Assembly (NCBI GenBank): GCA_016181765.1
Contig: JACOYR010000006.1
Span: 31,664 to 95,663, forward strand
DNA length: 64,000 nucleotides
Reading direction: 5' to 3'
DNA from: Parcubacteria group bacterium
GTDB taxonomy: Bacteria > Patescibacteriota > Patescibacteriia > UBA2169
Shown: one piece after another, positions 1 through 64,000 of the stretch
Numbering within the stretch: position 1 is the stretch's first letter
How the letters are laid out: every line of letters begins with the position of its first letter
Notes under the pieces: model-generated
Databases searched by the model: none
What the model was told of the DNA's origin: nothing
What the model saw: the letters and a program-made list of their open reading frames with translations, nothing else
Made by a program: the position numbers and the translations under genes

Positions 1-466
1 TGATCTGGACCTTGGTGACATTCACGCCCTGGGATGCCAAAAGACGCGCAAATGACATGCCAAGCACGTTGTTTCGCACGTGCCCCAAGTGCAGAGGCTT
101 ATTGGTGTTGGGGGATGAATACTCAAGCAGCAGCTTGTGCGCGCTCCCGCGTGATTCGCCGTAGCGCTTGTCTTGTTTGATAACCTCTGACACTGCCTCC
201 TGCGCGAGCACCTTGCCCGCAACCGTGATGTTCAAATATCCGGCCACTGCTTCCGCCTTGGTGATTGCCTGGTGTTTGATTGCGGCCGCGAGCTGGGCCG
301 CAACATCCTGCGGAGATTTCTTCAGTTCCTTTGCATACCCATGGCACGCAACGCTAAAATCCCCGAACCCTGGATCTGGGTTCGCCAAAATAATCTCATC
401 CGGCTCCCAGATGAAAACAGCCTTGAACGCTCTCCGAATTTCTTGAGTAATGGCGCCTGTAATCAT
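1..466 (-). CDS. argS: arginyl-tRNA synthetase, N-terminal part (gene continues beyond window start)
   Basis: Reverse-strand translation from ATG at 464-466 reads MITGAITQEIRRAFKAVFIWEPDEIILANPDPGFGDFSVACHGYAKELKK...PLHLGHVRNNVLG with no stops to position 1; ArgS N-domain pattern and class I HIGH-type motif (HLGH). Confidence 0.85.
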   Translation of the reverse strand, partial: MITGAITQEIRRAFKAVFIWEPDEIILANPDPGFGDFSVACHGYAKELKKSPQDVAAQLAAAIKHQAITKAEAVAGYLNITVAGKVLAQEAVSEVIKQDKRYGESRGSAHKLLLEYSSPNTNKPLHLGHVRNNVLGMSFARLLASQGVNVTKVQI

Positions 467-526
467 ACCGAAAAACTACCACAAAATCGGAAAAAACGCG
501 AGAGTATGGTATACTGGTACGCGGAT

Positions 527-1780
527 ATGGCCAAACCCAACACAACCTATGCAACAATCCTGGGAGCGGCGCTTCTTGCGGCGTGCCTGCCGCTTGCTGC
601 GCGCGCGCAATCCGAAACCATTCTCTCACAGTACGTGCCAAAGCAGGCGCTCGCGCAGGGCTTCGCCATGCAAACGCCTGCGGGCGATGCCCGCGCCGCA
701 GTTGCGCCCGACACCATCACGCACGGCGCGTTCGCGGAGCTCATCGCACCGGAGTACTACCCCGCCCTGCCGCTTGATAAATCCCTCGTCTCGCGGGTCT
801 ACCACTACGCGCTCCTTCCGGCAAGCGGAAACAAGCTCTCTGCCGGCATTACGCTTGAGTTCTCCTACCCGGAAACCGAGGCGCGGTTCAAAGAAATCTA
901 CCTCTACAACCAGGAGCTTGGAAAGTGGCGGCACCTCGCCGGCACGATTGACCCGTTGATGCGCACCGTGGCCGCATCCACGGACTGGGCAAGCGGATTT
1001 ATTGCGGTGTTCGCGGACCACCTGGACCAGGGCGAGTACCTCAAGGAAAAGCTGGGAGCGCCAAGCATACTGGTGGCGGACGCCAAAACCGGAGAAGTGC
1101 TCCTGGAGCGCGCAAGTGGCGTAAAGCGGCCCATCGCGAGCCTCACCAAGCTCATGACTGCGACTGAATTTTTGGAACACAATCCGGGCTGGGACTCCCG
1201 CGTGGCAATGGTTGCTTCGGACGACACCATCCCCGCAAAAATTTACGCTCGGGCCGGAGACGTGTTTACGGCGCGCGATTTGTTCTATGCCACGCTCCTT
1301 AAAAGCGCAAACAACGCGGCGCGGGCGCTCGCGCGCTCAACCGGGCTTTCAAGCGGCGAATTCGTGGCAGGCATGAACGAGAAAGCCAAAGCCTTGGACA
1401 TGCAGGATACGTCGTTTTCGGAGCCAACCGGGCTCTCTGCTGAAAACGTCTCTACGGCGCAGGACCTCTACGCGCTCTCGCGGCACGTTTTCTCGGACAT
1501 ACTGTTCCTCAAGGCAACCACCCCTAAAGCGCTCACCATCGCAGCAGTAAACTCCGGCAAGCGGCACGTGCTGGAAAACACCAATAAAGCCATTGACGTT
1601 CCATACGTGGTCATCGGCTCCAAAACCGGCTACACCGTGGAAGCCGGGCGCAACGTGATCATGAAAGCGAGGAACAAGGCCGGGCGCGAGGTGATTGCCA
1701 TCACCCTGGGCGGAGCATCGCCGGGCGGCCAGTGGGACGACATGCGATTACTCTTGGATGCCGCGCTCGGCAACTTGTGA
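527..1780 (+). CDS. serine-type D-Ala-D-Ala carboxypeptidase (peptidase S11, PBP5-like); alternative start 506
   Basis: Signal peptide MAKPNTTYATILGAALLAACLPLAARA; SxxK (ASLTKLMT), SxN (KSANNAA) and KTG (GSKTGYT) active-site motifs; TATACT box at 511-516. Confidence 0.8.
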   Translation: MAKPNTTYATILGAALLAACLPLAARAQSETILSQYVPKQALAQGFAMQTPAGDARAAVAPDTITHGAFAELIAPEYYPALPLDKSLVSRVYHYALLPASGNKLSAGITLEFSYPETEARFKEIYLYNQELGKWRHLAGTIDPLMRTVAASTDWASGFIAVFADHLDQGEYLKEKLGAPSILVADAKTGEVLLERASGVKRPIASLTKLMTATEFLEHNPGWDSRVAMVASDDTIPAKIYARAGDVFTARDLFYATLLKSANNAARALARSTGLSSGEFVAGMNEKAKALDMQDTSFSEPTGLSAENVSTAQDLYALSRHVFSDILFLKATTPKALTIAAVNSGKRHVLENTNKAIDVPYVVIGSKTGYTVEAGRNVIMKARNKAGREVIAITLGGASPGGQWDDMRLLLDAALGNL

Positions 1781-1801
1781 TATACTGACAAAAAAGGGGG
1801 T

Positions 1802-2875
1802 ATGCCGACAGATATAAAAATACAAACAACCAGCTCGTTGGATGCGCTGTTCAAAACAGCGGTGGAGCAAAAAGCTTCTGATTTGCATTTGGTGGTGGGT
1901 CGCCCGCCCATCATCCGCGTGGACGGCGCGCTCAAAACCATAGGAGGGCAGCCAACGCTCGCCCAAGAACGCATGCAGGCGCTCCTGTTCGCCATTGTGA
2001 GCGAGCCGCAAAAACAAAAACTCCTGACCCAGCGCGATTTGGACATGTCGTATGAGATAGAGGGCCTGGCGCGCTTCCGCGTGAACATGCATTGGGAAAA
2101 GGGGAACCTCGGGCTTGTTGCGCGCGTGGTCACGCGCAGGATTCCTACCATGGAGGAGATTACCATGCCCAAGGCAGCCTACCAGCTCGCACGATTGAAT
2201 GACGGATTGATCCTCGTGACCGGGCCGACCGGCTGCGGCAAGTCAACCACTTTGGCGGCAATGATCAACTTGATCAATGCGGAGCGCAACGCGCATATCG
2301 TGACCTTGGAGGACCCCATTGAGTTCATTTTTGAGCCGACCGACTCCATCATCAAGCAACGCGAGCTCGGCAGCGATGTGCTCACGTTCGCCTCGGGCCT
2401 CAAGCACACCCTGCGCCAGGACCCGGACGTTATCATGGTGGGCGAGATGCGGGATTTGGAAACCATTGCCGCCACCATGACATTGGCGGAAACCGGGCAT
2501 TTGGTGCTCGCCACCCTGCACACCATCAACGCGGCCCAGACCGTGGACCGCATCATAGACGTGTTCCCGCCGTACCAGCAGGACCAGATCCGGGTGCAGC
2601 TCTCCATGTCTTTGCGCGGGGTCATCTCCCAGCGGCTCCTCGCCAAGCAAGGCGGCGGCCGCACCGCGTCCCGCGAAATTCTCATTAATAATTCGGCCGT
2701 TGCAAACCTGATCCGCGAGAACAAAATCGCGCAGATCAAAACTGTCATCCAAACCTCCGCGGAGCTCGGCATGGTCACCATGGACCAGGACATCAAACGG
2801 CTCTATAAGGCAGGAGCTATCTCCAAAGAAACTGCAACGAGCAACATGCTTGACCCGCGGACTCTTTCTACGTAA
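1802..2875 (+). CDS. pilT: twitching motility ATPase PilT (type IV pilus retraction)
   Basis: 357 aa; Walker A GPTGCGKSTT; PilT/GspE-like ATPase core; good SD aaggggg before ATG. Confidence 0.85.
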   Translation: MPTDIKIQTTSSLDALFKTAVEQKASDLHLVVGRPPIIRVDGALKTIGGQPTLAQERMQALLFAIVSEPQKQKLLTQRDLDMSYEIEGLARFRVNMHWEKGNLGLVARVVTRRIPTMEEITMPKAAYQLARLNDGLILVTGPTGCGKSTTLAAMINLINAERNAHIVTLEDPIEFIFEPTDSIIKQRELGSDVLTFASGLKHTLRQDPDVIMVGEMRDLETIAATMTLAETGHLVLATLHTINAAQTVDRIIDVFPPYQQDQIRVQLSMSLRGVISQRLLAKQGGGRTASREILINNSAVANLIRENKIAQIKTVIQTSAELGMVTMDQDIKRLYKAGAISKETATSNMLDPRTLST

Positions 2876-3828
2876 TGGAAACCGCCGCCCTACAATCCAT
2901 CCCCCTGTTTGCTGGCGTCTCCCCCGAGGAACTCGCGGCCGTGCAGGCGCTGTGTGAGCGCCGAGAGTACTCCCTGGGCCAAAGCATGTACCGCGCCGGA
3001 GAACTGAGCGAGCGCCTGTATGTGGTGGCTTCGGGCAGCGTGGTGGTCACCCACCAGCTGGATGGAGGCATAGTAACCCTGGCGCGATTAGGCGAGGGGT
3101 ACTTTTTCGGGGAGGCCGGGCTCCTCAAGGCAAGCCAGACCCACCAGAGCGAGGCGCGGGCCGAAACCGACAACACGGAAATCCTTTCTTTGAGTAGAAA
3201 AAACTTTTTGGCGCTTGAACAAGAACACCCGAAAGCCGCGCTTGGCATTGTCCAAAAAATCGCATCCGTGCTCTCGGAGCGCCTCACCGAAGACACCACG
3301 CGCATTGCCATCATCTCGGCCATCAGTGATTTAATTACCGACCCCAAGCATCTCAATAACATCAAGCTGCTGGCGAGCGAAATACTTGCCATAACCATAC
3401 GCGCCATTCCCAGCCACACCGCATTCCTCGGGCTGTACAAGCGCGAGGACCGGGAGCTTGTGGACATCGTTGCCGGCATCAACGTCACCCCAAAGCATTT
3501 GCCCATGACCCTGCCCATTGACAGCGACGCGTACCTGCACAAACTGCACACCGAGGACGGGGAACTGGCGGTCCCCTCGGGCCGATACGAAAAACAGAAA
3601 AAAGTCTTTTACGCAAAAAAGAACCTGCTCGGCCGCTCCATCAGCATTGAGGGCGAAAACATCGGCCTGCTCGTGCTCGCGGATAAGGCCCGCGGCGAAT
3701 TTTCCAACCAGAACCGCTTGATGCTCGCCATCATTGCGGGCCAGATCGCGTTTGCGCTGGAAGAAGCGCGCACCCGGCAGGAGAAGCGGGCGCAGGAAGA
3801 GCTCAAGCGCGAGTACGTGGGCATGTAG
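2875..3828 (+). CDS. cyclic-nucleotide-binding domain protein with C-terminal GAF-like domain
   Basis: N-terminal cNMP-binding signature (IPLFAGVSPEELAAV...GEGYFFGEAGLL); start ATG overlaps pilT stop (TAATG), translational coupling. Confidence 0.6.
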   Translation: METAALQSIPLFAGVSPEELAAVQALCERREYSLGQSMYRAGELSERLYVVASGSVVVTHQLDGGIVTLARLGEGYFFGEAGLLKASQTHQSEARAETDNTEILSLSRKNFLALEQEHPKAALGIVQKIASVLSERLTEDTTRIAIISAISDLITDPKHLNNIKLLASEILAITIRAIPSHTAFLGLYKREDRELVDIVAGINVTPKHLPMTLPIDSDAYLHKLHTEDGELAVPSGRYEKQKKVFYAKKNLLGRSISIEGENIGLLVLADKARGEFSNQNRLMLAIIAGQIAFALEEARTRQEKRAQEELKREYVGM

Positions 3829-3900
3829 CGGTTGATTTTTCTATTATGGTATGATACGGTATGATGTACTTTTGATGCGCGTACCCCTCTCCCCCGGCAC

Positions 3901-3977
3901 GCACCCTTAGCTCAGCGGATTAGAGCGACTGGCTTCGGACCAGTAGGTCGGGGGTTCGAATCCCTCAGGGTGCACCA
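3901..3977 (+). tRNA. tRNA-Arg (anticodon TCG)
   Basis: Cloverleaf: acceptor gcaccct/agggtgc, anticodon stem actgg/ccagt, loop cttcgga, T-loop ttcgaat, 3' CCA encoded. Confidence 0.85.
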
Positions 3978-3978
3978 C

Positions 3979-4053
3979 GCCCCCATAACTTAGTTGGTAA
4001 AGTAGCCGGCTCTTAACCGGAAGTCCTAGGTTCGAGTCCTAGTGGGGGCACCA
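3979..4053 (+). tRNA. tRNA-Lys (anticodon CTT)
   Basis: Acceptor gccccca/tgggggc, D-stem actt/aagt, anticodon loop ctcttaa, T-arm ctagg-ttcgagt-cctag, CCA encoded; 27:43 is a G.A mismatch. Confidence 0.75.
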
Positions 4054-4055
4054 AA

Positions 4056-4087
4056 AAACACCCGCCTTACCGGCGGGTGTTTTTTGA
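4056..4087. terminator. bidirectional rho-independent terminator
   Basis: aaaaaacacccgcc-ttac-cggcgggtgttttttg; A-run and T-run flank a 10-bp GC stem; serves tRNA pair (+) and HU gene (-). Confidence 0.6.
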
Positions 4088-4094
4088 TTTCAAA

Positions 4095-4460
4095 TTATTG
4101 GGCCGCGGGCGGGTTCTGCGGCTGTGAGGATGGCGCAGCAACAAGCGGCGAGCTCGCGCGGGGCGCCCCTTTGAGCGCGTCTTTCAGCGTCTTGCCTGCC
4201 TTGAACTTAGGGACAATGACCGTAGGAATTTTAATGCGCTCGCTCGGCTTCTGCGGGTTCACGCCCATGCGGCTCCCGCGCGTGCGCGAAATAAACGAAC
4301 CAAAGCCCGTAAGCACGGCTTCCTTGCCCGCGCGCATGGCGTCTATGACCACATGCACAAAAGCATCCATCACGTCTTCGGCCTCTTTCCGCGAAACATT
4401 GGCGCGGGACGCGATTTTCTCCAGCAGCTGATCTTTGTTGATTTTGTTTGGGTTAGCCAT
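4095..4460 (-). CDS. hup: HU family nucleoid protein with Pro/Ala-rich C-terminal extension
   Basis: MANPNKINKDQLLEKIASRANVSRKEAEDVMDAFVHVV...GFGSF...KIPTVIVPKFKAGKTLKDAL; ggag SD before ATG at 4460. Confidence 0.8.
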   Translation of the reverse strand: MANPNKINKDQLLEKIASRANVSRKEAEDVMDAFVHVVIDAMRAGKEAVLTGFGSFISRTRGSRMGVNPQKPSERIKIPTVIVPKFKAGKTLKDALKGAPRASSPLVAAPSSQPQNPPAAQ

Positions 4461-4511
4461 AATTCTAACTCCATTGTATACCAACCGGCCGCGCCTGGCA
4501 ACACGGGCGGC

Positions 4512-5309
4512 CTAGACCTCAACCTCCGCGTCCAAACGGACGATGGAGGAGGCTGTGCCGGTCTTTGCGTCCACCTCAAGCACCACGGCATTCACTTGCC
4601 CAACGCCGTGCTCGTCTATCTCGTGCTTGGCGGGCATCTGGTCCAGAAACTGCCGCACGCGGCTCTCCCGAGAATCGCCGATTACCGAATCCCGCATGCC
4701 GCACATGCCTGCGTCCGTGACGTATGCAGTGCCCTGCAAAAGGAGCCGCGCGTCTGCGGTCGGCACGTGCGAGTGCGTGCCAATGACCGCGGAGACCCTG
4801 CCATCCGCGTGCCAGCCGAATGCCTGCTTTTCGCTCGTTGCCTCGGCGTGAAAGTCAACGACCACGACCTTTACCTTGGATCCGATCTCGCCAAGAATCC
4901 TGTCCAGCGCCTCAAACGGAGAATTGCTCTGCGTGCGCACGAACACCTGCCCGATGAGGTTTATGATTGCGACTTTGGTGGTTCCAACCTCAATGGTGCG
5001 CCACCCCTGGCCCGGGGTGCGGCCGAGCCAATTGGCGGGACGGATGACGGGGTGTGTTTTGCCGGAGAACAGAATCATTCCATCGTCTTGGTCGGGCCAG
5101 TGGTTGCCGCTCGTAAAAAAATCAACCCCGGCCTTTTGCATCTCCTCAAATCCGGACATGCTAAAGCCTTTGCCGTGCGCCATGTTCTCGCCGTTTGCTA
5201 TCACCAAATCAAAATCATGCGCTACTTTCCACGCGGGCAATACTCGGGCCACGGCCCTGCGGCCGGGCTTGCCGTCTATGTCGCCTAAAAACAGTATTTT
5301 CATGCGCAT
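4512..5309 (-). CDS. ymdB: YmdB-like metallophosphoesterase (2',3'-cyclic-nucleotide phosphodiesterase family)
   Basis: MKILFLGDIDGKPGRRAV...VIANGENMAHGKG...GNHWPDQ...VDFHAEATSEK...GTHSHVPTADARLL typical of YmdB/TIGR00282. Confidence 0.8.
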   Translation of the reverse strand: MRMKILFLGDIDGKPGRRAVARVLPAWKVAHDFDLVIANGENMAHGKGFSMSGFEEMQKAGVDFFTSGNHWPDQDDGMILFSGKTHPVIRPANWLGRTPGQGWRTIEVGTTKVAIINLIGQVFVRTQSNSPFEALDRILGEIGSKVKVVVVDFHAEATSEKQAFGWHADGRVSAVIGTHSHVPTADARLLLQGTAYVTDAGMCGMRDSVIGDSRESRVRQFLDQMPAKHEIDEHGVGQVNAVVLEVDAKTGTASSIVRLDAEVEV

Positions 5310-5334
5310 GGAGTATACCAGATGAGCCGCAATT

Positions 5335-6981
5335 ATGCTAGACTCACCCTATGAAACACGCGCCCGCGCTCGCACTCGCCGCATTCCTGCTGGCGCTCTA
5401 GAGGACAGCGGAGAGTTTGTGGCGGCGAGCCACACGCTCTCCATCCCGCACCCGTCCGGGTATCCGACCTATCTTCTGACCGCAAAACTCGCCTCACTGG
5501 TTCCGTTTTTGCCTACGGTTGTTGAACGCGTCAATTTCGTGTCCGCCATCTGGACCATCGCGGCCGCGGTGCTCTTGTACTATGCCCTGGCAGGGCTGTT
5601 TGCGAGCCGCCTCATCGCCTCTTCGCTTGCGCTCCTCTTCGCCACAAGCCCAATGGTCTGGCAACAGGCAACCTATGCGGAAGTGTATTCATTGAACACG
5701 TTTTTTTTCGTCTTGTTGCTCTGGTCAGGGCTCTGCTACGTTAAACGTAAGACCAACAAACGGCTGTGCCTGTTTTTCTTTGTGTACGGATTAAGCCTCA
5801 CCAACCACTTTTTGCCGCTTGTTCTCTCGCCGCTCATTATCATCTGGCTCCTCAAGGAGCGTCCTTTGACCAAAAGCATAGTACTCTACCTCAAAGCATT
5901 CAGCGCATGGCTTCTCGGGCTTGTCCCTTATCTCTACATTCCCATCCGGAACCAGATGGACCCCGCATTCTCCTGGTTCGGCGGCAACGCGGAAAAAATC
6001 CTCACTTACAATATCGCCTACGGCTGGCGCCTGAACGAACACACGCTCTCGTACCTCGCTGACGTTGCGCACCAGATGAACATAAGTTTCGGGATGCTCG
6101 GCATTGCCGCATTTGTTGCCGGGATCGGAGTGATGGTGCGCTACCGGCATCCGGCGCGCTTCTGGCTCCTCGCGGTACTCGCCCTGCTCTCCATTGGATT
6201 GGTGATTGTTTTGACAAACGGCAGGCCCTACGCCGAGTTTGAGAGCCAGTTCTACCAGACGCTCTATGTCCCCTTTCTCCTTATGTCGCTCCTGCCTATT
6301 GGATGGCTCCTGCAACAATTAGCACAGAGCACGTATAGGCTCATCATCTTCTACACTACTCTGCTTGCGATTATGGCGTGGCCCGCAATTGACCTCGGCA
6401 ATCGGTTCCTAAAAAATGACCGTTCGGACTACGTGCTCATGGAAAATTACACGCGGGGACTGCTTGAATCACTCCCCGCAGACGGGACGCTGTACAGCCA
6501 CCATGACCACATTCTAAATGACACGCTGGTGTTTGGCCTGGCGTACCAGCAGTATGTGGCCGGAGTGCGGGATGATGTTGCCATTTATTCTCTGACGCCG
6601 GTATTCCCTCCGCCGGACGATTTTCCGCTTGGTGAAAATCGGAAACAAAACTATGAGCCAATACTCAAGCAGTACCTTGATGAGCGCTACGCCCCAGAAG
6701 ACGTCAGCGCCACGTTTCCGCAACCACGGGACGGCATCCCTGCCACGGCCCCGGAAAACTATGCCGCAGACAACTTGTACTTGCCGAGCGTGAATGACAG
6801 CCTCTACCACCGCTCCCTTGTGGCCAAGTACTACTATGACCTCGCCGCGTATACGTACTCCCGAAACAACCTCCCGAGCGGCCAGCGCTTCTTGGTGCAG
6901 GCCATTGAATATGATCCGGACCAGTTCAGCGATTACTACTACCAAACCTTAGCCATGCGCAGCTACTATTTTGACAATTGA
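5335..6981 (+). CDS. polytopic membrane protein, DUF2723/TMEM260-like (putative GT-C type glycosyltransferase)
   Basis: SHTLSIPHPSGYPTYLL motif near N-terminus followed by multiple hydrophobic segments; N-terminus may be incomplete. Confidence 0.55.
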   Translation: MLDSPYETRARARTRRIPAGALEDSGEFVAASHTLSIPHPSGYPTYLLTAKLASLVPFLPTVVERVNFVSAIWTIAAAVLLYYALAGLFASRLIASSLALLFATSPMVWQQATYAEVYSLNTFFFVLLLWSGLCYVKRKTNKRLCLFFFVYGLSLTNHFLPLVLSPLIIIWLLKERPLTKSIVLYLKAFSAWLLGLVPYLYIPIRNQMDPAFSWFGGNAEKILTYNIAYGWRLNEHTLSYLADVAHQMNISFGMLGIAAFVAGIGVMVRYRHPARFWLLAVLALLSIGLVIVLTNGRPYAEFESQFYQTLYVPFLLMSLLPIGWLLQQLAQSTYRLIIFYTTLLAIMAWPAIDLGNRFLKNDRSDYVLMENYTRGLLESLPADGTLYSHHDHILNDTLVFGLAYQQYVAGVRDDVAIYSLTPVFPPPDDFPLGENRKQNYEPILKQYLDERYAPEDVSATFPQPRDGIPATAPENYAADNLYLPSVNDSLYHRSLVAKYYYDLAAYTYSRNNLPSGQRFLVQAIEYDPDQFSDYYYQTLAMRSYYFDN

Positions 6982-7020
6982 CGGGATGGTAAGATGATAC
7001 TAAAATGGTTTTGTCTTTGC

Positions 7021-7147
7021 GGTTTCTCGCTTGGGCCCGAGCGTAGCGAGGGTTAAGCGAGAAACCGAGAGGAGTAGGCGGATGAAGGGTGGAGCGGGCG
7101 AGCGCAAGCTCGCACGCGCAACCCGCAATCCGACTACGACGAGACGA
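7021..7147 (+). ncRNA. candidate structured RNA element (copy A) immediately 5' of tRNA-Gly; unassigned family
   Basis: 10-bp hairpin ggtttctcgc/gcgagaaacc enclosing conserved loop ttgggc...gttaa; conserved gagaggagtaggcg and ccgactacgacga motifs; internal GCAA-tetraloop hairpin; family of 4 with covarying stems. Confidence 0.45.
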
Positions 7148-7221
7148 GCGGGTATCGTATAGTGGCAATACCACAGCTTTCCAAGCTGTTGCCGGGGGTT
7201 CGATTCCCCCTACCCGCTCCA
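7148..7221 (+). tRNA. tRNA-Gly (anticodon TCC)
   Basis: Acceptor gcgggta/tacccgc, anticodon stem acagc/gctgt, loop tttccaa, T-arm ggggg-ttcgatt-ccccc, CCA encoded. Confidence 0.9.
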
Positions 7222-7267
7222 GGATTCCATTGATTTCATCACTGATCTGTGATACATTTACCGCGTT

Positions 7268-7534
7268 ATGCAAACTGCAGTGCAAACATCCCCAACAGTG
7301 GCGGTGCCAAAAAAAATCCGTGAAAAAGGATTTGTAGTGTTGGGTTTGGACGAGTACGAGGCGCTGAAGAGCGCGGCAATCCCCACCTACCATCTTACCG
7401 GAGCCGCTGCGGAAGAATTGGACCGCGAGGTGGAACAGGCCCTCAAGGAAGACCGGGAAGGCAAGACAATAGAGGCTTCTTCAATACGTGAAGCAATGTC
7501 AGTCTATGATGCACAAGGAGGTATCAAGGATTAA
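7268..7534 (+). CDS. Phd/YefM-type antitoxin (putative)
   Basis: GFVVLGLDEYEALKSAAIP pattern; directly upstream of and overlapping a RelE-like toxin gene; imperfect palindrome atcactgatctgtgata at 7237-7253 as possible operator. Confidence 0.5.
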   Translation: MQTAVQTSPTVAVPKKIREKGFVVLGLDEYEALKSAAIPTYHLTGAAAEELDREVEQALKEDREGKTIEASSIREAMSVYDAQGGIKD

Positions 7535-7781
7535 ATACAGTCCGCAATTTTTACGATCAGCCAAAAAACTCCCCCGCCATATTCAGACAAAGCTGGAGGC
7601 GCGGGAGTTGATTTTTAAGAATAACGCTTTTGACACCCGTCTTGAAACGCATAAATTGCACGGCAAAAACCGCGAGGCCTGGGCATACTCCATAGATCAT
7701 AGTTATCGGGTTAAATTTTTATTCAACGACAACGGAAGTGTGTTGTACATCAAGGCCGGCACGCACGATGAGGTGTATTAA
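7509..7781 (+). CDS. RelE/ParE family toxin
   Basis: ...KLPRHIQTKLEARELIF...HKLHGKNREAWAYSIDHSYRVKFLFNDNGSVLYIKAGTHDEVY matches RelE/ParE fold signature; low GC. Confidence 0.7.
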   Translation: MHKEVSRIKYSPQFLRSAKKLPRHIQTKLEARELIFKNNAFDTRLETHKLHGKNREAWAYSIDHSYRVKFLFNDNGSVLYIKAGTHDEVY

Positions 7782-7850
7782 TTAAACGCACCCGCTCCAC
7801 AATAAAACTTTTTTTAAATTTGCCGACCATTTCGGTGACGGCGCGCCAAA

Positions 7851-8627
7851 ATGAAAACATCTTTTAATGAAAAACAGTTAGAAATTTTGACAGAGCTTGG
7901 ACTTAGTAAAATCCAGGCGATTTTGTATTTAACCTCGCTAAAACACGGAATATTATCTGTTTTGGAATTATCTAAAATCACCAAGATAAATAGACAACAA
8001 ATTTACTCAGAAGCAGAAAAATTAGTTGATCTTGGAATTTACGAGCTGACGCGGAAGCAAGGAAGAAAATATATCCCCGCAAATCCAGCGAAATTAGTAA
8101 AAGTTGGAAAGAAAAAAATTGATGAGACCGAAAAAATTTTAACAAAGTTGTCGGTAATCTTGCCTGAATTTGAGGCTTTTTCAGAACCAAAGAAAAATAA
8201 AGTTGTTGTGAAATATTTTCAGGGTTTGCCAAAAATTAAAGAAACGTATGAAGAAGAATTGGCGGCTTCTAAAAATACAGAAGTTTTATCTCTTGCCGGT
8301 TCAATTGACAATATTTTTGAATTTTTCACTGAATCATACTGGGATAAGTGGAATAAAAAATTTATAAAACATGACTCAAGAAGTCGGATGCTAGTCCACA
8401 ATTCTGATATTGCTCGCAAGACCGCCGAGGATGACAAACGATACAAACGAGAAACTCGGTGGCTTCAGGATTTTCCTCTTAAAGTAAATATTGATGTTTT
8501 CAATAATACTGTTCTTATTGTCTCTTTTCACGACGAAATTGCTATTTGGATTGAAAGCCATATGTTGGCACAATCCTATCGCATAATGTTTAATACTCTT
8601 TGGGAAGTCGCAAAACCCTTCAAATAA
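7851..8627 (+). CDS. TrmB-like HTH transcriptional regulator (low-GC)
   Basis: N-terminal winged-helix pattern LTELGLSKIQAILYLTSLKHGILSVLELSKITKINRQQIYSEAEKLVDLGIYE; about 33% GC versus about 60% flanks. Confidence 0.5.
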   Translation: MKTSFNEKQLEILTELGLSKIQAILYLTSLKHGILSVLELSKITKINRQQIYSEAEKLVDLGIYELTRKQGRKYIPANPAKLVKVGKKKIDETEKILTKLSVILPEFEAFSEPKKNKVVVKYFQGLPKIKETYEEELAASKNTEVLSLAGSIDNIFEFFTESYWDKWNKKFIKHDSRSRMLVHNSDIARKTAEDDKRYKRETRWLQDFPLKVNIDVFNNTVLIVSFHDEIAIWIESHMLAQSYRIMFNTLWEVAKPFK

Positions 8628-8791
8628 TAAAAATGTTGTAAAGAAACTTACAACTTTTATACCTTAAATTTCCTTGTATTTACTGACTTATTTGGCGCCT
8701 TCATGGCGTTTTTTCTTTTTTTATTACGCGAATTGGCTAATCGTGAAAAAATCATAGTGAGCAGTACAAACCGCAAACAAAGGAGATTGTT

Positions 8792-8992
8792 ATGCCGCCA
8801 AGTGGATTCAGTGAGAAAGCCGTGAAGGGCGCCCTTGTCTTCGTGCAAAGTTGTTACGAAGACCTGCTGGAGGAAGTTCGCTCCGGAAAGCACGCAAGCT
8901 ACGAGGAGGGTATCGAGTTCGAGATCACACAGATCGAGAAAGCCCTCATAAAGCTCCACATCGACGCCGAGGGGAACCTCGTCGAGCGATAA
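8792..8992 (+). CDS. small hypothetical protein (66 aa)
   Basis: Strong SD aaaggagattgtt before ATG; terminator-like hairpin plus T-run at about 9010-9045. Confidence 0.4.
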   Translation: MPPSGFSEKAVKGALVFVQSCYEDLLEEVRSGKHASYEEGIEFEITQIEKALIKLHIDAEGNLVER

Positions 8993-9121
8993 ATTCAACA
9001 GACCCGAGCAAGTCTTAAAACTGCTCTTTTTTATTTGTCTAAATTTTCATACGGGTTGGCGAGGTTTTATTGATGGACATGTTTAAGGTATGCTACCATA
9101 CATGCATAATCACAAACTCCT

Positions 9122-9856
9122 ATGAAACAAAAAATGCTGTCAGCCATATTTATCCTGCTCTTCCCGCTCTTCGGCGTTGCGTACTACTACAAGCTGCTGG
9201 GAGAAAGCACGGACATTGATAAGACGTTCCTGACCCTCTCAACATTCCTATTCGCGCTCTTTACCGGATTTTTTATTTCACGCCAAGCCAGCCGGTATGG
9301 TGAGATACGCAGGCTGACCGCTGATTTTGACGGCAACATGTCCGGCATCTACCGCTTGTTCCAGCATCTGGGAAAAGACGCGCAACACGCGTCCGGAGGC
9401 ATCATCAAAGAGTACTACAAAAAAATAACCAAAAACGGCTGGGACTACTCATTCACCCATAAAACAACCACCATCACCGACCTGCATGCTCTGCTTGAAA
9501 AAACCACCGACAAAAACACGGGCGGCAGCATGGCAAGCATGGCCGCATCCCGGATTATAGTAGGCCTGCAGGAACAGCAAAAAACGAGAAAAAATCTGGT
9601 TACCCTGCGCGAAGAAAGGATTCCGGGATTCCAATGGATGCTCATCTGCATCCTTACCGCAATTCTCGTGCTCACGGTTTCCGCGATCCCGTCAGCGGCG
9701 ATTGTGCTCGGCTCCGCCGTAAAGGCCGCGTTCATCGTATCCATCCTGGTGGTGGTGGCCCTGCTGAAACAACTAGACAATCTTACGCTGTTTACGGGCG
9801 CTATCGGCGAACACTCGGCGCGGGATGTGGTTGAAATTATTGAGGGGAAAAAATAA
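9122..9856 (+). CDS. hypothetical membrane protein (DUF4239-like topology)
   Basis: Two N-terminal and two C-terminal hydrophobic helices flanking a soluble middle. Confidence 0.45.
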   Translation: MKQKMLSAIFILLFPLFGVAYYYKLLGESTDIDKTFLTLSTFLFALFTGFFISRQASRYGEIRRLTADFDGNMSGIYRLFQHLGKDAQHASGGIIKEYYKKITKNGWDYSFTHKTTTITDLHALLEKTTDKNTGGSMASMAASRIIVGLQEQQKTRKNLVTLREERIPGFQWMLICILTAILVLTVSAIPSAAIVLGSAVKAAFIVSILVVVALLKQLDNLTLFTGAIGEHSARDVVEIIEGKK

Positions 9857-9866
9857 TCGCAGTCTT

Positions 9867-10619
9867 ATGCTCGCCTACGCAATCATCGCAACACTCGCCG
9901 TAAGCCTCATCTCGCTCACCGGCATCCTGCTCCTCGCAAAGGAGGCGCACGCAAAAACATGGATCAAGAGGCTCATCGGGCTTGCCATCGGAACCCTGCT
10001 CGGAGCCGTGTTTTTTGACCTCCTGCCCGAAGCCATGGAATCGTTTGATGAGCCGCACACCGCATCTCTGATTATTCTTGCGGCAATCGTGGGGTTCTTT
10101 GCCATAGAAAAAGCAATCCACTACCACCACTGCATGTGCGATGACGAGGAAAAAGGGCACCGCAAGACCCACCTCATCATAAACAACCTCATCGGCGACG
10201 GACTGCACAATTTTGTTGACGGCACTATTATCGCGAGCGCGTTCCTGGTGGATGTACGGCTCGGCATCAGCGCCACGATCGCGGTTGCCTTGCATGAAAT
10301 TCCGCAGGAAGTTGCCGACTTCTCCATTCTGGTGTATGCCGGAATGTCGCGGCTCAAAGCAGTGCTCTACAATCTGCTCTTCGGCCTGACGAGCGTGCTC
10401 GGCGCAATCCTGGTGTTCGTCTTTTCCGACTCCGTTGAGAGCCTGGTGCCCATACTCCTTGCGGTTGCAACCGGAAACTTCCTGTACCTTGCCATGGCAG
10501 ATCTGGTTCCTGAACTGCACCACGAGCAGAACCCCCGTAAAGTCTGGATGCAGCTGGTGTGGGTTGGTTTGGGAATTCTGATCTTGTATGCCATCGGCCA
10601 AGTGGCGGGGAACGAGTAA
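9867..10619 (+). CDS. zupT: ZIP family zinc transporter (ZupT-like)
   Basis: HNFVDG and HEIPQE metal-binding motifs; 8 predicted TM segments. Confidence 0.8.
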   Translation: MLAYAIIATLAVSLISLTGILLLAKEAHAKTWIKRLIGLAIGTLLGAVFFDLLPEAMESFDEPHTASLIILAAIVGFFAIEKAIHYHHCMCDDEEKGHRKTHLIINNLIGDGLHNFVDGTIIASAFLVDVRLGISATIAVALHEIPQEVADFSILVYAGMSRLKAVLYNLLFGLTSVLGAILVFVFSDSVESLVPILLAVATGNFLYLAMADLVPELHHEQNPRKVWMQLVWVGLGILILYAIGQVAGNE

Positions 10620-10624
10620 AAAGG

Positions 10625-10632
10625 TGTATACT
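10625..10632 (+). promoter_or_regulatory. extended -10 like box TGTATACT 6 nt upstream of start codon (leaderless-type promoter)
   Basis: tgtatact then ATG at 10639; same TGnTATACT arrangement recurs at 12305, 20201, 24777, 34563, 41497, 53877. Confidence 0.4.
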
Positions 10633-10638
10633 GAATGC

Positions 10639-11714
10639 ATGCGCAAAAATATAGCACTGCTCACCTTGTCCATACTCGCGGCAGCCACGCTCGCGGCTGA
10701 TGCTGCGGCCGCGCAGGAAACCGTACCCGGATACGAAGACAAAATCTTCAAAGCCCGGGTGATTGAAATTCTTGACGAACAGACAATCACCGATGAGTAC
10801 ACGGGCACGAACGCAATGCAGCAGAACCTCCGCGTGAGAGGCCTTGAGGGCGAGTGGAAAGATGCGGAGTACGAGACTGAAGGCATCTCGGACGTGATTA
10901 TCTCCGAGAGCAAGACGCACGACGTTGGAGAAACCGTGTACGTCAACCAGAGCATACGGCCGAACCAGGAAGATCGGTTCTTTGTGATGGACCACGTGCG
11001 CACCAAGTCCTTGTGGTGGATGGCCGCGCTCTTTGCGGGAGCAGTGCTGGTTGTCGCGCGATGGAAGGGCCTGCGCGCGCTCGTGGTGCTCGCAGCCACG
11101 TTCGCCATTATCATCAAACTTATTATTCCCCAGATTATTGCGGGCCAAAGCCCGCTTGCGGTAAGCATCTTCGGATCAATCAGCATCCTCTTTCTCGCCA
11201 TCTTCGTCACCGAGGGCATCAGCAAAAAAAGCTGGGTCGCGTTCGGAGCTATTTTGATCGCGCTGCTCGCGGTCATCGGCCTCTCGGAGTGGTTTACCGC
11301 TCTTGCCAAACTCTCCGGCGTTGCGACCGAAGAGGCAATGTACCTCATGAGCGTCGGGGAGTACGCGTTCAACCTGCGCGGGCTTTTGCTTGCGGGCATG
11401 GTCATTGGAGCCCTGGGTGTTCTGGATGACACGGTGGTGAGCCAGGTCTCGCTCGTCAAGGAACTCGTCAAAGCAAAGCCGGACATGCGGCGCGCGGCTG
11501 TGTTTAAGACAGCCATGCGGGTGGGCACGGACCATATCAACGCCATCATCAATACCCTGTTCCTCGCGTACGCGGGCGTCTCGCTCCCGCTCCTGGTGCT
11601 CTTCGTGATTTACGACCAATGCGCACGCTCGCCGGCTCAATCGCGCTCGTGCTCTCCGTGCCCATTGCCACAGTACTCGCGGTTGCCGCGTTCTGCCGCG
11701 GCCGAGCATCTTAA
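10639..11714 (+). CDS. YibE/F family membrane protein, interrupted by -1 frameshift at about 11617
   Basis: MRKNIALLTLSILAAATLAADAAAAQE signal peptide then YibE/F-like TM region; after ...LFVIYDQ the family-consistent C-terminus (MRTLAGSIALVLSVPIATVLAVAAF) continues in another frame; gaccaatgcg would be restored by one extra A. Confidence 0.55.
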
Positions 11715-11734
11715 AAGTAGTGTAGAGCGAACCC

Positions 11735-12270
11735 ATGAACACGCGATCCATCGGAATCAAGTACTACCTGCTCAAGGAGATCAACCCCCTCATCCGGCTC
11801 ATCATTGTGTCGGACATTTTGATCGTTGGCGGCACGGCCATGCTCGCCCCGATTTTCGCGCTCTTCATTGAGGGGTACATCCGCGGGGGCAACGAGCAGG
11901 TGGCTGGCGTTGCAGTGGCCCTCTTCCTCATCACCAAGAGCCTGTTCCAGATCCCGGTTGCAACCATGATTGACCGCATCCGGGGGGAAAAAGACGATTT
12001 TGTGATCCTGGTGCTGTTCTCTCTGTTAATGTCCTTGACCCCGCTTCTGTACCTCGCGATCAGCGAACCCTGGCACCTCTACGTGGTGCAGGTGGTGCTC
12101 GGATTCTTTACGGCCATGACCTTCCCCTCGTTCATGGCAATCTTTACGCGGCACATTGACCGCGCCGTACACCATTGGATTCCACGCGCTCATCGTGGCT
12201 GTGGTGTCCATCTCAACGGTGGGCTCGCTCATGCTCGTCTCCATAAAGCCCTACCTGCAAAAGCGCTAAG
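11735..12270 (+). pseudogene. MFS transporter remnant (C-terminal half only, frameshift/deletion near 12160)
   Basis: Only about 6 TM helices with LFQIPVATMIDRIRGEKD loop motif; ORF breaks after TRHIDR and family-like end ...TIGFHALIVAVVSISTVGSLMLVSIKPYLQKR is in another frame. Confidence 0.5.
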
Positions 12271-12304
12271 CGCATCCGCGCAATTCACTACATCACGCCA
12301 TGTG

Positions 12305-12313
12305 TGGTATACT
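12305..12313 (+). promoter_or_regulatory. TGGTATACT box 10 nt upstream of ATG 12324
   Basis: seen in sequence; member of recurrent pattern. Confidence 0.35.
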
Positions 12314-12323
12314 ATATGGTACC

Positions 12324-13802
12324 ATGGCAATTTTTGACGCGGTGCTAACGTTTGTCCTTGATGTGTACCGAGAGCTCCAGCTCGCGGGCGACCCTTTTTA
12401 CGCTGCTCTGATTCTTGTAGTGAACGGGCTCTGGATTCCGATTGTGTTCATCATGTTCGCGAACGCGAAAATCGCGTGGCAGGAATGGCGAATGGGCGTA
12501 TACCACGATGCCAGGCGGCGCTTCATCCTGCTCGCCATTGACGTGCCCCGCCTGAACGAGCAATCCCCCAAAGCCGTGGAAAACATATTCACGCAGCTGC
12601 ACGGCGCGCTCCCGGGCCACAACACCAAGTACCAAGAGTGGTGGCTCGGAAAAACTCCGGATTACTTCAGCGTTGAGCTGGTGTCCATTGAGGGCTATGT
12701 CCAGTTTTTGGTGTACACGCAGGAAGAGTACCGCGACATGGTGGAGAGCGCGTTCTACTCCCAGTACCCGGACGCCGAAATCACGCAGGTGGAAGACTAC
12801 GTGTACGGCCAAAACGGGGAGTTCCGAAACATTGTCTTCCCGAGCAAGGAGTACGATCTGCTCGGCTGTGAATTCGTGTCTACCCGGCCAAGTGTGTACC
12901 CTATCCGCTTGCACATAGACTTTGAACATTCACTCTCCCAGGAATTCAAAGACCCCATGGCCGCACTGCTTGAGAGCATGAACAAGATCGGCCCCGGGGA
13001 GCAATTCTGGTTCCAGTGGGTCATTACCCCGGAGTACGACGAAAACTGGCAGGTCGCATCAAACCGGGAGGCTATGAAAATCGCCGGAAAAAAAATAGAG
13101 GCTTCGGAAAATGTGGTTGATAAAGCAGTGGGCGCCCTCGTCAGCCTCATTGACGCAATCGGCACTGCGGCGTTCCCGTTCTACAACCAGAGCGAGGAAT
13201 CGCGAGAGCTGGATCGGGAACTGCCGAGCTTAATGCTCCACCTGACCCCGGCCGAGCAGCGCCGGATTGAAGCAATCCAGATGAAAGCGGACAAGCACGG
13301 CTTCTGGACAAAATTCAGGTACATCTACATCGCAAAAAAGGGCATTGCCTCCAAGGCGCGGGGTTTGGCGCCTATTACCGGCGCCATGAAGCAATTCAGC
13401 GCGCTCAATCTGAACACGCTCAAGCCGCACAGGTATACCAAAACATGGGGGTTATATTATATGATGGTGGAAAAGCGCGTGGCGCGCCGACAGAACAACC
13501 TCATCCGCGCGTACCAGGAGCGGGCCCGCAGCGCCGGCTCAAACGGCATTGTGCTGAACACCGAGGAGCTGGCAACGCTTTACCACTTCCCGACCGAGGT
13601 GGTAAAGGCTCCGCTCGTTTCCCGCACCCTGTCCAAGCGCGGGTCAGCTCCTGTCTCCTTGCCCGTGGAAGGGGGGCCCCGGACATTGCGCACGTCCCTG
13701 GACGCACAGCCCGCGCAAGGCGCGCATTCCCGCCCCGCCACAGTCCAGGAGGCGCCAGCATCGCACCACGGGCAAGCCCCGAGCAACCTGCCGTTTGTAT
13801 AA
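12324..13802 (+). CDS. hypothetical membrane-anchored protein (2-3 N-terminal TM helices plus about 400-aa soluble domain)
   Basis: Long ORF with consistent codon usage; no recognisable catalytic motif, no Walker A. Confidence 0.5.
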   Translation: MAIFDAVLTFVLDVYRELQLAGDPFYAALILVVNGLWIPIVFIMFANAKIAWQEWRMGVYHDARRRFILLAIDVPRLNEQSPKAVENIFTQLHGALPGHNTKYQEWWLGKTPDYFSVELVSIEGYVQFLVYTQEEYRDMVESAFYSQYPDAEITQVEDYVYGQNGEFRNIVFPSKEYDLLGCEFVSTRPSVYPIRLHIDFEHSLSQEFKDPMAALLESMNKIGPGEQFWFQWVITPEYDENWQVASNREAMKIAGKKIEASENVVDKAVGALVSLIDAIGTAAFPFYNQSEESRELDRELPSLMLHLTPAEQRRIEAIQMKADKHGFWTKFRYIYIAKKGIASKARGLAPITGAMKQFSALNLNTLKPHRYTKTWGLYYMMVEKRVARRQNNLIRAYQERARSAGSNGIVLNTEELATLYHFPTEVVKAPLVSRTLSKRGSAPVSLPVEGGPRTLRTSLDAQPAQGAHSRPATVQEAPASHHGQAPSNLPFV

Positions 13803-13848
13803 ACAAAAAACATACGCTCCCCCTGCTGGGGAGCGTATGTTGGTATAC
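13803..13848. terminator. rho-independent terminator
   Basis: catacgctcccc-ctgc-tggggagcgtatg followed by ttggtatactcttctcttttt. Confidence 0.5.
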
Positions 13849-14211
13849 TCTTCTCTTTTTCTATGACGTATTATTTCGTAATAACATAGCATAAGGTCTA
13901 CGTGCTTGATGAGAGCAAGACTGCCTCGCATCTTTCTCCAGAGGCAGTCTTGTTTGTTTTCCGTTGGTTTTTGAAAGAACACAATTCTGTCCCGGCGCAG
14001 ATGCCGCCGGGCATTATAATCATCCTATTTGTTTTGATTTTTGGCCATAATTGGCGCGTAGATGATTGGCGTTTGCTACCTATGCTCATCTCTAGAATAT
14101 GAGCATACGAAAAGGCACTTCACGGGTTGCGAAGTGCCTGGTAGGAAACATACCTAAAGGAAGTATAGCACACCTTTAGACAAAAGTCAAGAATTTAGGT
14201 ATGGTGTAGCC

Positions 14212-15630
14212 ATGCTGACTGAACAGCGCATCGCAAAAAACACCCTGTACCTGGCCACAGGAAAGGTGCTCTCAACCGGCCTCGGCGTATTGACCGTGGC
14301 ATTGCTCTTGCGGTATCTGTCGGTTGATGACTACGGCAGGTACACCACAGTGCTTGCATTTATCCTGCTCTTCGGCACGTTTGTTGATTTTGGGCTGAAC
14401 CTTACCACCACCCAGGACATCTCACTGCCCGGCACTGATGTTGAGAGGACCATTTCCGCGATATTCACCTTGCGCCTCTTGGTGAACATTGTTTTGGCGC
14501 TCTTGCTGCCGGTTATTCTGCTTGCGTTCCCGTATGAACAAACCGTCAAGAACGCGATTTTGATTTCATCGGTGCTGTTTTTTACGTCTTCCTTGTTCCA
14601 GGTGCTTGCGAGTTATTTCCAGAAAGAACTGCAGGCAGGTAAAGTCGCGTTCGCGGAACTTGTGGGGCGGGTTGCGCTGCTTATGACAACTATGACAGCG
14701 ATTTACTTTGGGTTCTCATTTATTGAAATCATGCTCACCATTGTTGCCAGCTCTTTAACCCAATTCTGGGTGTTGGTGCGGTTTACGGCCCGCGCCATCA
14801 AACTGGAACTGGTTGTTGACCGAGCTATCTGGGCGCGCATCATATCAAAAACCTGGCCAATCGCTTTGTCTGTGATTTTCACGACCATTTACTTTAAGGG
14901 TGATGCTATCATCCTCTCGTTGACCAGGCCGTACCAGGATGTGGGCATCTACGGGGCAGCGTACAAAATCCTGGAAGTGCTGATAACCGTTCCCATCCTG
15001 TTCATGGGCTTGGTATTACCCCTGCTCTCGCGGCAGTTCAGCCAGAATGATACAAAAGGATTCAACAGCACCATCCAAAAGGCATGGGACGCGCTGGTGT
15101 TAGTGACCGTCCCCCTGGTGGTGGGAACCCTTATCCTTGCTGAACCCATAATGACACTCATCGCGGGCAGCGGATACGAGCCTTCAGCCGGCGTTCTTCG
15201 CATCCTTATTGTGGCTGCGGGGTTCATCTTTTTGGGCAGCCTGTTTGCTCACGCCGTGGTTGCCATTGGAAAACAGAAGCAGATGATTAAGTACTACGCG
15301 CTCGCGGCCGCTCTGGCTGTGATCTTGTACATCATCTACATTCCGGCCTACACCTACTATGCCGCGGCAGGCGTAACCGTGCTCTCGGAGTTTTTGATTG
15401 CCCTGGCAGCAGGAATCATGGTGTGGCGCGCATCCTGGTTCAAGCTTTCTCTAAGAGGATTGTTAGCATCACTCGGTGCGAGTACTGTGATGGGAGCAGT
15501 CCTGTACGCGCTCGCGGGCCAGAATGTGCTGGCGGCACTGCTCGCGGGTACTGCCGTGTACGGCCTTGGGGTGTGGGTAATGCGGTCGCAATTCTCATTT
15601 GTCGGGTATGAGCATGCGGACCATCGGTAA
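14212..15630 (+). CDS. polysaccharide/oligosaccharide flippase (Wzx-like, MOP superfamily)
   Basis: 472 aa, about 12-14 TM helices; N-terminal LYLATGKVLSTGLGVLTVALLLRYLSVDDYGRYTTV typical of polysaccharide biosynthesis (PST) proteins. Confidence 0.75.
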   Translation: MLTEQRIAKNTLYLATGKVLSTGLGVLTVALLLRYLSVDDYGRYTTVLAFILLFGTFVDFGLNLTTTQDISLPGTDVERTISAIFTLRLLVNIVLALLLPVILLAFPYEQTVKNAILISSVLFFTSSLFQVLASYFQKELQAGKVAFAELVGRVALLMTTMTAIYFGFSFIEIMLTIVASSLTQFWVLVRFTARAIKLELVVDRAIWARIISKTWPIALSVIFTTIYFKGDAIILSLTRPYQDVGIYGAAYKILEVLITVPILFMGLVLPLLSRQFSQNDTKGFNSTIQKAWDALVLVTVPLVVGTLILAEPIMTLIAGSGYEPSAGVLRILIVAAGFIFLGSLFAHAVVAIGKQKQMIKYYALAAALAVILYIIYIPAYTYYAAAGVTVLSEFLIALAAGIMVWRASWFKLSLRGLLASLGASTVMGAVLYALAGQNVLAALLAGTAVYGLGVWVMRSQFSFVGYEHADHR

Positions 15631-16570
15631 AACGCGCGACCCGTGGGCGCAGGCCGTACAGGCGAGTATTCCGGGCGCGGCCAAAACAAAAACGGTCCTG
15701 CTTGTCGGAAGCGCGGCGCAAATTTTTGCTACGCTGTTTTTCTGGATTGCCGGTTACCGGATTCTCTGGCTGGGGAGCCACAACGCACCTGCCGGCATAA
15801 AGGGTATTAAACCCTGTGTTAGCTCCTCGGCTCGGAAATGGAAAAGATTACTTTTCCATTTCACTCGCCCTACGTCGCTAATAACAAAACAGCTCATGCG
15901 CATTACAAGCCACGCAGCGCATGCAATCCTCGCCCCGAACCAGGCAATTGAAGCCCAGTATCTGAAAGCCGGGATTTCTGACAAAAAACTCTCACTCATC
16001 TATCCCCCGTGCGAAACTGAAACGCTTGATGCGCACAAGGACGGTAACGCATTTACCATTGTTTGCGACGGCGAAACCGGCATAGAGTATGGTTTGGGCA
16101 TGATTATGCGCGCTGTCCGGGACGCCCAAGACATCCTCGGAAATATACGGCTCGTCATCGGCGGCACCATCACTGACCGCGGCCGCATTGAGTGGCTTGC
16201 CAAGGAACTTGGGCTCTCGGACTCGCTCAAGCTCGTGCCCGCGCGGGGGTATGATTGGATTGCGCAGGGTGACGTATTTTTGTTCATGCGGAATGGCAGT
16301 GGCCAGATTCCGCTTTCCTTGGCGCACGCCCTGGCATATGGCAAGCCCATCATCACTAATGACGCGCTCAATCACCGCGAATTTGTGGTTCACCGCAAAA
16401 ACGGCATCCTGCTTAAGGATGCTAATAGCGATATGCTCTCCCAGGCCCTCATCAACTTTGGCCGCAAGCCGGAATGGTTGGCTGAATTGGGGCGCGAATC
16501 CGCGCAATTCGCTGCGGAGCGGTTTAGTCCGGATGCCGTGCGGAAAAAAATTGAGGCGCTGATCCCGTAG
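15599..16570 (+). CDS. GT4-family glycosyltransferase, N-domain largely deleted; hairpin repeat R1 lies in-frame inside the ORF
   Basis: C-terminal half has GT4 patterns (AILAPNQAIEAQYLKAGISDKKLSLIYPP...; E-x7-E region ...GKPIITNDALNHREFVVHRKNGILL); only about 75 aa precede R1 instead of the ~170-aa N-domain; ATG at 15896 right after R1. Confidence 0.55.
   Translation: MSGMSMRTIGKTRDPWAQAVQASIPGAAKTKTVLLVGSAAQIFATLFFWIAGYRILWLGSHNAPAGIKGIKPCVSSSARKWKRLLFHFTRPTSLITKQLMRITSHAAHAILAPNQAIEAQYLKAGISDKKLSLIYPPCETETLDAHKDGNAFTIVCDGETGIEYGLGMIMRAVRDAQDILGNIRLVIGGTITDRGRIEWLAKELGLSDSLKLVPARGYDWIAQGDVFLFMRNGSGQIPLSLAHALAYGKPIITNDALNHREFVVHRKNGILLKDANSDMLSQALINFGRKPEWLAELGRESAQFAAERFSPDAVRKKIEALIP
15821..15890. 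repeat. hairpin repeat R1 (agctcctcggctcgg + 12-bp stem-loop + cactcgccctacgtcgctaataacaaaaca)
   Basis: Second copy at 25737-25804 with 3 compensatory base changes keeping a perfect 12-bp stem (gaaatggaaaag/cttttccatttc vs gatatgaaaaag/ctttttcatatc). Confidence 0.7.
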
Positions 16571-16603
16571 GACCAGCGCCTGTTCTCCAAACGACAGTGC
16601 CGC

Positions 16604-17983
16604 TTACTCCGCGGCCACACCGAGCCGAGCGAGCGCCCGGTGCCCGATGTCGGGCCGATGATACTCGCCTGCAAACGAAACGCGGGCTACTCCCTCGTAC
16701 GCGCGCTGGACTGCGGAGGGAATGGAATCAGCCAGAGCCGTGATGCCGAGCACCCGGCCGCCATCCGTTACCCACGTCTCATCGCGTAAAGACGTGCCCG
16801 CGTGGAACGCCATGAGGTCGCCCCACGTGCCAAACTCCCCCAAACCGGAGATGGGCTTGCCTTTCTGGTACGCGCCCGGATACCCGCCGGATGCCATGAC
16901 CACGCACGCGGCCGCACGATCCAGATCCAGCTCAAGGGGACCAAACTCACACAGCCAGCCGCGTGCCGCTGCCAGGCACAGCCCCGCGAGATCAGACTCA
17001 AGCAGCGGGAGCACTACCTGGGCCTCGGGGTCTCCGAACCGGCAGTTGAACTCAACCACCTTGGGCCCGTCTTGCGTAATCATGAGCCCGACATACAGCA
17101 CCCCGCGGTACGGCGTGCCGCGCCGCCGCATTTCCGCCAGCACCGGATGAATGATCAGCTCCCCGACCTCGGCAACCAAGGCCGGAGTCATCACTGGAGC
17201 TGGCGCATATGCACCCATGCCCCCGGTGTTCAGGCCAGTATCGCCCTCGCCGACTGCCTTGTGGTCCTGTGCCGGTATGAGGGTCGCAAACTCCTCCCCG
17301 TCGCAGATGGCGAACAAGGATGCTTCCTCGCCGGACATGAACTTCTCCACGACGATTGAATGAACCGCCTCACCGCCGTGGACGCGCTCAAGCAGCAGTT
17401 TGGTGATGGCGTGCTCAAGCGCCTCATCGGTGGCCGCGGGAAAAACGCCTTTTCCGCCAGTCAAACCAGATGGCTTTACCACGGCCACCAAACCCGCGTC
17501 CCAGAACCGACGCACAACCCGGCGGACAGCTGCCGGGTTGGGATTCTCGACGAGCTCGTACGGAGCAGTGGGAACGCCAATCTCACGCATGAGGCCTTTG
17601 GCAAACCCCTTGTCAGTCTCAAGCCTGGCCGCAGCCATGGTGGGACCAAACACCAGAAGCCCGACCGCCTGGAACGAATCCACAATACCTGCGGCCAACG
17701 GATCTTCGGGCCCCACGATGACGAGGTCAATCTCCTGCCGAAGCGCCCAGTCCCGCAACTTGCCGATCTCAACCCAAAGTTCCGTGAGCCGGGAGAACGG
17801 GATGTCTAGCCTGAACTGCGGCAGCACTCTCGCCACTTGAGAAATGCCATCACTGCCCGGCGCGCAGTAGAGGTCGCACTCCGGGCGCTGCTTTTGAATC
17901 AGCCAGCAGATGGCGTGCTCTCGGGCGCCCTTGCCAATAACGAGAATCCTCAAAACCCTCTTGAGAGCCCCGCGAATGCTCAT
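16604..17983 (-). CDS. purD: phosphoribosylamine--glycine ligase
   Basis: RILVIGKGAREHAICWLI N-terminus, ATP-grasp core; ggagg SD before ATG at 17983 (ORF-track start 17995 is a TTG). Confidence 0.85.
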   Translation of the reverse strand: MSIRGALKRVLRILVIGKGAREHAICWLIQKQRPECDLYCAPGSDGISQVARVLPQFRLDIPFSRLTELWVEIGKLRDWALRQEIDLVIVGPEDPLAAGIVDSFQAVGLLVFGPTMAAARLETDKGFAKGLMREIGVPTAPYELVENPNPAAVRRVVRRFWDAGLVAVVKPSGLTGGKGVFPAATDEALEHAITKLLLERVHGGEAVHSIVVEKFMSGEEASLFAICDGEEFATLIPAQDHKAVGEGDTGLNTGGMGAYAPAPVMTPALVAEVGELIIHPVLAEMRRRGTPYRGVLYVGLMITQDGPKVVEFNCRFGDPEAQVVLPLLESDLAGLCLAAARGWLCEFGPLELDLDRAAACVVMASGGYPGAYQKGKPISGLGEFGTWGDLMAFHAGTSLRDETWVTDGGRVLGITALADSIPSAVQRAYEGVARVSFAGEYHRPDIGHRALARLGVAAE

Positions 17984-18006
17984 GTCGTCCTCCAAGAGAT
18001 GATGAG

Positions 18007-18723
18007 TCAGGGATTGATCTTGAGCGCGGGCGCGTTGGCCTGCCCTACGAGGCCCTCTTCGCCCGGGCGCACGAACGGCTCAGCGTAGTACCGCTCTGAT
18101 CTCCACAAGCGGCAGCGCAGGGAAAGAATCTGGAGCGTCTCAATTTGCACCTCCCACTCAATGGGCAGTGCGCGCGCTTGTAGCGTCTCGGGCGTGTCGC
18201 CGTCGTGGATGGGAACCATGCCGCACCTGATGACCTCGCCCCGGTCAAACTTCTCGTGCACGCGCTGGGATATCACCAGGGTGTGGTTAACCATCCTGCC
18301 CCCGCGCTCCGCGAGCAGCCGCCTGAACTCAAGGACTGCCGCGTGCGGCCGCTTGCCGTACATGCCCTTGCCGCCGAACCAGTGCGGAGCCGGGTGCTGG
18401 TTGTTGCCCGAATACAGGCGTACCACATCCGGCGGAGTCAATTGGAGCCAGCCGTACTGGCCATACCACGCAATGTCGCGCGCGTGGAAGGACTCGATGA
18501 TGGCCTCGCCGTACGCCCTGTGGCTCGGGTAGTCCTTGCGCCGGAGCATCACGATGTCCTGCGCCGCCATACCTAGTTCGCGCGCTTTGTCGCACGCTCC
18601 ACAAGGCCGGTCCACCAACAGCAGACGGGGCTCAATGTTGACAATCCTGCCGCTCGCGATCGCCTGCATGATAGCCTGAAACGTGGTTCCGCCGCCGGAA
18701 GCGCAAAACGCCATGGGTATCAT
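18007..18723 (-). CDS. purN: phosphoribosylglycinamide formyltransferase
   Basis: AFCASGGGTTFQAIMQAI N-terminal formyltransferase pattern; 24 nt upstream of purD. Confidence 0.75.
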   Translation of the reverse strand: MIPMAFCASGGGTTFQAIMQAIASGRIVNIEPRLLLVDRPCGACDKARELGMAAQDIVMLRRKDYPSHRAYGEAIIESFHARDIAWYGQYGWLQLTPPDVVRLYSGNNQHPAPHWFGGKGMYGKRPHAAVLEFRRLLAERGGRMVNHTLVISQRVHEKFDRGEVIRCGMVPIHDGDTPETLQARALPIEWEVQIETLQILSLRCRLWRSERYYAEPFVRPGEEGLVGQANAPALKINP

Positions 18724-18847
18724 CTGGGATTTCTCCCGCGTAAAAAGTGAATGAACTTTCCATGCCTATCGGACAATTACCATACCATATTTTTAAATTT
18801 CCGCAACCACAAAAAGCCCGAACGCACGGGTCTGTTATAGTATACGC

Positions 18848-19906
18848 TTACTCCGCGATAATCGGCTCTAACTCCAAGGTGATGCCGAACTTCTGGCGGA
18901 CCGCAGTGCGGATAACCCCGGCAAACTCCAGAAGCTCTTCTGTAGTGCCGTTGCGATTCACCAAAGCCAGGGTGTGGTTTTCGGAAATCCCGACCGCTCC
19001 GTGCGCATGCCCCCTCTGGAAGCCCGCATGCTCTATGAGCCAGGCAGCCGGAACCTTGATGCGGTGCTCGCTGGTTTCAAAAAACGGGATTTCTTCGGCA
19101 ACCTGCTTGCGGCTTGCGTGCCACCGCGCCGAGAGCGCGGCAAATTCTTTCTGCGAGAGTACAGGATTGGTGAAGAACGACCCGCAGGAACGCGAGTTCG
19201 GGTCGCGCGAATCCAGCACCATTGATTTTGACTTGCGCAGCGCCAACACCGCTTTGCGGATCTGTTTCAGGCTGACATCCAATGTGCCAAACAGGCCCGT
19301 GAGCTTGTCTGAAAGCTGGGCGTAGTGGACAACCGGCTTTGCCCCATTGAATAGGCGGTACGTGACTTCGGTGATGATGTACCTGTCCTTGCTGTACCCC
19401 TTGAACCGGCTCATCCGGTACCCGAACTCGCACTGCCCGTTGGTGAAGCTCGCCTCTTTGAGCGTCCTGCGGTCCAAGGCTTTGACGTGGAAAATGACGT
19501 CAGAAACTTCCTGGCCGTACGCACCCACGTTCTGGATGGGAGTTCCGCCTACCGAACCCGGAATGCCGGAAAGTGCCTCAATGCCCACAAGATTTTTGGC
19601 AATTGCCTTCTTCACGACATCATCCCAGATCTCGCCCGCTGCCGCGGCAACAAACGTGTACCCGTCACTGGCTTTGAATTTGACGCCTTTCAAATCAACT
19701 TTGACGACCAGGCCGTTAAACCCCTCGTCCTTGAAGACGGTGTTGCTGCCGCCGGAGAGGATCCACACCGGCATATTCTTCTTGTCCGCATACTGCAAAG
19801 CCTTCTTTAGTTCATCAATCGTTTCAACCGCAACAAATTCCTCGGCAATTCCGCCGAGTTTTATAGTGGTTAAATCAGCTAGCTTGATGTTCTTCTTTGG
19901 CTTCAT
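18848..19906 (-). CDS. murB: UDP-N-acetylenolpyruvoylglucosamine reductase
   Basis: LTTIKLGGIAEEFVAV...PVWILSGGSNTVF FAD-binding pattern; start placed at MKPKK to avoid overlapping tRNA-Ser. Confidence 0.85.
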   Translation of the reverse strand: MKPKKNIKLADLTTIKLGGIAEEFVAVETIDELKKALQYADKKNMPVWILSGGSNTVFKDEGFNGLVVKVDLKGVKFKASDGYTFVAAAAGEIWDDVVKKAIAKNLVGIEALSGIPGSVGGTPIQNVGAYGQEVSDVIFHVKALDRRTLKEASFTNGQCEFGYRMSRFKGYSKDRYIITEVTYRLFNGAKPVVHYAQLSDKLTGLFGTLDVSLKQIRKAVLALRKSKSMVLDSRDPNSRSCGSFFTNPVLSQKEFAALSARWHASRKQVAEEIPFFETSEHRIKVPAAWLIEHAGFQRGHAHGAVGISENHTLALVNRNGTTEELLEFAGVIRTAVRQKFGITLELEPIIAE

Positions 19907-19914
19907 GGATGTAG

Positions 19915-20004
19915 TGGCGGAGAGGGTGGGATTTGAACCCACGAGGACTTTGCAGCCCTACCGCTTTTCGAGAGCGGCGCTTTCAACCACTCAGCCACCT
20001 CTCC
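19915..20004 (-). tRNA. tRNA-Ser (anticodon CGA), class II with long variable arm
   Basis: Reverse complement ggagaggtggctgagtggttgaaagcg-ccgct-ctcgaaa-agcgg-tagggctgcaaagtcctc-gtggg-ttcaaat-cccac-cctctcc-g-cca. Confidence 0.85.
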
Positions 20005-20122
20005 TCGTCACAGTCGGACTCTAGCTTCCGTGTCCGAGTGAAACTCGGCCACTTCAGCTGTCGTCCGCCTTTTCCTCACAGTTTTGCGCTTAACCGACCT
20101 GCGGTCGGCCCAAGCGCAAAAC
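20005..20122 (-). ncRNA. candidate structured RNA element (copy D) immediately 5' of tRNA-Ser on minus strand
   Basis: Reverse complement reads ttttgcgc-ttgggccgaccgcaggtcggttaa-gcgcaaaa-ctgtgaggaaaaggcggacga...gctagagtccgactgtgacga then tRNA; same architecture as copies A-C. Confidence 0.45.
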
Positions 20123-20200
20123 TGAAAAAGACTACTGCAAGAATACTTAAAAAACCAAAAAAAAGCAACCCAAAACATGGACAAAAGAGCCGGATTATCA

Positions 20201-20206
20201 TATACT
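20201..20206 (+). promoter_or_regulatory. TATACT box 6 nt upstream of galU ATG (leaderless-type)
   Basis: catatactgcacttATG. Confidence 0.35.
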
Positions 20207-20212
20207 GCACTT

Positions 20213-21094
20213 ATGAAAAAACAGCAGACCATACGGAAAGCGATTATCCCGGTGGCAGGGTTTGGCACGCGATTTTTGCCCGCAACCAAGGCCCAGCCAA
20301 AGGAAATGCTCACATTGGTTGATAAGCCGGTCATCCAATACATTGTTGAGGAAGCGGTTGCCTCGGGCATCACGGACATCATCCTCGTCACCGGCCAGAA
20401 CAAACGCGCCATTGAGGACCACTTTGACCGCAACTTTGAACTGGAGTACCGCTTAAAGCAGAAAGGGAAGTTTGAAGCCCTGGATGAGCTGGAGGCAATC
20501 ACCAACCTCGCGAACTTCTACTACGTGCGCCAAAAGACCCCGCTCGGAGACGGGCACGCCGTTCTGCAGGCAAAAGACCTGGTTGCCCCGGATGAGCCGG
20601 TTGCCGTGCTCTTCGGAGACGACATCGTGGTGGGAAAAACTCCTGCCTTAAAACAACTCATTGATGTATACGAAAGATACCAAGACGTGGTCCTGGCCGT
20701 TGACCGCGTGCCAAAGAGCGAGGTGGAAAGCTATGGCATTATTGATGTTGCGTCAAGCAACGGAAAAACGCATGAGATACAAGGCTTTGTGGAAAAACCG
20801 AGCCCCAAAAACGCCCCCTCCAACCTCGCGTGGATCGGAAAGTGCATCATCACGCACGAAATCTTTGGCATCCTCTCCAACATGAAGCGCGGCAAGAGCG
20901 GGGAAATCAGGCTTGCGGACGCGTTCGCTCTCCTGCTCAAAAAACGCACGCTCTACGCCTGCGAACTGGAAGGCCAACGTTTTGACTGCGGCTCTAAACT
21001 CGGATTCCTCAAAGCAACGGTCGCGTTCGGCCTCGCGCACCCGGAGCTCAAGCGTGACTTCGCAAAATACCTAAAAAGTATTAGAATAAAGTAG
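20213..21094 (+). CDS. galU: UTP--glucose-1-phosphate uridylyltransferase
   Basis: AIIPVAGFGTRFLPATKAQPKEML...VDKP nucleotidyltransferase signature. Confidence 0.85.
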   Translation: MKKQQTIRKAIIPVAGFGTRFLPATKAQPKEMLTLVDKPVIQYIVEEAVASGITDIILVTGQNKRAIEDHFDRNFELEYRLKQKGKFEALDELEAITNLANFYYVRQKTPLGDGHAVLQAKDLVAPDEPVAVLFGDDIVVGKTPALKQLIDVYERYQDVVLAVDRVPKSEVESYGIIDVASSNGKTHEIQGFVEKPSPKNAPSNLAWIGKCIITHEIFGILSNMKRGKSGEIRLADAFALLLKKRTLYACELEGQRFDCGSKLGFLKATVAFGLAHPELKRDFAKYLKSIRIK

Positions 21095-21097
21095 AGC

Positions 21098-22456
21098 ATG
21101 GCAAAAATAAAAACAACCAAACTCCTCGCCTTTCTCCTGGTGCTCCCGCTCTTGGGCCTCGGGTGCAAAGGGTCGGGAACCGTATCCAAAGACGCGCTTG
21201 CGCCCGTAACGTTAAAGTACTGGCGCGTGTTTGATGAACCGAGCGACTTTACGGACGTGATCGCCGCGTTCAAACAGACCTACCCCCACATCAACGTAAG
21301 CGTGCGCAAACTGCGGATTGAGGAGTACGAAGATGCCATCATCCGCGCCCTGGCAGAGGGCAACGGGCCGGACATCATCTCTGTGCACGCGGCCCAGCTC
21401 AAGCAGTACCAGAATCTGCTCTCCCCTATGCCGCAAAGCGCCACCCTGCCCGCAACCATCATTGAGAACAACAACAAGAGGTCTGTAATGCTCCAAACCG
21501 TCAAACTGCCGAGCAGCCAAGACCTGCGGACCGCATTCATTGATACCGTCGCAACCGACGTCATGTTGGGCGGGCAAATCTACGGCCTGCCGCTCTCGGT
21601 TGACACTATGGTGCTCTACTACAACCGCCAGCTCTTAAACCAGGCAAACGTCCCCGCAGCTCCCCGCACATGGGAGGAGTTTAAGGAAGCGGTCAAGGTT
21701 CTCACCACCCAGGACCAGAACGGCAACATCATCCAGTCAGGCGCAGCCCTGGGAGGGGCGCGCAACATCAACCGCAGCCCGGACATCCTCGCGGCGCTTA
21801 TGATGCAGAACGGCACGGAGATGACCCGGTCGGGCCGCGTCGCCTTTAACGAAGTTCCGGCGAGCCTCTCAAGTTCGTCCGTGGCGCCCGGGCGGGACGC
21901 GCTGCGCTTTTACACGGACTTCGCGTCCCCAGCCAAGGAAGTGTACGCCTGGAACGAGAACCTGCCCGAGTCTTTGGACGCATTCGCAAACAGCCAGCTC
22001 GCGCTCTTCTTTGGGTATGCCTACCACTTGCCGCTCATCCGTTCCCTGGCTCCGGGCATTGACCTTGGCATCACCAAACTCCCCCAGATAGCAGCCGCCG
22101 GCCGCCAGGTGAACATTGCCAATTACTGGTTTGAGGGCGTCACCAAGCAGTCCGAACATAAGGACGAGGCATGGGGCTTTATCCAGTTCGCCGCATCAGA
22201 ACAAGGCGCGGCTCTGTTCCTCGCAAAATCCGGCAAGCCGACCGCCCTGCGCAGCCTCATTGCCAGCCAGCGGGCCAATCCGGAACTGGCCCCGTTTGCG
22301 GACCAGCTCTTAACGGCCCAAAACTGGTACCACGGCGGAAACGCCGCTGCCATGGAAGAAGCGCTCCGCACCGCCATTAGCCAGGTGGTCGCGGGGAGCC
22401 TGGAGCCTGACGCCGCCATTGACCAGGCCGCCCAAAATGTCGGCTTAACGTACTGA
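21098..22456 (+). CDS. extracellular solute-binding lipoprotein (ABC transporter SBP family 1, sugar-type); no permease or ATPase nearby
   Basis: Lipobox LLGLGC; 452 aa; stop overlaps start region of next gene. Confidence 0.7.
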   Translation: MAKIKTTKLLAFLLVLPLLGLGCKGSGTVSKDALAPVTLKYWRVFDEPSDFTDVIAAFKQTYPHINVSVRKLRIEEYEDAIIRALAEGNGPDIISVHAAQLKQYQNLLSPMPQSATLPATIIENNNKRSVMLQTVKLPSSQDLRTAFIDTVATDVMLGGQIYGLPLSVDTMVLYYNRQLLNQANVPAAPRTWEEFKEAVKVLTTQDQNGNIIQSGAALGGARNINRSPDILAALMMQNGTEMTRSGRVAFNEVPASLSSSSVAPGRDALRFYTDFASPAKEVYAWNENLPESLDAFANSQLALFFGYAYHLPLIRSLAPGIDLGITKLPQIAAAGRQVNIANYWFEGVTKQSEHKDEAWGFIQFAASEQGAALFLAKSGKPTALRSLIASQRANPELAPFADQLLTAQNWYHGGNAAAMEEALRTAISQVVAGSLEPDAAIDQAAQNVGLTY

Positions 22457-22457
22457 C

Positions 22458-23720
22458 ATGCCGTACCTCCTGCCCATCGTAGCGCTGCTCGCACTGCTGG
22501 TTCCCGAACCCGCAGCAGCAGACTCCCTGCTCCGAATCTGCACCGCAACCGGCAACTGCGGGGTGTGCGATGTGGTGGCAACCGCAGTCACGCTCGGCAA
22601 GTGGCTCATTACCGGATCAGCCGGACTAGCCTTGGTGGTGATTGTGTGGGCATCAGTCGGGCTCGCAACGAGCGCCGGAAACCCGGAAAAAATAGGGGAA
22701 GCCAAAAAACAGGTCGTGTGGTCCGTGCTCGGAGTGGGATTGGTGTTCGCGGCGTTCTATTTGGTGATGTGGATTGTCATTGCGTTCGCAAACCCCTCCA
22801 ACCAGTTCAAGTACGCAAAAAATCCGTCCGATGCCGCGGTTGCCGAAACCGGAGGCTTGGCCGGTTTTCTGGGCGGGACCGCATGGTGGAACCTGTGCAG
22901 CGAGGCTGATTTGCGCGCAAACGGCGACCGAGCAAGGTCCGCGGACAATATAACCGCGGACTGCAAGTACTGGGGAGACGGCACGCCCTGCAAGACAAAC
23001 CGCAAGAGCATCTGCTTGAGCGGAACGTGCACGCCAGTCGGAGACAGCAAAGTTCAGGCGAGCATAACCGCGCTCGGCGGATACCCCCTTCCAACAGACC
23101 CGTCCGCGTGCGACTATGTGGCCGCGGTTGACCGCGTGTTTGAAAACTACTCGTGCCAGCCGAATGCCGCATGCAATCCGGAAAAAATAGAAAAGGGGTT
23201 CTGCCCTCCCGGAGGCACAGTGTGCTGCGAGCCGTCCACCTTCACCCCGCGGGTGCGGCCAACCGCGGCCCCAGAGGTTTTGGTTCCAACGGCGCCCGGA
23301 GTACCCGGAGCTGGAGGTGATGAAATGGCAATCCGCACGACACTCGGAAATGCGGGCATAGAAGTCAATAAAGCCCCTTGTCCGGACATCCTTACCTCAA
23401 CCGACTGCACGTCAGTCGCCGGACTGTCGCAGAGCACGGTTAATAAACTGATTGAAGCCCACACCACATACAACGGGCGCATCTACATTACCGGAGGGAC
23501 CGAGCGAGGCCCCCATGCCCAAAACACCACGCACGGCAATCAGAACGTGGTTGATATCCGCAACAAGCAAGAGGCGCGAGATGCCCTGGATCAGATGGGG
23601 CTCGTGCGCATGACCTCGTTTTCAAACGGCTATGCGAGGGGCTCCAACTGGTACATCTGCGACACCAACGGCCAGGCTGTAAGCTGTGGTACTGCAAGCC
23701 ACTTACACGTAGAATTTTAA
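22458..23720 (+). CDS. pilin-like (TrbC/VirB2-type) N-terminal domain fused to Cys-rich linker and C-terminal M15/VanY-like zinc peptidase-like domain
   Basis: N-terminus ...VTLGKWLITGSAGLALVVIVWASVGLATSAGNPEKIGEAKKQVVWSVLGVGLVFAAFYLV resembles the downstream pilin paralogs; C-terminus has ...ITGGTERGPHAQNTTHGNQNVVDI and terminal ASHLHVEF (SxHxxGxAxD-like and HxH motifs). Confidence 0.5.
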   Translation: MPYLLPIVALLALLVPEPAAADSLLRICTATGNCGVCDVVATAVTLGKWLITGSAGLALVVIVWASVGLATSAGNPEKIGEAKKQVVWSVLGVGLVFAAFYLVMWIVIAFANPSNQFKYAKNPSDAAVAETGGLAGFLGGTAWWNLCSEADLRANGDRARSADNITADCKYWGDGTPCKTNRKSICLSGTCTPVGDSKVQASITALGGYPLPTDPSACDYVAAVDRVFENYSCQPNAACNPEKIEKGFCPPGGTVCCEPSTFTPRVRPTAAPEVLVPTAPGVPGAGGDEMAIRTTLGNAGIEVNKAPCPDILTSTDCTSVAGLSQSTVNKLIEAHTTYNGRIYITGGTERGPHAQNTTHGNQNVVDIRNKQEARDALDQMGLVRMTSFSNGYARGSNWYICDTNGQAVSCGTASHLHVEF

Positions 23721-23737
23721 CCAACCCTAGAGAGCCT

Positions 23738-24088
23738 ATGATCACAAAACTATTCTTCACCAGCCTCGCTATCCTGCTCCCCGCGGCACAAGCCCTGGCA
23801 CAGAACAGCTACGGCAGTGCCGATCTCAATCCGCTCGGAAGAATTGAGGGCCCGCAGGAGCTCTATGGCCGCTTTTTGCAATTTTTCCTCGGGTTCGTTG
23901 GGGTCGGCGCGCTCGGGTACTTCATCATCGGCGGCATTATACTCTTGATGTCCCAAGGGAACCCTGAAAAGGTAAAAATGGGCAAGGACACGCTGGTCTG
24001 GGCAATCATCGGCATGTTCGTGGCGTTCGCAAGCTACATCATCCTGCGGTTCGTGCTGGAGATCATCATCACCCCGACCGGCGCGTAG
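23738..24088 (+). CDS. pilin-like small membrane protein P1 (TrbC/VirB2-type architecture)
   Basis: Signal peptide, short variable region, then two-TM core ...GGIILLMSQGNPEKVKMGKDTLVWAIIGMFVAFASYII. Confidence 0.6.
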   Translation: MITKLFFTSLAILLPAAQALAQNSYGSADLNPLGRIEGPQELYGRFLQFFLGFVGVGALGYFIIGGIILLMSQGNPEKVKMGKDTLVWAIIGMFVAFASYIILRFVLEIIITPTGA

Positions 24089-24174
24089 TTATCAACAGAG
24101 TGATTTTGCAAAAAATGCCGCAGTGTTGTATAATTCATGCATCATAAACCAATTATTTATTAAACTTTGATACT

Positions 24175-24696
24175 ATGATTACGCGAACAACAAAACTGGC
24201 ATGGAAAATGATTTTGAGCGGGTTGTTTTCCGCAAGCTTCCTGGCGCTCGCGCTTGTTCCGGCTACAACGTCTGCCGCCGTAGGTGACGACTGCACGGAC
24301 ACCAAATCGTGCCCCACCGGGGGAGAAGTGTGCATCCGCAACGCTAATGACGGAACTCCCGGAGATGCAACTGATGCCTTTTCTTTCGTCTGCACCACCC
24401 CGCAGGCCACCCAGTATGGTTTAGGCGAGTTTACTGATGTCGGTCTCGGCCAGACCCAGGACCTCAAGGGCTCTATCGCGAACATCATCAACATCATCCT
24501 CGGATTCCTCGGGATTGTGGCGGTCATCATCATCCTGGCCGGCGGATTCAAGTGGATGACAGCCGGAGGCAACGAGGACAAGGTCGGCGAATCGCGGCAG
24601 ATGATCATCCAGGGCATCATCGGATTGGTGGTGGTGTTTGCGGCCTGGGCAATCGCGAGCTTCGTGGTTTCCAACCTCCAATCAGCAACCACCTAG
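24175..24696 (+). CDS. pilin-like protein P2 with Cys-rich N-terminal ectodomain
   Basis: Conserved core IINIILGFLGIVAVIIILAGGFKWMTAGGNEDKVGESRQMIIQGIIGLVVVFAAWAIASFVV. Confidence 0.65.
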   Translation: MITRTTKLAWKMILSGLFSASFLALALVPATTSAAVGDDCTDTKSCPTGGEVCIRNANDGTPGDATDAFSFVCTTPQATQYGLGEFTDVGLGQTQDLKGSIANIINIILGFLGIVAVIIILAGGFKWMTAGGNEDKVGESRQMIIQGIIGLVVVFAAWAIASFVVSNLQSATT

Positions 24697-24727
24697 CCGC
24701 CTCCCCCCTCTCTCCTGCCTATGCACA

Positions 24728-24763
24728 ACCCCCGCCAAATCAGCGGGGGTTGTTTGTTGCGTC
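24728..24763 (+). terminator. rho-independent terminator after P2
   Basis: caacccccgc-caaatca-gcgggggttg + tttgttg; followed by TGGTATACT box at 24777-24785 before P3. Confidence 0.5.
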
Positions 24764-24814
24764 CAAATCCTGTTTTTGGTATACTATACACACTGTTATT
24801 ATCCACAAAGGTCT

Positions 24815-25528
24815 ATGATGAAAACTATAAGCATTTTGGCGTCTGGGGCCGCATTTTCAATCCTGCTCCTCCTTGCGCCATCGGCAACAAATGCCGCTCC
24901 TGTTGATGAAGATGGGGTCTGTCAGCTTTTTCCGGTTACCGCAGACGAAGCATGCGGGCCGGGTTTGGTATGCGAACAAACGCCGACAAGCGCCGCGGGC
25001 CAAGGAGTGTGTTGTGCGCCGGGGTCAGACAACTGCCGTTTCGGGTTGGGAGAACAATCCACGTTCACAACCCTGGGTTTGGGCAAAAATGATGACCTTA
25101 AGGGGACTCTGGCGACCATTATCAATATAGCGCTCGGGTTCCTTGGCATTATTGCCGTGATTATCGTGATGTTCGGGGGGTTCAAGTGGATGACTGCGGC
25201 TGGAAACGAGGAGCAGGTGGGAGAGGCGCGGAAGCTGATCGTGGGGGGCGTGGTCGGACTGCTGGTGATATTCATGGCATGGGCAATCGCGAGCTTTGTG
25301 GTATTATTACGCCTCGCTATACAACCATATGCACCACACCATGACGCCACGCGCCGTTCAAGCCGCAAAATGCATGCTTGCCACGAGCATGCTGGTTCTG
25401 CTCGCTGTTGCAATCGCGGCACCTTCGTCAACTGGCGCGCAAGTTGCGGATCCCCGGGCTGCGGACCAGCAGTATGGCCTGGGAAGCGCCAGCAGCTTCA
25501 CAAATGTCGGCCTGGGCAAAGAGGATGA
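24815..25528 (+). CDS. pilin-like protein P3; conserved end is at about 25303 but no stop codon follows, so the ORF reads into the next gene in +1 frame
   Basis: Core ...IINIALGFLGIIAVIIVMFGGFKWMTAAGNEEQVGEARKLIVGGVVGLLVIFMAWAIASFVV then non-pilin-like tail; 3' 210 nt nearly identical to P4. Confidence 0.55.
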   Translation: MMKTISILASGAAFSILLLLAPSATNAAPVDEDGVCQLFPVTADEACGPGLVCEQTPTSAAGQGVCCAPGSDNCRFGLGEQSTFTTLGLGKNDDLKGTLATIINIALGFLGIIAVIIVMFGGFKWMTAAGNEEQVGEARKLIVGGVVGLLVIFMAWAIASFVVLLRLAIQPYAPHHDATRRSSRKMHACHEHAGSARCCNRGTFVNWRASCGSPGCGPAVWPGKRQQLHKCRPGQRG

Positions 25529-25757
25529 CCTTAAGGGGACTCTAGCGACCGTCATCAACATAGCGCTCGGGTTCCTTGGCATCATTGCCGTGATTATCGT
25601 GATGTTCGGAGGGTTCAAGTGGATGACTGCGGCAGGCAACGAGGAGCAGGTGGGAGAGGCGCGGAAGCTGATCGTGGGGGGCGTGGTCGGACTGCTGGTG
25701 ATATTCATGGCATGGGCAATCGCGAGCTTTGTGGTAAGCTCCTCGGCTCGGATATGA
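25341..25757 (+). CDS. pilin-like protein P4
   Basis: Signal peptide MTPRAVQAAKCMLATSMLVLLAVAIAAPSSTGA; same core as P3; stop codon TGA lies inside repeat R2. Confidence 0.65.
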   Translation: MTPRAVQAAKCMLATSMLVLLAVAIAAPSSTGAQVADPRAADQQYGLGSASSFTNVGLGKEDDLKGTLATVINIALGFLGIIAVIIVMFGGFKWMTAAGNEEQVGEARKLIVGGVVGLLVIFMAWAIASFVVSSSARI

Positions 25758-25804
25758 AAAAGAATACTTTTTCATATCACTCGCTCTACGTCGCTAATAA
25801 AACA
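25737..25804. repeat. hairpin repeat R2 (copy of R1) between P4 and P5
   Basis: agctcctcggctcgg-gatatgaaaaag-aata-ctttttcatatc-actcgctctacgtcgctaataaaaca; supplies P4 stop and ends 5 nt before P5 ATG. Confidence 0.7.
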
Positions 25805-25809
25805 ATGCT

Positions 25810-26208
25810 ATGCCGATAGTTAAATCGTTTTCCTTAAGAATCAACCTGATCGTCGCGGCGGGCATGCTCGCATTCGCGATTCTCGCGCCGGTTCCGGCGC
25901 TCGCCCAAACCGACCCGTTCGGCGTGGAAGATGCGGCCAGGATCAACGTGGGCGAAGAGCGGGACCTTAAATTTGCCATTGCGAACATCGTGAACGTAGT
26001 ACTCGGATTTTTGGGAATCCTTGCGGTCATCATCATCATGTATGCGGGATTCAAATGGATGACCGCGTCCGGAAACGAAGAGCAGGTGGGCGAAGCCCGA
26101 AAAATGCTCTTGCAGGCGGTCATCGGCTTAATCATCATCATGGGAGCCTGGGTCATTATAAACTTCGTCACCGGAGAATTCGGCAGAGCGGTCCAGCTTG
26201 AAAACTAA
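25810..26208 (+). CDS. pilin-like protein P5
   Basis: Core NIVNVVLGFLGILAVIIIMYAGFKWMTASGNEEQVGEARKMLLQAVIGLIIIMGAWVIINFV. Confidence 0.65.
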   Translation: MPIVKSFSLRINLIVAAGMLAFAILAPVPALAQTDPFGVEDAARINVGEERDLKFAIANIVNVVLGFLGILAVIIIMYAGFKWMTASGNEEQVGEARKMLLQAVIGLIIIMGAWVIINFVTGEFGRAVQLEN

Positions 26209-26236
26209 CCGGCCCCGGGCCGCTTACGCAACACGT

Positions 26237-26905
26237 ATGACCGCACGCCGCACTCTCATCGTAGCACTCCTCGTTTCCGGATTGGCGGGATTCGCGGCAA
26301 GCCCGCACCCGGCATTTGCCCAGCGCAGCGCCGCCGGGGAAAACGCGCTCAATTTTTTGGATGCGACCGCGGAAAAGGGCGGGCTCTCAAGCGGCATCAA
26401 AAACGCGGGATTCAGCAGTGAGGACGCGGTGCTCGGCATTGTGGGCAACATCATCAACGTCATCCTTGGATTCGTGGGAATCATCTTCTTTGTCCAGATG
26501 TTCTACGCGGGCTTCAGGTGGATGTCGTCCGGCGGCAACGAGGAGGTCGTAACCGAAGCCAGGCAGACCATCAAGAGCGCAGTCATCGGCATTGCGGTGG
26601 TGTTTGCCGCGTTCGTGGTTACGAACTTTACCTTGAATCAAATCGCAAGCATCACTGGGCCCACGCGGCCATCCGGGTTGCCCCCTGAAGATGAGAGCTA
26701 TGACCCAAGTTTAGATGCCCCGGGCGGAGACTTAAATTTCGGCGAACTACCTCCGCCGCTTGGGACATGCATCTATCCAAAAAGCGGCGAATGTGATGCC
26801 GGAAACACCGGGTGGACTGACCTGCAAAGTGATGTATCTGAAAATGCTTGCATGACTCTCGCTGCTTCGGCTTGTGGCGACCCTGATTTGCACGACTGGT
26901 ATTAA
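26237..26905 (+). CDS. pilin-like protein P6 with C-terminal Cys-rich tail (alternative start 26198)
   Basis: Signal peptide MTARRTLIVALLVSGLAGFAASPHPAFA; core GFVGIIFFVQMFYAGFRWMSSGGNEEVVTEARQTIKSAVIGIAVVFAAFVV; tail with 5 Cys. Confidence 0.6.
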   Translation: MTARRTLIVALLVSGLAGFAASPHPAFAQRSAAGENALNFLDATAEKGGLSSGIKNAGFSSEDAVLGIVGNIINVILGFVGIIFFVQMFYAGFRWMSSGGNEEVVTEARQTIKSAVIGIAVVFAAFVVTNFTLNQIASITGPTRPSGLPPEDESYDPSLDAPGGDLNFGELPPPLGTCIYPKSGECDAGNTGWTDLQSDVSENACMTLAASACGDPDLHDWY

Positions 26906-26911
26906 TATACT

Positions 26912-27340
26912 ATGAAATACGCCGCTCTAATATCACTATTCTTGGCAACCCTGTCTATAACTCTGTTTTCTTTTCAAGTCGTGGCTCATGCCCAAAATAC
27001 TGATACCAAACTCGCGAGCGCGGTTGGCGATGCCCGTGGAAAACTCAATGCCATTGGCTCAATCACAGGCTTGGGACGGGTTGACGTTTCAACTGACGCT
27101 GGTCTGTACGAAAAAATCGCGGCAGTCATCAATATCCTGCTCGGGTTTGCGGGCGTAATTGCGACCATCTATATAATTGTTGCGGGAATCCAGTGGATTA
27201 CGGCAAGCGGCAATGAGGAACAGGTTACCGAAGCGCGCGGAAACATAAGGAACGCGGTCATCGGCTTGGTGGTTATATTCCTCGCGTTTGTCATCACCAA
27301 TTTCGTCACCAAATCACTCATTGACGTAATCGGCGGCTGA
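26912..27340 (+). CDS. pilin-like protein P7
   Basis: Core INILLGFAGVIATIYIIVAGIQWITASGNEEQVTEARGNIRNAVIGLVVIFLAFVITNFV. Confidence 0.65.
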   Translation: MKYAALISLFLATLSITLFSFQVVAHAQNTDTKLASAVGDARGKLNAIGSITGLGRVDVSTDAGLYEKIAAVINILLGFAGVIATIYIIVAGIQWITASGNEEQVTEARGNIRNAVIGLVVIFLAFVITNFVTKSLIDVIGG

Positions 27341-27356
27341 CGCTAAAAACTTCCCT

Positions 27357-27989
27357 ATGAAAATCTTTCTCACAGCCATTGCCTTAACAGGCCTCCTCGC
27401 AGCCGCGGCTCCGGCGCACGCGGTATCCGGCGTCAACCAGCTCAAGAACAACCTCGGCATCATCGGAACCGAAACCGGGCTCGGCACCCAAGGGGACTCA
27501 AGTCTTCCGGAAAAAATCGCGGCAATTGTGAACATAGCGCTCGGGTTTGTAGCGCTCATCGGGGTGATCATGATCATCTACGCGGGCTTTAAGTGGATGA
27601 CAGCCGGCGGCAACGAGGAGCAAATAAAAGAAGCCAAAGGCCATATCCGCAATGCGGTCATCGGCATTGTCATTATTATGCTCGCGTTCGTAATTGTCAA
27701 TTTTACCGTGAACAAGCTCTCGGAAACCGTGGGTGTGGGCGAGGGCGGAGGAGGAGGGGGAAACGTCATCAGCGGACTTTGTGAATTTGATGTTGGCGGC
27801 GGGCTTATGTTCTGCGTACCTCGGTCAGAATCAGAGTGCCAAACCCTTGGGGGAACCTATAACGCGCAGTGCGAAAAGCAGACTTACTGCAGGTGCGCAA
27901 GCGGATGCGGGGCAAACAACTGCCTTATTATGACCGAAAATGCATGCGAAAGGAAGAGTGGAGCGCTTAGCGACGCGCCCTGTAATTGA
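27357..27989 (+). CDS. pilin-like protein P8 with Gly-rich linker and 10-Cys C-terminal module
   Basis: Core IVNIALGFVALIGVIMIIYAGFKWMTAGGNEEQIKEAKGHIRNAVIGIVIIMLAFVIVNF; GEGGGGGGN linker; CEFDVGGGLMFCVPRSESECQTLGGTYNAQCEKQTYCRCASGCGANNCLIMTENACE. Confidence 0.65.
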   Translation: MKIFLTAIALTGLLAAAAPAHAVSGVNQLKNNLGIIGTETGLGTQGDSSLPEKIAAIVNIALGFVALIGVIMIIYAGFKWMTAGGNEEQIKEAKGHIRNAVIGIVIIMLAFVIVNFTVNKLSETVGVGEGGGGGGNVISGLCEFDVGGGLMFCVPRSESECQTLGGTYNAQCEKQTYCRCASGCGANNCLIMTENACERKSGALSDAPCN

Positions 27990-27994
27990 GTAGC

Positions 27995-28043
27995 AATGCG
28001 TCAAAAACAGCCCGCCCCCAAGGTGGGCTGTTTTTGAGCGTTT
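27995..28043. terminator. bidirectional rho-independent terminator closing the pilin operon
   Basis: aaaaacagcccgcc-cccaa-ggtgggctgtttttgagcg. Confidence 0.5.
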
Positions 28044-28098
28044 TGACTTTTGTATACACATTGTGTATACTGACCGCATCATCAATCACATCAATCCC

Positions 28099-28431
28099 AT
28101 GATTAAAGACACCACCATCAACATCAGGACAAACGCCAAAATCAAAAAACGAGTAGCCCAAAAAGCGCGCGAGCGAGGCCTTACGCTTTCGGGACTCACG
28201 AATCTGTTCTTCCAGAATTTTGTGCAGAACGAACAAACGCTCATAGACAAGCTTGAGGAGCGCATGTTTGATAACGCCCTGCAGTCAGCGCCCATTAGAG
28301 AGAAGCTTACCCGATCGGATAGCGCGCTGGAAAAAAGACTCGCTGAAGACGCAAAAGATTTGGCGCGGATGCATTTTGATGATCTGCCGTCTGAAGACGA
28401 ATGGGTTGCCATACAGCCATCCATCAATTAA
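28099..28431 (+). CDS. ribbon-helix-helix antitoxin (RelB/DinJ/ParD-like)
   Basis: INIRTNAKIKKRVAQKARERGLTLSGLTNLFFQNFV RHH pattern; upstream of MazF-like gene; ORF-track start 28063 is actually the TGTATACT box. Confidence 0.5.
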   Translation: MIKDTTINIRTNAKIKKRVAQKARERGLTLSGLTNLFFQNFVQNEQTLIDKLEERMFDNALQSAPIREKLTRSDSALEKRLAEDAKDLARMHFDDLPSEDEWVAIQPSIN

Positions 28432-28434
28432 CCT

Positions 28435-28773
28435 ATGGATTTCCACCAAGGCGACATAGCGCTCGCAAACCTCAATCCGACCAGAGGGCACGAGCAAGCG
28501 GGCTTTAGGCCTGTGTTGATCATGCAAGCCAACATCCTCAACAAGCACCTAAGCACGGTCATCATAGCGCCAATCACCACAAATCTTGGTGCCCGAGGAA
28601 AGCTTACCACCTATCTCCTAGCTAAGGATGTATCAGGGCTTGACTATGATTCGGTCGTGCTCGTCCATCAAATACGCGCGCTTGACAAACAGCGATTAGA
28701 GAAAAAAATAACGAGCATATCTCACGATGAATTCCAAAAGATAAGAGAGAAACTGCTGTTTGTGTTCGGTTGA
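28435..28773 (+). CDS. MazF/PemK family endoribonuclease toxin
   Basis: GDIALANLNPTRGHEQAGFRPVLIMQANILNKHLSTVIIAPITTN...VVLVHQIRALDKQRL. Confidence 0.75.
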   Translation: MDFHQGDIALANLNPTRGHEQAGFRPVLIMQANILNKHLSTVIIAPITTNLGARGKLTTYLLAKDVSGLDYDSVVLVHQIRALDKQRLEKKITSISHDEFQKIREKLLFVFG

Positions 28774-28804
28774 TTTTTTTGCGCTTTTCTGATACCATAA
28801 CCCT

Positions 28805-29341
28805 ATGTCAGGCCACTCAAAATGGCACTCAATCAAGCACCAAAAAGCGGCGGCTGACGCCAAAAAGGGCGCTGCTTTTACGCGCGTCTCCCGCAATATC
28901 ACCATTGCGGCGCGCGAGCGCGGAGGAGACCCGGAAACCAACGCCAAGCTGCGGCTGGCCATAGACCAGGCCCGCAACGTGAACATGCCCAAAGACAACA
29001 TCCAGCGCGCCATTGACCGCGGAACCGGCACGGGCAGCGAGTCACAGCTCACCGAAACTCTGTACGAGGGCTATGGCCCTGCCGGGGTCGCGCTCATCGT
29101 CAAGGTGGTTACGGACAACACCAACCGCGCGGTATCTGATTTGCGGCACATTTTGAACAAGCACGGCGGGACGCTTGGAAAATCGGGATCAGTGATGTGG
29201 AACTTTGAGTTCAAAAACGGCGAGTACGTTCCCAGGAGCACGATTGCGCTTGATGCGGAAGCCAAGGAAAAATTTGAGGCGTTCGCTGGCGCGCTCGGAG
29301 AGCTGGAAGACATAAACGACTTCTACGACAATGCGGTATGA
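28805..29341 (+). CDS. yebC: YebC/PmpR family probable transcriptional regulator (short form, 178 aa)
   Basis: MSGHSKWHSIKHQKAAADAKKGAAFTRVSRNITIAARERGGDPETNAKLRLAIDQAR; conserved synteny with ruvC. Confidence 0.75.
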   Translation: MSGHSKWHSIKHQKAAADAKKGAAFTRVSRNITIAARERGGDPETNAKLRLAIDQARNVNMPKDNIQRAIDRGTGTGSESQLTETLYEGYGPAGVALIVKVVTDNTNRAVSDLRHILNKHGGTLGKSGSVMWNFEFKNGEYVPRSTIALDAEAKEKFEAFAGALGELEDINDFYDNAV

Positions 29342-29826
29342 TTATCCTTGGCATAGACCCAGGAATAGCTGACACCGGATTTGGAGTAATCAAAAAAACG
29401 AACGACTCGTTTCGCGCCCAAGCTTTTGGGACTATTGCCACGCGGAAAACAGACGCATTGACGGACCGGCTGAAGGAACTCTTTGATGGGATACAGGGGC
29501 TCATCAAAAAATACAAGCCAGAGCGCATTGCCGTGGAACAGCTTTTTTTTGCCAAGAACGCCAAAACCGCGATTACCGTGGCGCACGGCCGAGGAGTCAT
29601 CCTGCTCGCGGCAAAGAGCGCGGGATGCGAAGTCCGGGAGTACACCCCCCTGCAGGTAAAACAGGCCATCACCGGCTATGGCGCGGCGAGCAAATCGCAA
29701 ATCCAGCGCATGGTAAAAACCATTCTCGCGCTCAAAACAATTCCCCGGCCCGATGATGCGGCAGATGCGCTCGCTATTGCCATTTGCGCGGGGCAAACAA
29801 ACCATTCGTTGTCATTGCGAGCATAA
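29338..29826 (+). CDS. ruvC: crossover junction endodeoxyribonuclease RuvC
   Basis: MIILGIDPGIADTGFGVI...; ATGA overlap with yebC. Confidence 0.85.
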   Translation: MIILGIDPGIADTGFGVIKKTNDSFRAQAFGTIATRKTDALTDRLKELFDGIQGLIKKYKPERIAVEQLFFAKNAKTAITVAHGRGVILLAAKSAGCEVREYTPLQVKQAITGYGAASKSQIQRMVKTILALKTIPRPDDAADALAIAICAGQTNHSLSLRA

Positions 29827-29886
29827 GCGAAGCAATCCCGTGAACGACGAAATTGCCGCGGGAGCTATCGCTCCCTCGCAATGACA

Positions 29887-31074
29887 TTATGAAATTTCCG
29901 CGAACCTGCGCTTGCCCACTTGGATGATGGCGCCCTTGTTGACGTCAATTTTCGCCTTCCAGTCGCTTACCAGCGCATCGTCCACCCGCACGCCGCCCTG
30001 CTCAATGAGGCGCTTTGCTTCTGACCGGGATTGCGCAAGCCCCAGTGCAACAAGCAATTCGTCCGCTTGTTTTTGTTTGCCGGAAACCTTCTTTTTTGGG
30101 ATGTCCGAGGGCAAGGCGCCGGACCGAAACACTGCATTGAATTCTTTCTCCGCAGCCTGTGCCGCTTTGGCGCCATGGTACATCCCAACGATTTCAAGCG
30201 CGAGGCGCGCTTTTGCGTCGCGCGGATTTTCGCCTTTCTTGAGTTCGCGCTCAATCTGCCGAATAGCATCCAAAGGCACATCCGTGCATAATTCAAAATA
30301 GGTGACGATAAGCCCGTCCGAAAGCGACATGATTTTTCCGTACATGTCAGCGGGCTCGTCATCCAAGTAGACGCAGTTATCATACGTCTTGCTCATCAAT
30401 CTTCCGTCTGTGCCTTCGATGAGAGGTGTGGTCAAGACGCATTTGTCGCGCTTGCCGAATGCTTTCTGCATCGTCCGGCCCGCAAGCATGTTAAATTCCT
30501 GATCCGTCCCGCCGATTTCGAAATCGACATCCAATACGACGGAGTCGTAGCCCACCATCATCGGATACAAAAACTCATGGATGCCGAGCGGATTGCCTTT
30601 TTTTATTCTACACTCGAATGCGTCCCGTTGTTCCATCTGCTGCACGGTGAAGAGGCTCGCATGTTTCATGATGTCTTCGTACGTGAGCTTCTCCAGCCAT
30701 TCATGATTATAGCGCACGTCGATTTTTGAAAAATCGAGAACTTTCGCCGCTTGCTTCTTGTATGTCTCAAAGTTCGATTGCACTTGCTCTCTGGTGAGTG
30801 GTTTGCGCATGGCGTCTTTGTCCGACGGGTCCCCGAGCATGGCTGTGAAGCTTCCGATGATCAGAATGGCTTCGTGGCCCGCGTCCGCAAACTGCATCAA
30901 TTTCCGCATTGGAATCGTATGGCCGAGGTGCATGCGCGTTCCCGTGGGATCGATACCCCAATACACGCGAAGCTTCCTGCCGGATGCGAGCTTTTCCTCG
31001 GCAAGATTCTGCGGGATCGCTTTCGCGACGCCTCGGGTGAGGAGTTCGTAAGTTTTTGCTTGCTTTTTTGCCAT
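29887..31074 (-). CDS. tyrS: tyrosyl-tRNA synthetase
   Basis: HIGH-type motif (HLGH in GIDPTGTRMHLGHT), KMSKS-type (RLMSKT), C-terminal S4-like domain. Confidence 0.85.
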   Translation of the reverse strand: MAKKQAKTYELLTRGVAKAIPQNLAEEKLASGRKLRVYWGIDPTGTRMHLGHTIPMRKLMQFADAGHEAILIIGSFTAMLGDPSDKDAMRKPLTREQVQSNFETYKKQAAKVLDFSKIDVRYNHEWLEKLTYEDIMKHASLFTVQQMEQRDAFECRIKKGNPLGIHEFLYPMMVGYDSVVLDVDFEIGGTDQEFNMLAGRTMQKAFGKRDKCVLTTPLIEGTDGRLMSKTYDNCVYLDDEPADMYGKIMSLSDGLIVTYFELCTDVPLDAIRQIERELKKGENPRDAKARLALEIVGMYHGAKAAQAAEKEFNAVFRSGALPSDIPKKKVSGKQKQADELLVALGLAQSRSEAKRLIEQGGVRVDDALVSDWKAKIDVNKGAIIQVGKRRFAEIS

Positions 31075-31137
31075 AAAATAAGTATGGTATAGGTACCACT
31101 GATGGATTCATTTTAGCAAAATAATTGGAATAACACT

Positions 31138-31617
31138 ATGGTCAGAGAGTCAATGCCGCACCATAATCCAGAGACAGAACCAGAGAGCGCTGTGCGGTCT
31201 GAAGTGCTGGAGAGCGTCAAACAAACCCTGCTCAAACAGCTTCCATCCGAACTTCAAGAACACTGGAAAGATGCATCTATCAAACAAATCAGTGAAGTGC
31301 TTGATGCGCGGAAAGAAGAAGGCTACGAGGCATTTCGCGGCTACCATACTTCGGATATTGACCTGAATGTGGGCGACTTTTTACGGCCCGGAAGCGACGG
31401 CACAATCCACTATACCGCCTCGCCGGATACATTATACGGAAAAAAAGCAAAGTACCTATACACCGTTGAAGGGTCAAACACCGACCAAGTCAACGACGAA
31501 GCGCTTGGATGGCATCAATCACACGCCCCTCTCAAAATTATTGCTAAAATAGATTTAACACAGGACACTCCCGAGACAATAGGAGCGTCTTTCGCAGACG
31601 TTGAGTACTCCGGATAA
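31138..31617 (+). CDS. hypothetical protein
   Basis: 159-aa ORF with local codon usage; no recognisable motifs. Confidence 0.4.
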   Translation: MVRESMPHHNPETEPESAVRSEVLESVKQTLLKQLPSELQEHWKDASIKQISEVLDARKEEGYEAFRGYHTSDIDLNVGDFLRPGSDGTIHYTASPDTLYGKKAKYLYTVEGSNTDQVNDEALGWHQSHAPLKIIAKIDLTQDTPETIGASFADVEYSG

Positions 31618-31622
31618 ACCTC

Positions 31623-34550
31623 ATGCCCATTCCGCATTTCAAACACAGCCGCTCCTGGGGCGACCAGAACAGCCGCCCCCGGTATTCCCAGCGACGCATC
31701 CAACAGAACAAGCTCGGAGGTACACCGGCTAGAAGAATGCCCAGCTTTAAGCGCGGCAACGTAAAAGCAATCATCGCATTCCTCATCCCCTATGCCCTCA
31801 TTGCCGCGGCCCTGGGCATCCTTTTTGTGCTGGCACTGTTTGCGTGGTACTCGCGAAACCTGCCCACCCCGGACAAAATTATTGACAGATCAGTCGCCCA
31901 AAGTACTAAAATTTACGATTCTACAGGGGAGCACGTCCTGTTTGAAGCGTTTGACACCCAGCGCCGCACCATCATCCCCCTTGAGCAGATCCCGGAGCAC
32001 GTACGGAAAGGGACTATCCTGATTGAAGACAAAAACTTCTACCTCCACAAAGGGTTTGACACCAAGGGCATCCTGCGCGCGGTCGTTAAAAACCTCGCAT
32101 GCTTGTGCAAGGCAGAGGGCGGCTCAACGCTCACCCAGCAACTCATCAAGAACGCCATCCTGACGAACGAAAAAGCGTTCTCCCGCAAGATCAAGGAGTT
32201 CGTGCTCGCGTACCAGATTGAGCGCAAGTTTGACAAAGACCAGATCCTCCAGCTCTACTTCAACGAAATCCCCTACGGCTCAAGCGCGTACGGCATTGAG
32301 TCCGCGAGCCAGTTCTACCTGGGCAAGAGCGCCAAAGATCTCACAGTCGCGGAAGGCGCGTACCTGGCGGCGCTGCCGCGGGCGCCCACGTACTACTCCC
32401 CGTACGGCTCGCATTTGGAGGATTTGAAAAACCGGAAAAACCACATCATCAGCCTGCTCTTGGATGCCGGGGACCTCGCCGAGGAAGAGGCCCAGGCCGC
32501 GCAAAATGAGGAGGTCGTGTTCGCCGAAAAATCAAACCTCTTAAACCGCGCCCCGCACTTCGTGATCGGGGTGCGCGAAGAGTTGGCCTCCAAGTACGGG
32601 GAGCGGGAGGTTGAGCAGGGAGGCCTCAAGGTGACTACTACCCTTGATTGGGACATGCAGCAGCAAGCCGAAGCCGCGGTCGCGGAATTTGCCGAACGGA
32701 ACGCGGAACAATACAACGCCACGAACGCGTCCCTGGTTGCGCTTGACCCAAAAACCGGGCACATCCTTGCCATGGTCGGCTCCCGCGACTACTTTAACGA
32801 AGAGATTGACGGCAACTTCAACGTGGCAACCCAGGGGGCGCGCCAGCCCGGCTCCTCCTTTAAGCCGTTCGTGTATGCGGCTGGGTTTGAGAAAGGCTAC
32901 ACCGATAAAACCACGCTCTGGGACGTGGTGACCGAATTCGGCAGAGGCGCGGACGGGAGGGAATACGTGCCCCACAACTATGACCTCAAAGAGCACGGCC
33001 CGCTATCCGTAAGAGCCGCGCTCCAGGGCTCCATCAACATTCCGGCAGTCAAAATGCTCTATTTGGTCGGGCCCGGAAACGTGATTAAAAAAGCCGAAGA
33101 AATCGGGTACACCACGTTTGAAGACCCGGATCGCTATGGGCTCTCGTTGGTCTTGGGAGGCGCCGAGGTAAGGCTCATTGAGCACACGCAGGCGTATGCC
33201 ATGCTCGCGAACGGCGGGATCGCAAAACCCGCGGTCTCCATACTCAAAGTGGAAGACGCACGCGGCAAAGTGCTCCAGGAGCACGAGGAAGAAGAGGGAA
33301 CGCGCGTTATGGGCGAACAGGTGGTGCGGCTCTTATCTGACGTGCTCTCGGACAATGATGCGCGCGCGTACGTGTTCGGCGCGAGCAACTACCTCACCCT
33401 CGGAGGGCGCCCGGTTGCCGCAAAAACCGGGACCACCAATGACTACCGGGACGCGTGGACCTTGGGCTACACGCCGAGCCTTGCGGCAGGGGTCTGGGTC
33501 GGCAACAGCGACTTCTCCGAAATGAAGCGCGGGGCGGACGGGTCCGTGGTTGCGGCCCCCATCTGGAACCGGTTCATGCGCGCAGCGCTTGAGGGCAGGC
33601 CCATTGAATACTTCCCCAAGCCGGAGATTGAGTACCCAAACAAGCCGGTGTTGCGTGGGGACCTTGAGGGCGGCACCCCGGTCCGCATTGACCGCGCAAG
33701 CGGCTTGCTCGCAACCGAGATGACTCCTGAATCCTTTATTGAAGAAAAAATATTCCGCACCGGCCACTCCATCCTGTACTACGTTGACCCGGAGGACCCG
33801 CTTGGGCCAACTCCCTCCGAGGGCGACCGGGACCCTGCCTACCCCAAGTGGGAAGTCGCGGTGGAGCGCTGGATGGCGGAGAATGATTGGAAAGCTGATG
33901 AAGGTTCTATTCCGACCGAATATGACAACCTGCACGTGTTTGAAAATAAGCCCTCAATTTCAATTATTGAGCCAAGCGACGGCCAGACCGTAAGCGGGGA
34001 CATCATCTTTTTCCGCGTTGAGGCTTCGGCTCCGCGCGGCATCTCGCGCGTGGAGTTCTATGTTGATAATGAGCTGGTTGCCGAAAGCCGGAGCGCGCCG
34101 TACACCGGGCGCTACATCCCGAACCCTTCAGTTGCGAACGGCTTCCACGCGTTGCGGGCCGTCGCGTATGATGACATTGACAACAGCGAAAGCGTGTCCG
34201 CAAACTTCAACCTGCTCCTGCAAAAGACTGCCTTGTCCGCGAGCTGGACCGCGCCAAAGAGCAATGCCGTATTCAGCGAGTTTGATTTCCCGGTTGCCAT
34301 TGAGCTCACTCTTCCGGGCGCTGACATTGCCCAAGTGGAGCTCTTTGCCGCGCCCAAAGCAAAACCGAGCCAGTACGCGCTCATCAGCACACTCTCCCCG
34401 AACAGCACAACCGTTAAAACCACCTGGGACGCCATACCGCCGCTCGGCGGGGACTACGAAATCTATGCCGTGCTCTGGGACAGCCAAAACACCCCGCACC
34501 GCGTGGCCGGGGTGGATGTTGTGGTTGACGTGCCGGAGGGCGTTGAATAA
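31623..34550 (+). CDS. class A penicillin-binding protein (transglycosylase + transpeptidase) with about 300-aa C-terminal extension; alternative start 31737
   Basis: GT51 motifs (EDKNFYLHKGFD, GGSTLTQQL); TP motifs SSFK, SIN, KTGTT. Confidence 0.85.
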   Translation: MPIPHFKHSRSWGDQNSRPRYSQRRIQQNKLGGTPARRMPSFKRGNVKAIIAFLIPYALIAAALGILFVLALFAWYSRNLPTPDKIIDRSVAQSTKIYDSTGEHVLFEAFDTQRRTIIPLEQIPEHVRKGTILIEDKNFYLHKGFDTKGILRAVVKNLACLCKAEGGSTLTQQLIKNAILTNEKAFSRKIKEFVLAYQIERKFDKDQILQLYFNEIPYGSSAYGIESASQFYLGKSAKDLTVAEGAYLAALPRAPTYYSPYGSHLEDLKNRKNHIISLLLDAGDLAEEEAQAAQNEEVVFAEKSNLLNRAPHFVIGVREELASKYGEREVEQGGLKVTTTLDWDMQQQAEAAVAEFAERNAEQYNATNASLVALDPKTGHILAMVGSRDYFNEEIDGNFNVATQGARQPGSSFKPFVYAAGFEKGYTDKTTLWDVVTEFGRGADGREYVPHNYDLKEHGPLSVRAALQGSINIPAVKMLYLVGPGNVIKKAEEIGYTTFEDPDRYGLSLVLGGAEVRLIEHTQAYAMLANGGIAKPAVSILKVEDARGKVLQEHEEEEGTRVMGEQVVRLLSDVLSDNDARAYVFGASNYLTLGGRPVAAKTGTTNDYRDAWTLGYTPSLAAGVWVGNSDFSEMKRGADGSVVAAPIWNRFMRAALEGRPIEYFPKPEIEYPNKPVLRGDLEGGTPVRIDRASGLLATEMTPESFIEEKIFRTGHSILYYVDPEDPLGPTPSEGDRDPAYPKWEVAVERWMAENDWKADEGSIPTEYDNLHVFENKPSISIIEPSDGQTVSGDIIFFRVEASAPRGISRVEFYVDNELVAESRSAPYTGRYIPNPSVANGFHALRAVAYDDIDNSESVSANFNLLLQKTALSASWTAPKSNAVFSEFDFPVAIELTLPGADIAQVELFAAPKAKPSQYALISTLSPNSTTVKTTWDAIPPLGGDYEIYAVLWDSQNTPHRVAGVDVVVDVPEGVE

Positions 34551-34562
34551 CAATGCCAAACG

Positions 34563-34571
34563 TGATATACT
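34563..34571 (+). promoter_or_regulatory. TGATATACT box 9 nt upstream of ATG 34581
   Basis: seen in sequence. Confidence 0.35.
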
Positions 34572-34580
34572 CTTCTTACT

Positions 34581-34835
34581 ATGCCTCCGGTCACCACAAG
34601 AGCAACCTATAAAGAAAAAGAGGGAATTATCGTGCCCGACACAAAGCCGGACTTTGAGCTCGGAAATGTTACTGTCACCTACTTTCCGAAAAGAGGGGCC
34701 AACAGAGGATTAGCCGAAGCCGCGAAAAGGACATTCGGGGCGTGGGGAAACGAAAAAGAAACCGGCATTGAATACGAAAACAAAATAAGAGAAGAAGCCG
34801 AACAGCATTTCAAAGATGCATGGGGGAATACCTAG
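34581..34835 (+). CDS. putative antitoxin partner of VapC (84 aa)
   Basis: Small ORF overlapping VapC start by 16 nt. Confidence 0.45.
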   Translation: MPPVTTRATYKEKEGIIVPDTKPDFELGNVTVTYFPKRGANRGLAEAAKRTFGAWGNEKETGIEYENKIREEAEQHFKDAWGNT

Positions 34836-35203
34836 CAGACTCAAACATATTCATCGATCACTTGAGGCGCCACGCCTCAATGGAGCCGTTTATGGCGCGG
34901 GCGGAGCAGGAGGGCTATGGTTTGCATATCTCAACCTTAACACTGGCTGAAATTGAATCCGGGCAATCAATGAACAGCCTCACTAACCGGCAAGAGGCGA
35001 ACTTTTTGCTTTCAAAGTTTGAAACTATAGCCGTTAATGATGGCATCGCGCAACGCGCGGGAGAGATGCGCCGAATATACGGAATTGAAATTATTGATGC
35101 TCTCATAGCGGCAACCGCACTCTCGGTCAACGCAACGCTCGTAACAAGAAACATCAAGCACTTTGAGGGAATTCCGGAGCTTGAAATCAAAACCCTCGCC
35201 TGA
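34820..35203 (+). CDS. vapC: PIN-domain toxin VapC
   Basis: LADSNIFIDHL ... IIDALIAATALSVNATLVTRNIKHF. Confidence 0.8.
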   Translation: MGEYLADSNIFIDHLRRHASMEPFMARAEQEGYGLHISTLTLAEIESGQSMNSLTNRQEANFLLSKFETIAVNDGIAQRAGEMRRIYGIEIIDALIAATALSVNATLVTRNIKHFEGIPELEIKTLA

Positions 35204-35325
35204 CGAGACAAAAAGAAGACCCCAGGCTCATGCAGAACCCGGGGTTGTGTTGCAAGTTGAGCCCGTAGCGCTCAACTTGATGAAAGAACTCTTGCGTGGC
35301 TGCGGCACGCAGGCGATGCGGCTGG

Positions 35326-35607
35326 CTAGGCCGCGACGCCGCGAGCGGCCCGGCGGGCGCGATCGGAAGCGCAAATGAGCACACTTCCGAATTCACTGAC
35401 GGTCATGTCCTTGGACACGACCGTCCCCGCGGTGCGCGGGCCGCTCGCATTGTAGACGAGGGCCTCGTCGTACTTGCCCCCGAGGTTTTGTGGGATCTCG
35501 AGGAGAGCTTCTCCCTCGGACGAGCACTCTTCACAGAACTCCCACCCGTCCGACGTATTTGCCGTGTCTGGACCACGGCATACCATGATCCATGTGGCTG
35601 CGGCCAT
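35326..35607 (-). CDS. small Cys-containing hypothetical protein (93 aa)
   Basis: Perfect SD aggagg 5 nt before ATG; inverted repeat caagttgagc/gctcaacttg downstream at 35249-35278. Confidence 0.4.
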   Translation of the reverse strand: MAAATWIMVCRGPDTANTSDGWEFCEECSSEGEALLEIPQNLGGKYDEALVYNASGPRTAGTVVSKDMTVSEFGSVLICASDRARRAARGVAA

Positions 35608-35873
35608 TGCGGCCTCCTGTAGGTTATCTCCGTGGAATTACTGAGACATGCTTTACGCCCTCAAGCGGGCAGAACTGCGGTTGGCCGGAGTTTCCAGCCA
35701 TCATCCTGCAAGCCAGTATTAGACTAGCAAAATGATAGCTGGAATGTAAAGGTAAGGTACTTTTTTGGTGTTTACTATAATATCATTATACCACATCTAA
35801 AAAATCTTGTCAATAGCACAAAAACGCCCTATTTCATAGAGTTGCCATATTTTAACTAATATTAGCAAAACTA

Positions 35874-36164
35874 TCAAACCATAAACCGCAATTCGCTGAC
35901 ACGGCCGCTCCCAAAGCGCTCTTTGAGCGCGGCGATAATATCCTGCTCGCACATTTTGAGCTCGTTTGAGACGGAATTGGAAAGAACCGCAACCCACAGG
36001 CAGCGGTCTTTTACGTAGACAGCACGGCACTTGCTCGCCGCCTCGCCCAGAACGTGCTTGGCAATTGCGTCAAACTCCTCGCACACGAGCGCATCGGAAA
36101 CCGCGCGGGAAATGCCCGCCTTGCGCAATGATTTTGGGACAAGATTGCCGACAGGTTCCCACAT
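35874..36164 (-). CDS. DUF721/DciA-like small protein downstream of dnaN
   Basis: 96 aa; 4 nt after dnaN stop; size and position match DciA-type proteins. Confidence 0.45.
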   Translation of the reverse strand: MWEPVGNLVPKSLRKAGISRAVSDALVCEEFDAIAKHVLGEAASKCRAVYVKDRCLWVAVLSNSVSNELKMCEQDIIAALKERFGSGRVSELRFMV

Positions 36165-36167
36165 GGA

Positions 36168-37265
36168 TTACTGCTTGATGGGCATCACCAGGTACAAATA
36201 CCCCTCGTCATTGTTGGGCGTAAACACTCCCGGGCTTGCGGAGCCCGAAAGCTGGATTGCGACTTCGCTGGTATGGATGGCCGAAAGCCCGTCCAGCACG
36301 TACCGATAATCAAATACAATGTCAACGTCCCCGCCCTCAATCTTGGCGGGCAGCTCAACCGTGTTCTCGCCGAGCGCCGAGGCGGATGCGGACACCATGA
36401 TGCGGTCCGAAGAAAACTGGAAGCTGACGTGGTTTAAGCCCTGCCGGCAGAAGAGGGACGCGGACTTGATGGCCCGCACCAGCGGCTCCTTGTCAATCAC
36501 CACCTTTGTGGTGCTGGCCTTGGGAATGATTTCCCGGTAGTTCGGGAACGTGCCCGAAATCAGGCGGCTCAAGAGCTCCACGTCGCCAATAGAGAACAGC
36601 ACCTGGTTCTCGCTTGCGCTTAAGGTGAGCTCACCTTCCTCGCGGGAGAGGATGCGGCCGAGCTCGCTTGCGGCGCGCGCCGGCACAATAATGCTCTGGG
36701 TCTTCTGGGAAGGAGCCTTGAGCGCTACCGAGCGTTCCGCGAGGCGGTAGGAATCCGTGCCCACTAGAGTCACTTTGTTCCCCTCAAACGAGAGCAGGAC
36801 CCCCGAAAGCTCGGGCCGCGCATCGCTTGCCGAAACCGAGAACAGCACCTGCGAGAGTGCTCCGAAAAAATCGCTCCCGGGCATCACGGCAGTCGGCGTT
36901 CCGTCCAAAACAGGGATCACGGGAAACTCTTCCGCGGGGAGACCGTGAATCTTGGTGCGGGCGTTGCCGGAGCGGATTTCAAGGTGCTCCCCGGAAAGCT
37001 CAAGCGACACCGCAGAGCTCTCAAGCAATCCGACGTAGTCGTTGAACAGCCGCCCTGCCACCGTAAACGTCCCTTCCTGCTCAATTTTGCCGCGGATGGT
37101 TGCGGTGATGCCTATCTCAAGGTTTGTGGCCGAAAGCTTGAGCGCTCCCTCGCGGGCTTCAAGCAGCACGTTTGAGAGTATGGGCAAGGTCCCGCCTTTG
37201 GCCGCAATCGGCGCAACTTTGGCCAAAGCGTGCGCTAAGTTTTCCTGGGTGCATGAGAGCTTCAT
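36168..37265 (-). CDS. dnaN: DNA polymerase III beta sliding clamp
   Basis: MKLSCTQENLAHALAKVAPIAAKGGTLPILSNVLLEAREGALKLSATNLEIGI typical DnaN N-terminus; about 366 aa. Confidence 0.85.
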   Translation of the reverse strand: MKLSCTQENLAHALAKVAPIAAKGGTLPILSNVLLEAREGALKLSATNLEIGITATIRGKIEQEGTFTVAGRLFNDYVGLLESSAVSLELSGEHLEIRSGNARTKIHGLPAEEFPVIPVLDGTPTAVMPGSDFFGALSQVLFSVSASDARPELSGVLLSFEGNKVTLVGTDSYRLAERSVALKAPSQKTQSIIVPARAASELGRILSREEGELTLSASENQVLFSIGDVELLSRLISGTFPNYREIIPKASTTKVVIDKEPLVRAIKSASLFCRQGLNHVSFQFSSDRIMVSASASALGENTVELPAKIEGGDVDIVFDYRYVLDGLSAIHTSEVAIQLSGSASPGVFTPNNDEGYLYLVMPIKQ

Positions 37266-37340
37266 GCAGTAATAGTATCGCATCCATGCCAAAAACGGAA
37301 CGCACATGCGTTCCACAGGCTATCCCCAAGACGTTACCCG

Positions 37341-38315
37341 CTACCGGTACTTTGCGTGCCAGCCCATAATGATGCGCACGATTTTGCTGGTGTGCCGTTC
37401 GCGGCTGATGCGCAAAAACAACTCGGTCCAGGACGCATACTGGAACGTGGCCAGAATGCTCCCCATAACCACCAGGAGCAAAAATCCGACCGCCTGGCCG
37501 AGCGCCAAAAACACACTGCTCCCCACCCCCGCGGCAATGGTGTTGGCAATCATCAAAAATGGAGCAACGAGCGCGAGGATCAGAAAAATGGCGGCCCCGC
37601 CGACTATAATATTGACCGCAAACAGCGTCACCACGAGCTCTGCCGACACCAGCCAGTGGTCAAAAAACAGCGAGAGGGAGCGCACCACCGAGTTTCCAAG
37701 CGTGCGGCGTTCCAGCATGCGGTACGCGATTGCGTACTTGCTGATGATGGACGCTACCATGAGGAGCGGAATACCGAGCGCAAAACTGATGAGCGTGAGG
37801 GACTTAAGGGGGTCCACAAAATACAGAAGGAGCGCCGTGAGCGGCATGCCCACCACTCCGAGCACGAAAAACGCCCCGAGCCGGGTAACAACGAGAATCC
37901 CGAGAATCTGCCAGAATGATTTTCTGCCCGCAGCAAAGTGGGACCCGAGCGTGCCGCTTCCGGGATTTGCCGCGGCGCGGATGAGCGCGCCCTGCGCCGA
38001 AACCACGAGCCAAAACACGAGCACCACCACAAACGAAACTCCGCCCAGAACCGTGGCATTCTCTGCGGCCCGCGCCAGCAAGGAAGCGACCATATTGAGT
38101 ACCGTGCTCCCGCCGGTGCCAAACATGGCGAGGAGGCTCTCCCCGAAGAACACGTCTCCGGTTGAAAACCGGTTGAACTGGGTGATGACAAACTCAAATT
38201 CCCCGCCATTGCCCAAAAGCGCGGCCAAAAACCCGAGCGCCCACACGTGCGGATGCGTGCGCGTGGTGCGCCACGCGCGGCTCAAGGTTTTACGGTACAG
38301 AGAAGTTGGTTCCAT
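37341..38315 (-). CDS. hypothetical polytopic membrane protein
   Basis: ggagg SD before ATG at 38315; about 8 hydrophobic segments. Confidence 0.5.
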   Translation of the reverse strand: MEPTSLYRKTLSRAWRTTRTHPHVWALGFLAALLGNGGEFEFVITQFNRFSTGDVFFGESLLAMFGTGGSTVLNMVASLLARAAENATVLGGVSFVVVLVFWLVVSAQGALIRAAANPGSGTLGSHFAAGRKSFWQILGILVVTRLGAFFVLGVVGMPLTALLLYFVDPLKSLTLISFALGIPLLMVASIISKYAIAYRMLERRTLGNSVVRSLSLFFDHWLVSAELVVTLFAVNIIVGGAAIFLILALVAPFLMIANTIAAGVGSSVFLALGQAVGFLLLVVMGSILATFQYASWTELFLRISRERHTSKIVRIIMGWHAKYR

Positions 38316-38379
38316 AGGTAATTTTGTTTTCCTCCGCTCTATGCTTCCAGTATACCACACCCGAGCTGCGGGTGCACGC

Positions 38380-40203
38380 CTATGCCATAAGCCGCTCAAA
38401 CGCCTCGCGCTCCAGCGTCTCATGCTCAAGCAGGGCGGCCACCACGCGCTCAATGCGGCCCATGTGCTCAACAATAAGCTTTGCGGCGCGCTCATACGCC
38501 TCGCGCAAGAGCCCGGAGACTTCTTCGTCTATGAGCCCCGCATAGGCTTCGCCGTAGTCGCGCTGCTCTCCGAATTCTTTGCCTAAAAATATGAGCTCTT
38601 CTTTGTCCCCGAACGTCCGCGCGCCCAGTTTCTCGCTCATGCCGTACTCCGTAACCATGGCGCGGGCAAGCCCGGTCGCGCGCTTGAGGTCGCTCGCCGC
38701 TCCGGTTGTGACGTCCCCGAACACCTTTGCCTCAATGGCGTGCCCGGCAAGCAGCACCGAGAGGTCCGCGACAAACTCGCTGCGGGAGTGGAACCGCCGG
38801 TCCTCGCTCGGAACCTTCAGGGTGTACCCGCCGGCGCGGCCGCGCGACACAATGGAAACCTTGTGCACGGGATCAGCATCAGGCAGCACGTGCGCAACCA
38901 CGGCATGCCCCGCCTCGTGGTATGCGGTGATCTTCTTTTCTTTTTCCGAAAGCACGTGGGACCTGCGCTCCGGGCCGAGCAGCACCTTTTCTATGCTGAT
39001 AAGGATGTCGTCCTGCGCAAGCTGGGTCCGGTTCTTGCGCGCCGTGAGAATGGCGGCCTCGTTCAGGAGGTTGTACAAATCAGCGCCAGAGAAGCCGGGC
39101 GTGCGCTCGGCGACTGCCCGCAGGTTGGCGTCGCGGGCCAGGGGCTTGTCCTGGGCGTGCAGTTTCAAAATCGCCTCCCGCTCTTTGATGTCCGGCAAAT
39201 CAATGGTTACCCTGCGGTCAAACCTGCCTGGCCGCAAGAGTGCCGGATCCAGCACGTCCGGCCTGTTGGTCGCGGCCATCACAATCACATTGGTGCCGGT
39301 TTCAAAGCCGTCCATTTCAACCAGAATCTGGTTTAAGGTCTGCTCGCGCTCGTCGTGCGAACCGCCAAGCCCGGCACCGCGCTGGCGCCCCACAGCATCC
39401 ATCTCGTCTATGAACACGATTGCCGGGGCGCTCTTCTTTGCTTTGCGGAATAGGTCCCGCACGCGCGAGGCGCCCACTCCAACGAACATCTCAACGAATT
39501 CAGAACCAGACATGTGGAAGAACGGCACCCCGGCTTCTCCGGAAACCGCCTTGGCCAAGAGCGTCTTGCCCGTGCCCGGCGGCCCCACCAAGAGCACGCC
39601 CCGCGGAATGCGGGCCCCAAGCTTCGCAAACTTCTGGGGTTGGCGCAAAAATTCAACCACCTCTTCCAGCTCCTGTTTCGCTTCGGTTGAGCCGGCCACG
39701 TCAGCGAACGTGGTTTTCTTGCCCTGCTGTTTCTTGCGGGCCTCCTGATCCTCGCGCGCCGTGCTGCTCCCGAACATCATGGCGCGGTTGTTCGCGCCCT
39801 GGACCTGGCGCATCATGAACCAAATAAAAAACCCGATGAACAAGAGCGGGATCAAAAACGGGGCAAGCGCCGAAGCCCAGAGCGCTAAGCCGCCCGGCTC
39901 TTTGCTCTCAATGGAAACGCGCGCCATCTCCGCATCGGAGACGCCGTAGATGCCGAGGAGCCCGGCCAGCGTTTCTCCGGTCTCCTTGCGCGACTTCTTC
40001 TCGCTTCCATCCGCGTACGACACATACAGCGTGTCGCCCTCAACCAAAATTTTCTCAACCTCGCCGGCTTTGACGGACCCAACCACAGACGCGAATCCGG
40101 CTTCCTCGTCCGCGCTGAACGGGGACGAGAATGCGCTCAAAAATCCGGCAATCACCAGGAATGCGAGAAAAAAGATCACAAAGTTTTTGAGGAGTGAGCG
40201 CAT
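38380..40203 (-). CDS. ftsH: ATP-dependent zinc metalloprotease FtsH
   Basis: Walker [24 protein letters not shown], zinc motif HEAGHA, N-terminal TM pair. Confidence 0.9.
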
Positions 40204-40205
40204 GG

Positions 40206-41369
40206 TTACCCAAGCCCGAGGCCCAAACGGTGGGCCGCAGGCTCAATGGAAAGGATTTTGAAGTCCCGCTTTTCTCCGACCGAGAGCAGTTTGCTCAAAT
40301 CCTGCTCTCCGCCCTTGGTGAGTTCAGAGACGTGCGCAAGGCCGTGGATGTCCGGATCAAGCTCCACAAATGCGCCGTACGGGTTCAGCTTGAGCACGGT
40401 GCCCGAAACCGTATCTCCGACCTTGTACTTGTCCGCGGCCTGCTTCCAGGGGTCAGGAATGAGTTTTTTGACGGACAAGGAAATTTTTCCGTTATCAATG
40501 GCAATGATTTTCGCGCGGATGGAGTCCCCCACCTTTACCAGATCAGCGGGGTTGTCAATGCGCTGCCACGCGAGCTCGGAAATGTGCACCAACCCCTCCA
40601 GGCCTTCGCCGAATTCAACGAATACCCCGAAATCAACCACCCCGGTAACGCGCCCGGTAACCTCATCCCCGACCTTGAACTTTTCAAGCTGGGCGTGCTG
40701 CTCGCGCTCCCAGGCCGCTTTCTCGGAGACAATCAGCTTTTCCTCACGCTCGCGCACCGTAATCACCTTCACGCGGAATATCTGGTTTACGTATGCGCGC
40801 AAACGGTCAAGAATCCGGTTCTTGTCCCCGCCCTCAACGCGCGGGTAGTGTTCAACCGTAAGCTGGGACACGGGCAAAAACCCTTCCACGTTGCCCACCT
40901 TCACCATGAGTCCCCCTTTGTTCGCATCAATGATTTTCGCGTCAACCACTTCCCCGCTTGAAGCGAGGGCCGCAAGCAAGTCCCATGCCTTGCGGTGCCC
41001 AGCCTGCCGAAACGAAAGCTCAAGCATGCCCTGCTCGTTCTCAATGTCAAGCACTGTAGCCTCCACGGAATCTCCAACAGAAAGTTTTGAGTACACGCCG
41101 GATTCGTCATCCAGTTCTTTCCCACGCACCAGTCCGGTCAGGACGCCGCCAATAGTCACCACAATGCCGTTCTTTGAAATATCAAGCACCTCCCCGGATA
41201 TGAGTTCTCCCACTTTGGGAATGGCAAAATGCGCGCTTTCCGAAAGCACCTGCTTGGTCTCTTCGGACGCGTGCGGAAAGCTCATGATCGCGTTGTGGCT
41301 TTTGGTGTTGGTGTTCGCTTGTTTCGGTGATGCAACGGCACTATCAGCGCCCGCTTGAACGTCAATCAT
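40206..41369 (-). CDS. rpsA: 30S ribosomal protein S1 (4 S1 domains)
   Basis: Repeated S1-domain pattern (VGDEVTGRVTGVVDFGVFVEF..., VGDTVSGTVLKLNPYGAFVEL...). Confidence 0.85.
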   Translation of the reverse strand: MIDVQAGADSAVASPKQANTNTKSHNAIMSFPHASEETKQVLSESAHFAIPKVGELISGEVLDISKNGIVVTIGGVLTGLVRGKELDDESGVYSKLSVGDSVEATVLDIENEQGMLELSFRQAGHRKAWDLLAALASSGEVVDAKIIDANKGGLMVKVGNVEGFLPVSQLTVEHYPRVEGGDKNRILDRLRAYVNQIFRVKVITVREREEKLIVSEKAAWEREQHAQLEKFKVGDEVTGRVTGVVDFGVFVEFGEGLEGLVHISELAWQRIDNPADLVKVGDSIRAKIIAIDNGKISLSVKKLIPDPWKQAADKYKVGDTVSGTVLKLNPYGAFVELDPDIHGLAHVSELTKGGEQDLSKLLSVGEKRDFKILSIEPAAHRLGLGLG

Positions 41370-41496
41370 AGTATGGGTTTAAGTTCCCTGCGTTCCCGGG
41401 GCGCAAGGGTTACTGTTAAAAATTACTAATAAAACCGGGGAAAATTAGAACAGAGCTAATTATATACAAAATCGGCGTTTTTTGCAAGTGTGGCTG

Positions 41497-41505
41497 GTGG
41501 TGGTA
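41497..41505 (+). promoter_or_regulatory. TGGTATACT box 12 nt upstream of ATG 41518
   Basis: seen in sequence. Confidence 0.35.
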
Positions 41506-41517
41506 TACTTAAAGCCT

Positions 41518-41946
41518 ATGCAGCACGACACAACACCAGGGGACCTGCTTCGCGCAGCCCAAGGCGTTCGCACTGGCGGAGCGTCAAAAGATGATGTATA
41601 CAGCCTCTTCCAGGAAGCCGGAGCCGCCTCAAAGCTCAAAAAACAGCTCAACCAAAAACAGCAGAAAAAACTCCTTGATGCGGTGATACAGAAAGCCGGG
41701 CAAGAAGGAATGCAGTTCAAGGGGTACAGTAGGGGCGCCTACGGCCAGCGCCAGGCCATCCTCAAGCGCACGGAAGCCCCAAATAAGAAGCCGGCACCTG
41801 GAATAAAAGGCGAAAACAAAAAAGCCCCGGCTAAAACGCGCCTGGATTTATACAGCCCGGCTACGGAAAGCGGATCAATCAGCATGGCCCAAACCCAGAA
41901 CGCGCGCATAAGCCTCAACATCCCGGAGAGCGGAAATAGAGGCTAA
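41518..41946 (+). CDS. hypothetical Lys-rich protein
   Basis: ORF with local codon usage. Confidence 0.4.
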   Translation: MQHDTTPGDLLRAAQGVRTGGASKDDVYSLFQEAGAASKLKKQLNQKQQKKLLDAVIQKAGQEGMQFKGYSRGAYGQRQAILKRTEAPNKKPAPGIKGENKKAPAKTRLDLYSPATESGSISMAQTQNARISLNIPESGNRG

Positions 41947-42029
41947 AAATCAGCCTTTACTTTTGCCCCTTTTTTGTGTAGTATTACCGTGCCTTGAGGG
42001 CACTTTTTTACTTGCATTATTGATGATGT

Positions 42030-42641
42030 ATGATTATTGAATTGCTCGGTTTGTCGGGCGCAAAAATCCAGGCCGGAGAGAACGTTGTCTTGTTTGCCCC
42101 GCCCTCTGCAAAAAGCGAGCTGCGTGCAAGCCGCATGAAGGCTGACGTAGTGGTGTTCGGCAACCCGTCGGACGAAATCAACGTGGAGCCCCGGGCCGAA
42201 AAGCTCCTGGCCATACAGGCTCCCGGCGAATTTGAGGCAGGGGGAATTTTTGTATATTGTCTCGCCAATCCGCCAAAAGGCGGGCCGCAATCCCTGCTTT
42301 CCCGCGCAACCATTGAGGGCATGGCTGTGGTGCACTTAGGCGGGCTTGGCCGCGATCTCTCGGAGAGTGAGCTTGAATTGTTTGAAGGCGCCGACATCCT
42401 CATGCTCCCGGTTGGCGGCAACGGCGTGCTGAGTGCGGCGGCCGCAAAAACAATCGTTGAAAAGATAGAGCCCCGAATCGTCATTCCCATGCACGCAAAG
42501 CACAAAGCCGTAAAAACGCCGTATGATGACGCATCCAAGTTCTTCAAAGAAATGGGCGCATCCCCCCAACCCCAAGAGCGCGTAAAAATCGCCAAAAAAG
42601 ACCTCCCTATAGATACCCTGGAAGTGCTCTATATCATATGA
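42030..42641 (+). CDS. MBL-fold metallo-hydrolase-like protein
   Basis: Beta-lactamase-fold like sheet-rich pattern; ...VVHLGGLG...ADILMLPVGG...IPMHAKH. Confidence 0.55.
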   Translation: MIIELLGLSGAKIQAGENVVLFAPPSAKSELRASRMKADVVVFGNPSDEINVEPRAEKLLAIQAPGEFEAGGIFVYCLANPPKGGPQSLLSRATIEGMAVVHLGGLGRDLSESELELFEGADILMLPVGGNGVLSAAAAKTIVEKIEPRIVIPMHAKHKAVKTPYDDASKFFKEMGASPQPQERVKIAKKDLPIDTLEVLYII

Positions 42642-42907
42642 AAACAAGCAAACGCACAAAGCACTCCCGTTACATGCTGCTCGTCATCGTCCTTGCCATG
42701 GCAGTCATTGTATCTGCCTGGAGCATCTGGTTTTTTCCGCGCCAAAGTGCCTCGGCTCCGGACGGGGCGTCGTTTAAAAATTTTACGCGCGATATCTTGA
42801 AATCATTTTCCGTATTCGCGCCCGAACCGCAAAAAACCGAAAACAAGGTGAACATTGACGATCTGCGCAGCCGGGTGTTCGGAGACGCCATAGAACGCGC
42901 CGAGTGA
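42638..42907 (+). CDS. small membrane protein, hypothetical
   Basis: Single TM helix; ATGA overlap with upstream gene. Confidence 0.35.
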
Positions 42908-42908
42908 T

Positions 42909-45386
42909 ATGCCTAAAAAGGAAGAACAAGCAAAACCCCAAAACCCCATCGGCACCATAGAGCCGCAACCCATTGTGGACGAAATGCAGCGCGCCTATTT
43001 GGACTACGCCATGAGCGTGATCGTGTCGCGCGCTTTGCCGGACGTGCGGGACGGCTTAAAGCCGGTCCACCGCCGCATCCTCTACGCCATGTGGACGCTC
43101 GGGCTTAAGTCCTCCGCCAAGTTCCGCAAGAGCGCAACCGTCGTGGGAGAAGTATTGGGCAAGTACCACCCGCACGGGGACGTTGCGGTGTACGACGCCT
43201 TGGTGCGCATGGCCCAGGACTTTTCCATGCGCGAGGTTCTGGTGCACGGCCAGGGCAACTTCGGGTCCATGGACGGAGACGGGGCAGCTGCCATGCGCTA
43301 CACCGAAGTAAAACTTTCTAAAATCGCGGAAGAGCTTTTGGCGGATATAGAAAAAGAAACCGTCAGCTTCACGGACAACTACGACGGCACCCAAAAAGAA
43401 CCGCGCGTTTTGCCGGCAAAACTGCCGAACCTGCTCTTAAACGGCACCCTGGGCATTGCCGTGGGCATGGCAACCAACATTCCCCCGCACAACCTTTCCG
43501 AGCTCGCTCTCGGCATTTCCGCGGTGCTGGATGACGCTGACATTGACATCAATGAACTCGCCAAAATCGTAAAAGGTCCGGACTTCCCGACCGGCGGCAT
43601 CATCTACAACAGAGACGACATCAAGCAGGCCTACGCAACTGGAAAGGGCGGCATTGTCATGCGCGGAGTCACGGACATTGTGGAGTCCAAAGGCGGTACG
43701 CACGACATCATCATCACCGAGGTTCCGTTCCAGGTGAACAAGGCTGATTTGATCGCCAAAATCGCGGAACTCGTAAAGGAGAAAAAAATTGAGGGCATCC
43801 GCGACCTGCGGGATGAGTCCGATAAGGACGGAGTGCGCGTGGTGATTGAACTAAAGAAAGACACGTACCCGCAAAAAATCTTAAACCGCCTCTTTAAGCT
43901 CACTGCCCTGCAGGCAACCTTCCACGTAAACATGCTCGCCTTGGTGGACGGCATCCAGCCGCGCGTGCTCACGTTGAAGAGCATCTTTGAAGAGTTCATC
44001 AAGCACCGCAAAACCGTCATCAAGGCTAGGACCGAATTTGATTTGGCGCGCGCCAAAGCGCGGGCCCACATCTTGGAAGGCTTGGTTAAGGCAATCGGCA
44101 TTATTGATAAAGTGATTGCCCTGATCAAAAAATCCAAGGACCGGGACGAGGCGCGGGCGGGATTGATGAAGGCGTTCAAATTCACGGAACTGCAGGCCAA
44201 TGCCATCCTTGACATGCGCCTGTCCCAGCTTGCAAACCTGGAGCGCGCAAAACTGGAAGACGAACTCAAGGAAAAGCGCGCCTGGATTGCGGAGCTTGAG
44301 GCAATCCTCGCAAGCCCCAAGAAAGTTGTTTCCATCATCAAGGGCGAGCTCAAAGAGCTCAAGGAAGCGTACGGCGAAGAGCGTCGCACTAAGATTGTTG
44401 CCGGTGCAGTTGATACGTTTTCGCAGGAAGATTTGATTCCGAATGAGGAAATGGTGGTCATGATCACGCGGGACGGCTACATCAAGCGCATGGCACCGGA
44501 CACCTTTAAGACCCAAGGCCGCGGCGGCAAGGGCGTGGTGGGCCTGACCACCAAGGAGGAGGACGAAGTGTCCATCTTCTTTACGGGCTTAACGCACTCA
44601 GACATCCTCTTCTTTACCACGCGCGGAAGAGTATTTCAGCTCAAGGGCTACGACATTCCGGTAGCAAGCCGCACGGCTAAGGGCTCGTCGCTCGTCAACT
44701 TCCTGCAGATTGCGGGCGAAGAAAAGGTGAATGTGGTGCTGTCGCTGGATGACATGAAAGACGCTAAGTTCCTGGTGATGGTCACGCGCGGGGGCACCAT
44801 CAAGAAAGTTGACGTCAATGACTTTGGCCACGTGCGCCGCAGCGGCCTCATTGCCATCAAGCTCAAAGAGGGCGACTCTCTGCGCTGGGTCAAGCCCTCG
44901 GGCGGGGATGACGAAATCATGCTCGTGTCCCAGGCTGGCCAGGCAATCCGGTTTGAAGAAGCGGACGTGCGCCCCATGGGCCGCGCCGCGGCCGGGGTGC
45001 GCGGCATCCGCCTCAAGAAAGGCGACCACGTGGTTGGCATGGACATTTTTAATCCCAAGGCCCAGAAAGACACCACCCTCCTCGTGGTCATGGCTCAAGG
45101 CTATGGCAAGCAATCCCCGGTTTTGGAATACAAGGTCCAGTCCCGCGGCGGATCCGGCATTAAAACCGCGAACGTCACCGCCAAAACCGGCGAGGTTGTG
45201 GGCGCGCGCTTGCTTGATCCCGCGACCGTGGATGAAAAGACGGATGTGCTCGCCATTTCCGCCAAGGGCCAAACCATCCGGTTGCCCCTAAAGTCCATCA
45301 ACAAGCTCGGACGGGCCACGCAGGGGGTGCGCATCATGCGCTTCAAGCAGCCCGGAGACCGCGTGGCAAATGTGACGCTGGTGTAA
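42909..45386 (+). CDS. gyrA: DNA gyrase subunit A
   Basis: [28 protein letters not shown] active-site region with catalytic Tyr context; 825 aa with C-terminal beta-pinwheel repeats. Confidence 0.9.
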
Positions 45387-45433
45387 AATTATGGAAAAGA
45401 GTGTGCTACAATATATTTAAAATTATAAAATAG

Positions 45434-45853
45434 ATGACACTAAAAGGAAATATCACCGATTACTCAAGTCAAAGAAAACGCAATATGGCAAAAATTGATA
45501 TAAATTGGTCAAAGCTTATCTCTCTTAATACGGGAGAGATAGAAAAGTTAGGAAGTGTTGGGGGAGTTTACCGTATTTCCAAAAAAGCAGATGATGGAAA
45601 ATATTATGTTTTTTTTGTTGGAAGTGCTGAAAACATAAAAAATAAGTTGTTACACCATCAATCCAGTGAAGAAAAAAATATTCGCCTACAAAAATATTTA
45701 TCACAAGGAGGAGATATTGTTTTCAGATATGCCCTAGTGCCGGACAGAAGTATACAACAAGCTATTGAGAAACAGATGTACAGACACTATATTCCAGAAT
45801 ACAACCCCGAAGAGCCAAAAAGTCCTTTGGATGTAGAAGCAAACCTAAATTAA
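45434..45853 (+). CDS. GIY-YIG nuclease-domain protein (low GC)
   Basis: GVYRISKKADDGKYYVFFVGSAENIKNKLLHH matches GIY...YIG...N spacing; about 36% GC. Confidence 0.55.
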   Translation: MTLKGNITDYSSQRKRNMAKIDINWSKLISLNTGEIEKLGSVGGVYRISKKADDGKYYVFFVGSAENIKNKLLHHQSSEEKNIRLQKYLSQGGDIVFRYALVPDRSIQQAIEKQMYRHYIPEYNPEEPKSPLDVEANLN

Positions 45854-45859
45854 TCAAAA

Positions 45860-46561
45860 ATGACTTTAGTAATGGGGTTAAAATCAAAAAACGGGATTGT
45901 TGTTGCCTCTGACAGTAAAGCTAGTTCTGAAATAACTAGCAATAGTACCGTACAAAAAATTTTCAAATTAGGTAACCATAGCGCTGTTGGTATTGCAGGA
46001 GACGGTGGTCTTGCAATGTATTTTCTCGACCAAATAAAAAGTGGGTTAAATCACGGCACAGGAATTTTAGATTTAGCAGAACAAATACGGATCAAGGGAA
46101 AGGAAAAATTCAACGATTTTTTTGAGGGCTCGCCGCTAGAAAAACGTCCTCATCTCGAACTACTTCTAGCTGGGTATACAAATGATCCTACACCAAAAGC
46201 AGAAATTTATAAATTGAATAGTACAGACAACTTTGTACCCAGGAAAGCTGTTACGGGTTTCGAGTGTATAGGCATACCGTATATTGCGGACTACTTGTTA
46301 AACCGCCTTTACGAGCCTGAAATAAAAGTAGACGCAGGGGAAGAGCTGTGTATATTGTGTATTCAAGAAACTGAAGACCAAGATGCGCGCGTAGGAGGCG
46401 CCACCAGAGTTTATACTTTCTCATCAACTCAAACATTTCAAGAAATTTCAGCCACAGATATAGAAAAACTAAAAGAAAAAAACAAACAGTTTCAAATTAG
46501 ACAAAAAAGTAGGTTCTATCCCGAAGACCCAGATTCGGGCACAGACAATCCCACTTCTTAG
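45860..46561 (+). CDS. proteasome beta-subunit/HslV-like Ntn hydrolase (low GC)
   Basis: N-terminus MTLVMGLKSKNGIVVASDSKASSEITSNSTVQKIFKLGNHSAVGIAGDGGLAMYF: Thr right after Met, GxxxD and GAGDG-like pattern of T1 peptidases. Confidence 0.55.
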   Translation: MTLVMGLKSKNGIVVASDSKASSEITSNSTVQKIFKLGNHSAVGIAGDGGLAMYFLDQIKSGLNHGTGILDLAEQIRIKGKEKFNDFFEGSPLEKRPHLELLLAGYTNDPTPKAEIYKLNSTDNFVPRKAVTGFECIGIPYIADYLLNRLYEPEIKVDAGEELCILCIQETEDQDARVGGATRVYTFSSTQTFQEISATDIEKLKEKNKQFQIRQKSRFYPEDPDSGTDNPTS

Positions 46562-46707
46562 CACTTTATAAACACAAATCCTAAGCCAACAATCCACCAA
46601 TCCGATGGGTTGTTTTTGTATAAAAAAGCACCCTCCCCCGCAGACGATGTTGCCATCTGCGAAAGAAGGGTGCGGTCGGCGGAGCCAGAAGGTTATGCCG
46701 ACTTGGG

Positions 46708-47136
46708 CTAGTTGGTCTCAACCCAGATGGCGTCGGACTCCAGCACGTTGCTGTACTGGCCCGAGCCGGGCTTGGTCTCGACGTCGCCGTCCAGCACGAT
46801 GACCACAAAGAGCTGGACGCGCCCGGCCGTGAGGTTCTCGGTGATGGTTCGCGCAGCGAGATCCTTGAGCGTCTTCAGAGCGTCGTGGAACTGCTTTGCT
46901 GTGCGTCCGTTCCGGGAAACGCCAGTGAGCCGCAGCTCCACGCCGAGGTACCCGCCGACCGCGACCATGGGGTCGGGTTCCTGGACGTAGTACTCGGCCG
47001 GACGTTCGGCTGGGTCCTTCACACCGAGACAGCCGCTCACAACGTTCTGGAGGAAGGTCCTGGCAAATGCCGCGCTGCTGAACGCTGCGAACAGCGTCAT
47101 AGGGGCTTCTCTGGAAATCACTGCCTTCACCTTCAT
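46708..47136 (-). CDS. hypothetical protein
   Basis: ORF with high-GC codon usage. Confidence 0.4.
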   Translation of the reverse strand: MKVKAVISREAPMTLFAAFSSAAFARTFLQNVVSGCLGVKDPAERPAEYYVQEPDPMVAVGGYLGVELRLTGVSRNGRTAKQFHDALKTLKDLAARTITENLTAGRVQLFVVIVLDGDVETKPGSGQYSNVLESDAIWVETN

Positions 47137-47311
47137 GGTTTCTAGCCTTTCGCTAGGGGTTGTTGGGAACACTTCGCAATTTTACGCGAAGACTGCATCT
47201 TATCACAAAACTATGCGTCTTGTCAAGCATCTGTATTTCATGATATAGTTCGTGCTTGTATCAACGGTGTTCGCGTGTTACTCTGTATCTGTCACTCATT
47301 TCACAAACACT

Positions 47312-47452
47312 ATGTCAACAAAACGAACCTACCAGCCGAAAAAAAAGAAGCGCGCGCGGGTGCACGGATTCCGGAAGCGCTCCGCCAAACCAGGAGGCCG
47401 CAACGTGCTCCAAAGGCGCAGGGCAAAAGGAAGAAAGCGGCTGACGGTTTAA
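47312..47452 (+). CDS. rpmH: 50S ribosomal protein L34
   Basis: [46 protein letters not shown]. Confidence 0.85.
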
Positions 47453-47456
47453 ACCC

Positions 47457-47798
47457 ATGCTCGCAGCCAGCAACCGCCTTGCCAAACGGTCCGACATTCT
47501 CGCCGTGCACAAACGCGGCAGGTCTTTTTTTGTCGGGAACCTCGGTGTGCGGCTCGCAAAGAACAGCCTCAAGGTTTCGCGCTTCACCATCATCACGTCC
47601 TTAAAAATTTCCAAGCGGTCCACGGAGCGCAACAAGCTCAAGCGCCGCTTGAGGGAAATCCTCCGCAGGGAAATCATGCCCAGGGTTGCCCCGGGTTTTG
47701 ACGGTATTATCCTCACTAGAAAACCGCTCCTGGAAATGGCATTCGCTGAACTGCGGACGCTCACCATCAGCCTGTTCAAAAAAACACGCCTCATATGA
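47457..47798 (+). CDS. rnpA: RNase P protein component
   Basis: LAKRSDILAVHKRGRSFFVGNLGV...KLKRRLREILRRE; conserved rpmH-rnpA order. Confidence 0.8.
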   Translation: MLAASNRLAKRSDILAVHKRGRSFFVGNLGVRLAKNSLKVSRFTIITSLKISKRSTERNKLKRRLREILRREIMPRVAPGFDGIILTRKPLLEMAFAELRTLTISLFKKTRLI

Positions 47799-48028
47799 AA
47801 CGCCTGGCGCTCGCGCTCATCAAGCTCTACCAAAAGACGCTCTCCCCGGACCACGGGCTCGTACAGGGATTTTTCCCGCATGGCGCGTGCAAGTACCGCC
47901 CCACGTGTTCAGAATACGCATATGACGCAATCCAATCATTTGGTATACTGAAGGGGTCTGCTGTGGGGGCAAAACGAATTGTGCGCTGCCACCCCTGGGC
48001 GCAAGGCGGCTATGATCCAGTACAATAA
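47795..48028 (+). CDS. yidD: membrane protein insertion efficiency factor YidD
   Basis: LIKLYQKTLSP...CKYRPTCSEYAYDAIQSFG...GAKRIVRCHPW. Confidence 0.8.
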   Translation: MKRLALALIKLYQKTLSPDHGLVQGFFPHGACKYRPTCSEYAYDAIQSFGILKGSAVGAKRIVRCHPWAQGGYDPVQ

Positions 48029-48031
48029 CCT

Positions 48032-48763
48032 ATGAATCCGTTTGTCATCCTGTTCTACCAACCGATTTTGAACCTCCTGGTCTGGCTGCACAACATTATT
48101 CCGGGCGATGATTTCGGGTGGGCAATCATCGGCCTCACGGTGCTCATAAAAATCATCTTGTTGCCGCTGTCCGCAAAATCCCTGCGCTCGCAAAAATCCC
48201 TGCAGGAGCTCCAGCCCAAAGTTGATGAGCTGCGAAAAAAATACAAAGACGACCGGGAACGCCAGGGCCGGGAGCTCATGGAGCTCTACCGGAAGGAAAA
48301 AGTGAGCCCATTCTCCTCGTGCCTGCCGCTCCTGGTCCAACTGCCGTTCTTGCTCGCCATCTTCCAGGTCCTGCGGGATGAGGTTGCAACCGGCAACCTT
48401 GACCTGCTCTACTCCTTTGTCGCTATTCCCGAAACAATCAACACCGTGTTCCTGGGAATCGTAAACCTAGAATCGCCGAGCATCATAATCGCGCTCGCGG
48501 CCGGCGCACTGCAGTTCTGGCAGACCCGGATGCTCGTGCACAAGCGCCAGCCCTTGGTTCCGGGGGCAGCGGACGAAAGTATGACCAGCATGATGAACAA
48601 GCAGATGATGTACATTGCCCCGGTCATCACAGTCGTCTTCGGCGCAACCCTGCCCGGAGGCTTGACGCTGTACTGGGCCGTTAACACGCTCACCACGCTC
48701 ATCCAGCAGATTGCGGTCTTCCGCAAGCACGCGGGCGCTGTACCCGCGGCACGCGCGGCATAA
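48032..48763 (+). CDS. yidC: membrane protein insertase YidC (short form)
   Basis: YidC/Oxa1 core helices; position after rnpA-yidD. Confidence 0.85.
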   Translation: MNPFVILFYQPILNLLVWLHNIIPGDDFGWAIIGLTVLIKIILLPLSAKSLRSQKSLQELQPKVDELRKKYKDDRERQGRELMELYRKEKVSPFSSCLPLLVQLPFLLAIFQVLRDEVATGNLDLLYSFVAIPETINTVFLGIVNLESPSIIIALAAGALQFWQTRMLVHKRQPLVPGAADESMTSMMNKQMMYIAPVITVVFGATLPGGLTLYWAVNTLTTLIQQIAVFRKHAGAVPAARAA

Positions 48764-48767
48764 CCAT

Positions 48768-49097
48768 ATGCTTATTGATATCAAAGGCATTTTAGGCCTT
48801 CCGGTTGAAACACAAAGTGGCACGCACCTCGGCAAAGTGGAGGCAGTGGTTGTTGAAATTGAAACACAGGCCCTCTACCAGTACCAAGTTAAGCCTGCGG
48901 GCATATCGCACTTATTTGATACGGCGGGACTCCTCATCCACCGCGACCAAGTGATCTCTATCACCAAGGAAAAAATGGTGGTGGAAGACAGCGTCAGAGC
49001 GGCCGTGCAAGCCAGCGAAGCGCTTGCAAAAAATAAGCCACAGCTTGGGGCTGTGGAAGCCATCACGCGACACAGAGCGGAGGGTAGCGTGCGCTAG
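48768..49097 (+). CDS. PRC-barrel-like small protein
   Basis: IKGILGLPVETQSGTHLGKVEAVVVEIET pattern. Confidence 0.4.
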   Translation: MLIDIKGILGLPVETQSGTHLGKVEAVVVEIETQALYQYQVKPAGISHLFDTAGLLIHRDQVISITKEKMVVEDSVRAAVQASEALAKNKPQLGAVEAITRHRAEGSVR

Positions 49098-49873
49098 GAA
49101 TGCACGATCGCGGTGAGTCCGCGGGCTTTGACCTCCACCTCAATGGGGCTCGTGAGCTGTTTTTCGGTGTCCGCGAAAATAGATACGGTCTTGGATGTTC
49201 CTCTTATGGTAATTTTTTTTATGGGGAAAAAACTTTCAGGCACATACTTGGTGTTGGGCTCCCTCCCCCGGATCCGGTCCCAAAACGAGTACCGCGGACG
49301 GTACGCGATCACCGCCTCCAGCACCCCGTCATCTGGGGTGATTTTTTTTGGGCCGGCCGCGCTGCGGTAAATATCCGCATTGCACACGCTGATGTGGTGA
49401 TCCTGGTGCAGGGAGCTCACAGAGTATGATTTGAACCGCAGCGCGCTCTGCTTGGGGAACACGGCGGCAGTTACAAAGTAGTGGCGCTGGTTCAAAACAC
49501 CCAAGTCAAACGCGTGCGTCCGGTGCCCGGCGAGCGCATCCACTGCCTCTGGTATGCTGTTAATGCCAAAAAGGCGGGCGATTTCATTGGATCCGGCAAG
49601 CGGCACTGCGCAAAACTCAAAAGAAAAGGGTTCTTTGGACTGCAGGATGAGCGCGTGGTTTAAAATTCTGCTCGCGGTCGCATCATCCCCCACTGCCACA
49701 AACGTCTTAATGCCGCTCCCCAGACACTCCCTAATGTCCGAGGTTATGTTTGAGAGGCGCGAAAGCCGGACCTTGCGGCCCGAAATGCCCTGCTGGGTGG
49801 AGAGTAAATCAAGCCTGTCTAAGAGCCTGTGGTGCGAATTACTTGCCCAGTCATCAATAAAATACGCATACAT
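49094..49873 (-). CDS. diacylglycerol/lipid kinase catalytic-domain protein (YegS/DagK-like)
   Basis: KTFVAVGDDATASRILNHAL DAGK_cat-like motif. Confidence 0.55.
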   Translation of the reverse strand: MYAYFIDDWASNSHHRLLDRLDLLSTQQGISGRKVRLSRLSNITSDIRECLGSGIKTFVAVGDDATASRILNHALILQSKEPFSFEFCAVPLAGSNEIARLFGINSIPEAVDALAGHRTHAFDLGVLNQRHYFVTAAVFPKQSALRFKSYSVSSLHQDHHISVCNADIYRSAAGPKKITPDDGVLEAVIAYRPRYSFWDRIRGREPNTKYVPESFFPIKKITIRGTSKTVSIFADTEKQLTSPIEVEVKARGLTAIVHS

Positions 49874-49879
49874 AACACG

Positions 49880-50317
49880 TTATGTTTCTTTTTTTGGTTT
49901 TTGGACCGGGGCAGGTTCATTCTCCCCTGCCTCAACCTCGGTCGCGGACACCGAACAATGGCCGTGCAGCACTGCGCCGGGCTCAATGGAGAGTATTTTG
50001 GTAATGATGTCTCCGGTAATTTTTGCGGATCCGCCGAGCTCAAGGCTGTCTTTGACGGTCACATTTCCGGCAATTTCTCCGCGCACAATTGCGCTCGCAG
50101 ACTCCACATTTGCTTTAATCTTAGCCCCTTCTTCCACTTTTAGGTTGCCTTTGGTCTTGAGGCTCCCATTCACAATCCCCTGCACCAGCACATCCCCGTC
50201 GCTCTTAAAATCTCCCTCAACTTTAACGCTCGGCCCAATAATGGTCTCCACCTCCCCCTCTTTCATTTCAAAGCTTTTTTGTTTTTCTCCCTTGTCGCGT
50301 CCGTTAAACATTGCCAT
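49880..50317 (-). CDS. bactofilin
   Basis: Beta-helical repeat pattern ...IIGPSVKVEGDFKSDGDVLVQGIVNGSLKTKGNLKVEEGAKIKANVESASAIVRGEIAGNVTV. Confidence 0.75.
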   Translation of the reverse strand: MAMFNGRDKGEKQKSFEMKEGEVETIIGPSVKVEGDFKSDGDVLVQGIVNGSLKTKGNLKVEEGAKIKANVESASAIVRGEIAGNVTVKDSLELGGSAKITGDIITKILSIEPGAVLHGHCSVSATEVEAGENEPAPVQKPKKET

Positions 50318-50451
50318 AATAGTGCCCCTTTTAATGATTATAGGTTCCTATAGTATACTAAAATGGGCATGCATTGTAAAAATAACGCTATTACGGTATA
50401 ATTCGCCTATATTTTGCTCGGATGCGGAACCCCAAACCCCAACTCTGACGC

Positions 50452-50528
50452 GGGCCCTTAGCTCAGCTGGCTAGAGCGCTTCCATGGCATGGAAGAGGCC
50501 ACCGGTTCAAATCCGGTAGGGTCCACCA
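50452..50528 (+). tRNA. tRNA-Ala (anticodon GGC)
   Basis: G3:U70 pair present; anticodon stem cttcc/ggaag, loop atggcat; CCA encoded; preceded by aactctgacgc. Confidence 0.85.
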
Positions 50529-50609
50529 TAATTTGTCAAAATTGTCAACTTTTTCATGATGGGTTGAACAAAATTTACATGGGTTGAACAAAAATTATGA
50601 ATCTGACGC

Positions 50610-50685
50610 GTCCTTATAGCTCAATTGGATAGAGCAGTGGCGTCCTAAGCCATTGATCCAGGTTCAAGTCCTGGTAAGGACACCA
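50610..50685 (+). tRNA. tRNA-Arg (anticodon CCT)
   Basis: Acceptor gtcctta/taaggac, anticodon loop gtcctaa, T-arm ccagg-ttcaagt-cctgg; preceded by aatctgacgc. Confidence 0.8.
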
Positions 50686-50731
50686 GACAAATTGTTCAGT
50701 GTTAAACTTTAAAAATACCTCTTTCTTACAA

Positions 50732-50847
50732 ATTTTCTCTTGGGCTCACCGCAGGCGAGTTAAGAGAAAATTTGAGAGGAGTAGGCGTGCGGAGGGTGTA
50801 GTCAGTGCTGTAAGGCACAGAAGAAACCCGCAGCGCGACTACGACGA
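50732..50847 (+). ncRNA. candidate structured RNA element (copy B) immediately 5' of tRNA-Ala(CGC)
   Basis: attttctc-ttgggctcaccgcaggcgagttaa-gagaaaat-ttgagaggagtaggcg...gcgactacgacga then tRNA. Confidence 0.45.
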
Positions 50848-50923
50848 GGGCCTGTAGCTCAGTTGGTAGAGCGCCACATTCGCATTGTGGAGGCCAGGAG
50901 TTCAAATCTCCTCAGGTCCACCA
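50848..50923 (+). tRNA. tRNA-Ala (anticodon CGC)
   Basis: G3:U70 pair; anticodon stem ccaca/tgtgg, loop ttcgcat; CCA encoded. Confidence 0.85.
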
Positions 50924-51318
50924 GACAAGTATTGTTTAAAAAATCCTGACAACATTTGTTGTTAATAGTATGTATTTGAGTTATTCACATGTCCTGTGGA
51001 TTTCCTGTGAGAAAGGCTAATATTAGCCAAATTAAATCTATGTGAATAACTTATCACTTATTTGTTTATTTATTGTGCATATACGCTTATCATCACTTGT
51101 CAGGAAAAATCCTGACAATTTTTATACACACATACTCAATAAGATGCGAATAAATAAATAAGAGTTATTAGTGTTATATTTTTATAAATAAACACTAGTG
51201 TTAGCCTTAAATTTTACTTATTCACCTATTCCACAGTATTATAGTTATTAATATTAGACAGTATTCTAAAATGAACATATAATAAATCATGCTTTGTCTT
51301 TAAATAAACACTTAAAAT
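50924..51318. promoter_or_regulatory. about 400-bp AT-rich (about 28% GC) non-coding region with multiple direct and inverted repeats upstream of trxA
   Basis: aaaatcctgacaa twice; palindrome ggctaatattagcc at about 51013 and again at about 51640 between trxA and trxB; inverted gagttattcaca/tgtgaataactt. Confidence 0.4.
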
Positions 51319-51642
51319 ATGCCAGCGCTAGAACTTACGGACCAAAATTTTAATCAAGAGGTTGAGCAAGTTAAGGGAGTGGTCCTTGTAGATTTTTGGG
51401 CGCCGTGGTGCGGGCCGTGCAAAATCCAGGGCCCCATAATTGATGAAATTGCGGATCAGGCCAAAGATGTAAAAATAACAAAACTCAATGTAGATGAAAA
51501 CCAGGAGTCCGGGTCAAAATATGGAGTTATGAGTATTCCAACAATCATTATATTCAAAGACGGCAAACCAATAGAAATATTAGTTGGGTTACATAAAAAA
51601 GACGATATACAGGCAAAGATTGATATAGTAAAAAATAGCTAA
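51319..51642 (+). CDS. trxA: thioredoxin
   Basis: WCGPCK active site. Confidence 0.85.
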   Translation: MPALELTDQNFNQEVEQVKGVVLVDFWAPWCGPCKIQGPIIDEIADQAKDVKITKLNVDENQESGSKYGVMSIPTIIIFKDGKPIEILVGLHKKDDIQAKIDIVKNS

Positions 51643-51660
51643 TATTAGCCAAAATGTAGT

Positions 51661-52587
51661 ATGGCTAATATATCAAAACTCATTATTATTGGTTCGGGAA
51701 ACGCGGGATATACTGCAGCGATTTATGCTTCACGCGCCCAGCTTAAGCCGATTTTGTTTACCGGGTTTGAGCCGGGCGGCCAGCTCTCACTCACCACTGA
51801 TGTGGAAAACTTCCCCGGGTTCCCAGAAGGCATTCAGGGGCCGGAACTAGTTCAAAGGATGCGCAAACAAGCAGAGCGGTTTAGCACTAACATTATTGAT
51901 AAGGCGGTTGATGGGGTTGATTTTAAGAGCCGCCCGTTTTCGGCGTGGGCTGGGGAAGACCAGTACCAATCAGACGCAGTGATTATTGCAACCGGAGCCT
52001 CGGCCAAGTGGCTCGGCCTTCCTTCGGAGCAGCGTTTGCGCGGCAAGGGCGTATCAAGCTGCGCCACGTGCGATGGGTTTTTCTTTAGGGGCAAGGACGT
52101 GGTGGTGGTCGGCGGCGGCGATGTATCTTTGCAGGATAGTATATTTCTCACTAAGTTTGTTGCGGGCATCACAGTGCTGGTGCGCAAAGACTCATTCCGC
52201 GCGAGCACGTACATGAAGGAAAAAGCAGAGAAAAATCCGAAGATAAAATTTTTAATGAATACCGAAGTTGTTGAGGTGCTTGGAGAAAATTCCGTGTCCG
52301 GCGTGAAAGTTAAAAATAACAAGACCAACGAGGAGTCGGAGATCCTATGCCAGGGCGTGTTTGTGGCAATCGGCCACGCGCCGAACACTGATATTTTTAA
52401 GGGCCAGCTTGAGCTTGATATAAAAGGCTATGTGGTGCTCAAAAACGGCATGATGACGAGCGTCCCGGGCGTGTTTGCGGCAGGAGACGTGCATGACCAC
52501 GAATACCGCCAGGCAATAACCGCGGCAGGGGCGGGCTGCGCCGCTGAAATAGACGCAGAGCGCTGGTTGGAAAAACAAGAACCATAA
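51661..52587 (+). CDS. trxB: thioredoxin-disulfide reductase
   Basis: CATCDG redox-active disulfide, FAD/NAD Rossmann motifs GSGNAGYTAAIYA and VVGGGD. Confidence 0.85.
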   Translation: MANISKLIIIGSGNAGYTAAIYASRAQLKPILFTGFEPGGQLSLTTDVENFPGFPEGIQGPELVQRMRKQAERFSTNIIDKAVDGVDFKSRPFSAWAGEDQYQSDAVIIATGASAKWLGLPSEQRLRGKGVSSCATCDGFFFRGKDVVVVGGGDVSLQDSIFLTKFVAGITVLVRKDSFRASTYMKEKAEKNPKIKFLMNTEVVEVLGENSVSGVKVKNNKTNEESEILCQGVFVAIGHAPNTDIFKGQLELDIKGYVVLKNGMMTSVPGVFAAGDVHDHEYRQAITAAGAGCAAEIDAERWLEKQEP

Positions 52588-52602
52588 TAAGAAAACCGCC
52601 CT

Positions 52603-53823
52603 ATGTCCGCATTTGAGAACGCAATGCAGCAGCTGGATGCTGCCGCACAAAAACTTAACCTTGGCCCGGGCGCGGTTGCAAAGCTCAAAGAGCCGAACCA
52701 CATCCACGAGTTTGACATTCCCGTGATGCTGGACAGCGGTTCAGAGAAAAAATTCAAAGGCTATCGCGTGCAGTTCAATAACAGCCGCGGCCCGTACAAG
52801 GGCGGCATCCGTTTCCATCCGCAGGTTGATGTTGACGAGGTGAAGGCCCTGGCGTTCTGGATGGCAATCAAAACCGCGGTCGTAAACATTCCCATGGGAG
52901 GCGGCAAGGGAGGGGTTTCGGTCAACCCCAAAGAGCTATCAAGCGCCGAACTGGAGCGGCTTTCGCGCGCGTGGGTTGCGCACATGGCTCCGCACATTGG
53001 CCCGCACCAGGACGTGCCCGCCCCGGACGTAAACACCAATCCGCAGATTATGGATTGGATGGCAGATGAGTACGAAAAAATTACCGGCGAGAAAACACGC
53101 GCGACATTTACCGGAAAATCACTTGAGGCTGGCGGAAGCGAGGGCCGGGGCACCGCAACCGGCCAGGGTGCTTTTTACGTGCTGGGGGAGCTTATGGCTG
53201 CCCTGGGCATGGAGCTAGCCGGAAAGCGGGTTGTGGTTCAGGGGTTTGGGAATGCGGGCTACCACTTTAGCCAGCTCGCCTCTGCCGCGGGCTGCCGCAT
53301 TGTCGGGGTTTCTGATTCCAAGGGCGGCATCTATAATCCGGATGGCTTGCACATTGAAGCAATCATGAAAACAAAAGAAGAGCGGGGTTCGGTGGTTGCG
53401 AGCGATGCCGGAACCAGCGTTTCAAACCGCGAGCTTTTGGAGCTTGCGTGCGACATCCTGGTGCCTGCTGCCCTTGAAAACCAGATCACCAAAGAGAACG
53501 CAGGCAGGATCCAGGCTAAGGTGGTTCTTGAAATCGCGAACGGCCCCACCACTCCGGAAGCGGACGCGATCCTGTGGGCAAAAAAAACCTACGTGGTCCC
53601 GGACGTGCTTGCAAACGCGGGCGGAGTCACGGTGAGCTACTTTGAGTGGGACCAAAACCTCAAGGGCGAACACTGGAGCGAGAAGGAAGTGTTCGCCAAA
53701 CTTGAGTCAGTGATGAAAGATGCATTCAGGGCAGTGTGGGACGCGCACAAGGAACACAATGTTGATCTGCGCACAGCCGCGTTCATGGTTGCGGTCCGCC
53801 GGATCATTGAGGCGATGCAATAG
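52603..53823 (+). CDS. gdhA: glutamate dehydrogenase (Glu/Leu/Phe/Val dehydrogenase family)
   Basis: KGGIRFHP and GGGKGG motifs; NAD-binding GFGNAG. Confidence 0.85.
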   Translation: MSAFENAMQQLDAAAQKLNLGPGAVAKLKEPNHIHEFDIPVMLDSGSEKKFKGYRVQFNNSRGPYKGGIRFHPQVDVDEVKALAFWMAIKTAVVNIPMGGGKGGVSVNPKELSSAELERLSRAWVAHMAPHIGPHQDVPAPDVNTNPQIMDWMADEYEKITGEKTRATFTGKSLEAGGSEGRGTATGQGAFYVLGELMAALGMELAGKRVVVQGFGNAGYHFSQLASAAGCRIVGVSDSKGGIYNPDGLHIEAIMKTKEERGSVVASDAGTSVSNRELLELACDILVPAALENQITKENAGRIQAKVVLEIANGPTTPEADAILWAKKTYVVPDVLANAGGVTVSYFEWDQNLKGEHWSEKEVFAKLESVMKDAFRAVWDAHKEHNVDLRTAAFMVAVRRIIEAMQ

Positions 53824-53892
53824 CGCCGGTATGCGCGGGATGATTCGTTGTTCTCTGTTTTTTGGCGTTCATTTGTTGTATACTAAATGCGT

Positions 53893-54438
53893 ATGCCAAA
53901 CCAGGATGCGTCATTCTTGAATCCAGACAGCATAGTGAGCCAGCTCAAGCTTGCTCCCGGCTCCCAGGTCGGCGATTTGGGCTGCGGAACCGGCTACATG
54001 TCATTTGCCGCGTCCCGCGCCGTGGGTGCAAAGGGCAGGGTGTATGCGGTTGACGTGCAAAAGGCGGTTCTTGAACAAGTAAAGAAAGAGGTGCGGGTTG
54101 AGGGCATTTCCAATATCACCGCCATTTGGTCAGACCTGGAAGTGCCCGGGGCAACCCAGATTGCGGCCGCATCCCTTGACGCGGTGCTCCTGGTGAATAT
54201 ACTGTTTTTAGTGAAAGACAAGGCCGCGGTGTTTAAGGAAGCGAAACGCCTGCTTAAAAAAGAAGGCACTCTGCTCGTGGTTGACTGGCTGCCTGGCGCA
54301 ACCGGCATTGGCCCTGCCCCGGATGCGCGCGTGGGCGCGGATCAGGCGCTGCAGCTTGCCCAAAGCGCGGGGTTTGAAAAACAGGCGGATATAGACGCAG
54401 GAAAATTTCACTACGGAATAGTATGTAAACAACAATGA
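53893..54438 (+). CDS. class I SAM-dependent methyltransferase
   Basis: Motif I VGDLGCGTGYMSF; TGTTGTATACT box at 53877-53886 implies leaderless start. Confidence 0.7.
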   Translation: MPNQDASFLNPDSIVSQLKLAPGSQVGDLGCGTGYMSFAASRAVGAKGRVYAVDVQKAVLEQVKKEVRVEGISNITAIWSDLEVPGATQIAAASLDAVLLVNILFLVKDKAAVFKEAKRLLKKEGTLLVVDWLPGATGIGPAPDARVGADQALQLAQSAGFEKQADIDAGKFHYGIVCKQQ

Positions 54439-54839
54439 GCATAGACATTCTACTTCATCTCCTTTCCCCGGCATATTTGTTCAACAAGAATCACGGGCCA
54501 TTCACTTCAAACCTCGCGGACGTGTTTTTGTGGTTCAATATCGGGCTCTTGGCGCTTGCCGTCCTGGTTAAAATTTTATCTAAAAAAGGTGATATTTTCG
54601 CCAAAAAAGCAGCATCAAAGTTCAATTCCCTTGCCTGGACCATGGGGCTTATCGGCATTATTTTGTACGGATTCAGACAGATAAATGTGCTGTATCTGTC
54701 TGCCCCTGTTTTTATCCTGATCTGGGGGATTATAGCGGTAATTTGGCTAACCTTGGCGCTTAATTATAGGTTCAATACTGTTCCTATGCGGAGAAAACAG
54801 GTTAGCCGTGAATCAAACAAGCGGGACTATTTTGAGTAA
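54435..54839 (+). CDS. hypothetical membrane protein
   Basis: 3-4 hydrophobic helices. Confidence 0.4.
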   Translation: MSIDILLHLLSPAYLFNKNHGPFTSNLADVFLWFNIGLLALAVLVKILSKKGDIFAKKAASKFNSLAWTMGLIGIILYGFRQINVLYLSAPVFILIWGIIAVIWLTLALNYRFNTVPMRRKQVSRESNKRDYFE

Positions 54840-55210
54840 TGGGCTCCCCAACTCAAAACCTCGGATCGCGCGGGGAAGACATTGCTGCTTGGTATTTGGT
54901 CAAGGCAGGATTTCGGATACTCGCGAGGCGCTTCCAGAACAGGTTCGGCGAGATTGATCTTATTGCCGAGGAAGCTGGGCAGACCGTGTTCGTGGAAGTG
55001 AGGGTGCGTTTAAAAAGTATGCGCGGCTTGCCGGAGCAGACTATTAACTCCGAAAAACAAAAAAAACTCCAAAAGATTATTTCCGCTTACATTAGCCTAA
55101 AAGAAATTGAAGATTTCAGGGTTGATGTGGTGACAATCAGCCCCGGATCAACGCCAAAGACCTTGAATATCAGGCACCACAGGGCGCAGTGCGAGGCGCT
55201 GGATTTTTAA
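54839..55210 (+). CDS. yraN: YraN family endonuclease (UPF0102)
   Basis: GEDIAAWYLVKAGFRILARRFQNRFGEIDLIAEE...VFVEVRVR. Confidence 0.7.
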   Translation: MGSPTQNLGSRGEDIAAWYLVKAGFRILARRFQNRFGEIDLIAEEAGQTVFVEVRVRLKSMRGLPEQTINSEKQKKLQKIISAYISLKEIEDFRVDVVTISPGSTPKTLNIRHHRAQCEALDF

Positions 55211-55417
55211 GGGGACTTTTCCATAGGCTATACACAGAATTACCCACACCCCTTGTTTTAGGATATTTTTTTGATGTTTTGTTTTTTGGTTTTTTGCGCT
55301 ACAATATACTTAAGTTCATTCAATCGGCCATAGCTTGTACGCAGGAGGCAAGCAGCCTAGACCTCATTTCTCTTCATCAATCAGAAACAGGAAGAGGCAT
55401 GAGCATTCGGCCACACT

Positions 55418-57085
55418 ATGGCCACGCCACAACAGCACACACGGTTTTGGGGCTCTACCAACAGGAGCGCAAAACATACTCTAATTGCAGCAGGACTCGC
55501 CATAATCGCAAGCGCGGTTTTTGCGCTGTCCGGATCCCAGGGAGTAGAGGCAGCTTCTGCACCGATTCTGGCAAGCCCGGAGCAGGGGCAGAGCTTCACC
55601 GCCCCGGCGCCGGTTTTGGCGGGAACCGCGCAGGGAGCGAGCGAGGTATTGGTGTTCATAGATAGTGTACTCAATGGCGCCGCAACAGTCACCGACAGCC
55701 GGTTTTTGTATGTCCCGTTTTTGCCGCTTGGGTCAGGCGGGCATGCTATCCAGCTGCAGGCGCGCGATGCGGCAAGCGGAGAGCTTTCAGAGTTGAGCCT
55801 GGTAACACTCATTACAGTTATCCCGAATCCATCTCCCGCGCTTTTGGTCCCTTCAGAAGGAGCCAAGCTCGGAGCTGACCGCGCATGGGTCGGCGGGGTT
55901 GCGGCTAACGGCTCCTTGGTCCGGATTTTGGTTGACGGGGTTGAGCGCGCCCGCACCCAGGCCAAAGACCACGCATCCGGTACCGCAAGCTTCGGGACAG
56001 AGCTCAAGGGCTTAGGGCTCGGGGAGCACGCCATCACTGCCGTTGCCCGCGATTCCCGCGGAAAAGAGAGCTTCGCGTCACATGCGCTCACCATCAACAT
56101 CCTTCCCCCCACCCCGGCGCCGGTCCTGTTCAGGCCCGTTGTAAACGCTGATTCAGGCATTGAGCGGCCGTTTATCACGGGGATCGCAAAGAACGGATTT
56201 GTGGTCTCAATCGTGGTTGACGGAAAAATTTTGCAGCAGATCCCGCTCGGCCAGGATCCATCCGGGGTTATCAGCTTTGCGTACCAGCCGCGGCTTGCTC
56301 TCGGTTTGGGCAGACACACCATTGAAACGTTCGCGTCTGACCGCGGCAAACTCTCCAATAATTCATTGCCGATTTACTGGCAGGTTGGCGATGCGGTGCC
56401 GAGCGCAGGCATAATTGATGATGAGGAGCCTGTGCCAGCCGAGGAGCCTGCGGCAACAGAGAACCAGGGCGAGGAGCCAAAGTCCCCGATTGCGGTTTCC
56501 GAACCCGAGAAACCAACCCCTTTGACGGTGACTGATCTGCTGGCTGAACCCGGAGAGCCCGAACAGCCGGTTGTTCCGGATGCACTGCCCGAGGCGCCAT
56601 TGGTCCCGCAAACGCCCGCGGGCCGCATTATTGCTGATGACGAGGGCTCACTCGGCGCTGCGGATGGGCCTAAAGAGCTTGCGCAGGCGGACGAAGAGGC
56701 TGGGGCCGAAGACGATGAAGTTACGGAGATTGCGCCAGGGGCCGTGGTGCGGCAGACTGACGGCGCGGCAAGTGAATTTACACTCAACACATCCCTGGTT
56801 ATCGGCATTGTGATCCTTGTATTCCTCTTGCTCTCTATTTTGGTGTGGTACATCCAGGAAAAGCGCTCCCAGCTCGGGGAGCGCGTGGTGAGCATTTTTA
56901 AGGAGGATGATGAGTCCGTAAACGTTAATGTGACCCGTTTGCCCGGGGACAAAGAGGAAAAGAAAGAAGGCGAAAAGAGAAAACCGGATAATACCCCGCC
57001 TCCCCCGGAGTTGCCGCGCTATGACATGCCCCCGCGGTTTGACGGGCCCGATGACCTGCCTCCCCCGCCTCCGCCGATGTTTTGA
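55418..57085 (+). CDS. cell-surface protein with 3-4 Ig-like repeats, Pro/Glu-rich stalk and C-terminal TM anchor
   Basis: Signal peptide TLIAAGLAIIASAVFALSGSQGVEAA; repeats of about 90 aa sharing ...VxGxAxNGSxVxIxVDG...GLGxHxI; C-terminal LVIGIVILVFLLLSILVWYI. Confidence 0.6.
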   Translation: MATPQQHTRFWGSTNRSAKHTLIAAGLAIIASAVFALSGSQGVEAASAPILASPEQGQSFTAPAPVLAGTAQGASEVLVFIDSVLNGAATVTDSRFLYVPFLPLGSGGHAIQLQARDAASGELSELSLVTLITVIPNPSPALLVPSEGAKLGADRAWVGGVAANGSLVRILVDGVERARTQAKDHASGTASFGTELKGLGLGEHAITAVARDSRGKESFASHALTINILPPTPAPVLFRPVVNADSGIERPFITGIAKNGFVVSIVVDGKILQQIPLGQDPSGVISFAYQPRLALGLGRHTIETFASDRGKLSNNSLPIYWQVGDAVPSAGIIDDEEPVPAEEPAATENQGEEPKSPIAVSEPEKPTPLTVTDLLAEPGEPEQPVVPDALPEAPLVPQTPAGRIIADDEGSLGAADGPKELAQADEEAGAEDDEVTEIAPGAVVRQTDGAASEFTLNTSLVIGIVILVFLLLSILVWYIQEKRSQLGERVVSIFKEDDESVNVNVTRLPGDKEEKKEGEKRKPDNTPPPPELPRYDMPPRFDGPDDLPPPPPPMF

Positions 57086-57213
57086 TGAATACACGCCCCG
57101 CTCTTGGAGCGGGGCGTGTTGTTGCGCTTGCCATTTCCCAAAAACGTGCTACCATACCAGTAGGCTAGTTATACGAAAGGTAGACTAGCTATTTTTTCTA
57201 CCTACAAAAGCCT

Positions 57214-58539
57214 ATGTCAAAAGAAGTGCTACAAGCCATCAAAGCCATTTGCGACGAAAAGCACATCTCCGTGGAGAGCGTGCTTTCCACTATTGAGCAG
57301 GCGCTGGCCGCCGCTTTCCGCAAAGACTTCGGGAATCGCATGCAGAACCTGAAGGTTGATTTTAATCCGGAAACCATGGCCATCAAGGTCTATGACGTAA
57401 AAACCGTGGTAGAGGATCAGGAACTGGACGAAGAGGGGAACGTGATCGGCGCAGAAGGCGAGACCATTGAAAAGACGGAAGAGAAGCCCGAAGAGAAAAA
57501 AGAGGGCCAAGCTTCTGCGGCAATTGAGGGCGAAGAGGAAGAAGAGCGGTTCAACCCAAAGACGCAGATTATGATTTCGCAAGCCCGCGAGATTAAGCCG
57601 GGCGCTGAACTCGGCGAGGAGCTGGTGCAGGAGCTTGAGGTTCCGGGCGAGTTCGGCCGCATGGCCGCGCAGACCGCGAAGCAGGTCATTATCCAGCGCC
57701 TGCGCGAGGCAGAGCGCGAGGTCGTGTTCAACGAGTACAAGGACAAAGAGGGAACGCTCATCAACGGCACGATCCAGCGCATTGAGGCGGGCAACGTGTT
57801 GGTTGACATTGGCCAGGCAACGGCCATCATGCCGCCTTCCGAGCAGGTGCGGAGCGAACACTACTCTTCCGGATCGCAGCTGCGCTTTTTCATCAAATCA
57901 GTCGCAACCTCAAGCCGCGGGCCCGAGGTGATTGTTTCGCGCAGCGCGCGCGAGCTGGTGCGCCGATTGTTTGAAATGGAAGTTCCGGAAATCGCGGATG
58001 GTGCCGTGCTCATCAAGTCAATCGCCCGCGAGCCGGGGAGCCGCTCAAAGATAGCGGTTACTACCTCCGCAGATAATGTGGATCCGGTGGGTTCGTGCGT
58101 GGGCCAGCGCGGCACGCGCGTGCAGTTCATCATCAACGAGCTGGGCGGAGAAAAAATTGATATTATTGAGTGGGACGCGGACGACATCCAGTTCATTAAG
58201 AACGCGCTTTCCCCTGCAAAGGTGGCTGATGTTGCTCTGCACGAGGAAGCCCGGACCGCGGAAGCGTTCGTGGCCGCTGACCAGTTTTCTTTGGCCATCG
58301 GCAAGCAGGGACAGAACGTCCGGCTCGCGTCCAGCTTGACCGGATGGAGGATTGATATTAAGCCAGCCCAAGGCGTTGCCGCCCCCGAAGCTCCGGCAAA
58401 GGGGCCCCAAGAGCCCGGAGCGCCGGAAGAGGCTGGAAAAAAAGAAGAGGCCGCACGCTCAAACGGGGAAGCCGAACACGTGGAAGTGCCCAAGCCGGAA
58501 GTGCCCAAGCCAAAGGAGGAACCAACGTCAGATACATAA
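57214..58539 (+). CDS. nusA: transcription termination/antitermination factor NusA
   Basis: N-terminal NusA domain, S1 and two KH domains; acidic insertion. Confidence 0.85.
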
Positions 58540-58555
58540 TTAAGGGATACCTACT

Positions 58556-60550
58556 ATGTCTACGTATCTTCTTTTTTCACTCGCGTCCTCGGTGCTCGCC
58601 ATTTTTGCGGGTACCGTGCTTGCGGCATGGGTGCTCGGGCGCAAAGCAGGGGACCAAAAAATGCAGGAGATTGCCGTTGCGATCCAGAAAGGATCAAAGG
58701 CGTACCTCAACCGGCAGTACCGGACCATTGCGGTTGTGGCGTTTCTGGCATTTTTCGCGATTGGCTTTGGGCTGTCCTGGAACATGGCGTGGGGCTTTTT
58801 GGTCGGCTCGGTGTTCAGCGCGGTTGCGGGGTATGCGGGCATGAACGTGGCCGTGCGCGCGAACGTGCGGGTTGCGCACGCGGCAAGCCGCGGGCTTTCC
58901 AAGGCAATGGCAGTCGCGGTGCGCGGCGGGGCAGTAACCGGATTTTTGGTTGCGGGCTTGGCCTTGCTCGGCGTTGCCGGGTTCTACTCTTTGAATAAGG
59001 ATGTGAACGCGCTCATCGGCCTCGGGTTCGGCGGGAGCCTTATTTCCATTTTCGCGCGCCTCGGAGGGGGCATCTACACCAAGGCGGCTGACGTGGGCGC
59101 GGATCTTGTAGGCAAGGTGGAAAAGAACATTCCCGAAGACGACCCCCGCAACCCGGCCGTGATCGCGGACAATGTCGGCGACAATGTCGGCGACACCGCG
59201 GGCATGGCCGCTGATTTGTTTGAAACCTATGCCGTAACCATGGTTGCGGCCATGCTCCTTGGCACGCTCCTGTTTCCTGATTTTGAGAATGCGGTCCTGT
59301 ACCCGCTCGTTTTGGGCGGCATATCCCTTATCGCGTCAATTATCGGGCTCTTGTTCGTGCGCCTCGGAAGCCGCGAAAACATCATGGCAGCCCTGTACAA
59401 GGGGCTGGTTGCGACCGGCGTGCTTGCCTCGGCCGGATTTTACTATGCAACGCTCCGGCTCATGGAGGGAAACGGGCACTTTGTGCCGCTGAACGTGTTC
59501 TACGCGGCTTTGGTCGGGCTTGGGGTGACTGCCGGCTTGGTTGCCATTACTGACTACTACACCTCGGACAAGTACGGCCCGGTCAAAGGGATCGCGGACG
59601 CTTCAACCAAAGGGCACGGCCCCAACATCATTGCGGGCTTGGCGGTGTCCATGCGCGCAACCGCCCTGCCGGTGATTGTGATTGCCCTCGGCATCTGGGG
59701 CTCGTACGCGTTCGCGGAGCTCTACGGCATTGCGGTTGCGGCGGTTTCCATGCTCTCGCTTGCCGGCATGATTGTTGCGGTTGACGCGTTCGGGCCCATC
59801 ACGGACAATGCGGGTGGCATTGCGGAGATGGCGGGCCTTCCCGCTGATGTCCGTGACGTTACAGACAAACTGGATTCGGTTGGCAACACCACCAAGGCAG
59901 TCACCAAAGGGTATGCCATCGGCTCTGCGGGCTTGGCCGCGCTTGTCCTGTTCGCCTCATACTCCCAGGAATTTGTCCTGCACGGCAGAGAGCTCCTGTT
60001 CAGGCTCTCTGACCCGCTCGTCATCATCGGCTTGTTCATCGGCGGCCTCTTGCCCTACTACTTTGGCGCCCTGGTGATGGAAGCGGTGTCAAAGACCGCG
60101 GGCAAAGTGGTGGAAGAGGTGCGCCGGCAGTTTAAGGAAATCAAAGGCATCATGGAAGGCCGCGCCAAGCCTGACTACGGCACGTGCGTTGACATTGTCA
60201 CCAAGGACGCCTTGCGGCAGATGTTTGTGCCGGCGCTCATTCCCGTGCTTTCTCCTGTTATCGTTGCCTGGCTCTTGGGGCCGGTTGCCCTGGGCGGCAT
60301 GCTTGTCGGCTCCATTGTTACGGGCTTGTTCGTGGCCATTTCCATGACCACGGGCGGCGGCGCGTGGGACAACGCCAAGAAGCTCATTGAGGCGGGCGCG
60401 CACGGCGGCAAAGGCTCGGAAGCGCATGCGGCCGCGGTCACCGGGGACACGGTTGGGGACCCGTACAAGGATACGGCAGGCCCAGCCATCAACCCCATGA
60501 TCAAAGTGATCAATATTGTCGCGCTTTTGATTGTTGGATTTTTGGTATAG
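58556..60550 (+). CDS. hppA: membrane-bound proton/sodium-translocating pyrophosphatase
   Basis: 664 aa, about 16 TM; [19 protein letters not shown] and DNVGDNVGD motifs. Confidence 0.9.
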
Positions 60551-60551
60551 T

Positions 60552-61173
60552 ATGGAAAAAACAATCTACCCGTACGTAGCGTGGACATTCCCGGCCACGA
60601 ATGCTTTTTTCCTCAAGTCTGCGCACGGGCTGGATAACATTCCCGCTTGAGTGGGTCTTGGCTGCTCTGGTGTATCGCAAGATCCGCAAGCCCGTGTGGT
60701 ATGTTGCGCGGGATGACTACTGGTGGGGCACATGGTGGACAAAACCTATTAAGAACGCGCTCGCAACGCTCTTGGTTGATTGGCGCAATCCGAGCGCCGT
60801 GCTCAAAGAGGCCGAACGGGTGCTTGAGCAGGGGGGCGTGGTCGGCATGTACCCGGAAGGGACGCGCAACACGGACGCGCGCGCTTTGGCATTGGGCAAG
60901 ACCGGCGTGGCGCGTTTGGCGCTCGCTTCCTCCGCGCCCGTGATACCGGTCGGGTACGCCGGGCCCTCCATTGCAACGGTCTGGGACGTTATCCGGGAGT
61001 TTGCGTTCAAGCGGAATGCCGCCACTCTGTCGTTCGGGCGCGCGGTTGACCTCTCCGCGTGCTACGGCAAGCAGGTCACGCGCGAACTTTTGTACCGCGC
61101 CACGGACGATATCATGGCCGCCATTGGAGCATTGTGCGGAAAGCGGCCCCGCTTGCACGAATACAGCGGGTAG
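60552..61173 (+). pseudogene. PlsC-like lysophospholipid acyltransferase, disrupted (HX4D motif region missing, frame changes at about 60640)
   Basis: ATG at 60552 gives ...LKSAHGLDNIPA then stop at about 60648; downstream frame carries ...KIRKPVWYVARDD... and motif III YPEGTR; no HxxxxD in either frame. Confidence 0.5.
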
Positions 61174-61189
61174 AGTATGCTAGCCATTC

Positions 61190-62473
61190 ATGCAGATTAG
61201 CGAGAACAAACTATCAGCATCGGTTCTTGAATTGGTTTTTGACCTTGAGCGGGGCGACATTGAGCAGGATTTGCAGTGCGCGGCAAAACATATCGCCGAG
61301 CACATTGAGATTCCGGGTTTCCGCAAAGGCACAGCTCCCTATGATGTGCTTGCGCGCCACATCGGCGGGGAAGCAAAGATTTACGAAGAGGCATTGCAGT
61401 CCATTGTAGGCCGCACCCTGGGGGCGGCTGTTCGCGAGCGGAATATGGACGCATCAGGCGAGCCCGACATCAGCATCACCAAGATGGTGCCGCCTTTTGG
61501 TGTTGCCTACAAAGCAGCCATTGTCCTACTGCCGAGCGTTACCTTGGGGGATATTTCAAGCATTACGCTTGAGAAAAAAGAAGTAAAAGCAAGCGATGCC
61601 GAGGTTGAGAAAGTCATCAGTAATTTGCGCGAACTGCACGCCGCAGAAGCCGCAGCGGACCGGCCGGCACAGCACGGCGACCGCGTGGTTTTGGATTTGG
61701 AAGTGAAGCGCGCTAACGCGGCCATTGAGCATGGGGCGTCAAAAGATTTTCCGCTGGTCCTGGGCGAGGGAAGATTCATCCCGGGATTTGAAGAGCAGAT
61801 CATGGGCTTGAAAGCCGGGGACAAGAAAGAATTTGAATTAATGTTTCCGGACGGGTACTACGAGAAGTCTTTGGCAGGCAAGCCTGCGCAGTTTGCGGTT
61901 TCCATCAAACAAGTATTTGAGCGCACTGTACCCGAAATGGATGATGCATTCGCACAAGAGCTTGGCCACAGCCAGACTGCGGATGATTTGCGCACGCAGA
62001 TCCGCGAGAGCCTGCAGTACGAAAAAGAGCGTGAAGAGCGGGAGCGCTTTGAAATGGCGGCCATGGACGAGCTGGTCAGGCGGTCGGAGTTTGGCGAGAT
62101 TCCGGATCAGCTCATTGCACGCGAGGCACGGAAGATGCTCGCCGAGCTTGAGCAGAATGTTGCCCGCCAGGGCATGAAGTTTGAGGATTATCTTGAGAGC
62201 ATCAAAAAGCCAAAAGATGATTTGGCCCGCGAGTTCCGGCCCCAGGCAGAGCATCGGGTCAAAGTCAGCCTGGTGGGCCGCGAGCTCGGCAAGCGGGAAC
62301 AAATCAAGATCAGCGATGATGATGTCGCGCGGGAGCTTGCCATCGCCAAAAAGGCGTATGCATCCCAGCCCGAACTGGCGGCAGAGCTTGAGAGTCCGCG
62401 CTACCGCGACTATGTGCGCAACATGCTGGTGAGCCGGAAAATTTTTAAGGCACTGGCGGAAAAGGTTTCTTAA
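61190..62473 (+). CDS. tig: trigger factor
   Basis: N-terminal ribosome-binding domain, central FKBP-like PPIase segment (...GFEEQIMGLKAGDKKEF...). Confidence 0.85.
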   Translation: MQISENKLSASVLELVFDLERGDIEQDLQCAAKHIAEHIEIPGFRKGTAPYDVLARHIGGEAKIYEEALQSIVGRTLGAAVRERNMDASGEPDISITKMVPPFGVAYKAAIVLLPSVTLGDISSITLEKKEVKASDAEVEKVISNLRELHAAEAAADRPAQHGDRVVLDLEVKRANAAIEHGASKDFPLVLGEGRFIPGFEEQIMGLKAGDKKEFELMFPDGYYEKSLAGKPAQFAVSIKQVFERTVPEMDDAFAQELGHSQTADDLRTQIRESLQYEKEREERERFEMAAMDELVRRSEFGEIPDQLIAREARKMLAELEQNVARQGMKFEDYLESIKKPKDDLAREFRPQAEHRVKVSLVGRELGKREQIKISDDDVARELAIAKKAYASQPELAAELESPRYRDYVRNMLVSRKIFKALAEKVS

Positions 62474-62515
62474 TTATTCCCCCTCCTGTATTGAGGAGGG
62501 GGTTAGGGGGTGGTT

Positions 62516-62770
62516 ATGCCGCAACGCATCACGGTAAAAGTTACGCCACGCTCAAAAGAGAACAAAATTATCGGGCTTAAAGACGGCATCTTGCGCGTGC
62601 GCATTACCGCGCCCCCGGTTGAGGGCAAGGCCAACAGGGCCCTGGTTGAGTTTTTGGCGGACGCGTGGGGAGTTTCCAGGCAAAGCATCCGCATTGTCCG
62701 GGGCGAAACATCGCGTGAGAAAGTTTTGGAAGTTCCGGACAGCATACCTTTACAAAAAGGCATGATTTGA
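62516..62770 (+). CDS. yggU: DUF167/YggU family protein
   Basis: ITVKVTPRSKENKIIGLKDGILRVRITAPPVEGKANRALVEFLAD. Confidence 0.7.
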   Translation: MPQRITVKVTPRSKENKIIGLKDGILRVRITAPPVEGKANRALVEFLADAWGVSRQSIRIVRGETSREKVLEVPDSIPLQKGMI

Positions 62771-62798
62771 TATACTTTTTTTGTCTTAAATATACAAA

Positions 62799-62914
62799 AT
62801 TTCCGTTGGGCTGAGCGAAGCGAAGTTAACGGAAATTTTGAGAGGAAGAGGCGGACGAAAGCCGAAGCAGGCTCGCGCAGTGAGCATGCGGAGGCTGTAG
62901 TCCGACTCTGACGA
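62799..62914 (+). ncRNA. candidate structured RNA element (copy C) 5' of a truncated tRNA-Gly-like sequence
   Basis: atttccg-ttgggctgagcgaagcgaagttaa-cggaaat-tttgagaggaagaggcggacgaaag...ggctgtagtccgactctgacga. Confidence 0.45.
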
Positions 62915-62985
62915 GCGGGTATCGTATAATGGCTATTATGCCACCTTGCCAAGGTGGAGATACGGGTTCAATTCCCGGCTACAGT
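62915..62985 (+). pseudogene. tRNA-Gly(GCC)-like sequence lacking the 3' acceptor strand and CCA (truncated or pseudo-tRNA)
   Basis: First 13 nt identical to tRNA-Gly(TCC) at 7148; anticodon arm ccacc-ttgccaa-ggtgg and T-arm acggg-ttcaatt-cccgg intact; after cccgg comes ctacagtgatgg instead of tacccgc-t-cca. Confidence 0.5.
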
Positions 62986-62995
62986 GATGGTGCGT

Positions 62996-63080
62996 GCCGG
63001 GATGGTGGAATGGTATACACGCGACACTTAAAATGTCGTGCGCTATGCGCATGTGGGTTCGAGTCCCGCTCCCGGCACCA
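62996..63080 (+). tRNA. tRNA-Leu (anticodon TAA), class II
   Basis: Acceptor gccggga/tcccggc, 3-bp D-stem, anticodon stem cgaca/tgtcg loop cttaaaa, variable arm tgcgc-tat-gcgca, T-arm gtggg-ttcgagt-cccgc, CCA encoded. Confidence 0.85.
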
Positions 63081-63087
63081 CATAAAA

Positions 63088-63122
63088 AAAGCAGCCTCGC
63101 ACGGAGCATCGTGCGAGGCTGT
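63088..63122. terminator. bidirectional rho-independent terminator
   Basis: aaaaaaagcagcctcgcac-ggagcatc-gtgcgaggctg. Confidence 0.5.
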
Positions 63123-63144
63123 TCGGCGTACCCGGATACGGGCA

Positions 63145-63915
63145 CTACCATTCGGATGAGCTGAATTCCGTGTGGTGGCCAACACGGAAAAACATGATGA
63201 TGCCGTTGTCGCCCTGTTTCCAGAAGAACCGGTACTCCCTGTTTGAGCGGCTTTCAAAACTTCCTCCCGGAATGCCGGTTATGTCCAGGCCTTGCCGCCG
63301 CTTGGTCTTGAACGAGGAGTATTGCTCCCCATGTGCGGCAAACCGATGTAGCGCTTCAACCACTTCCAGGCGTTCGCGCTCCTGGAGGCCTTGCAGGTCG
63401 CGCAGAAATCGGTCTTCATACTGCATAGCCCTGCCGTCATGTACGGCCTTGGGAAGCCGCGCGCGCAGTTCTTCGCGCTCCTGCGCGCCAGTATCGGTGA
63501 GTTCCAGCTTTTGCGCCAACTCATAGATTCGGCGTCCATCCTCGCCTTGTGTGGCTGTTTGCTCCAGAAGCTCCCAGAGCTTTTTGCCCTCTACCGTGCG
63601 CAGCCTTTCCTTCAGGGTGCGCACTTTTTGTTGGAGGAGCGCTATTTGTTCCTGCGCTTTTTGGAGCGCCCCTGATGCTTGCGCAAGTGTTGCTTCAAGA
63701 GCTCTTTTTTCCCTTTCCACTATCTTTATCCGGCGCATCTGTGCCTCATGGTCGTTTGTTTGTCGGTTGGTTGTTGGATTCAATGTGCGGTACCCATTGG
63801 TATACCAGAATGAATTGGTTGCGTCAACCAATTTGCGCTTTTTGCGTTTTTTAGGTAGGGTTTGATGAGGATTTGCAAAACAACATTCACGCAGTTCATT
63901 GTTAACCGAGGCCAA
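63145..63915 (-). CDS. hypothetical protein: coiled-coil N-part and RelE/ParE-like C-terminal about 90 aa
   Basis: C-terminus ...SFKTKRRQGLDITGIPGGSFESRSNREYRFFWKQGDNGIIMFFRVGHHTEF resembles RelE/ParE core; internal Met (MQYED...) would give a stand-alone toxin-sized product. Confidence 0.35.
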   Translation of the reverse strand: MASVNNELRECCFANPHQTLPKKRKKRKLVDATNSFWYTNGYRTLNPTTNRQTNDHEAQMRRIKIVEREKRALEATLAQASGALQKAQEQIALLQQKVRTLKERLRTVEGKKLWELLEQTATQGEDGRRIYELAQKLELTDTGAQEREELRARLPKAVHDGRAMQYEDRFLRDLQGLQERERLEVVEALHRFAAHGEQYSSFKTKRRQGLDITGIPGGSFESRSNREYRFFWKQGDNGIIMFFRVGHHTEFSSSEW

Positions 63916-63945
63916 GATTTGGCCGGAAAACCGGAGGATTGTGGA

Positions 63946-64000
63946 ATGAACCGAGTAGAGCGGGCGCTCATCAGCGTTTCGGACAAGACCGGCCTCGTGG
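63946..64000 (+). CDS. purH: bifunctional AICAR transformylase/IMP cyclohydrolase, first 18 codons (continues beyond window)
   Basis: MNRVERALISVSDKTGLV matches PurH N-terminus; ggagg SD. Confidence 0.65.
   Translation, partial: MNRVERALISVSDKTGLV

What the first reader, a model, noticed from the sequence alone, without database searches (positions are those of the whole stretch)
21098..27989. Operon-like array: solute-binding lipoprotein + pilin-peptidase fusion + eight tandem TrbC/VirB2-type pilin-like paralogs with hypervariable Cys-rich ectodomains
Nine consecutive same-strand genes share a roughly 60-aa two-TM core (…LGFLGIxAVIIxMxGGFKWMTAxGNEExVxEARxxIxxxVIGLxVIFxAWAIASFVV) preceded by a signal peptide. 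The regions outside the core are completely different between paralogs and are rich in Cys, Gly and Asp (N-terminal in P2-P4, C-terminal in P6 and P8). P8 carries a Gly-linker and a 10-Cys module. The array is co-oriented with and overlaps an orphan ABC substrate-binding lipoprotein. One terminator and one TGGTATACT box split it into sub-operons. This architecture — conjugative-pilin-like fold used as a scaffold to display diversified small disulfide-rich domains — looks like a surface-display or adhesin diversification system rather than a single pilus subunit gene. No VirB4/VirB6/VirD4 machinery is in the window; pilT lies 19 kb away.
Basis: partly seen in the sequence, partly recalled or inferred. 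Interest (0 to 1): 0.75.

Follow-up and report, generated by a model that had tools for sequence, protein, structure and literature searches.

The report
Pilin gene array of an ultrasmall bacterium
This is a real array of nine conjugative-pilin-like genes of a kind already described in the ultrasmall, host-dependent Patescibacteria. Three details look undescribed: a sugar-binding-type lipoprotein always encoded just upstream, a lead pilin fused to a cell-wall-peptidase-like domain, and fast-evolving cysteine-rich outer parts.

Summary
Nine co-directional genes (22458-27989) each carry a signal peptide and a two-helix core, and all nine pass the Pfam gathering score for PF18895 T4SS_pilin (VirB2/TrbC-like).

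The window is chromosomal DNA of a Parcubacteria-type (class ABY1-like) Patescibacterium. Tandem arrays of 2-11 divergent VirB2-like pilins are already published for this phylum (Wang 2023; Quinonero-Coronel 2025). The core finding is therefore a known kind, not a new system.

Comparison with 22 related loci adds four points:
- The "orphan" substrate-binding lipoprotein is a conserved partner. It lies directly upstream of the first pilin in 21 of 22 loci.
- The cores are under strong purifying selection, while the exposed N- or C-terminal Cys-rich modules evolve much faster (P3: core 100%, extension about 45-48%).
- No VirB4, VirB6 or VirD4 lies in the window or within 10 kb of the related arrays examined.

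The most likely function is to supply subunits of a type IV secretion-dependent surface filament used for host contact. The substrate-binding-protein (SBP) link and the decorated pilins are the only parts that look undescribed. Interest is moderate.

The parts
21098..22456 (+). SBP_bac_1/SBP_bac_8 substrate-binding lipoprotein, the conserved first gene of the locus
   Evidence: Pfam E 1.7e-25 and 2.3e-24. The lipobox LGLGC has its Cys at residue 23, and the PROSITE-type lipobox pattern is found in 109 of 117 full-length homologues. A homologue lies directly upstream of the P1-like gene in 16 of 16 P1-anchored loci. A PF18895 pilin directly follows the SBP in 5 of 6 SBP-anchored loci.
22458..23720 (+). 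P1, the 'leader' pilin. It has a signal peptide, a C-x5-C-x2-C motif, a two-TM PF18895 core (SAGNPEKI loop), two Cys-rich modules (WW..C / CKYWGDGTPC; AC.Y..VD...C) and a C-terminal LAS/Hedgehog-DD-peptidase-like domain (residues about 286-420).
23738..24088 (+). P2, a short conserved pilin (116 aa, GNPEK loop, no Cys)
   Evidence: PF18895 at 44.4 bits. An orthologue of 112-130 aa follows P1 in all loci that reach that far, except L010 where the second gene is 170 aa. In L019 it is the first gene after the SBP.
24105..24134 (+). Promoter-like site TTGCAA-17-TATAAT upstream of P3
   Evidence: Consensus scan, 10 of 12 matches. This is a pattern match only.
24175..24696 (+). P3, a pilin with a 4-Cys N-terminal ectodomain (about 60 aa after the signal peptide)
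   Evidence: PF18895 at 38.4 bits. Against L004_p3 the core is 100% identical and the N-extension 45-48%.
24725..24762 (+). Intrinsic-terminator-like hairpin (11-bp stem) followed by UUGUUUGUU
   Evidence: Fold energy -23.5 kcal/mol, z = -3.99, 0 of 200 shuffles as stable.
24778..24786 (+). TGGTATACT extended -10-like box upstream of P4
   Evidence: Read directly from the sequence.
24815..25528 (+). P4, a pilin with a 6-Cys N-terminal ectodomain. The last 74 codons (from about 25304) run out of frame across the P5 start and are probably a lost-stop extension.
   Evidence: PF18895 at 36 bits. A block of about 215 nt is near-identical to P5 and ends sharply at 25303, and there is no stop where P5 has one.
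25329..25757 (+). P5, a pilin that is a recent duplicate or gene-conversion partner of P4 in the core
   Evidence: PF18895 at 36.6 bits. The repeat unit is 93% identical over 240 nt.
25810..26208 (+). P6, a short pilin (132 aa, no Cys)
   Evidence: PF18895 at 44.5 bits; TrbC at 29.5 bits, above its cut-off of 27.9.
26198..26905 (+). P7, a pilin with an 86-aa Pro/Asp-rich linker and a 4-Cys C-terminal module (ATG start at 26237 gives 222 aa)
   Evidence: PF18895 at 29.2 bits. Against orthologue L003_p5: core 87%, N-extension 60%, C-extension 33%.
26912..27340 (+). P8, a short pilin (142 aa, no Cys)
   Evidence: PF18895 at 46.2 bits.
27357..27989 (+). P9, a pilin with a Gly linker and a 10-Cys C-terminal module
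   Evidence: PF18895 at 51.5 bits. In homologue P0156, 7 of the 10 module Cys align as identical Cys at 52% overall identity.

Best explanation
The locus is the chromosomal pilin repertoire of a Patescibacteria (Parcubacteria/ABY1-type) type IV secretion-like apparatus whose ATPase and channel genes lie elsewhere in the genome.

Proposed steps:
1. Each product is exported by Sec and its signal peptide is cleaved.
2. It inserts as a helical hairpin with both ends outside the cell and the short GNEE/GNPE loop inside.
3. It is then, by inference, extracted and polymerised into a surface filament, as VirB2/TraA pilins are.
4. Because both termini of a VirB2-type subunit face the outside of the pilus, the N- and C-terminal Cys-rich modules would decorate the filament surface.

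Proposed roles of the parts:
- P1 and P2 are conserved specialised subunits. P1 carries conserved Cys-rich modules and, in this genome, a zinc DD-peptidase/Hedgehog-fold domain. That domain would bind or cut peptidoglycan stem peptides, of the host cell or of the cell's own wall, at the contact site. This would be analogous to VirB1/PrgK hydrolases.
- P3-P9 are paralogous 'GNEE' subunits. Their exposed parts diversify quickly, giving alternative or mixed surfaces for attachment to different hosts.
- The upstream lipoprotein of the sugar-type SBP family is a co-transcribed, probably translationally coupled partner. Its role (ligand or host-glycan binding at the filament base, or pilin handling) is unknown.

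Shown here: family membership, array structure, the conserved SBP-P1-P2-array order, purifying selection on cores against fast-evolving ectodomains, and fold-level peptidase similarity.
Inferred: polymerisation, T4SS dependence, surface exposure and host-contact function.
For: - All nine genes pass the PF18895 gathering score, and there are TrbC/VirB2 and Mycoplasma-ICE pilin hits.
- In 16 loci found through P1, the P1-like gene always heads a co-directional array of 5-12 pilin genes.
- The SBP is directly upstream in 16 of 16 of those loci. All six have a further six-gene array (five genes beyond the SBP-adjacent one in L019 and L023) within about 5 kb.
- Orthologue comparisons: the P3 core is 100, 96 and 91% identical against extension identities of 45-53%. 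Meanwhile 12-51% of identical-residue core codons carry synonymous changes. This means selection is acting, not recent transfer.
- Cys-rich C-terminal extensions of 50-180 aa with 8-21 Cys recur in arrays of the related ABY1-type loci.
- Most of the Cys framework of the P9 module (7 of 10 Cys) is retained at 52% identity.
- Literature: VirB2-like arrays of 2-11 genes occur in 383 CPR assemblies (PMC12102498). The array in Southlakia is essential for epibiotic growth (PMC10633639; PMC12857230). The assemblies that hold L010 and L013 are listed as VirB4-positive.
Against: - No VirB4, VirB6, VirB8 or VirD4 is in the 64 kb window or in the flanks sampled around five related arrays. Coupling to a T4SS therefore rests on family membership and on the literature.
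- Whether this genome has VirB4 could not be checked.
- No pilus made of PF18895 proteins has been observed in any Patescibacterium, according to the reviews read.
- Bulky ectodomains of 90-310 aa may be hard to fit into a tightly packed VirB2-type filament.
- Covalently fused proteins with 8-17 pilin hairpins exist in the family. These fit a membrane-embedded assembly at least as well as a filament.
- The peptidase assignment is fold-level only. Foldseek's best E-value is 0.35, there are no Pfam or PDB-sequence hits, and the residue two positions before the last His (H415) is Trp in 5 of 11 homologues. Catalysis is therefore uncertain.
Confidence: 0.6

Rival explanations
1. Membrane-anchored display. 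The hairpin is only a two-helix membrane anchor. The proteins stay in the cytoplasmic membrane, singly or as small oligomers, and present their Cys-rich modules, and the P1 peptidase-like domain, at the cell surface as adhesins or enzymes. No polymerisation and no T4SS are needed.
For: - No T4SS machinery lies near the array here or in five relatives sampled.
- The ectodomains on P1, P7 and P9 are large.
- Covalently fused poly-hairpin proteins exist in the family.
- The monoderm envelope makes a membrane-anchored ectodomain directly surface-exposed (established knowledge).
Against: - Four of the nine proteins (P2, P5, P6, P8) have no ectodomain to display beyond 30-40 residues, yet they are conserved. 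P2 is conserved in nearly every locus.
- The cores are far more conserved than a generic anchor needs: 91-100% identity at saturating synonymous divergence. The loop motif GNEEQV.EAR is near-invariant. This argues for specific protein-protein packing or recognition by a machine.
Confidence: 0.2
2. An SBP-centred membrane complex. The conserved unit is the lipoprotein SBP plus the hairpin proteins. Together they would form a ligand-sensing or uptake assembly, a ring or pore of hairpins that the SBP docks on, unrelated to secretion or pili.
For: - SBP-pilin adjacency is the most conserved feature, holding in 21 of 22 loci. It holds even where the rest of the array is several genes away.
- No ABC permease or ATPase partner lies near the SBP in the window.
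- The poly-hairpin fusions resemble fused ring subunits.
Against: - The family is homologous to VirB2/TrbC pilins and to ICE pilin-like proteins.
- In Saccharibacteria the array sits inside an essential T4SS cluster (PMC10633639).
- There is no precedent for SBPs docking on two-TM hairpins.
- The flanking galU-SBP synteny shows that some of the linkage is simply inherited gene order.
Confidence: 0.12
3. Conjugative DNA-transfer pilus of an integrated mobile element.
For: The PF18895, TrbC and NF045849 families come from conjugation systems.
Against: - The locus sits between housekeeping genes (galU upstream, yebC-ruvC downstream), and this order is conserved in distant relatives.
- There is no relaxase, coupling protein, integrase or composition shift here.
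- Relaxases are rare in CPR T4SS loci (PMC12102498).
Confidence: 0.03

Closest known systems
VirB2-like pilin arrays of Patescibacteria T4SS loci (Southlakia epibionticum ML1 SEML1_0006-0019 region; Nanosynbacter lyticus TM7x array; 441 arrays in 383 assemblies, Quinonero-Coronel et al. 2025)
   Same: The Pfam family (PF18895/PF04956) is the same. Both are tandem co-directional arrays of 2-11 signal-peptide-bearing two-TM proteins with low pairwise identity (about 23% mean column identity here, against a 25% average reported). Both are chromosomal, lack a relaxase, and have been proposed to serve host contact or host-range adaptation.
   Different: Here the array is not next to virB4/virB6, whereas it is in Southlakia. 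It is headed by a conserved SBP lipoprotein and a long 'leader' pilin. Several members carry Cys-rich ectodomains of 60-310 aa, one with a peptidase-like fold. None of these three features is mentioned in the papers read.
VirB2/TrbC/TraA conjugative pilins of Gram-negative T4SS (Agrobacterium VirB2, F TraA)
   Same: A signal peptide is followed by a two-helix hairpin with a short polar loop. Sub-threshold to threshold PF04956 matches are found. In known pilus structures both termini face outward (established knowledge).
   Different: Canonical pilins are about 70-120 aa without added domains, occur as a single gene per system, and are encoded inside the T4SS operon. Here there are nine paralogues, some with large disulfide-type modules, in a monoderm organism.
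Multi-copy VirB2 paralogues of Anaplasma/Bartonella T4SS
   Same: Tandem amplification and divergence of the exposed parts of VirB2 paralogues, interpreted as surface variation (cited in PMC12102498).
   Different: Those paralogues are in intracellular pathogens of animals, lack fused domains, and are not linked to an SBP.
LAS / Hedgehog-DD-peptidase fold zinc peptidases (MEROPS M15: VanX, VanY, Streptomyces Zn DD-peptidase, phage L-alanoyl-D-glutamate peptidases; M74 MepA; ShhN)
   Different: There is no sequence-profile match to any M15/M74 Pfam model or PDB sequence. 'TGGTE' replaces the usual SxHxxGxAxD context. The candidate catalytic residue before the last His is not conserved. The domain has 4-6 extra Cys and is fused to a pilin core.
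Mycoplasma ICE Mbov_0395/MMCAP2_0565 pilin-like conjugal transfer protein (NCBIfam NF045849)
   Same: This is the best NCBIfam match for all nine genes. P5, P6, P8 and P9 reach or pass the 40-bit cut-off. It is a pilin-like protein of a monoderm conjugation system.
   Different: It is a single-copy 80-aa protein inside an ICE, with no array, no ectodomains and no SBP.

Membership tests
Pfam PF18895 T4SS_pilin | Score at or above the curated gathering threshold (26.6 bits) | tested here: met
   All nine genes score 29.2-51.5 bits. The precomputed Pfam annotation of identical proteins on other contigs agrees.
Pfam PF04956 TrbC/VirB2 pilin | Score at or above the gathering threshold (27.9 bits) | tested here: inconclusive
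   Only P6 passes (29.5 bits). P3 scores 24.9. P1, P2, P4, P5 and P8 score 15-20. P7 and P9 give no hit. This fits a sister family rather than a member.
VirB2-type pilin (functional class) | Cleavable signal peptide followed by two hydrophobic helices separated by a short polar loop | tested here: met
   The hydropathy scan finds an N-terminal hydrophobic leader plus two TM-like segments in all nine. The AF2 model of P1 gives helices 36-71 and 76-110. No dedicated signal-peptide predictor was run.
VirB2-type pilin (functional class) | Encoded with, and dependent on, a VirB4-type T4SS (VirB4, VirB6, VirB3/8) | tested here: not met
   None is in the 64 kb window or among the large flanking ORFs sampled around five related arrays. 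Presence elsewhere in this genome is not testable here. Two related assemblies are listed as VirB4-positive.
VirB2-type pilin (functional class) | Polymerises into an extracellular filament | not testable with these tools
   This needs microscopy or biochemistry. The reviews read say a pilus is so far only hypothesised for Patescibacteria (PMC12857230).
Patescibacteria VirB2-like pilin array (Quinonero-Coronel 2025 definition) | Two or more PF18895/PF04956-positive genes in tandem, or separated by at most one non-pilin gene, in a CPR genome | tested here: met
   There are nine consecutive hits. The closest homologues are named Parcubacteria or Patescibacteria group bacterium.
LAS / MEROPS M15-type zinc peptidase (P1 C-terminal domain) | Hedgehog/DD-peptidase fold | tested here: met
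LAS / MEROPS M15-type zinc peptidase (P1 C-terminal domain) | Zn-binding triad H-x(3-6)-D ... H | tested here: met
   H359-x6-D366 and H417 are conserved in 10/11, 11/11 and 11/11 homologues. Their spatial proximity in the model was not measured.
LAS / MEROPS M15-type zinc peptidase (P1 C-terminal domain) | Sequence-profile membership (Pfam Peptidase_M15 family models) and a conserved catalytic base | tested here: not met
   No Pfam hit below E 0.09 and no PDB-sequence hit below E 1. H415 is replaced by Trp in 5 of 11 homologues. The domain may be a binding domain rather than an enzyme.
ABC-transporter substrate-binding protein (SBP_bac_1, sugar type) | Pfam SBP_bac_1/SBP_bac_8 domain plus lipoprotein signal | tested here: met
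   E 1.7e-25 and 2.3e-24. The lipobox is conserved in 109 of 117 homologues.
ABC-transporter substrate-binding protein (SBP_bac_1, sugar type) | Encoded with cognate permease and ATPase genes | tested here: not met
   No ABC permease or ATPase is adjacent in the window or in any of the loci whose neighbours were annotated.

The most novel reading that the evidence does not exclude
In a large branch of Patescibacteria (ABY1/Parcubacteria-type), the VirB2-like pilin array is part of a conserved four-part module that has not been described. The parts are a sugar-type SBP lipoprotein, a Cys-motif 'leader' pilin (sometimes fused to a zinc DD-peptidase/Hedgehog-fold domain), a short conserved pilin, and a variable set of paralogues whose exposed disulfide-type modules evolve fast. 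The SBP and the leader pilin would form a host-glycan- or peptidoglycan-recognising tip or base complex of the filament. This would make the locus a host-recognition and cell-wall-breaching device, with the pilin hairpin used as a modular carrier for ectodomains.
Probability: 0.3. Interest if true: 0.65.

Novelty: new variant of a known kind. Interest (0 to 1): 0.45.

Why it matters
Patescibacteria are a large, mostly uncultured part of bacterial diversity and live attached to host cells. In the one genetically tractable species, the T4SS and its pilin array are essential for that lifestyle, yet nobody knows what the pilins build or bind.

This locus adds concrete, testable handles:
- A lipoprotein of the sugar-binding SBP family is genetically welded to the first pilin across deep divergence.
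- A leader pilin carries a peptidoglycan-peptidase-like domain.
- The cores are constrained while the exposed modules diversify.

If the SBP and the ectodomains prove to be the host-recognition parts, they would be natural markers for predicting host range from metagenomes. They would also be targets for binding assays. If not, the locus is simply one more example of a published array type.

Tried and rejected
- A profile search of that domain against PDB sequences, and Pfam at E up to 10, found nothing meaningful. Foldseek against the PDB was not significant. The afdb50 library was unavailable.
- T4SS machinery was sought in the window and in the flanks of relatives. Only housekeeping and envelope genes were found.
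- An exact-match contig look-up for P1 gave only 4-5 kb contigs that break in the P4/P5 repeat.
- A mobile-element origin was considered and rejected because of conserved housekeeping synteny.
- I considered whether P4's 74-residue Cys/Arg/His-rich tail is a real module. I rejected this as the likeliest reading. The tail is the out-of-frame translation of the P5 start region, which begins exactly where the P4/P5 repeat ends, and it has no counterpart in L009_p4.
- Literature searches for any mention of SBPs or cysteine-rich domains with CPR pilins returned nothing.

Full report
**1. What is in the sequence**

Ten co-directional genes lie between 21098 and 27989 on the + strand. The first (21098-22456, 452 aa) is an SBP_bac_1/SBP_bac_8 substrate-binding protein (E 1.7e-25 and 2.3e-24). 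It has a lipoprotein signal, LGLGC with Cys23, and 109 of 117 full-length homologues match the PROSITE-type lipobox pattern.

The next nine genes (P1-P9; coordinates under 'parts') all exceed the Pfam gathering score for PF18895 T4SS_pilin, at 29.2-51.5 bits. Most also give weaker TrbC/VirB2 hits, and P6 passes that threshold. All nine hit NCBIfam NF045849, the pilin-like conjugal transfer protein of Mycoplasma ICEs. A core HMM built from the nine finds exactly these nine genes in the window.

Each protein has an N-terminal hydrophobic leader. Two TM-like helices flank a short polar loop, which is GNEEQV.EAR in P3-P9 and GNPEK in P1 and P2. With a cleaved signal peptide and two membrane passes, both the N- and the C-terminal extensions end up outside the cell. 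That is where Cys-rich modules are expected.

The extensions are real:
- P3 and P4 carry 4 and 6 Cys N-terminal to the core.
- P7 carries a Pro/Asp-rich linker and 4 Cys C-terminal to the core.
- P9 carries a Gly linker and 10 Cys C-terminal to the core.
- P1 carries 311 residues with 15 Cys after the core.

TGGTATACT is at 24778. A strong hairpin followed by UUGUUUGUU lies just upstream of it, at -23.5 kcal/mol and z = -4.0. A TTGCAA-17-TATAAT site precedes P3.

**2. Where the window comes from**

The neighbours are housekeeping genes. On the upstream side they are purD, purN, murB and galU. On the downstream side they are a MazEF-like pair, yebC, ruvC, tyrS, a class A PBP, dnaN, ftsH, rpsA, gyrA and yidC.

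The closest homologues are labelled Parcubacteria or Patescibacteria group bacterium. The SBP itself is on record from an NCBI Parcubacteria MAG contig of 106 kb. Two related assemblies are classed ABY1 in GTDB.

No VirB4, VirB6, VirB8, VirD4 or relaxase is in the 64 kb window. The only secretion ATPase is a PilT-like T2SSE gene at 1802-2875, which belongs to type IV pili, not to a T4SS.

**3. What is already known**

Tandem arrays of VirB2-like pilins in Patescibacteria are published:
- Wang et al. [quoted passage not shown] They are essential for epibiotic growth.
- Quinonero-Coronel et al. 2025 (PMC12102498) used PF18895 and PF04956 on 3,035 CPR genomes. They reported 441 arrays of 2-11 pilin genes in 383 assemblies, with an average identity of 25% within arrays. 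The pilin gene was near virB4 in 1,135 of 1,948 assemblies. They suggested that paralogue diversity helps adaptation to different hosts.
- A 2025 T4SS review calls these systems unique among monoderms for their potential to make conjugative-type pili.

The 'diversification' reading has also been proposed.

**4. What comparison with relatives adds**

*(a) The P1 family.* A scan of one genome per species with the P1 family returned 16 loci, all in Parcubacteria, Komeilibacteria or Patescibacteria MAGs.
- In every locus the P1-like gene is the first of a co-directional array. Where the contig is long enough, the array has 5-12 pilin genes.
- In every locus that reaches that far except L010, the second gene is a short P2-like pilin of 112-130 aa.

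*(b) The SBP.* An SBP homologue (39-77% identity) lies immediately upstream of P1 in all 16 loci. The two genes abut or overlap by 4 nt. galU precedes the SBP in 13 of the loci.

The converse test used six SBP homologues (46-59% identity), chosen only for long contigs.
- Five are directly followed by a PF18895 gene.
- In the sixth, a six-gene array lies 4 kb away on the other strand.
- In three of them the SBP-pilin pair is kept even though the main array sits 4-5 kb further on.

The SBP-adjacent pilins share P1's Cys motif before the first helix and its S(A/G)G.(P/S)E(K/R) loop. The SBP is therefore not an incidental 'orphan'. It is the most constant companion of the array. None of the papers read mentions it.

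*(c) Modular structure of P1.* P1 is built from parts: core, then a WW..C / CKYWGDGTPC module, then a second Cys module, then a C-terminal domain. The last two parts are missing in many orthologues.

*(d) Ectodomains in related arrays.* Cys-rich C-terminal extensions of 50-180 residues with 8-21 Cys recur on some members of the arrays in the P1-anchored loci. The SBP-anchored arrays from other lineages have only short pilins. The decorated pilins are therefore a lineage-specific elaboration.

*(e) Rates of evolution.* Orthologue comparisons separate core from ectodomain.
- The P3 core is 100, 96 and 91% identical to L004, L003 and L005. Its N-terminal extension is only 45-53% identical.
- For P7 against L003_p5 the values are core 87%, N-extension 60% and C-extension 33%.
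- Among core codons with identical residues, 12-51% differ synonymously. The core identity therefore reflects purifying selection, not recent transfer.
- The neighbours galU and SBP are 92% and 77% identical to L004.

The ectodomains are not random. In P0156, 7 of the 10 Cys of the P9 module align as identical Cys at 52% overall identity.

*(f) Family size.* The family is very large: 75,376 clusters at 50% identity score E <= 1e-3 against the profile.

**5. The 'peptidase' of P1**

The motif H359-x6-D366 ... H417 is conserved in 10, 11 and 11 of 11 homologues, and E349 is invariant.

Against this:
- Foldseek finds nothing significant. Its best hit, at E 0.35, is the same Zn DD-peptidase.
- Profile searches find nothing.
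- H415 is Trp in five homologues.

I conclude that the domain has the zinc DD-peptidase fold and probably binds metal. Whether it cleaves or only binds peptidoglycan peptides is open.

**6. Mechanism and rivals**

*Preferred reading (confidence 0.6).* These are the subunits of the Patescibacteria T4SS-dependent filament.
- P1 and P2 are conserved specialised subunits, and P3-P9 are diversifying paralogues.
- The ectodomains lie on the filament surface, because both termini of VirB2-type pilins point outward in known pili (established knowledge).
- The P1 domain acts on peptidoglycan at the contact site.
- The SBP lipoprotein is a coupled partner of unknown role.

Family membership, architecture, synteny and selection pattern are shown. 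Polymerisation, T4SS dependence and function are inferred.

*Main rival (0.2).* The hairpins stay in the membrane as anchors for displayed domains. This rival gains some support from the lack of nearby machinery and from a finding made in passing. Many family members are single polypeptides with 2-17 tandem hairpins, for example P0144 with eight. It is weakened by the extreme conservation of cores and loops, and by the conserved domain-less members P2, P6 and P8.

*Third reading (0.12).* The SBP is the centre of a hairpin-based membrane complex.

*Conjugative mobile element (0.03).* This is very unlikely, given the conserved housekeeping synteny.

**7. Verdict**

What remains of interest is the conserved SBP-leader pilin-short pilin-array module, and the use of the pilin hairpin as a carrier for fast-evolving Cys-rich domains and a peptidase-fold domain in this lineage. 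I found no description of either. I rate it a new variant of a known kind, with interest 0.45.

Noticed in passing
window 25064-25303 and 25497-25736; P4 tail 25304-25528: P4 and P5 share a near-identical block of about 215 nt that ends abruptly. This points to recent duplication or gene conversion inside the array. P4 has no stop codon where P5 has one. It reads 74 codons further, out of frame across the P5 start. Independent short-read contigs of the same strain break inside this repeat.
   Followed up: partly
P0144 (820 aa), P0178 (1775 aa), P0164 (1147 aa) and many others from the representative search: Many proteins of this family are single polypeptides with 2-17 tandem pilin hairpins. 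P0144 has eight, with no internal signal peptides. Covalently fused 'poly-pilins' are hard to reconcile with a simple one-subunit filament. They hint at ring- or sheet-like membrane assemblies.
   Followed up: partly
L020 10001-11814, L021 10001-11843, L022 2912-4694: In other Patescibacteria lineages the SBP-leader pilin pair is followed by a conserved trio: an HTH_25/Glucodextran_B protein, a methyltransferase and a 127-aa unknown. The six-gene pilin array lies 4-5 kb further on. The SBP-pilin pair therefore behaves as a unit separate from the array.
   Followed up: no
window about 48000-52000: The cumulative GC skew reaches its minimum here, GC falls to 0.42, three tRNA genes cluster at 50452-50923, and yidC is at 48032-48763. 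This is probably the replication origin region, 23-29 kb from the array. No dnaA was found next to dnaN (36168-37316, minus strand).
   Followed up: partly
window 28063-28773: A RelB-like antitoxin and a MazF/PemK toxin pair lies directly downstream of the array. It sits between the array and yebC-ruvC, and is absent at that position in relatives L005, L006 and L019.
   Followed up: no
window 37306-38586 (+) / 37341-38495 (-), 12300-13802, 55418-57085: Long ORFs of 384-555 aa have no Pfam match. One of them lies between dnaN and ftsH, where two overlapping ORFs on opposite strands are both open.
   Followed up: no
window 1802-3828: A PilT-like T2SSE ATPase is followed by a cNMP-binding/GAF protein. 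This is type IV pilus-related and not part of the T4SS-type pilin array.
   Followed up: no
L014 16543-19284: A 913-aa protein with NlpC/P60, C92 amidase-like and lamin-tail domains lies 4 kb downstream of a related array. It is another cell-wall hydrolase candidate near such loci.
   Followed up: no

Follow-up and report, generated by a model that had tools for sequence, protein, structure and literature searches.

What does a pilin do when it ends in a domain that looks like a zinc peptidase? A gene in the 64-kb stretch of DNA analysed here (hereafter, the window), which comes from an ultra-small bacterium of the CPR (Patescibacteria), raises this question. It extends over 22458..23720 (+) and encodes, from an ATG start, a 420-aa ORF whose coordinates were exact in the initial annotation. 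This is a real gene, because full-length homologues with 69–74% identity are found at syntenic loci, and the reading of a spurious ORF was dropped on these grounds. Along the protein, a VirB2-like pilin (residues 1–110) is followed by a Cys-rich stalk, a Pro-rich linker, and a C-terminal domain of 135 aa.

The pilin part starts with a signal peptide (residues 1–21, MPYLLPIVALLALLVPEPAAA followed by D; 22458..22520, +). It has a hydrophobic segment at 3–21 and, as we read the sequence, an AxA-type cleavage site (between AAA and D), in a region that aligns in the homologues. The mature N-terminal tail (22521..22586, +) bears the pattern C28-x5-C34-x2-C37, with all three cysteines invariant in 8 out of 8 aligned close homologues; it is predicted to be extracellular by analogy with the topology of the VirB2 family. 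The hairpin itself (residues 44–110; 22587..22787, +) has two transmembrane helices at about 44–74 and 86–110, the second with its hydrophobic segment at about 90–108, joined by a short Lys-rich loop (NPEKIGEAKKQ) predicted to be cytoplasmic. This loop and the Cys-rich flanks fit a topology in which the termini lie outside the cell. Residues 54–106 match the Pfam profile PF18895 (T4SS_pilin) with 31.7 bits, above the cut-off of 26.6 (E 1.6e-7), and the N-terminus also matches TrbC in Pfam (0.0013) and the pilin-like NF045849 in NCBIfam (1.5e-5). An HMM built from the pilin paralogues of the window scores it at 2.6e-26. The pilin-like N-terminus proposed in the initial annotation, with a signal peptide and two transmembrane segments, is thus borne out.

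The extracellular stalk (residues 111–262; 22788..23243, +) contains a conserved WWNLC...TADCKYWGDGTPC module and an insert (195–262) that the alignment restricts to the closest relatives. It has no match in Pfam or in the PDB, and its AlphaFold confidence is low. The middle of the protein is Cys-rich, as previously described, but it holds 11 cysteines (147, 169, 178, 186, 191, 218, 233, 239, 249, 256, and 257) instead of 12; the N-terminal group (28, 34, and 37) and four residues of the C-terminal domain (308, 317, 401, and 410) bring the whole protein to 18. The Pro-rich linker (residues 263–285, TPRVRPTAAPEVLVPTAPGVPGA; 23244..23312, +) was modelled with pLDDT <50.

The remainder of the protein is a putative LAS/M15-like zinc hydrolase domain (residues 286–420; 23313..23717, +) that lies outside Pfam and NCBIfam: neither these databases nor PHROGs gave a match when we scanned the C-terminal domain in the fusion protein and 80 members of its family. 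A profile search found at least 1,672 clusters of this family at 50% identity (E≤1e-3), and PF18895 is present in 47 of the 69 members scanned for it. The two strings on which the peptidase idea had been based are both found in the protein, ITGGTERGPHAQNTTHGNQNVVDI at residues 344–367 and GTASHLHVEF at the very C-terminus. They include two motifs of proposed metal-binding or catalytic residues. The first, T345-G-G-T-E349...H353...H359-x6-D366, lies at 23490..23555 (+), and the second, H415-L-H417, at 23700..23708 (+), in the last β-strand and three residues from the C-terminus. The alignment of 80 family members shows near-invariance of E349 (80/80), H353 (79/80), H359 (78/80), and D366 (80/80), followed by H417 (76/80, Asp in 4) and H415 (70/80, Trp in 7). 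The position of H417 is Asp in all the Actinomycetota proteins that we examined. The family signature is therefore H-x6/7-D...H-x-H, with an H-to-D spacing of x7 in 52 of the 80 members, and the LAS pattern of H-x(3–7)-D followed by H-x-H is matched by H359-x6-D366 and H415-x-H417, which are 88–100% conserved. Conserved His/Asp ligands in homologues, one of the two points on which the peptidase idea had been staked beforehand, are clearly present in this alignment. Most family members also keep a C338/C341 pair that the window protein has lost.

The relation to M15 peptidases was assessed by structure and by profile. The AlphaFold2 model of the C-terminal domain (pLDDT 89.9) is α/β, with the order helix–strand–short helix–strand–helix–...–strand–strand, which we take to be that of the M15 core. 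The second strand is immediately preceded by H359 and contains D366, and the last strand contains H417. The loop that bears H353 and H359 has the lowest confidence within the domain model (pLDDT about 73). At pLDDT 57, the full-length model made from eight sequences was of poor quality, and we kept it out of the fold search. Foldseek comparisons with the viral models of BFVD gave weak or borderline matches, mostly to cell-wall hydrolases of phages or to M15 peptidases (E 4e-3 to 0.1, probability 0.99–0.6; the best match has E 4e-3 and probability 0.99). Of the first 37 matches, at least 12 have M15, peptidase, or cell-wall hydrolase in their annotation. Nothing significant was found against the PDB, where four M15C L-Ala-D-Glu peptidases are among the weak, non-significant matches. 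The expected M15-type fold match is thus borderline against viral models and absent, at a significant level, from the PDB. The model is α/β and not β-rich, and the spacing is x6–7 and not x3, so we rejected an M23/lysostaphin type.

The sequence comparisons were less favourable. The Pfam models of Peptidase_M15 and VanY, suggested as a check of the C-terminal region, do not match it, and just 2 of the 80 family members touch VanY (E about 0.07). No relevant match emerged from the PDB sequences, whether the query was the single protein or the family profile. Similarly, hhalign returned probabilities <1% against 1LBU and against profiles of MepK only, of M15A (broadened to 135 sequences), and of T5-like M15C (11 phage endolysins); the MepK homologues found are all from Enterobacteriaceae, with >80% identity, and make a poor profile. 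The best hmmsearch result from either direction is marginal, with E 0.026 in a set of 101 sequences where a reversed-sequence control had 2.2. Where the weak alignments to M15A and 1LBU (HMM and HH) extend as far as the motifs, both motifs are in the same register, with motif 1 opposite the SGYR...SxHxxGxAxD of M15A. Given the negative results of Pfam and hhalign, "M15/VanY-like" must be taken as resemblance to a LAS-M15 zinc peptidase, carried by motifs, fold hints, and likely function, and not as membership of the family. The initial interpretation is partly supported: we keep its N-terminal pilin and its Cys-rich middle, and M15 as a likeness. Judged by motifs, fold hints, and context, the domain is a LAS/M15-like putative wall hydrolase rather than a demonstrable M15 member.

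The context of the domain is informative in two groups of bacteria. In Streptomyces and relatives, it is at the C-terminus of secreted proteins with GH25 lysozyme and/or PG_binding_1 repeats, in two architectures: a signal peptide, two PG_binding_1 repeats, and the domain, or the same with GH25 after the signal peptide. Another family member (P0091) joins a pilin hairpin, the domain, and SLT. The GH25 and PG_binding_1 context and the SLT fusion lend strong independent support to the idea of a putative cell-wall hydrolase. Beyond CPR, the family was met only in Actinomycetota, in a search with a six-sequence profile that biases the taxonomic picture toward members with [IL]TGGTE[GSA]GH.

In CPR, the domain is associated with type IV secretion. 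Among 79 GTDB loci of the family, 53 are pilin-fused; of these, 33 have a VirB4-like ATPase at most 5 kb upstream, and conserved neighbours of 330 aa and 407 aa are found in 39 and 42, respectively. The genes yidC, rnpA, dnaA, and dnaN come after in the pilin-fused CPR loci, and Pfam confirmed P-loop_TraG, PrgI, and PF18895 at one locus (L031). In most sampled CPR genomes, the fusion of pilin and domain is inside an origin-proximal T4SS operon with PrgI and a VirB4-like gene. PMC12102498 describes the T4SS clusters near dnaA in CPR as mostly devoid of VirB1, and for Patescibacteria, the T4SS and the pilin arrays are essential to an epibiotic life (PMC12102498, PMC10633639).

The window copy keeps the company of galU, SBP, and pilin genes rather than that of T4SS genes. 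Immediately upstream is an SBP_bac_1 lipoprotein gene (Pfam match; 21098..22456, +) whose stop codon is 1 nt upstream of the fusion's start codon. The SBP gene is a conserved upstream neighbour at four syntenic loci (L007, L008, L021, and L023), and no permease genes adjoin it. Downstream, the fusion gene heads an array of nine pilin genes, a place that it always holds in the window's clade. Pfam, a local HMM, and DNA repeats identify the eight further tandem PF18895 genes (23738..27989, +), at 23738–24088, 24175–24696, 24815–25528, 25296–25757, 25810–26208, 26198–26905, 26912–27340, and 27357–27989. Other paralogues of the array bear assorted Cys-rich add-ons that resemble surface-variation modules. 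MurB and a class A PBP (PBP1A), as well as a GalU-like gene, are encoded nearby, and from the first two we conclude that the organism makes peptidoglycan. The window contains no VirB4, VirB3/PrgI, VirB6, or other T4SS machinery, nor the 330-aa and 407-aa partners. We also considered a T4SS operon hidden beside rnpA, yidC, or dnaN and rejected it, as the HMMs of all conserved partners were negative in the window.

Since the domain in relatives is either within a T4SS operon or beside known cell-wall-cutting modules, it is probably a wall-cutting tool of the T4SS apparatus. Our main reading, to which we give a probability of about 0.6, is that the protein is an exported, membrane-inserted VirB2-type pilin with an extracellular LAS-kind zinc hydrolase that opens the wall for the pilus or T4SS. 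The C-terminus would be outside the cell, where the disulfide-rich stalk and the Pro-rich linker would present a zinc hydrolase of ~135 aa with the architecture of Hedgehog/DD-peptidase (M15-like) domains. H359, D366, and H417 would hold the zinc ion, and H415, perhaps together with E349 and H353, which are specific to the family, would activate a water molecule for the cleavage of a peptide or amide bond in the stem peptides or cross-links of peptidoglycan. The hairpin would position the enzyme either on the surface of the pilus or, at the site of assembly, in the membrane. As this is where VirB2-like pilins are handled, the wall would be opened locally for the pilus or T4SS, and an enzyme tethered to a pilin would thus play a VirB1-like part. 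We infer rather than observe which wall is targeted, own or host, and the entry of the protein into the pilus. Several points count against our explanation: the lack of significant sequence or profile similarity to any characterised peptidase, the lower confidence of the loop with H353 and H359, the loss of the C338/C341 pair, and the absence of T4SS genes from the window. A VirB2 filament in which every subunit bears an appendage of 310 aa would also be unusual.

A bolder version, possible though doubtful in our view, makes the VirB2-like pilin of many Patescibacteria T4SS operons an enzyme carrier, and the filament an armed one that cuts the wall of the producer and/or the host. Each copy, or a subset at the tip or base, might then display a LAS-type peptidoglycan peptidase; the window's clade might have duplicated or relocated a long-stalk version, now at the head of a variable pilin array, for attack on the host wall, and a domain in common only with Actinomycetota wall hydrolases might reflect exchange with host lineages. 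If true, this would account for the absence of VirB1 from these systems. We find it unlikely that the hairpin is a mere membrane anchor for a housekeeping autolysin that serves growth or division of the cell's own wall and that, in this organism, has no link with T4SS or pili. The lack of T4SS machinery in the window and the envelope-gene neighbours (GalU-like, MurB, PBP1A) suit such a role, as does a distant orthologue (P0007) that stands alone upstream of DivIC and FtsE/FtsX without a pilin array. Yet PF18895 scores the N-terminus as that of a true pilin rather than as a generic transmembrane pair, the array of the window's clade is always headed by the fusion gene, and most other CPR loci embed this gene in a VirB4/PrgI operon.

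Catalysis itself might be absent. The N-terminal domain of Hedgehog retains a LAS-like zinc site and acts as a ligand, and the C-terminal domain could similarly be a zinc-stabilised binding module, i.e., an adhesin or a head binding peptidoglycan or another ligand on a minor pilin. This is consistent with the failure to show membership of an enzymatic family, with the add-ons of the array paralogues, and with PMC12102498, where the pilin arrays of CPR are interpreted as diversity in host range or adhesion. We judge it rather improbable: six polar residues, including HxH and the invariant Glu, are 88–100% conserved across CPR and Actinomycetota, which exceeds the needs of a structural zinc site, and the domain fills the usual catalytic slot in those Actinomycetota proteins that otherwise consist solely of a signal peptide and PG_binding_1 repeats. 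Least probable of all is a bacteriolytic effector against hosts or competitors, exposed on the pilus or released at the linker, that digests the partner's wall for access or nutrients, with the products captured by the co-transcribed SBP. The SBP gene is tightly coupled and syntenic, stalk and linker (about 175 aa) could carry the head past the producer's wall, the family was met outside CPR only in Actinomycetota, with the profile bias given above, and passages of PMC12102498 mention the parasitic growth of Nanosynbacter on Actinobacteria. However, no immunity gene, release site, or T4SS is evident in the window, the SBP lacks adjacent permease genes, and the canonical copies resemble operon-encoded structural or assembly parts.

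If the pilin carries a wall-opening enzyme, its interest goes beyond this locus. VirB1 homologues are mostly missing from the T4SS of Patescibacteria (PMC12102498, PMC10633639). The pilin fusion in CPR and the reuse of the domain in Streptomyces lysozyme and peptidoglycan-binding proteins make this unannotated family (at least 1,672 clusters, pilin-fused in most sampled CPR loci) a candidate for the missing activity. The domain would also define a new LAS-like family of putative hydrolases worthy of a Pfam entry.

Among known enzymes, the zinc D-Ala-D-Ala carboxypeptidase of Streptomyces albus G (1LBU, MEROPS M15A) has collinear motifs (ITxxGG, H-x6-D, H-x-H-V), and a weak alignment places its H154, D161, H195, and H197 opposite H359, D366, H415, and H417. 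Both domains are small, of α/β type, and stop shortly after the last His. The Actinomycetota proteins have PG_binding_1 repeats ahead of the domain, and 1LBU has an N-terminal part similar to such peptidoglycan-binding domains. The Foldseek matches include M15A proteins and E. coli MepK (M15A/DUF882). In contrast, neither sequences nor profiles show a significant similarity to M15A or 1LBU (P 0.05–0.4), the substrate-binding Arg of the M15A SGYR(S) is replaced by an invariant TGGTE, and our family has an additional near-invariant H353, an x7 spacing in most members, and a specific N-terminal helix and disulfide loop (C308–C317). The phage M15 endolysins (T5 L-alanoyl-D-glutamate peptidase, LysECD7, RB49) are of similar size (about 130–160 aa), with the last metal-binding His 3–5 residues from the C-terminus (DGGHVELV in T5, SHLHVEF here), and phage M15 proteins, including the "peptidase M15" of Marinomonas phage YY, are the best structural neighbours found (TM 0.33–0.49). 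They differ in that the T5-like profile was negative with hhalign and that they are soluble, released at lysis, and devoid of a pilin tether.

Other systems resemble the fusion in organisation. Evolved VgrG/PAAR proteins of type VI secretion follow the same principle of a structural subunit with a C-terminal wall-degrading enzyme, as an analogy between unrelated machineries and folds. A protein with a Hedgehog/DD-peptidase fold is also encoded in the T4SS cluster, an essential one, of Ca. Southlakia epibionticum (PMC10633639, Table S2): SEML1_0007, beside a VirB4-like gene, has a DPAM "Hedgehog/DD-peptidase" domain at 951–1105. It exceeds 1,100 aa, with the domain at the far C-terminus and no pilin domain. 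VirB1, TraG of pIP501, and PrgK of pCF10 do the job that is proposed here, the local opening of the wall for a T4SS, and the CPR orthologues of the fusion gene are likewise inside a T4SS operon. Those proteins are separate and use SLT, lysozyme, or CHAP domains, whereas the window fusion, without an SLT or CHAP domain in Pfam, has a putative LAS-like fold joined to the pilin itself.

The open reading frame at 22458..23720 (+) encodes 420 aa, as initially annotated. It has seven full-length relatives, of which the closest are 69–74% identical and lie in syntenic loci; the fusion gene is thus a conserved gene, and a chance ORF is ruled out by these relatives. The named relatives are MAGs of Parcubacteria/Patescibacteria. 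The order NTP_transferase, SBP, fusion gene, and short pilins is kept in the homologous loci L007/L008, L021, and L023 (locus L024 is cut upstream), and its first three genes stay together even if the C-terminal domains of the relatives are just 34–75% identical. The proposed pilin-like N-terminus was confirmed by a match of residues 54–106 to PF18895 (T4SS_pilin) above the gathering score. This part consists of a signal peptide, a mature tail in which three Cys are invariant, and two hydrophobic helices joined by the basic loop NPEKIGEAKKQ. VirB2 usually has this loop inside and both termini outside. By analogy, the protein beyond residue 110 would be extracellular, in agreement with the 15 Cys found there. 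The middle region is Cys-rich, as had been noted, but with 11 Cys instead of 12 (3 + 11 + 4 = 18 in the whole protein).

The C-terminal domain (residues 286–420) had no match in Pfam, NCBIfam, PHROGs, or the sequences of the PDB. A profile built from seven close homologues and searched against 1.84 billion representative proteins revealed a family of 1,672 clusters at E ≤ 1e-3 (567 at E ≤ 1e-10). Most of the members listed carry the domain at their C-terminal end and are about 300 aa long (median 304 for the 155 retrieved), and 47 of the 69 scanned start with PF18895. In an alignment of 80 sequences, C308, D366, and the Glu of T345-G-G-T-E349 are invariant (80/80) and G351 nearly so; H353 is found in 79, H359 in 78, C317 in 76, H417 in 76 (Asp in 4), and H415 in 70 (Trp in 7). 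As a sequence pattern, these residues are those of the LAS metallopeptidases (H-x(6-7)-D, then H-x-H), to which the family adds its own invariant Glu and an extra His.

The initial annotation compared this C-terminus with M15/VanY peptidases, and both strings it quoted are in the protein. A confident AlphaFold2 model based on the 80-sequence alignment (pLDDT 89.9, pTM 0.84) comprises an N-terminal helix, a disulfide loop, a helix (40–52), a strand (58–61), a short helix, a strand (79–83), a helix, and strands 113–118 and 130–134. H359 lies just ahead of the second strand, which contains D366; H417 is part of the last strand. We take this order of elements and ligand placement to be those of M15 and Hedgehog-type enzymes. 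Foldseek returned nothing significant from the PDB, where the weak matches include four M15C L-Ala-D-Glu peptidases. Among viral models it mostly matched 'cell wall hydrolase', 'Peptidase M15A/M15/M15B', 'murein endopeptidase K', and tape-measure proteins (best match E 4e-3, prob 0.99; TM 0.39–0.49). Comparisons by hhalign with E. coli K-12 MepK, a diverse M15A set, eleven T5-like endolysins, and the 1LBU sequence were all non-significant, and the endolysins, which represent M15C, gave nothing at all. The non-significant M15A and 1LBU alignments, like most of the weak alignments inspected from hmmsearch, pair the same elements: ITGGTE with I(T/N)SGYR or ITVNGGFRS, sHGxGxxVD with SxHxxGxAxD, and HxHV with HTHV or FVHVD. 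Hence, the LAS motifs, the weak collinear alignments, and the weak M15 matches of the model uphold the resemblance, but the profile comparisons do not place the domain within M15. It resembles, and probably works like, a LAS/M15-type zinc peptidase and is best handled as a new family.

We scanned one genome per GTDB species by pattern and tblastn, an approach favouring members with [IL]TGGTE[GSA]GH, and obtained 80 loci: about 63 in Patescibacteria (CPR) or unclassified MAGs and 17 in Actinomycetota (Streptomyces, Kitasatospora, Nonomuraea, and Spongiactinospora; loci L074, L082, L094, L101, and 13 others). The CPR profile detects the Actinomycetota proteins at E-values of 1e-15 to 7e-9, even when the database size is set at 1.8e9. 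These proteins carry a signal peptide and two PG_binding_1 repeats ahead of the domain, in some cases with a GH25 muramidase (E 1e-38) before the repeats, and their C-terminal domain has no annotation in Pfam or NCBIfam. Placed where a catalytic domain would follow the peptidoglycan-binding repeats, or paired with a lysozyme, the domain very probably hydrolyses peptidoglycan. In one CPR member (P0091), a pilin hairpin and the domain are joined to an SLT transglycosylase. In the Actinomycetota branch H417 is replaced by Asp (HWD[VI]), as in 4/80 CPR sequences. One Actinomycetota copy (L104) is on a Streptomyces plasmid.

When the ORFs up to 5 kb from each of the 53 pilin-fused loci were clustered, a conserved same-strand operon emerged. 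Its products are a protein of 228 aa, a PrgI-like protein (~145 aa, 24 loci), one of 212 aa (29), a VirB4-like ATPase (~603 aa, 33), a transmembrane protein of 145 aa, a secreted protein of 330 aa (39), the pilin-domain fusion, and a protein of 407 aa (42). Beyond it lie yidC and rnpA on the opposite strand, then dnaA and dnaN; the operon with the fusion adjoins these genes in 23–31 of the 53 loci. At one such locus, L031, Pfam identifies P-loop_TraG (1e-29), PrgI, and PF18895, with no match for the 228-aa, 136-aa, secreted 352-aa, and 406-aa proteins. There (2299-9628), and in 30+ similar loci, several conserved operon genes flanking the fusion lack Pfam matches. This operon is the origin-proximal T4SS cluster of Quinonero-Coronel et al. 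(PMC12102498), who also report VirB1 missing from most VirB2-bearing genomes. An HMM of the window paralogues found no other pilin gene within 5 kb in most loci, so the operon's 'VirB2' is often the fusion. The domain is also present in MAGs labelled 'archaeon' (L034, which lacks a pilin match) or 'uncultured Bdellovibrionales' (L049, L077, L078, L080, and L083, all pilin-fused), probably binning or naming errors on CPR contigs.

The window copy belongs to a sub-family of 7 proteins with an extra Cys-rich stalk and x6, not x7, between H359 and D366. It alone lacks the C338/C341 pair (Y338, R341; 23469-23480), which its closest relatives (P0001, P0002) retain and whose positions are Cys in 73/80 and 67/80 members; in sequence, this looks like a disulfide lost with both partners together. 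It heads nine tandem PF18895 genes (22458-27989) beside galU and the SBP gene, not a T4SS operon. HMMs of every conserved partner found none in the 64-kb window; the operon is absent near rnpA (47457-47798), yidC (48032-48763), and dnaN (36168-37316, minus strand), and dnaA had no HMM match in the window. A single nucleotide separates the SBP_bac_1 lipoprotein gene (21098-22456, lipobox LGLGC) from the fusion gene downstream (TGA-c-ATG), and no ABC permease is nearby. This kept linkage may be functional, e.g., for wall-fragment capture. The flanks of the array are housekeeping genes: a GalU-like gene, MurB, purine biosynthesis, YebC, RuvC, TyrRS, a class A PBP, dnaN, FtsH, and GyrA. Low GC occurs at 8001-10000 (0.44) and 50001-52000 (0.42), vs ~0.55–0.60 elsewhere. 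Two pilin cores (25064-25303 and 25497-25736, in genes 24815-25528 and 25296-25757) share 93% DNA identity, suggesting that they were recently duplicated in tandem. The identity ends directly past '...ASFVV', where the first copy lacks a stop and continues for ~75 codons into the next gene's start. Four paralogues (24175-24696, 24815-25528, 26198-26905, and 27357-27989) have their own Cys-rich extracellular add-ons, N-terminal inserts in two and C-terminal tails of ~90–100 aa in two, with no Pfam match outside the pilin core. Patescibacteria arrays of 2–11 pilin genes were already described (PMC12102498); a pilin whose C-terminus resembles an enzyme is not mentioned in the literature examined. 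The more distantly related orthologue P0007 stands alone near DivIC and FtsEX. On its 1.03-Mb contig (L006), a 744-aa ORF without Pfam match (11260-13494) overlaps the fusion-gene end by 10 nt and precedes DivIC, rotamase, and FtsE/FtsX.

Taking together the observed domain identities, conservation, architecture, and gene contexts, we give a probability of about 60% to the fusion being a pilin-tethered LAS-type peptidoglycan hydrolase tied to the pilin/T4SS system. The protein would be exported by Sec, its pilin hairpin entering the membrane and perhaps a pilus, and the stalk and linker would keep the putative zinc-binding catalytic domain in the wall or beyond. There it would cut peptide bonds of peptidoglycan, its presumed substrate, and the cut wall would give passage to the pilus or T4SS; with the long stalk, the wall of a partner, as target cell, might be within reach. 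Less likely, the domain could be a binding head without catalysis, against which stands the catalytic slot held in Actinomycetota. The protein could also, with less likelihood, be a housekeeping autolysin whose anchor is pilin-like, for which the division genes near P0007 speak and against which the T4SS operons elsewhere, or a lytic effector that is released.

The initial observation is confirmed and its interpretation partly supported, with the fusion read as a pilin-joined, T4SS-associated wall hydrolase that represents a new LAS-like family. It merits follow-up as a testable explanation of how the T4SS and pili of Patescibacteria get across cell walls. We found no precedent for the pilin-fused form in the searchable literature. 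Adjoining VirB4, the essential T4SS cluster of S. epibionticum encodes a large protein of another kind that bears a Hedgehog/DD-peptidase-fold domain (PMC10633639, Table S2), which is a precedent for a LAS-type wall enzyme in the T4SS clusters of CPR.

Follow-up and report, generated by a model that had tools for sequence, protein, structure and literature searches.

The adjacent pilin genes P3 and P4 of an uncultured groundwater Parcubacteria bacterium share nearly identical 3' cores that are attached to unrelated 5' halves. Comparison with a related population shows that the two cores evolve in concert, and recent gene conversion or recombination between them is well supported by the sequences. 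In the assembly, P3 lacks a stop codon at the edge of this repeat and P4 lacks its native tail. This second feature lies outside the proposed exchange and probably reflects an error of the assembly.

A direct repeat in a tandem pilin array

The window analysed here is a 64-kb stretch (64,000 nucleotides) of a Parcubacteria MAG from groundwater. At 22458..27989 on the forward strand it contains nine consecutive small genes that form a tandem array of VirB2-like pilin genes (PF18895). P3 and P4 are members 4 and 5 of the array. The array genes and the two repeat copies are:

22458-23720, + strand: array gene
23738-24088, + strand: array gene
24175-24696, + strand: array gene P2
24815-25528, + strand: P3, as given in the list of open reading frames, with its ATG at 24815; signal peptide and Cys-rich variable part from 24815 to about 25063, pilin core to 25303, and a 74-codon out-of-frame read-through at 25304-25528
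25329-25757, + strand: P4, 142 aa; signal peptide, short variable part, pilin core and a non-native tail, SSSARI, followed by a stop
25810-26208, + strand: P5, the next pilin paralog, which serves as anchor for independent contigs
26237-26905, + strand: array gene
26912-27340, + strand: array gene
27357-27989, + strand: array gene
25064-25303, + strand: repeat copy R1, the P3 pilin core; 25205-25303 is the tract 100% identical to R2
25497-25736, + strand: repeat copy R2, the P4 pilin core; 25638-25736 is 100% identical to R1

The VirB2-like T4SS pilin class was defined by the Pfam families PF18895 (T4SS_pilin) and PF04956 (TrbC). All nine array genes exceed the gathering threshold of PF18895, a VirB2/TrbC-like family. 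With a cut-off of 26.6, the scores are 36.0 bits for P3, whose match covers residues 93-162, and 37.0 bits for P4. The NCBIfam model NF045849 ('pilin-like conjugal transfer protein') is reached by three of the five array genes tested, and two fall below its cut-off; P4 scores 43.6 bits, the cut-off being 40. The AlphaFold model of P4 contains helices at residues 7-30, 64-100 and 105-141, of which the last two form a hairpin with a pLDDT of about 90, and the hydropathy profile contains three hydrophobic segments. P4 is thus predicted to combine a signal peptide with two hydrophobic helices joined by a short polar loop, the arrangement that defines a VirB2-like pilin. A Foldseek search of the P4 model against the PDB returned generic helical hairpins only (best E 0.44, ATP synthase subunit c), and a profile search of PDB sequences with the pilin returned nothing relevant.

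The array is surrounded by housekeeping genes, namely purD, purN, murB, and genes for an NTP transferase, a solute-binding protein, RelB/PemK, YebC, RuvC, TyrRS and a PBP. The larger open reading frames elsewhere in the window are housekeeping genes as well. No T4SS machinery (VirB4, VirB6 or others) was found within the 64 kb, and no recombinase was found among the array neighbours scanned. In the NCBI annotation P2 is HYT31_04790 and P4 is HYT31_04795 (MBI2051084.1). The locus tags pass from one to the other, leaving P3 unannotated.

R1 and R2 lie in direct, not inverted, orientation and encode the two-helix pilin core. Positions 25092-25303 and 25525-25736, offset by 433, are identical at 204 of 212 sites (96.2%). 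Weaker homology extends back to about 25064/25080 (224/240, or 93%). An earlier note on this DNA had described two copies of more than 95% identity with the last 120 nt or so identical. The overall identity holds, with the second copy starting at 25525 and not at 25524, and the identical 3' block exists, although it comprises the last 99 nt (25205-25303); over the last 120 nt, 118 sites are identical. The 8 differences fall in 7 codons, with 6 synonymous changes and one I->V. All of them lie within the first 113 nt (p ~0.007 if evenly spread). At the protein level 70 of the 71 core residues are identical. The other array members reach only 60-72% identity to the repeat segment, so the similarity of P3 and P4 is far above the family background. 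The N-terminal halves of the two proteins give only a 20-aa, 40% match in BLASTP, located at the start of the pilin domain, in agreement with the earlier description of the 5' halves as unrelated.

Concerted evolution of the two cores

A related groundwater population, with 80-90% nucleotide identity, holds orthologs of both genes. The P3 orthologs (P0004 and P0185-P0187) are 171-172 aa long and end in AIASFVVSNLQSATVA, with or without a final T, and a stop. The P4 orthologs (P0002 and P0189; 145-146 aa) have the same ending, AIASFVVSNLQSATVA(T) and a stop, which reads SNLQSATVA(T). The N-terminal parts of P3 and P4 are each about 87-90% identical to those of their orthologs, and the same two unrelated N-terminal halves are present. 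Since the orthologs in the relatives carry these distinct 5' halves, P3 and P4 are older than the split of the populations.

The gene order is also represented in the relatives. L014, a JGI contig, contains the P3 N-terminal part, the core, a VA-stop end and the start of the spacer. L012 continues from the end of a core through VA-stop, a 42-nt spacer with TGTTATAAT, P4 ending in VAT-stop, and P5. The two contigs have 114 identical nt in common, an overlap that supports the tandem P3-P4 order in the relatives.

Over 224 nt of the core, P3 and P4 of the window differ at 10 sites, and P3 and P4 of the relatives at 7-11. Orthologs from the two lineages differ at 16-24 sites, so the similarity between paralogs of one lineage is roughly double that between orthologs. 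Ten sites are concerted, with a base common to both window copies and different in every related copy. There are no paralog-specific sites, at which a P3 or P4 base would be kept across lineages. The pattern is visible in the proteins, where both window copies read MFGG...GGVVGL and both related copies MYGG...GGVIGL. Cores that are closer within a lineage than between orthologs, in genes whose duplication is older, are the signature of concerted evolution.

Haplotypes from the window's own population provide a further view of the exchange. In Logan assemblies (k=31) of runs SRR12113420-33, the locus is present at 99.96-100% identity. One contig, L005, contains P2, the P3 N-terminal part and the core up to 25207. 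It differs from the window only at 25201 and 25204, where it carries the P4-type A and C. Read from its bases, L005 is a mosaic P3 copy. The earlier note had proposed recent gene conversion or recombination between the paralogs, and this proposal is borne out by the mismatch counts (7-11 against 16-24), the ten concerted and zero paralog-specific sites, and the mosaic L005.

L005 ends at 25177+30 and L006 at 25150+30, and both 25177 and 25150 are positions of R1/R2 SNPs. Contig ends 30 nt beyond a SNP may be the merge points expected when a second copy joins the k=31 graph, a reading that depends on our understanding of k=31 unitig conventions. On this reading, the SNP at which the identical tract begins would vary from sample to sample.

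The ends of P3 and P4

As assembled, P3 has no stop after the conserved AIASFVV (codon 163 ends at 25303). It continues for 74 sense codons, one fewer than the 75 given in the earlier note, to a TGA at 25526-25528, and overlaps P4 (ATG at 25329) by 200 nt in a different frame. The P4 tail SSSARI and its stop are read from DNA upstream of P5. The two window copies break off at one and the same nucleotide, immediately behind GTGGTA, which yields two junctions:

25303..25304, + strand: junction 1, where R1 ends in GTGGTA and runs directly into P4 upstream DNA (TTATTACGCC...)
25280..25307, + strand: promoter-like site for P4 (TGGGCA, 16 nt, TG-n-TATTAT), spanning junction 1; a consensus match only
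25736..25737, + strand: junction 2, where the window is without the 76 nt TCCAACCTGCAGAGCGCGACCGTCAGTATAATTCCGCCTTCGCCTGCAGCATAA TAAAGGGCAGTAGCCCTGTGTT that contigs L001-L004 carry and that encode the tail SNLQSATVSIIPPSPAA followed by a stop

At junction 1, GTGGTA is separated from the P4 ATG by 25 nt, compared with 72 nt in L012. Relative to the related population, the native tail, the stop and part of the spacer are absent. The promoter-like site corresponds to TGTTATAAT in the P3-P4 spacer of the relatives.

Junction 2 can be compared with the window's own population. L001-L004, from four runs, all contain 76 nt between GTGGTA and AGCTCCTCGG (25737). This segment reads TCC AAC CTG CAG AGC GCG ACC GTC AGT ATA ATT CCG CCT TCG CCT GCA GCA TAA, which encodes SNLQSATVSIIPPSPAA and a stop, and the TAA is followed by 22 nt with a small hairpin. 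The k-mer containing the tail is GTGGTATCCAACCTGCAG. From 25737 on, the four contigs have no mismatches to the window, over up to 4.1 kb in L001, and the left side of the window has 0-2 mismatches to L005-L008. None of L001-L004 shows a break or branch at 25737, which counts against an abundant tail-less variant in those samples. A search for misplacement did not find the missing 76 nt anywhere else in the window.

L001 and L002 both start with exactly 30 nt, described by GTGGTA and 23 nt of the tail. These starts fit a fork just after a stretch of tail common to two copies. The fork point is where the two tails of the relatives diverge (GACCGT/GGC...). The tails vary between populations, with VA, VAT and VSIIPPSPAA each followed by a stop, and in the relatives stops are present in both the P3 and the P4 orthologs in all cases.

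We consider the missing P3 stop and the matching loss of the native P4 tail to be probably a local assembly or scaffolding error, judging from the sequences compared. The basis for this is the disagreement with independent assemblies, not a demonstrated mechanism. L001-L004 have the hallmark of such an error, in that independent assemblies of the same population disagree with the window at the repeat edge and agree elsewhere. The earlier note had regarded the stop loss as a footprint of conversion or recombination. Conversion inside the repeat cannot delete DNA outside it, and this part of the proposal finds no support in view of the four assemblies with the 76 nt and the stops in all relatives. 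The same note had named a stop-containing end, and with it an assembly problem, as the finding that would overturn its view of the locus. That finding is nearly reached: the stop-containing end is seen directly for the copy adjoining P5, and for P3 we infer it.

The IDBA-UD scaffolder is prone to local errors at contig joins, and repeat edges are places where contigs end. The MAG derives from per-filter MEGAHIT assemblies scaffolded with IDBA-UD (PMC7906910). The SRR run numbers and the HYT31 tag were not found in the supplements of He et al. 2021, and the link between the SRR121134xx runs and the BioProject of the MAG is unconfirmed.

Several observations weaken the assembly-error reading and suit the opposite one, in which the window is correct and the native tails were lost through two real, haplotype-specific deletions, one of about 40-47 nt following R1 and one of 76 nt following R2. 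P3 would then be stop-less, probably defective or tail-altered, and overlap P4, which would have acquired the new tail SSSARI. The sequence is contiguous and contains no Ns, and no concrete MEGAHIT or IDBA-UD step reproduces the cuts of both copies at GTGGTA. Samples do differ in their haplotypes at this locus, so a genuine tail-less haplotype could be what the MAG represents. Junction 1 retains a plausible extended -10 promoter for P4 (TG-n-TATTAT), as a tolerated natural deletion might. The ends of the missing segments carry similar short motifs, TGTGGTA against CTGTTATA in L012 and CTGTGTTA in L001, which are compatible with slippage, and the differences in tails between populations mark the gene end as evolutionarily labile. 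Against this, two independent events would need exactly one common left breakpoint, which is improbable and favours assembly error over real deletions, and junction 2 is without clean microhomology. The tail is present in all four contigs that cross junction 2, which are unbranched at 25737 and 100% identical downstream, and no such protein is on record elsewhere. Real deletions are possible, though we think them unlikely.

Searches for the assembled proteins and junctions gave the following. Exact-protein look-ups for P4 (138 and 142 aa) and P3 (236 and 237 aa) returned no record. No homologue of the P3 read-through extension was found, and a P3-like protein with the extension is absent among 5.8 billion clusters. 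The stop-less P3 state is confined to the window's assembly. Neither window junction was found in the independent contigs, and the P4 N-terminal part and P3's own tail were not seen in those from the window's population. Contigs obtained by a look-up of the next array gene start inside P5 and stop short of the junction. Degenerate DNA scans for the P4-specific motif DQQYGLGSASSFTNVG had no match in JGI metagenomes or GTDB genomes, and a scan for the 3' end of the repeat matched one JGI contig (L014) and no genome.

Two other explanations of the read-through were rejected. An alternative genetic code cannot create a stop, and programmed frameshifting or a P3-P4 fusion finds neither a slippery site nor a homologue of the extension. 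The position of the stop loss, exactly where the repeat ends in a MAG built from short reads, and the contrary evidence of independent assemblies call for caution: without read-level support, neither pseudogenisation nor gene fusion should be concluded from the missing stop.

Possible recombination at the array and comparison with known systems

Several contigs bear on the copy number of the array. In the window's population, L003 joins a core with all P3-type SNPs to the tail and P5 without a fork. In three related samples, L009, L010 and L013 contain the P3 N-terminal part, the core and a P4-type tail joined directly to P5. L011, a MEGAHIT k141 contig from a relative, has ends that overlap by exactly 141 nt and forms an isolated 480-bp cycle of the P4 unit. 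The contigs that lack P4, together with L011, fit the products expected from recombination between direct repeats, that is deletion and amplification of the P4 unit, and do not prove it. They could also be obtained from a single tandem pair by graph pruning or assembler handling. Copy-number or cassette switching at the array, as suggested earlier from the repeat, is plausible but unproven.

Exchange may also involve P2. L017, from a relative, contains the P3 N-terminal part and the 5' core fused in frame to the P2 3' core, tail and terminator, followed by a P3 start. This P3/P2 hybrid fits the expected product of unequal crossing-over between P3 and P2. Exchange between P3 and P4 itself appears to be ongoing.

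It is conceivable that the array is an actively recombining cassette locus, with variable tracts, P2/P3/P4 hybrids and loss or amplification of a 433-480-bp P4 unit, and that the tail-less P3 and P4 are real products of it. We regard this as doubtful. If true, it would mean standing surface-pilin variation between cells of one population of an episymbiotic CPR bacterium. Variation in host range or immune evasion could then arise naturally in a lineage whose arrays are essential but unexplained. A site-specific shufflon was considered and rejected, since the repeats run in direct orientation and the scanned neighbours include no recombinase. Nothing points to a programmed system like pilE/pilS either: a separate start codon is present in each gene, and P4 in addition has a promoter-like site. 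Neither silent promoterless donor cassettes nor inverted repeats were found in the array.

The similarity of the cores could also have arisen by a recent tandem duplication followed by replacement of the 5' half in one copy, or by independent duplications in each lineage, with no conversion at all. Adjacent copies of high identity would suggest this as the simplest reading if the window alone were known. The related population, about 10-15% diverged, however contains both N-terminal types in the same order, so that P3 and P4 predate the split, and the cores group by lineage all the same. In the relatives, polymorphic bases are common to P3 and P4 copies; these and the mosaic copies need repeated exchange. 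Duplication without conversion is accordingly very improbable.

Least credible, with hardly any probability left to it, is that P3 and P4 are alleles of one locus in different strains, strung together by the assembler into a chimeric tandem: L003 links a P3-type core directly to the tail and P5, L009, L010 and L013 do likewise in the relatives, and the P4 N-terminal part is in no independent contig of the window's population, yet L012 has an upstream pilin core, stop and spacer before P4 and L014 ties the same 114 nt to the P3 N-terminal part, while the start of L001 and L002 at a fork after the tail would not arise from alleles that both lead to P5.

Gene conversion between tandem paralogs accommodates these observations in the following way. 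Each gene encodes a signal peptide and a gene-specific variable part, followed by the pilin core, a conserved membrane hairpin of two helices. The variable halves of P3 and P4 are old and inherited as orthologs. A core of about 225-260 bp, with the first part of the C-terminal tail, is probably overwritten repeatedly from copy to copy by homologous, RecA-type gene conversion. The tracts would run through to the repeat's 3' end and break off at varying points on the 5' side; the 3' block would thereby be identical, and the few differences left, mostly synonymous, would lie close to the 5' edge. The direct repeat, with copies 433 bp apart in the window and 480 bp in the relatives, could also mediate unequal crossing-over, by which the P4 unit is deleted or amplified. 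The missing P3 stop and the loss of the P4 tail would lie outside this mechanism, most likely as a short-read assembly error where the repeat ends on its 3' side. Both genes of the actual genome probably finish in ...AIASFVVSNLQSATV..., with a stop soon after. The locus hints that the P3/P4 repeat also causes gene gain and loss in natural populations.

Concerted evolution by RecA-dependent gene conversion occurs in tufA/tufB of Salmonella and in rRNA operons. As in these systems, the exchange here appears non-reciprocal, the paralogs are closer within a genome than the orthologs, and blocks of identity mark the tract boundaries. In contrast to tufA/tufB, homogenisation here is confined to the 3' half of the gene, with unrelated 5' halves, and the copies are adjacent direct repeats, so the intervening unit may also be deleted or duplicated. 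In Neisseria, the pilin varied by the pilE/pilS system belongs to the type IV pilus. The donor cassettes there are silent, lack promoters and are 5'-truncated, the variable region is exchanged, and a G4-forming initiator is needed. The array resembles it in segmental conversion among clustered pilin paralogs and in mosaics at the level of the population. It differs in that the pilins are VirB2-like, both genes look complete and expressed, and the conserved core is exchanged.

A 2025 survey described 441 VirB2 arrays of 2-11 genes in Patescibacteria, with a mean amino-acid identity within arrays of 25% and a maximum of 54% (PMC12102498). Among them are the pilin array of Ca. Southlakia epibionticum ML1, which is reported to be essential, and that of TM7x, and the survey likens the arrays to the VirB2 paralogs that lie in tandem in Bartonella (trwL) and Anaplasma phagocytophilum (PMC12102498). 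The last two likewise carry several VirB2-family pilin genes in tandem, regarded as a means to diversify the pilus surface (PMC12102498). Unlike the bacterium studied here, they are animal pathogens with linked T4SS machinery. The present locus agrees with the Patescibacteria/CPR VirB2 arrays (PF18895/PF04956) in its tandem small pilin genes, nine in this case, which share a domain and are strongly diverged outside the core. It departs from the surveyed arrays, with their maximum of 54%, in one pair with 70/71 core residues identical and concerted evolution. Exchange between array members is not described in the survey (PMC12102498).

The array is thus a typical Patescibacteria VirB2 array, to which our analysis adds that two members exchange their core by gene conversion, as the sequences suggest. 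Gene conversion itself is nothing unusual in tandem gene families and is well documented among bacterial paralogs. As VirB2-like arrays are widespread in Patescibacteria, the locus provides a clean, small example of a core that is homogenised with the exposed variable parts kept distinct.

Possible rearrangements of P3 and P4 in relatives

In a contig from a related groundwater population (ENA ERZ4903185 k141_1328200, 1-532), the N-terminal part and 5' core of the pilin gene P3 are fused in frame to a 3' core, tail and terminator of the type found in its neighbour P2. The beginning of P3 comes after this P2-type terminator. Errors seem to be abundant in the contig's initial 40 nt. The hybrid gene looks like the product of an unequal crossover between P3 and P2.

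A second contig, obtained from one related sample (JGI Ga0209541_10313655, reverse complement, region 347-1232), contains the P3 ortholog with its stop codon. The P3-P4 spacer continues for 21 nt beyond it and then gives way to approximately 900 bp of AT-rich, unrelated DNA that takes the place of P4. This stretch encodes a 170-aa ORF as well as the beginning of a small antitoxin-like ORF, and could have been inserted at the same hot spot or have replaced sequence there. The ends of a third contig (ENA ERZ27254754 k141_3057300, 1-621) overlap by exactly 141 nt, which equals the k of the assembler, so the contig corresponds to an isolated 480-bp cycle formed by the P4 unit alone. Either the assembly graph contained a loop here, or the cycle points to tandem amplification of P4.

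Hairpins flanking the P3-P4 pair

Two hairpins are located between P2 and P5:

24727-24759: strong GC-rich hairpin after P2, CAACCCCCGC-CAAATCA-GCGGGGGTTG, then TTTGTTG
25751-25778: AT-rich hairpin upstream of P5, perfect 12-bp stem, GATATGAAAAAG-AATA-CTTTTTCATATC

The GC-rich hairpin with its TTTGTTG is terminator-like, and its position is conserved in the contigs of the relatives; it was not picked up by the consensus scan. The AT-rich hairpin spans the stop codon used by P4 in the present assembly.

Annotation, surroundings and variable tails of the array

In the NCBI annotation, P2 (HYT31_04790) is directly followed by P4 (HYT31_04795), while P3 (24815-25528) has no locus tag, even as a pseudogene. 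The pilin array is immediately followed (28063-28773) by genes encoding a 122-aa antitoxin that resembles RelB and a 112-aa toxin of the PemK family. The G+C content of the window is clearly lower at 8001-10000 (0.44) and 50001-52000 (0.42) than elsewhere (about 0.55), and in the latter stretch three tRNA genes are clustered (50452-50920).

Three array members bear long C-terminal extensions past the pilin core (22458-23720, encoding 420 aa; 26237-26905; 27357-27989), and two of these are Cys-rich. On this basis the C-terminal tail looks like a second variable part of the array pilins, one that is probably exposed.
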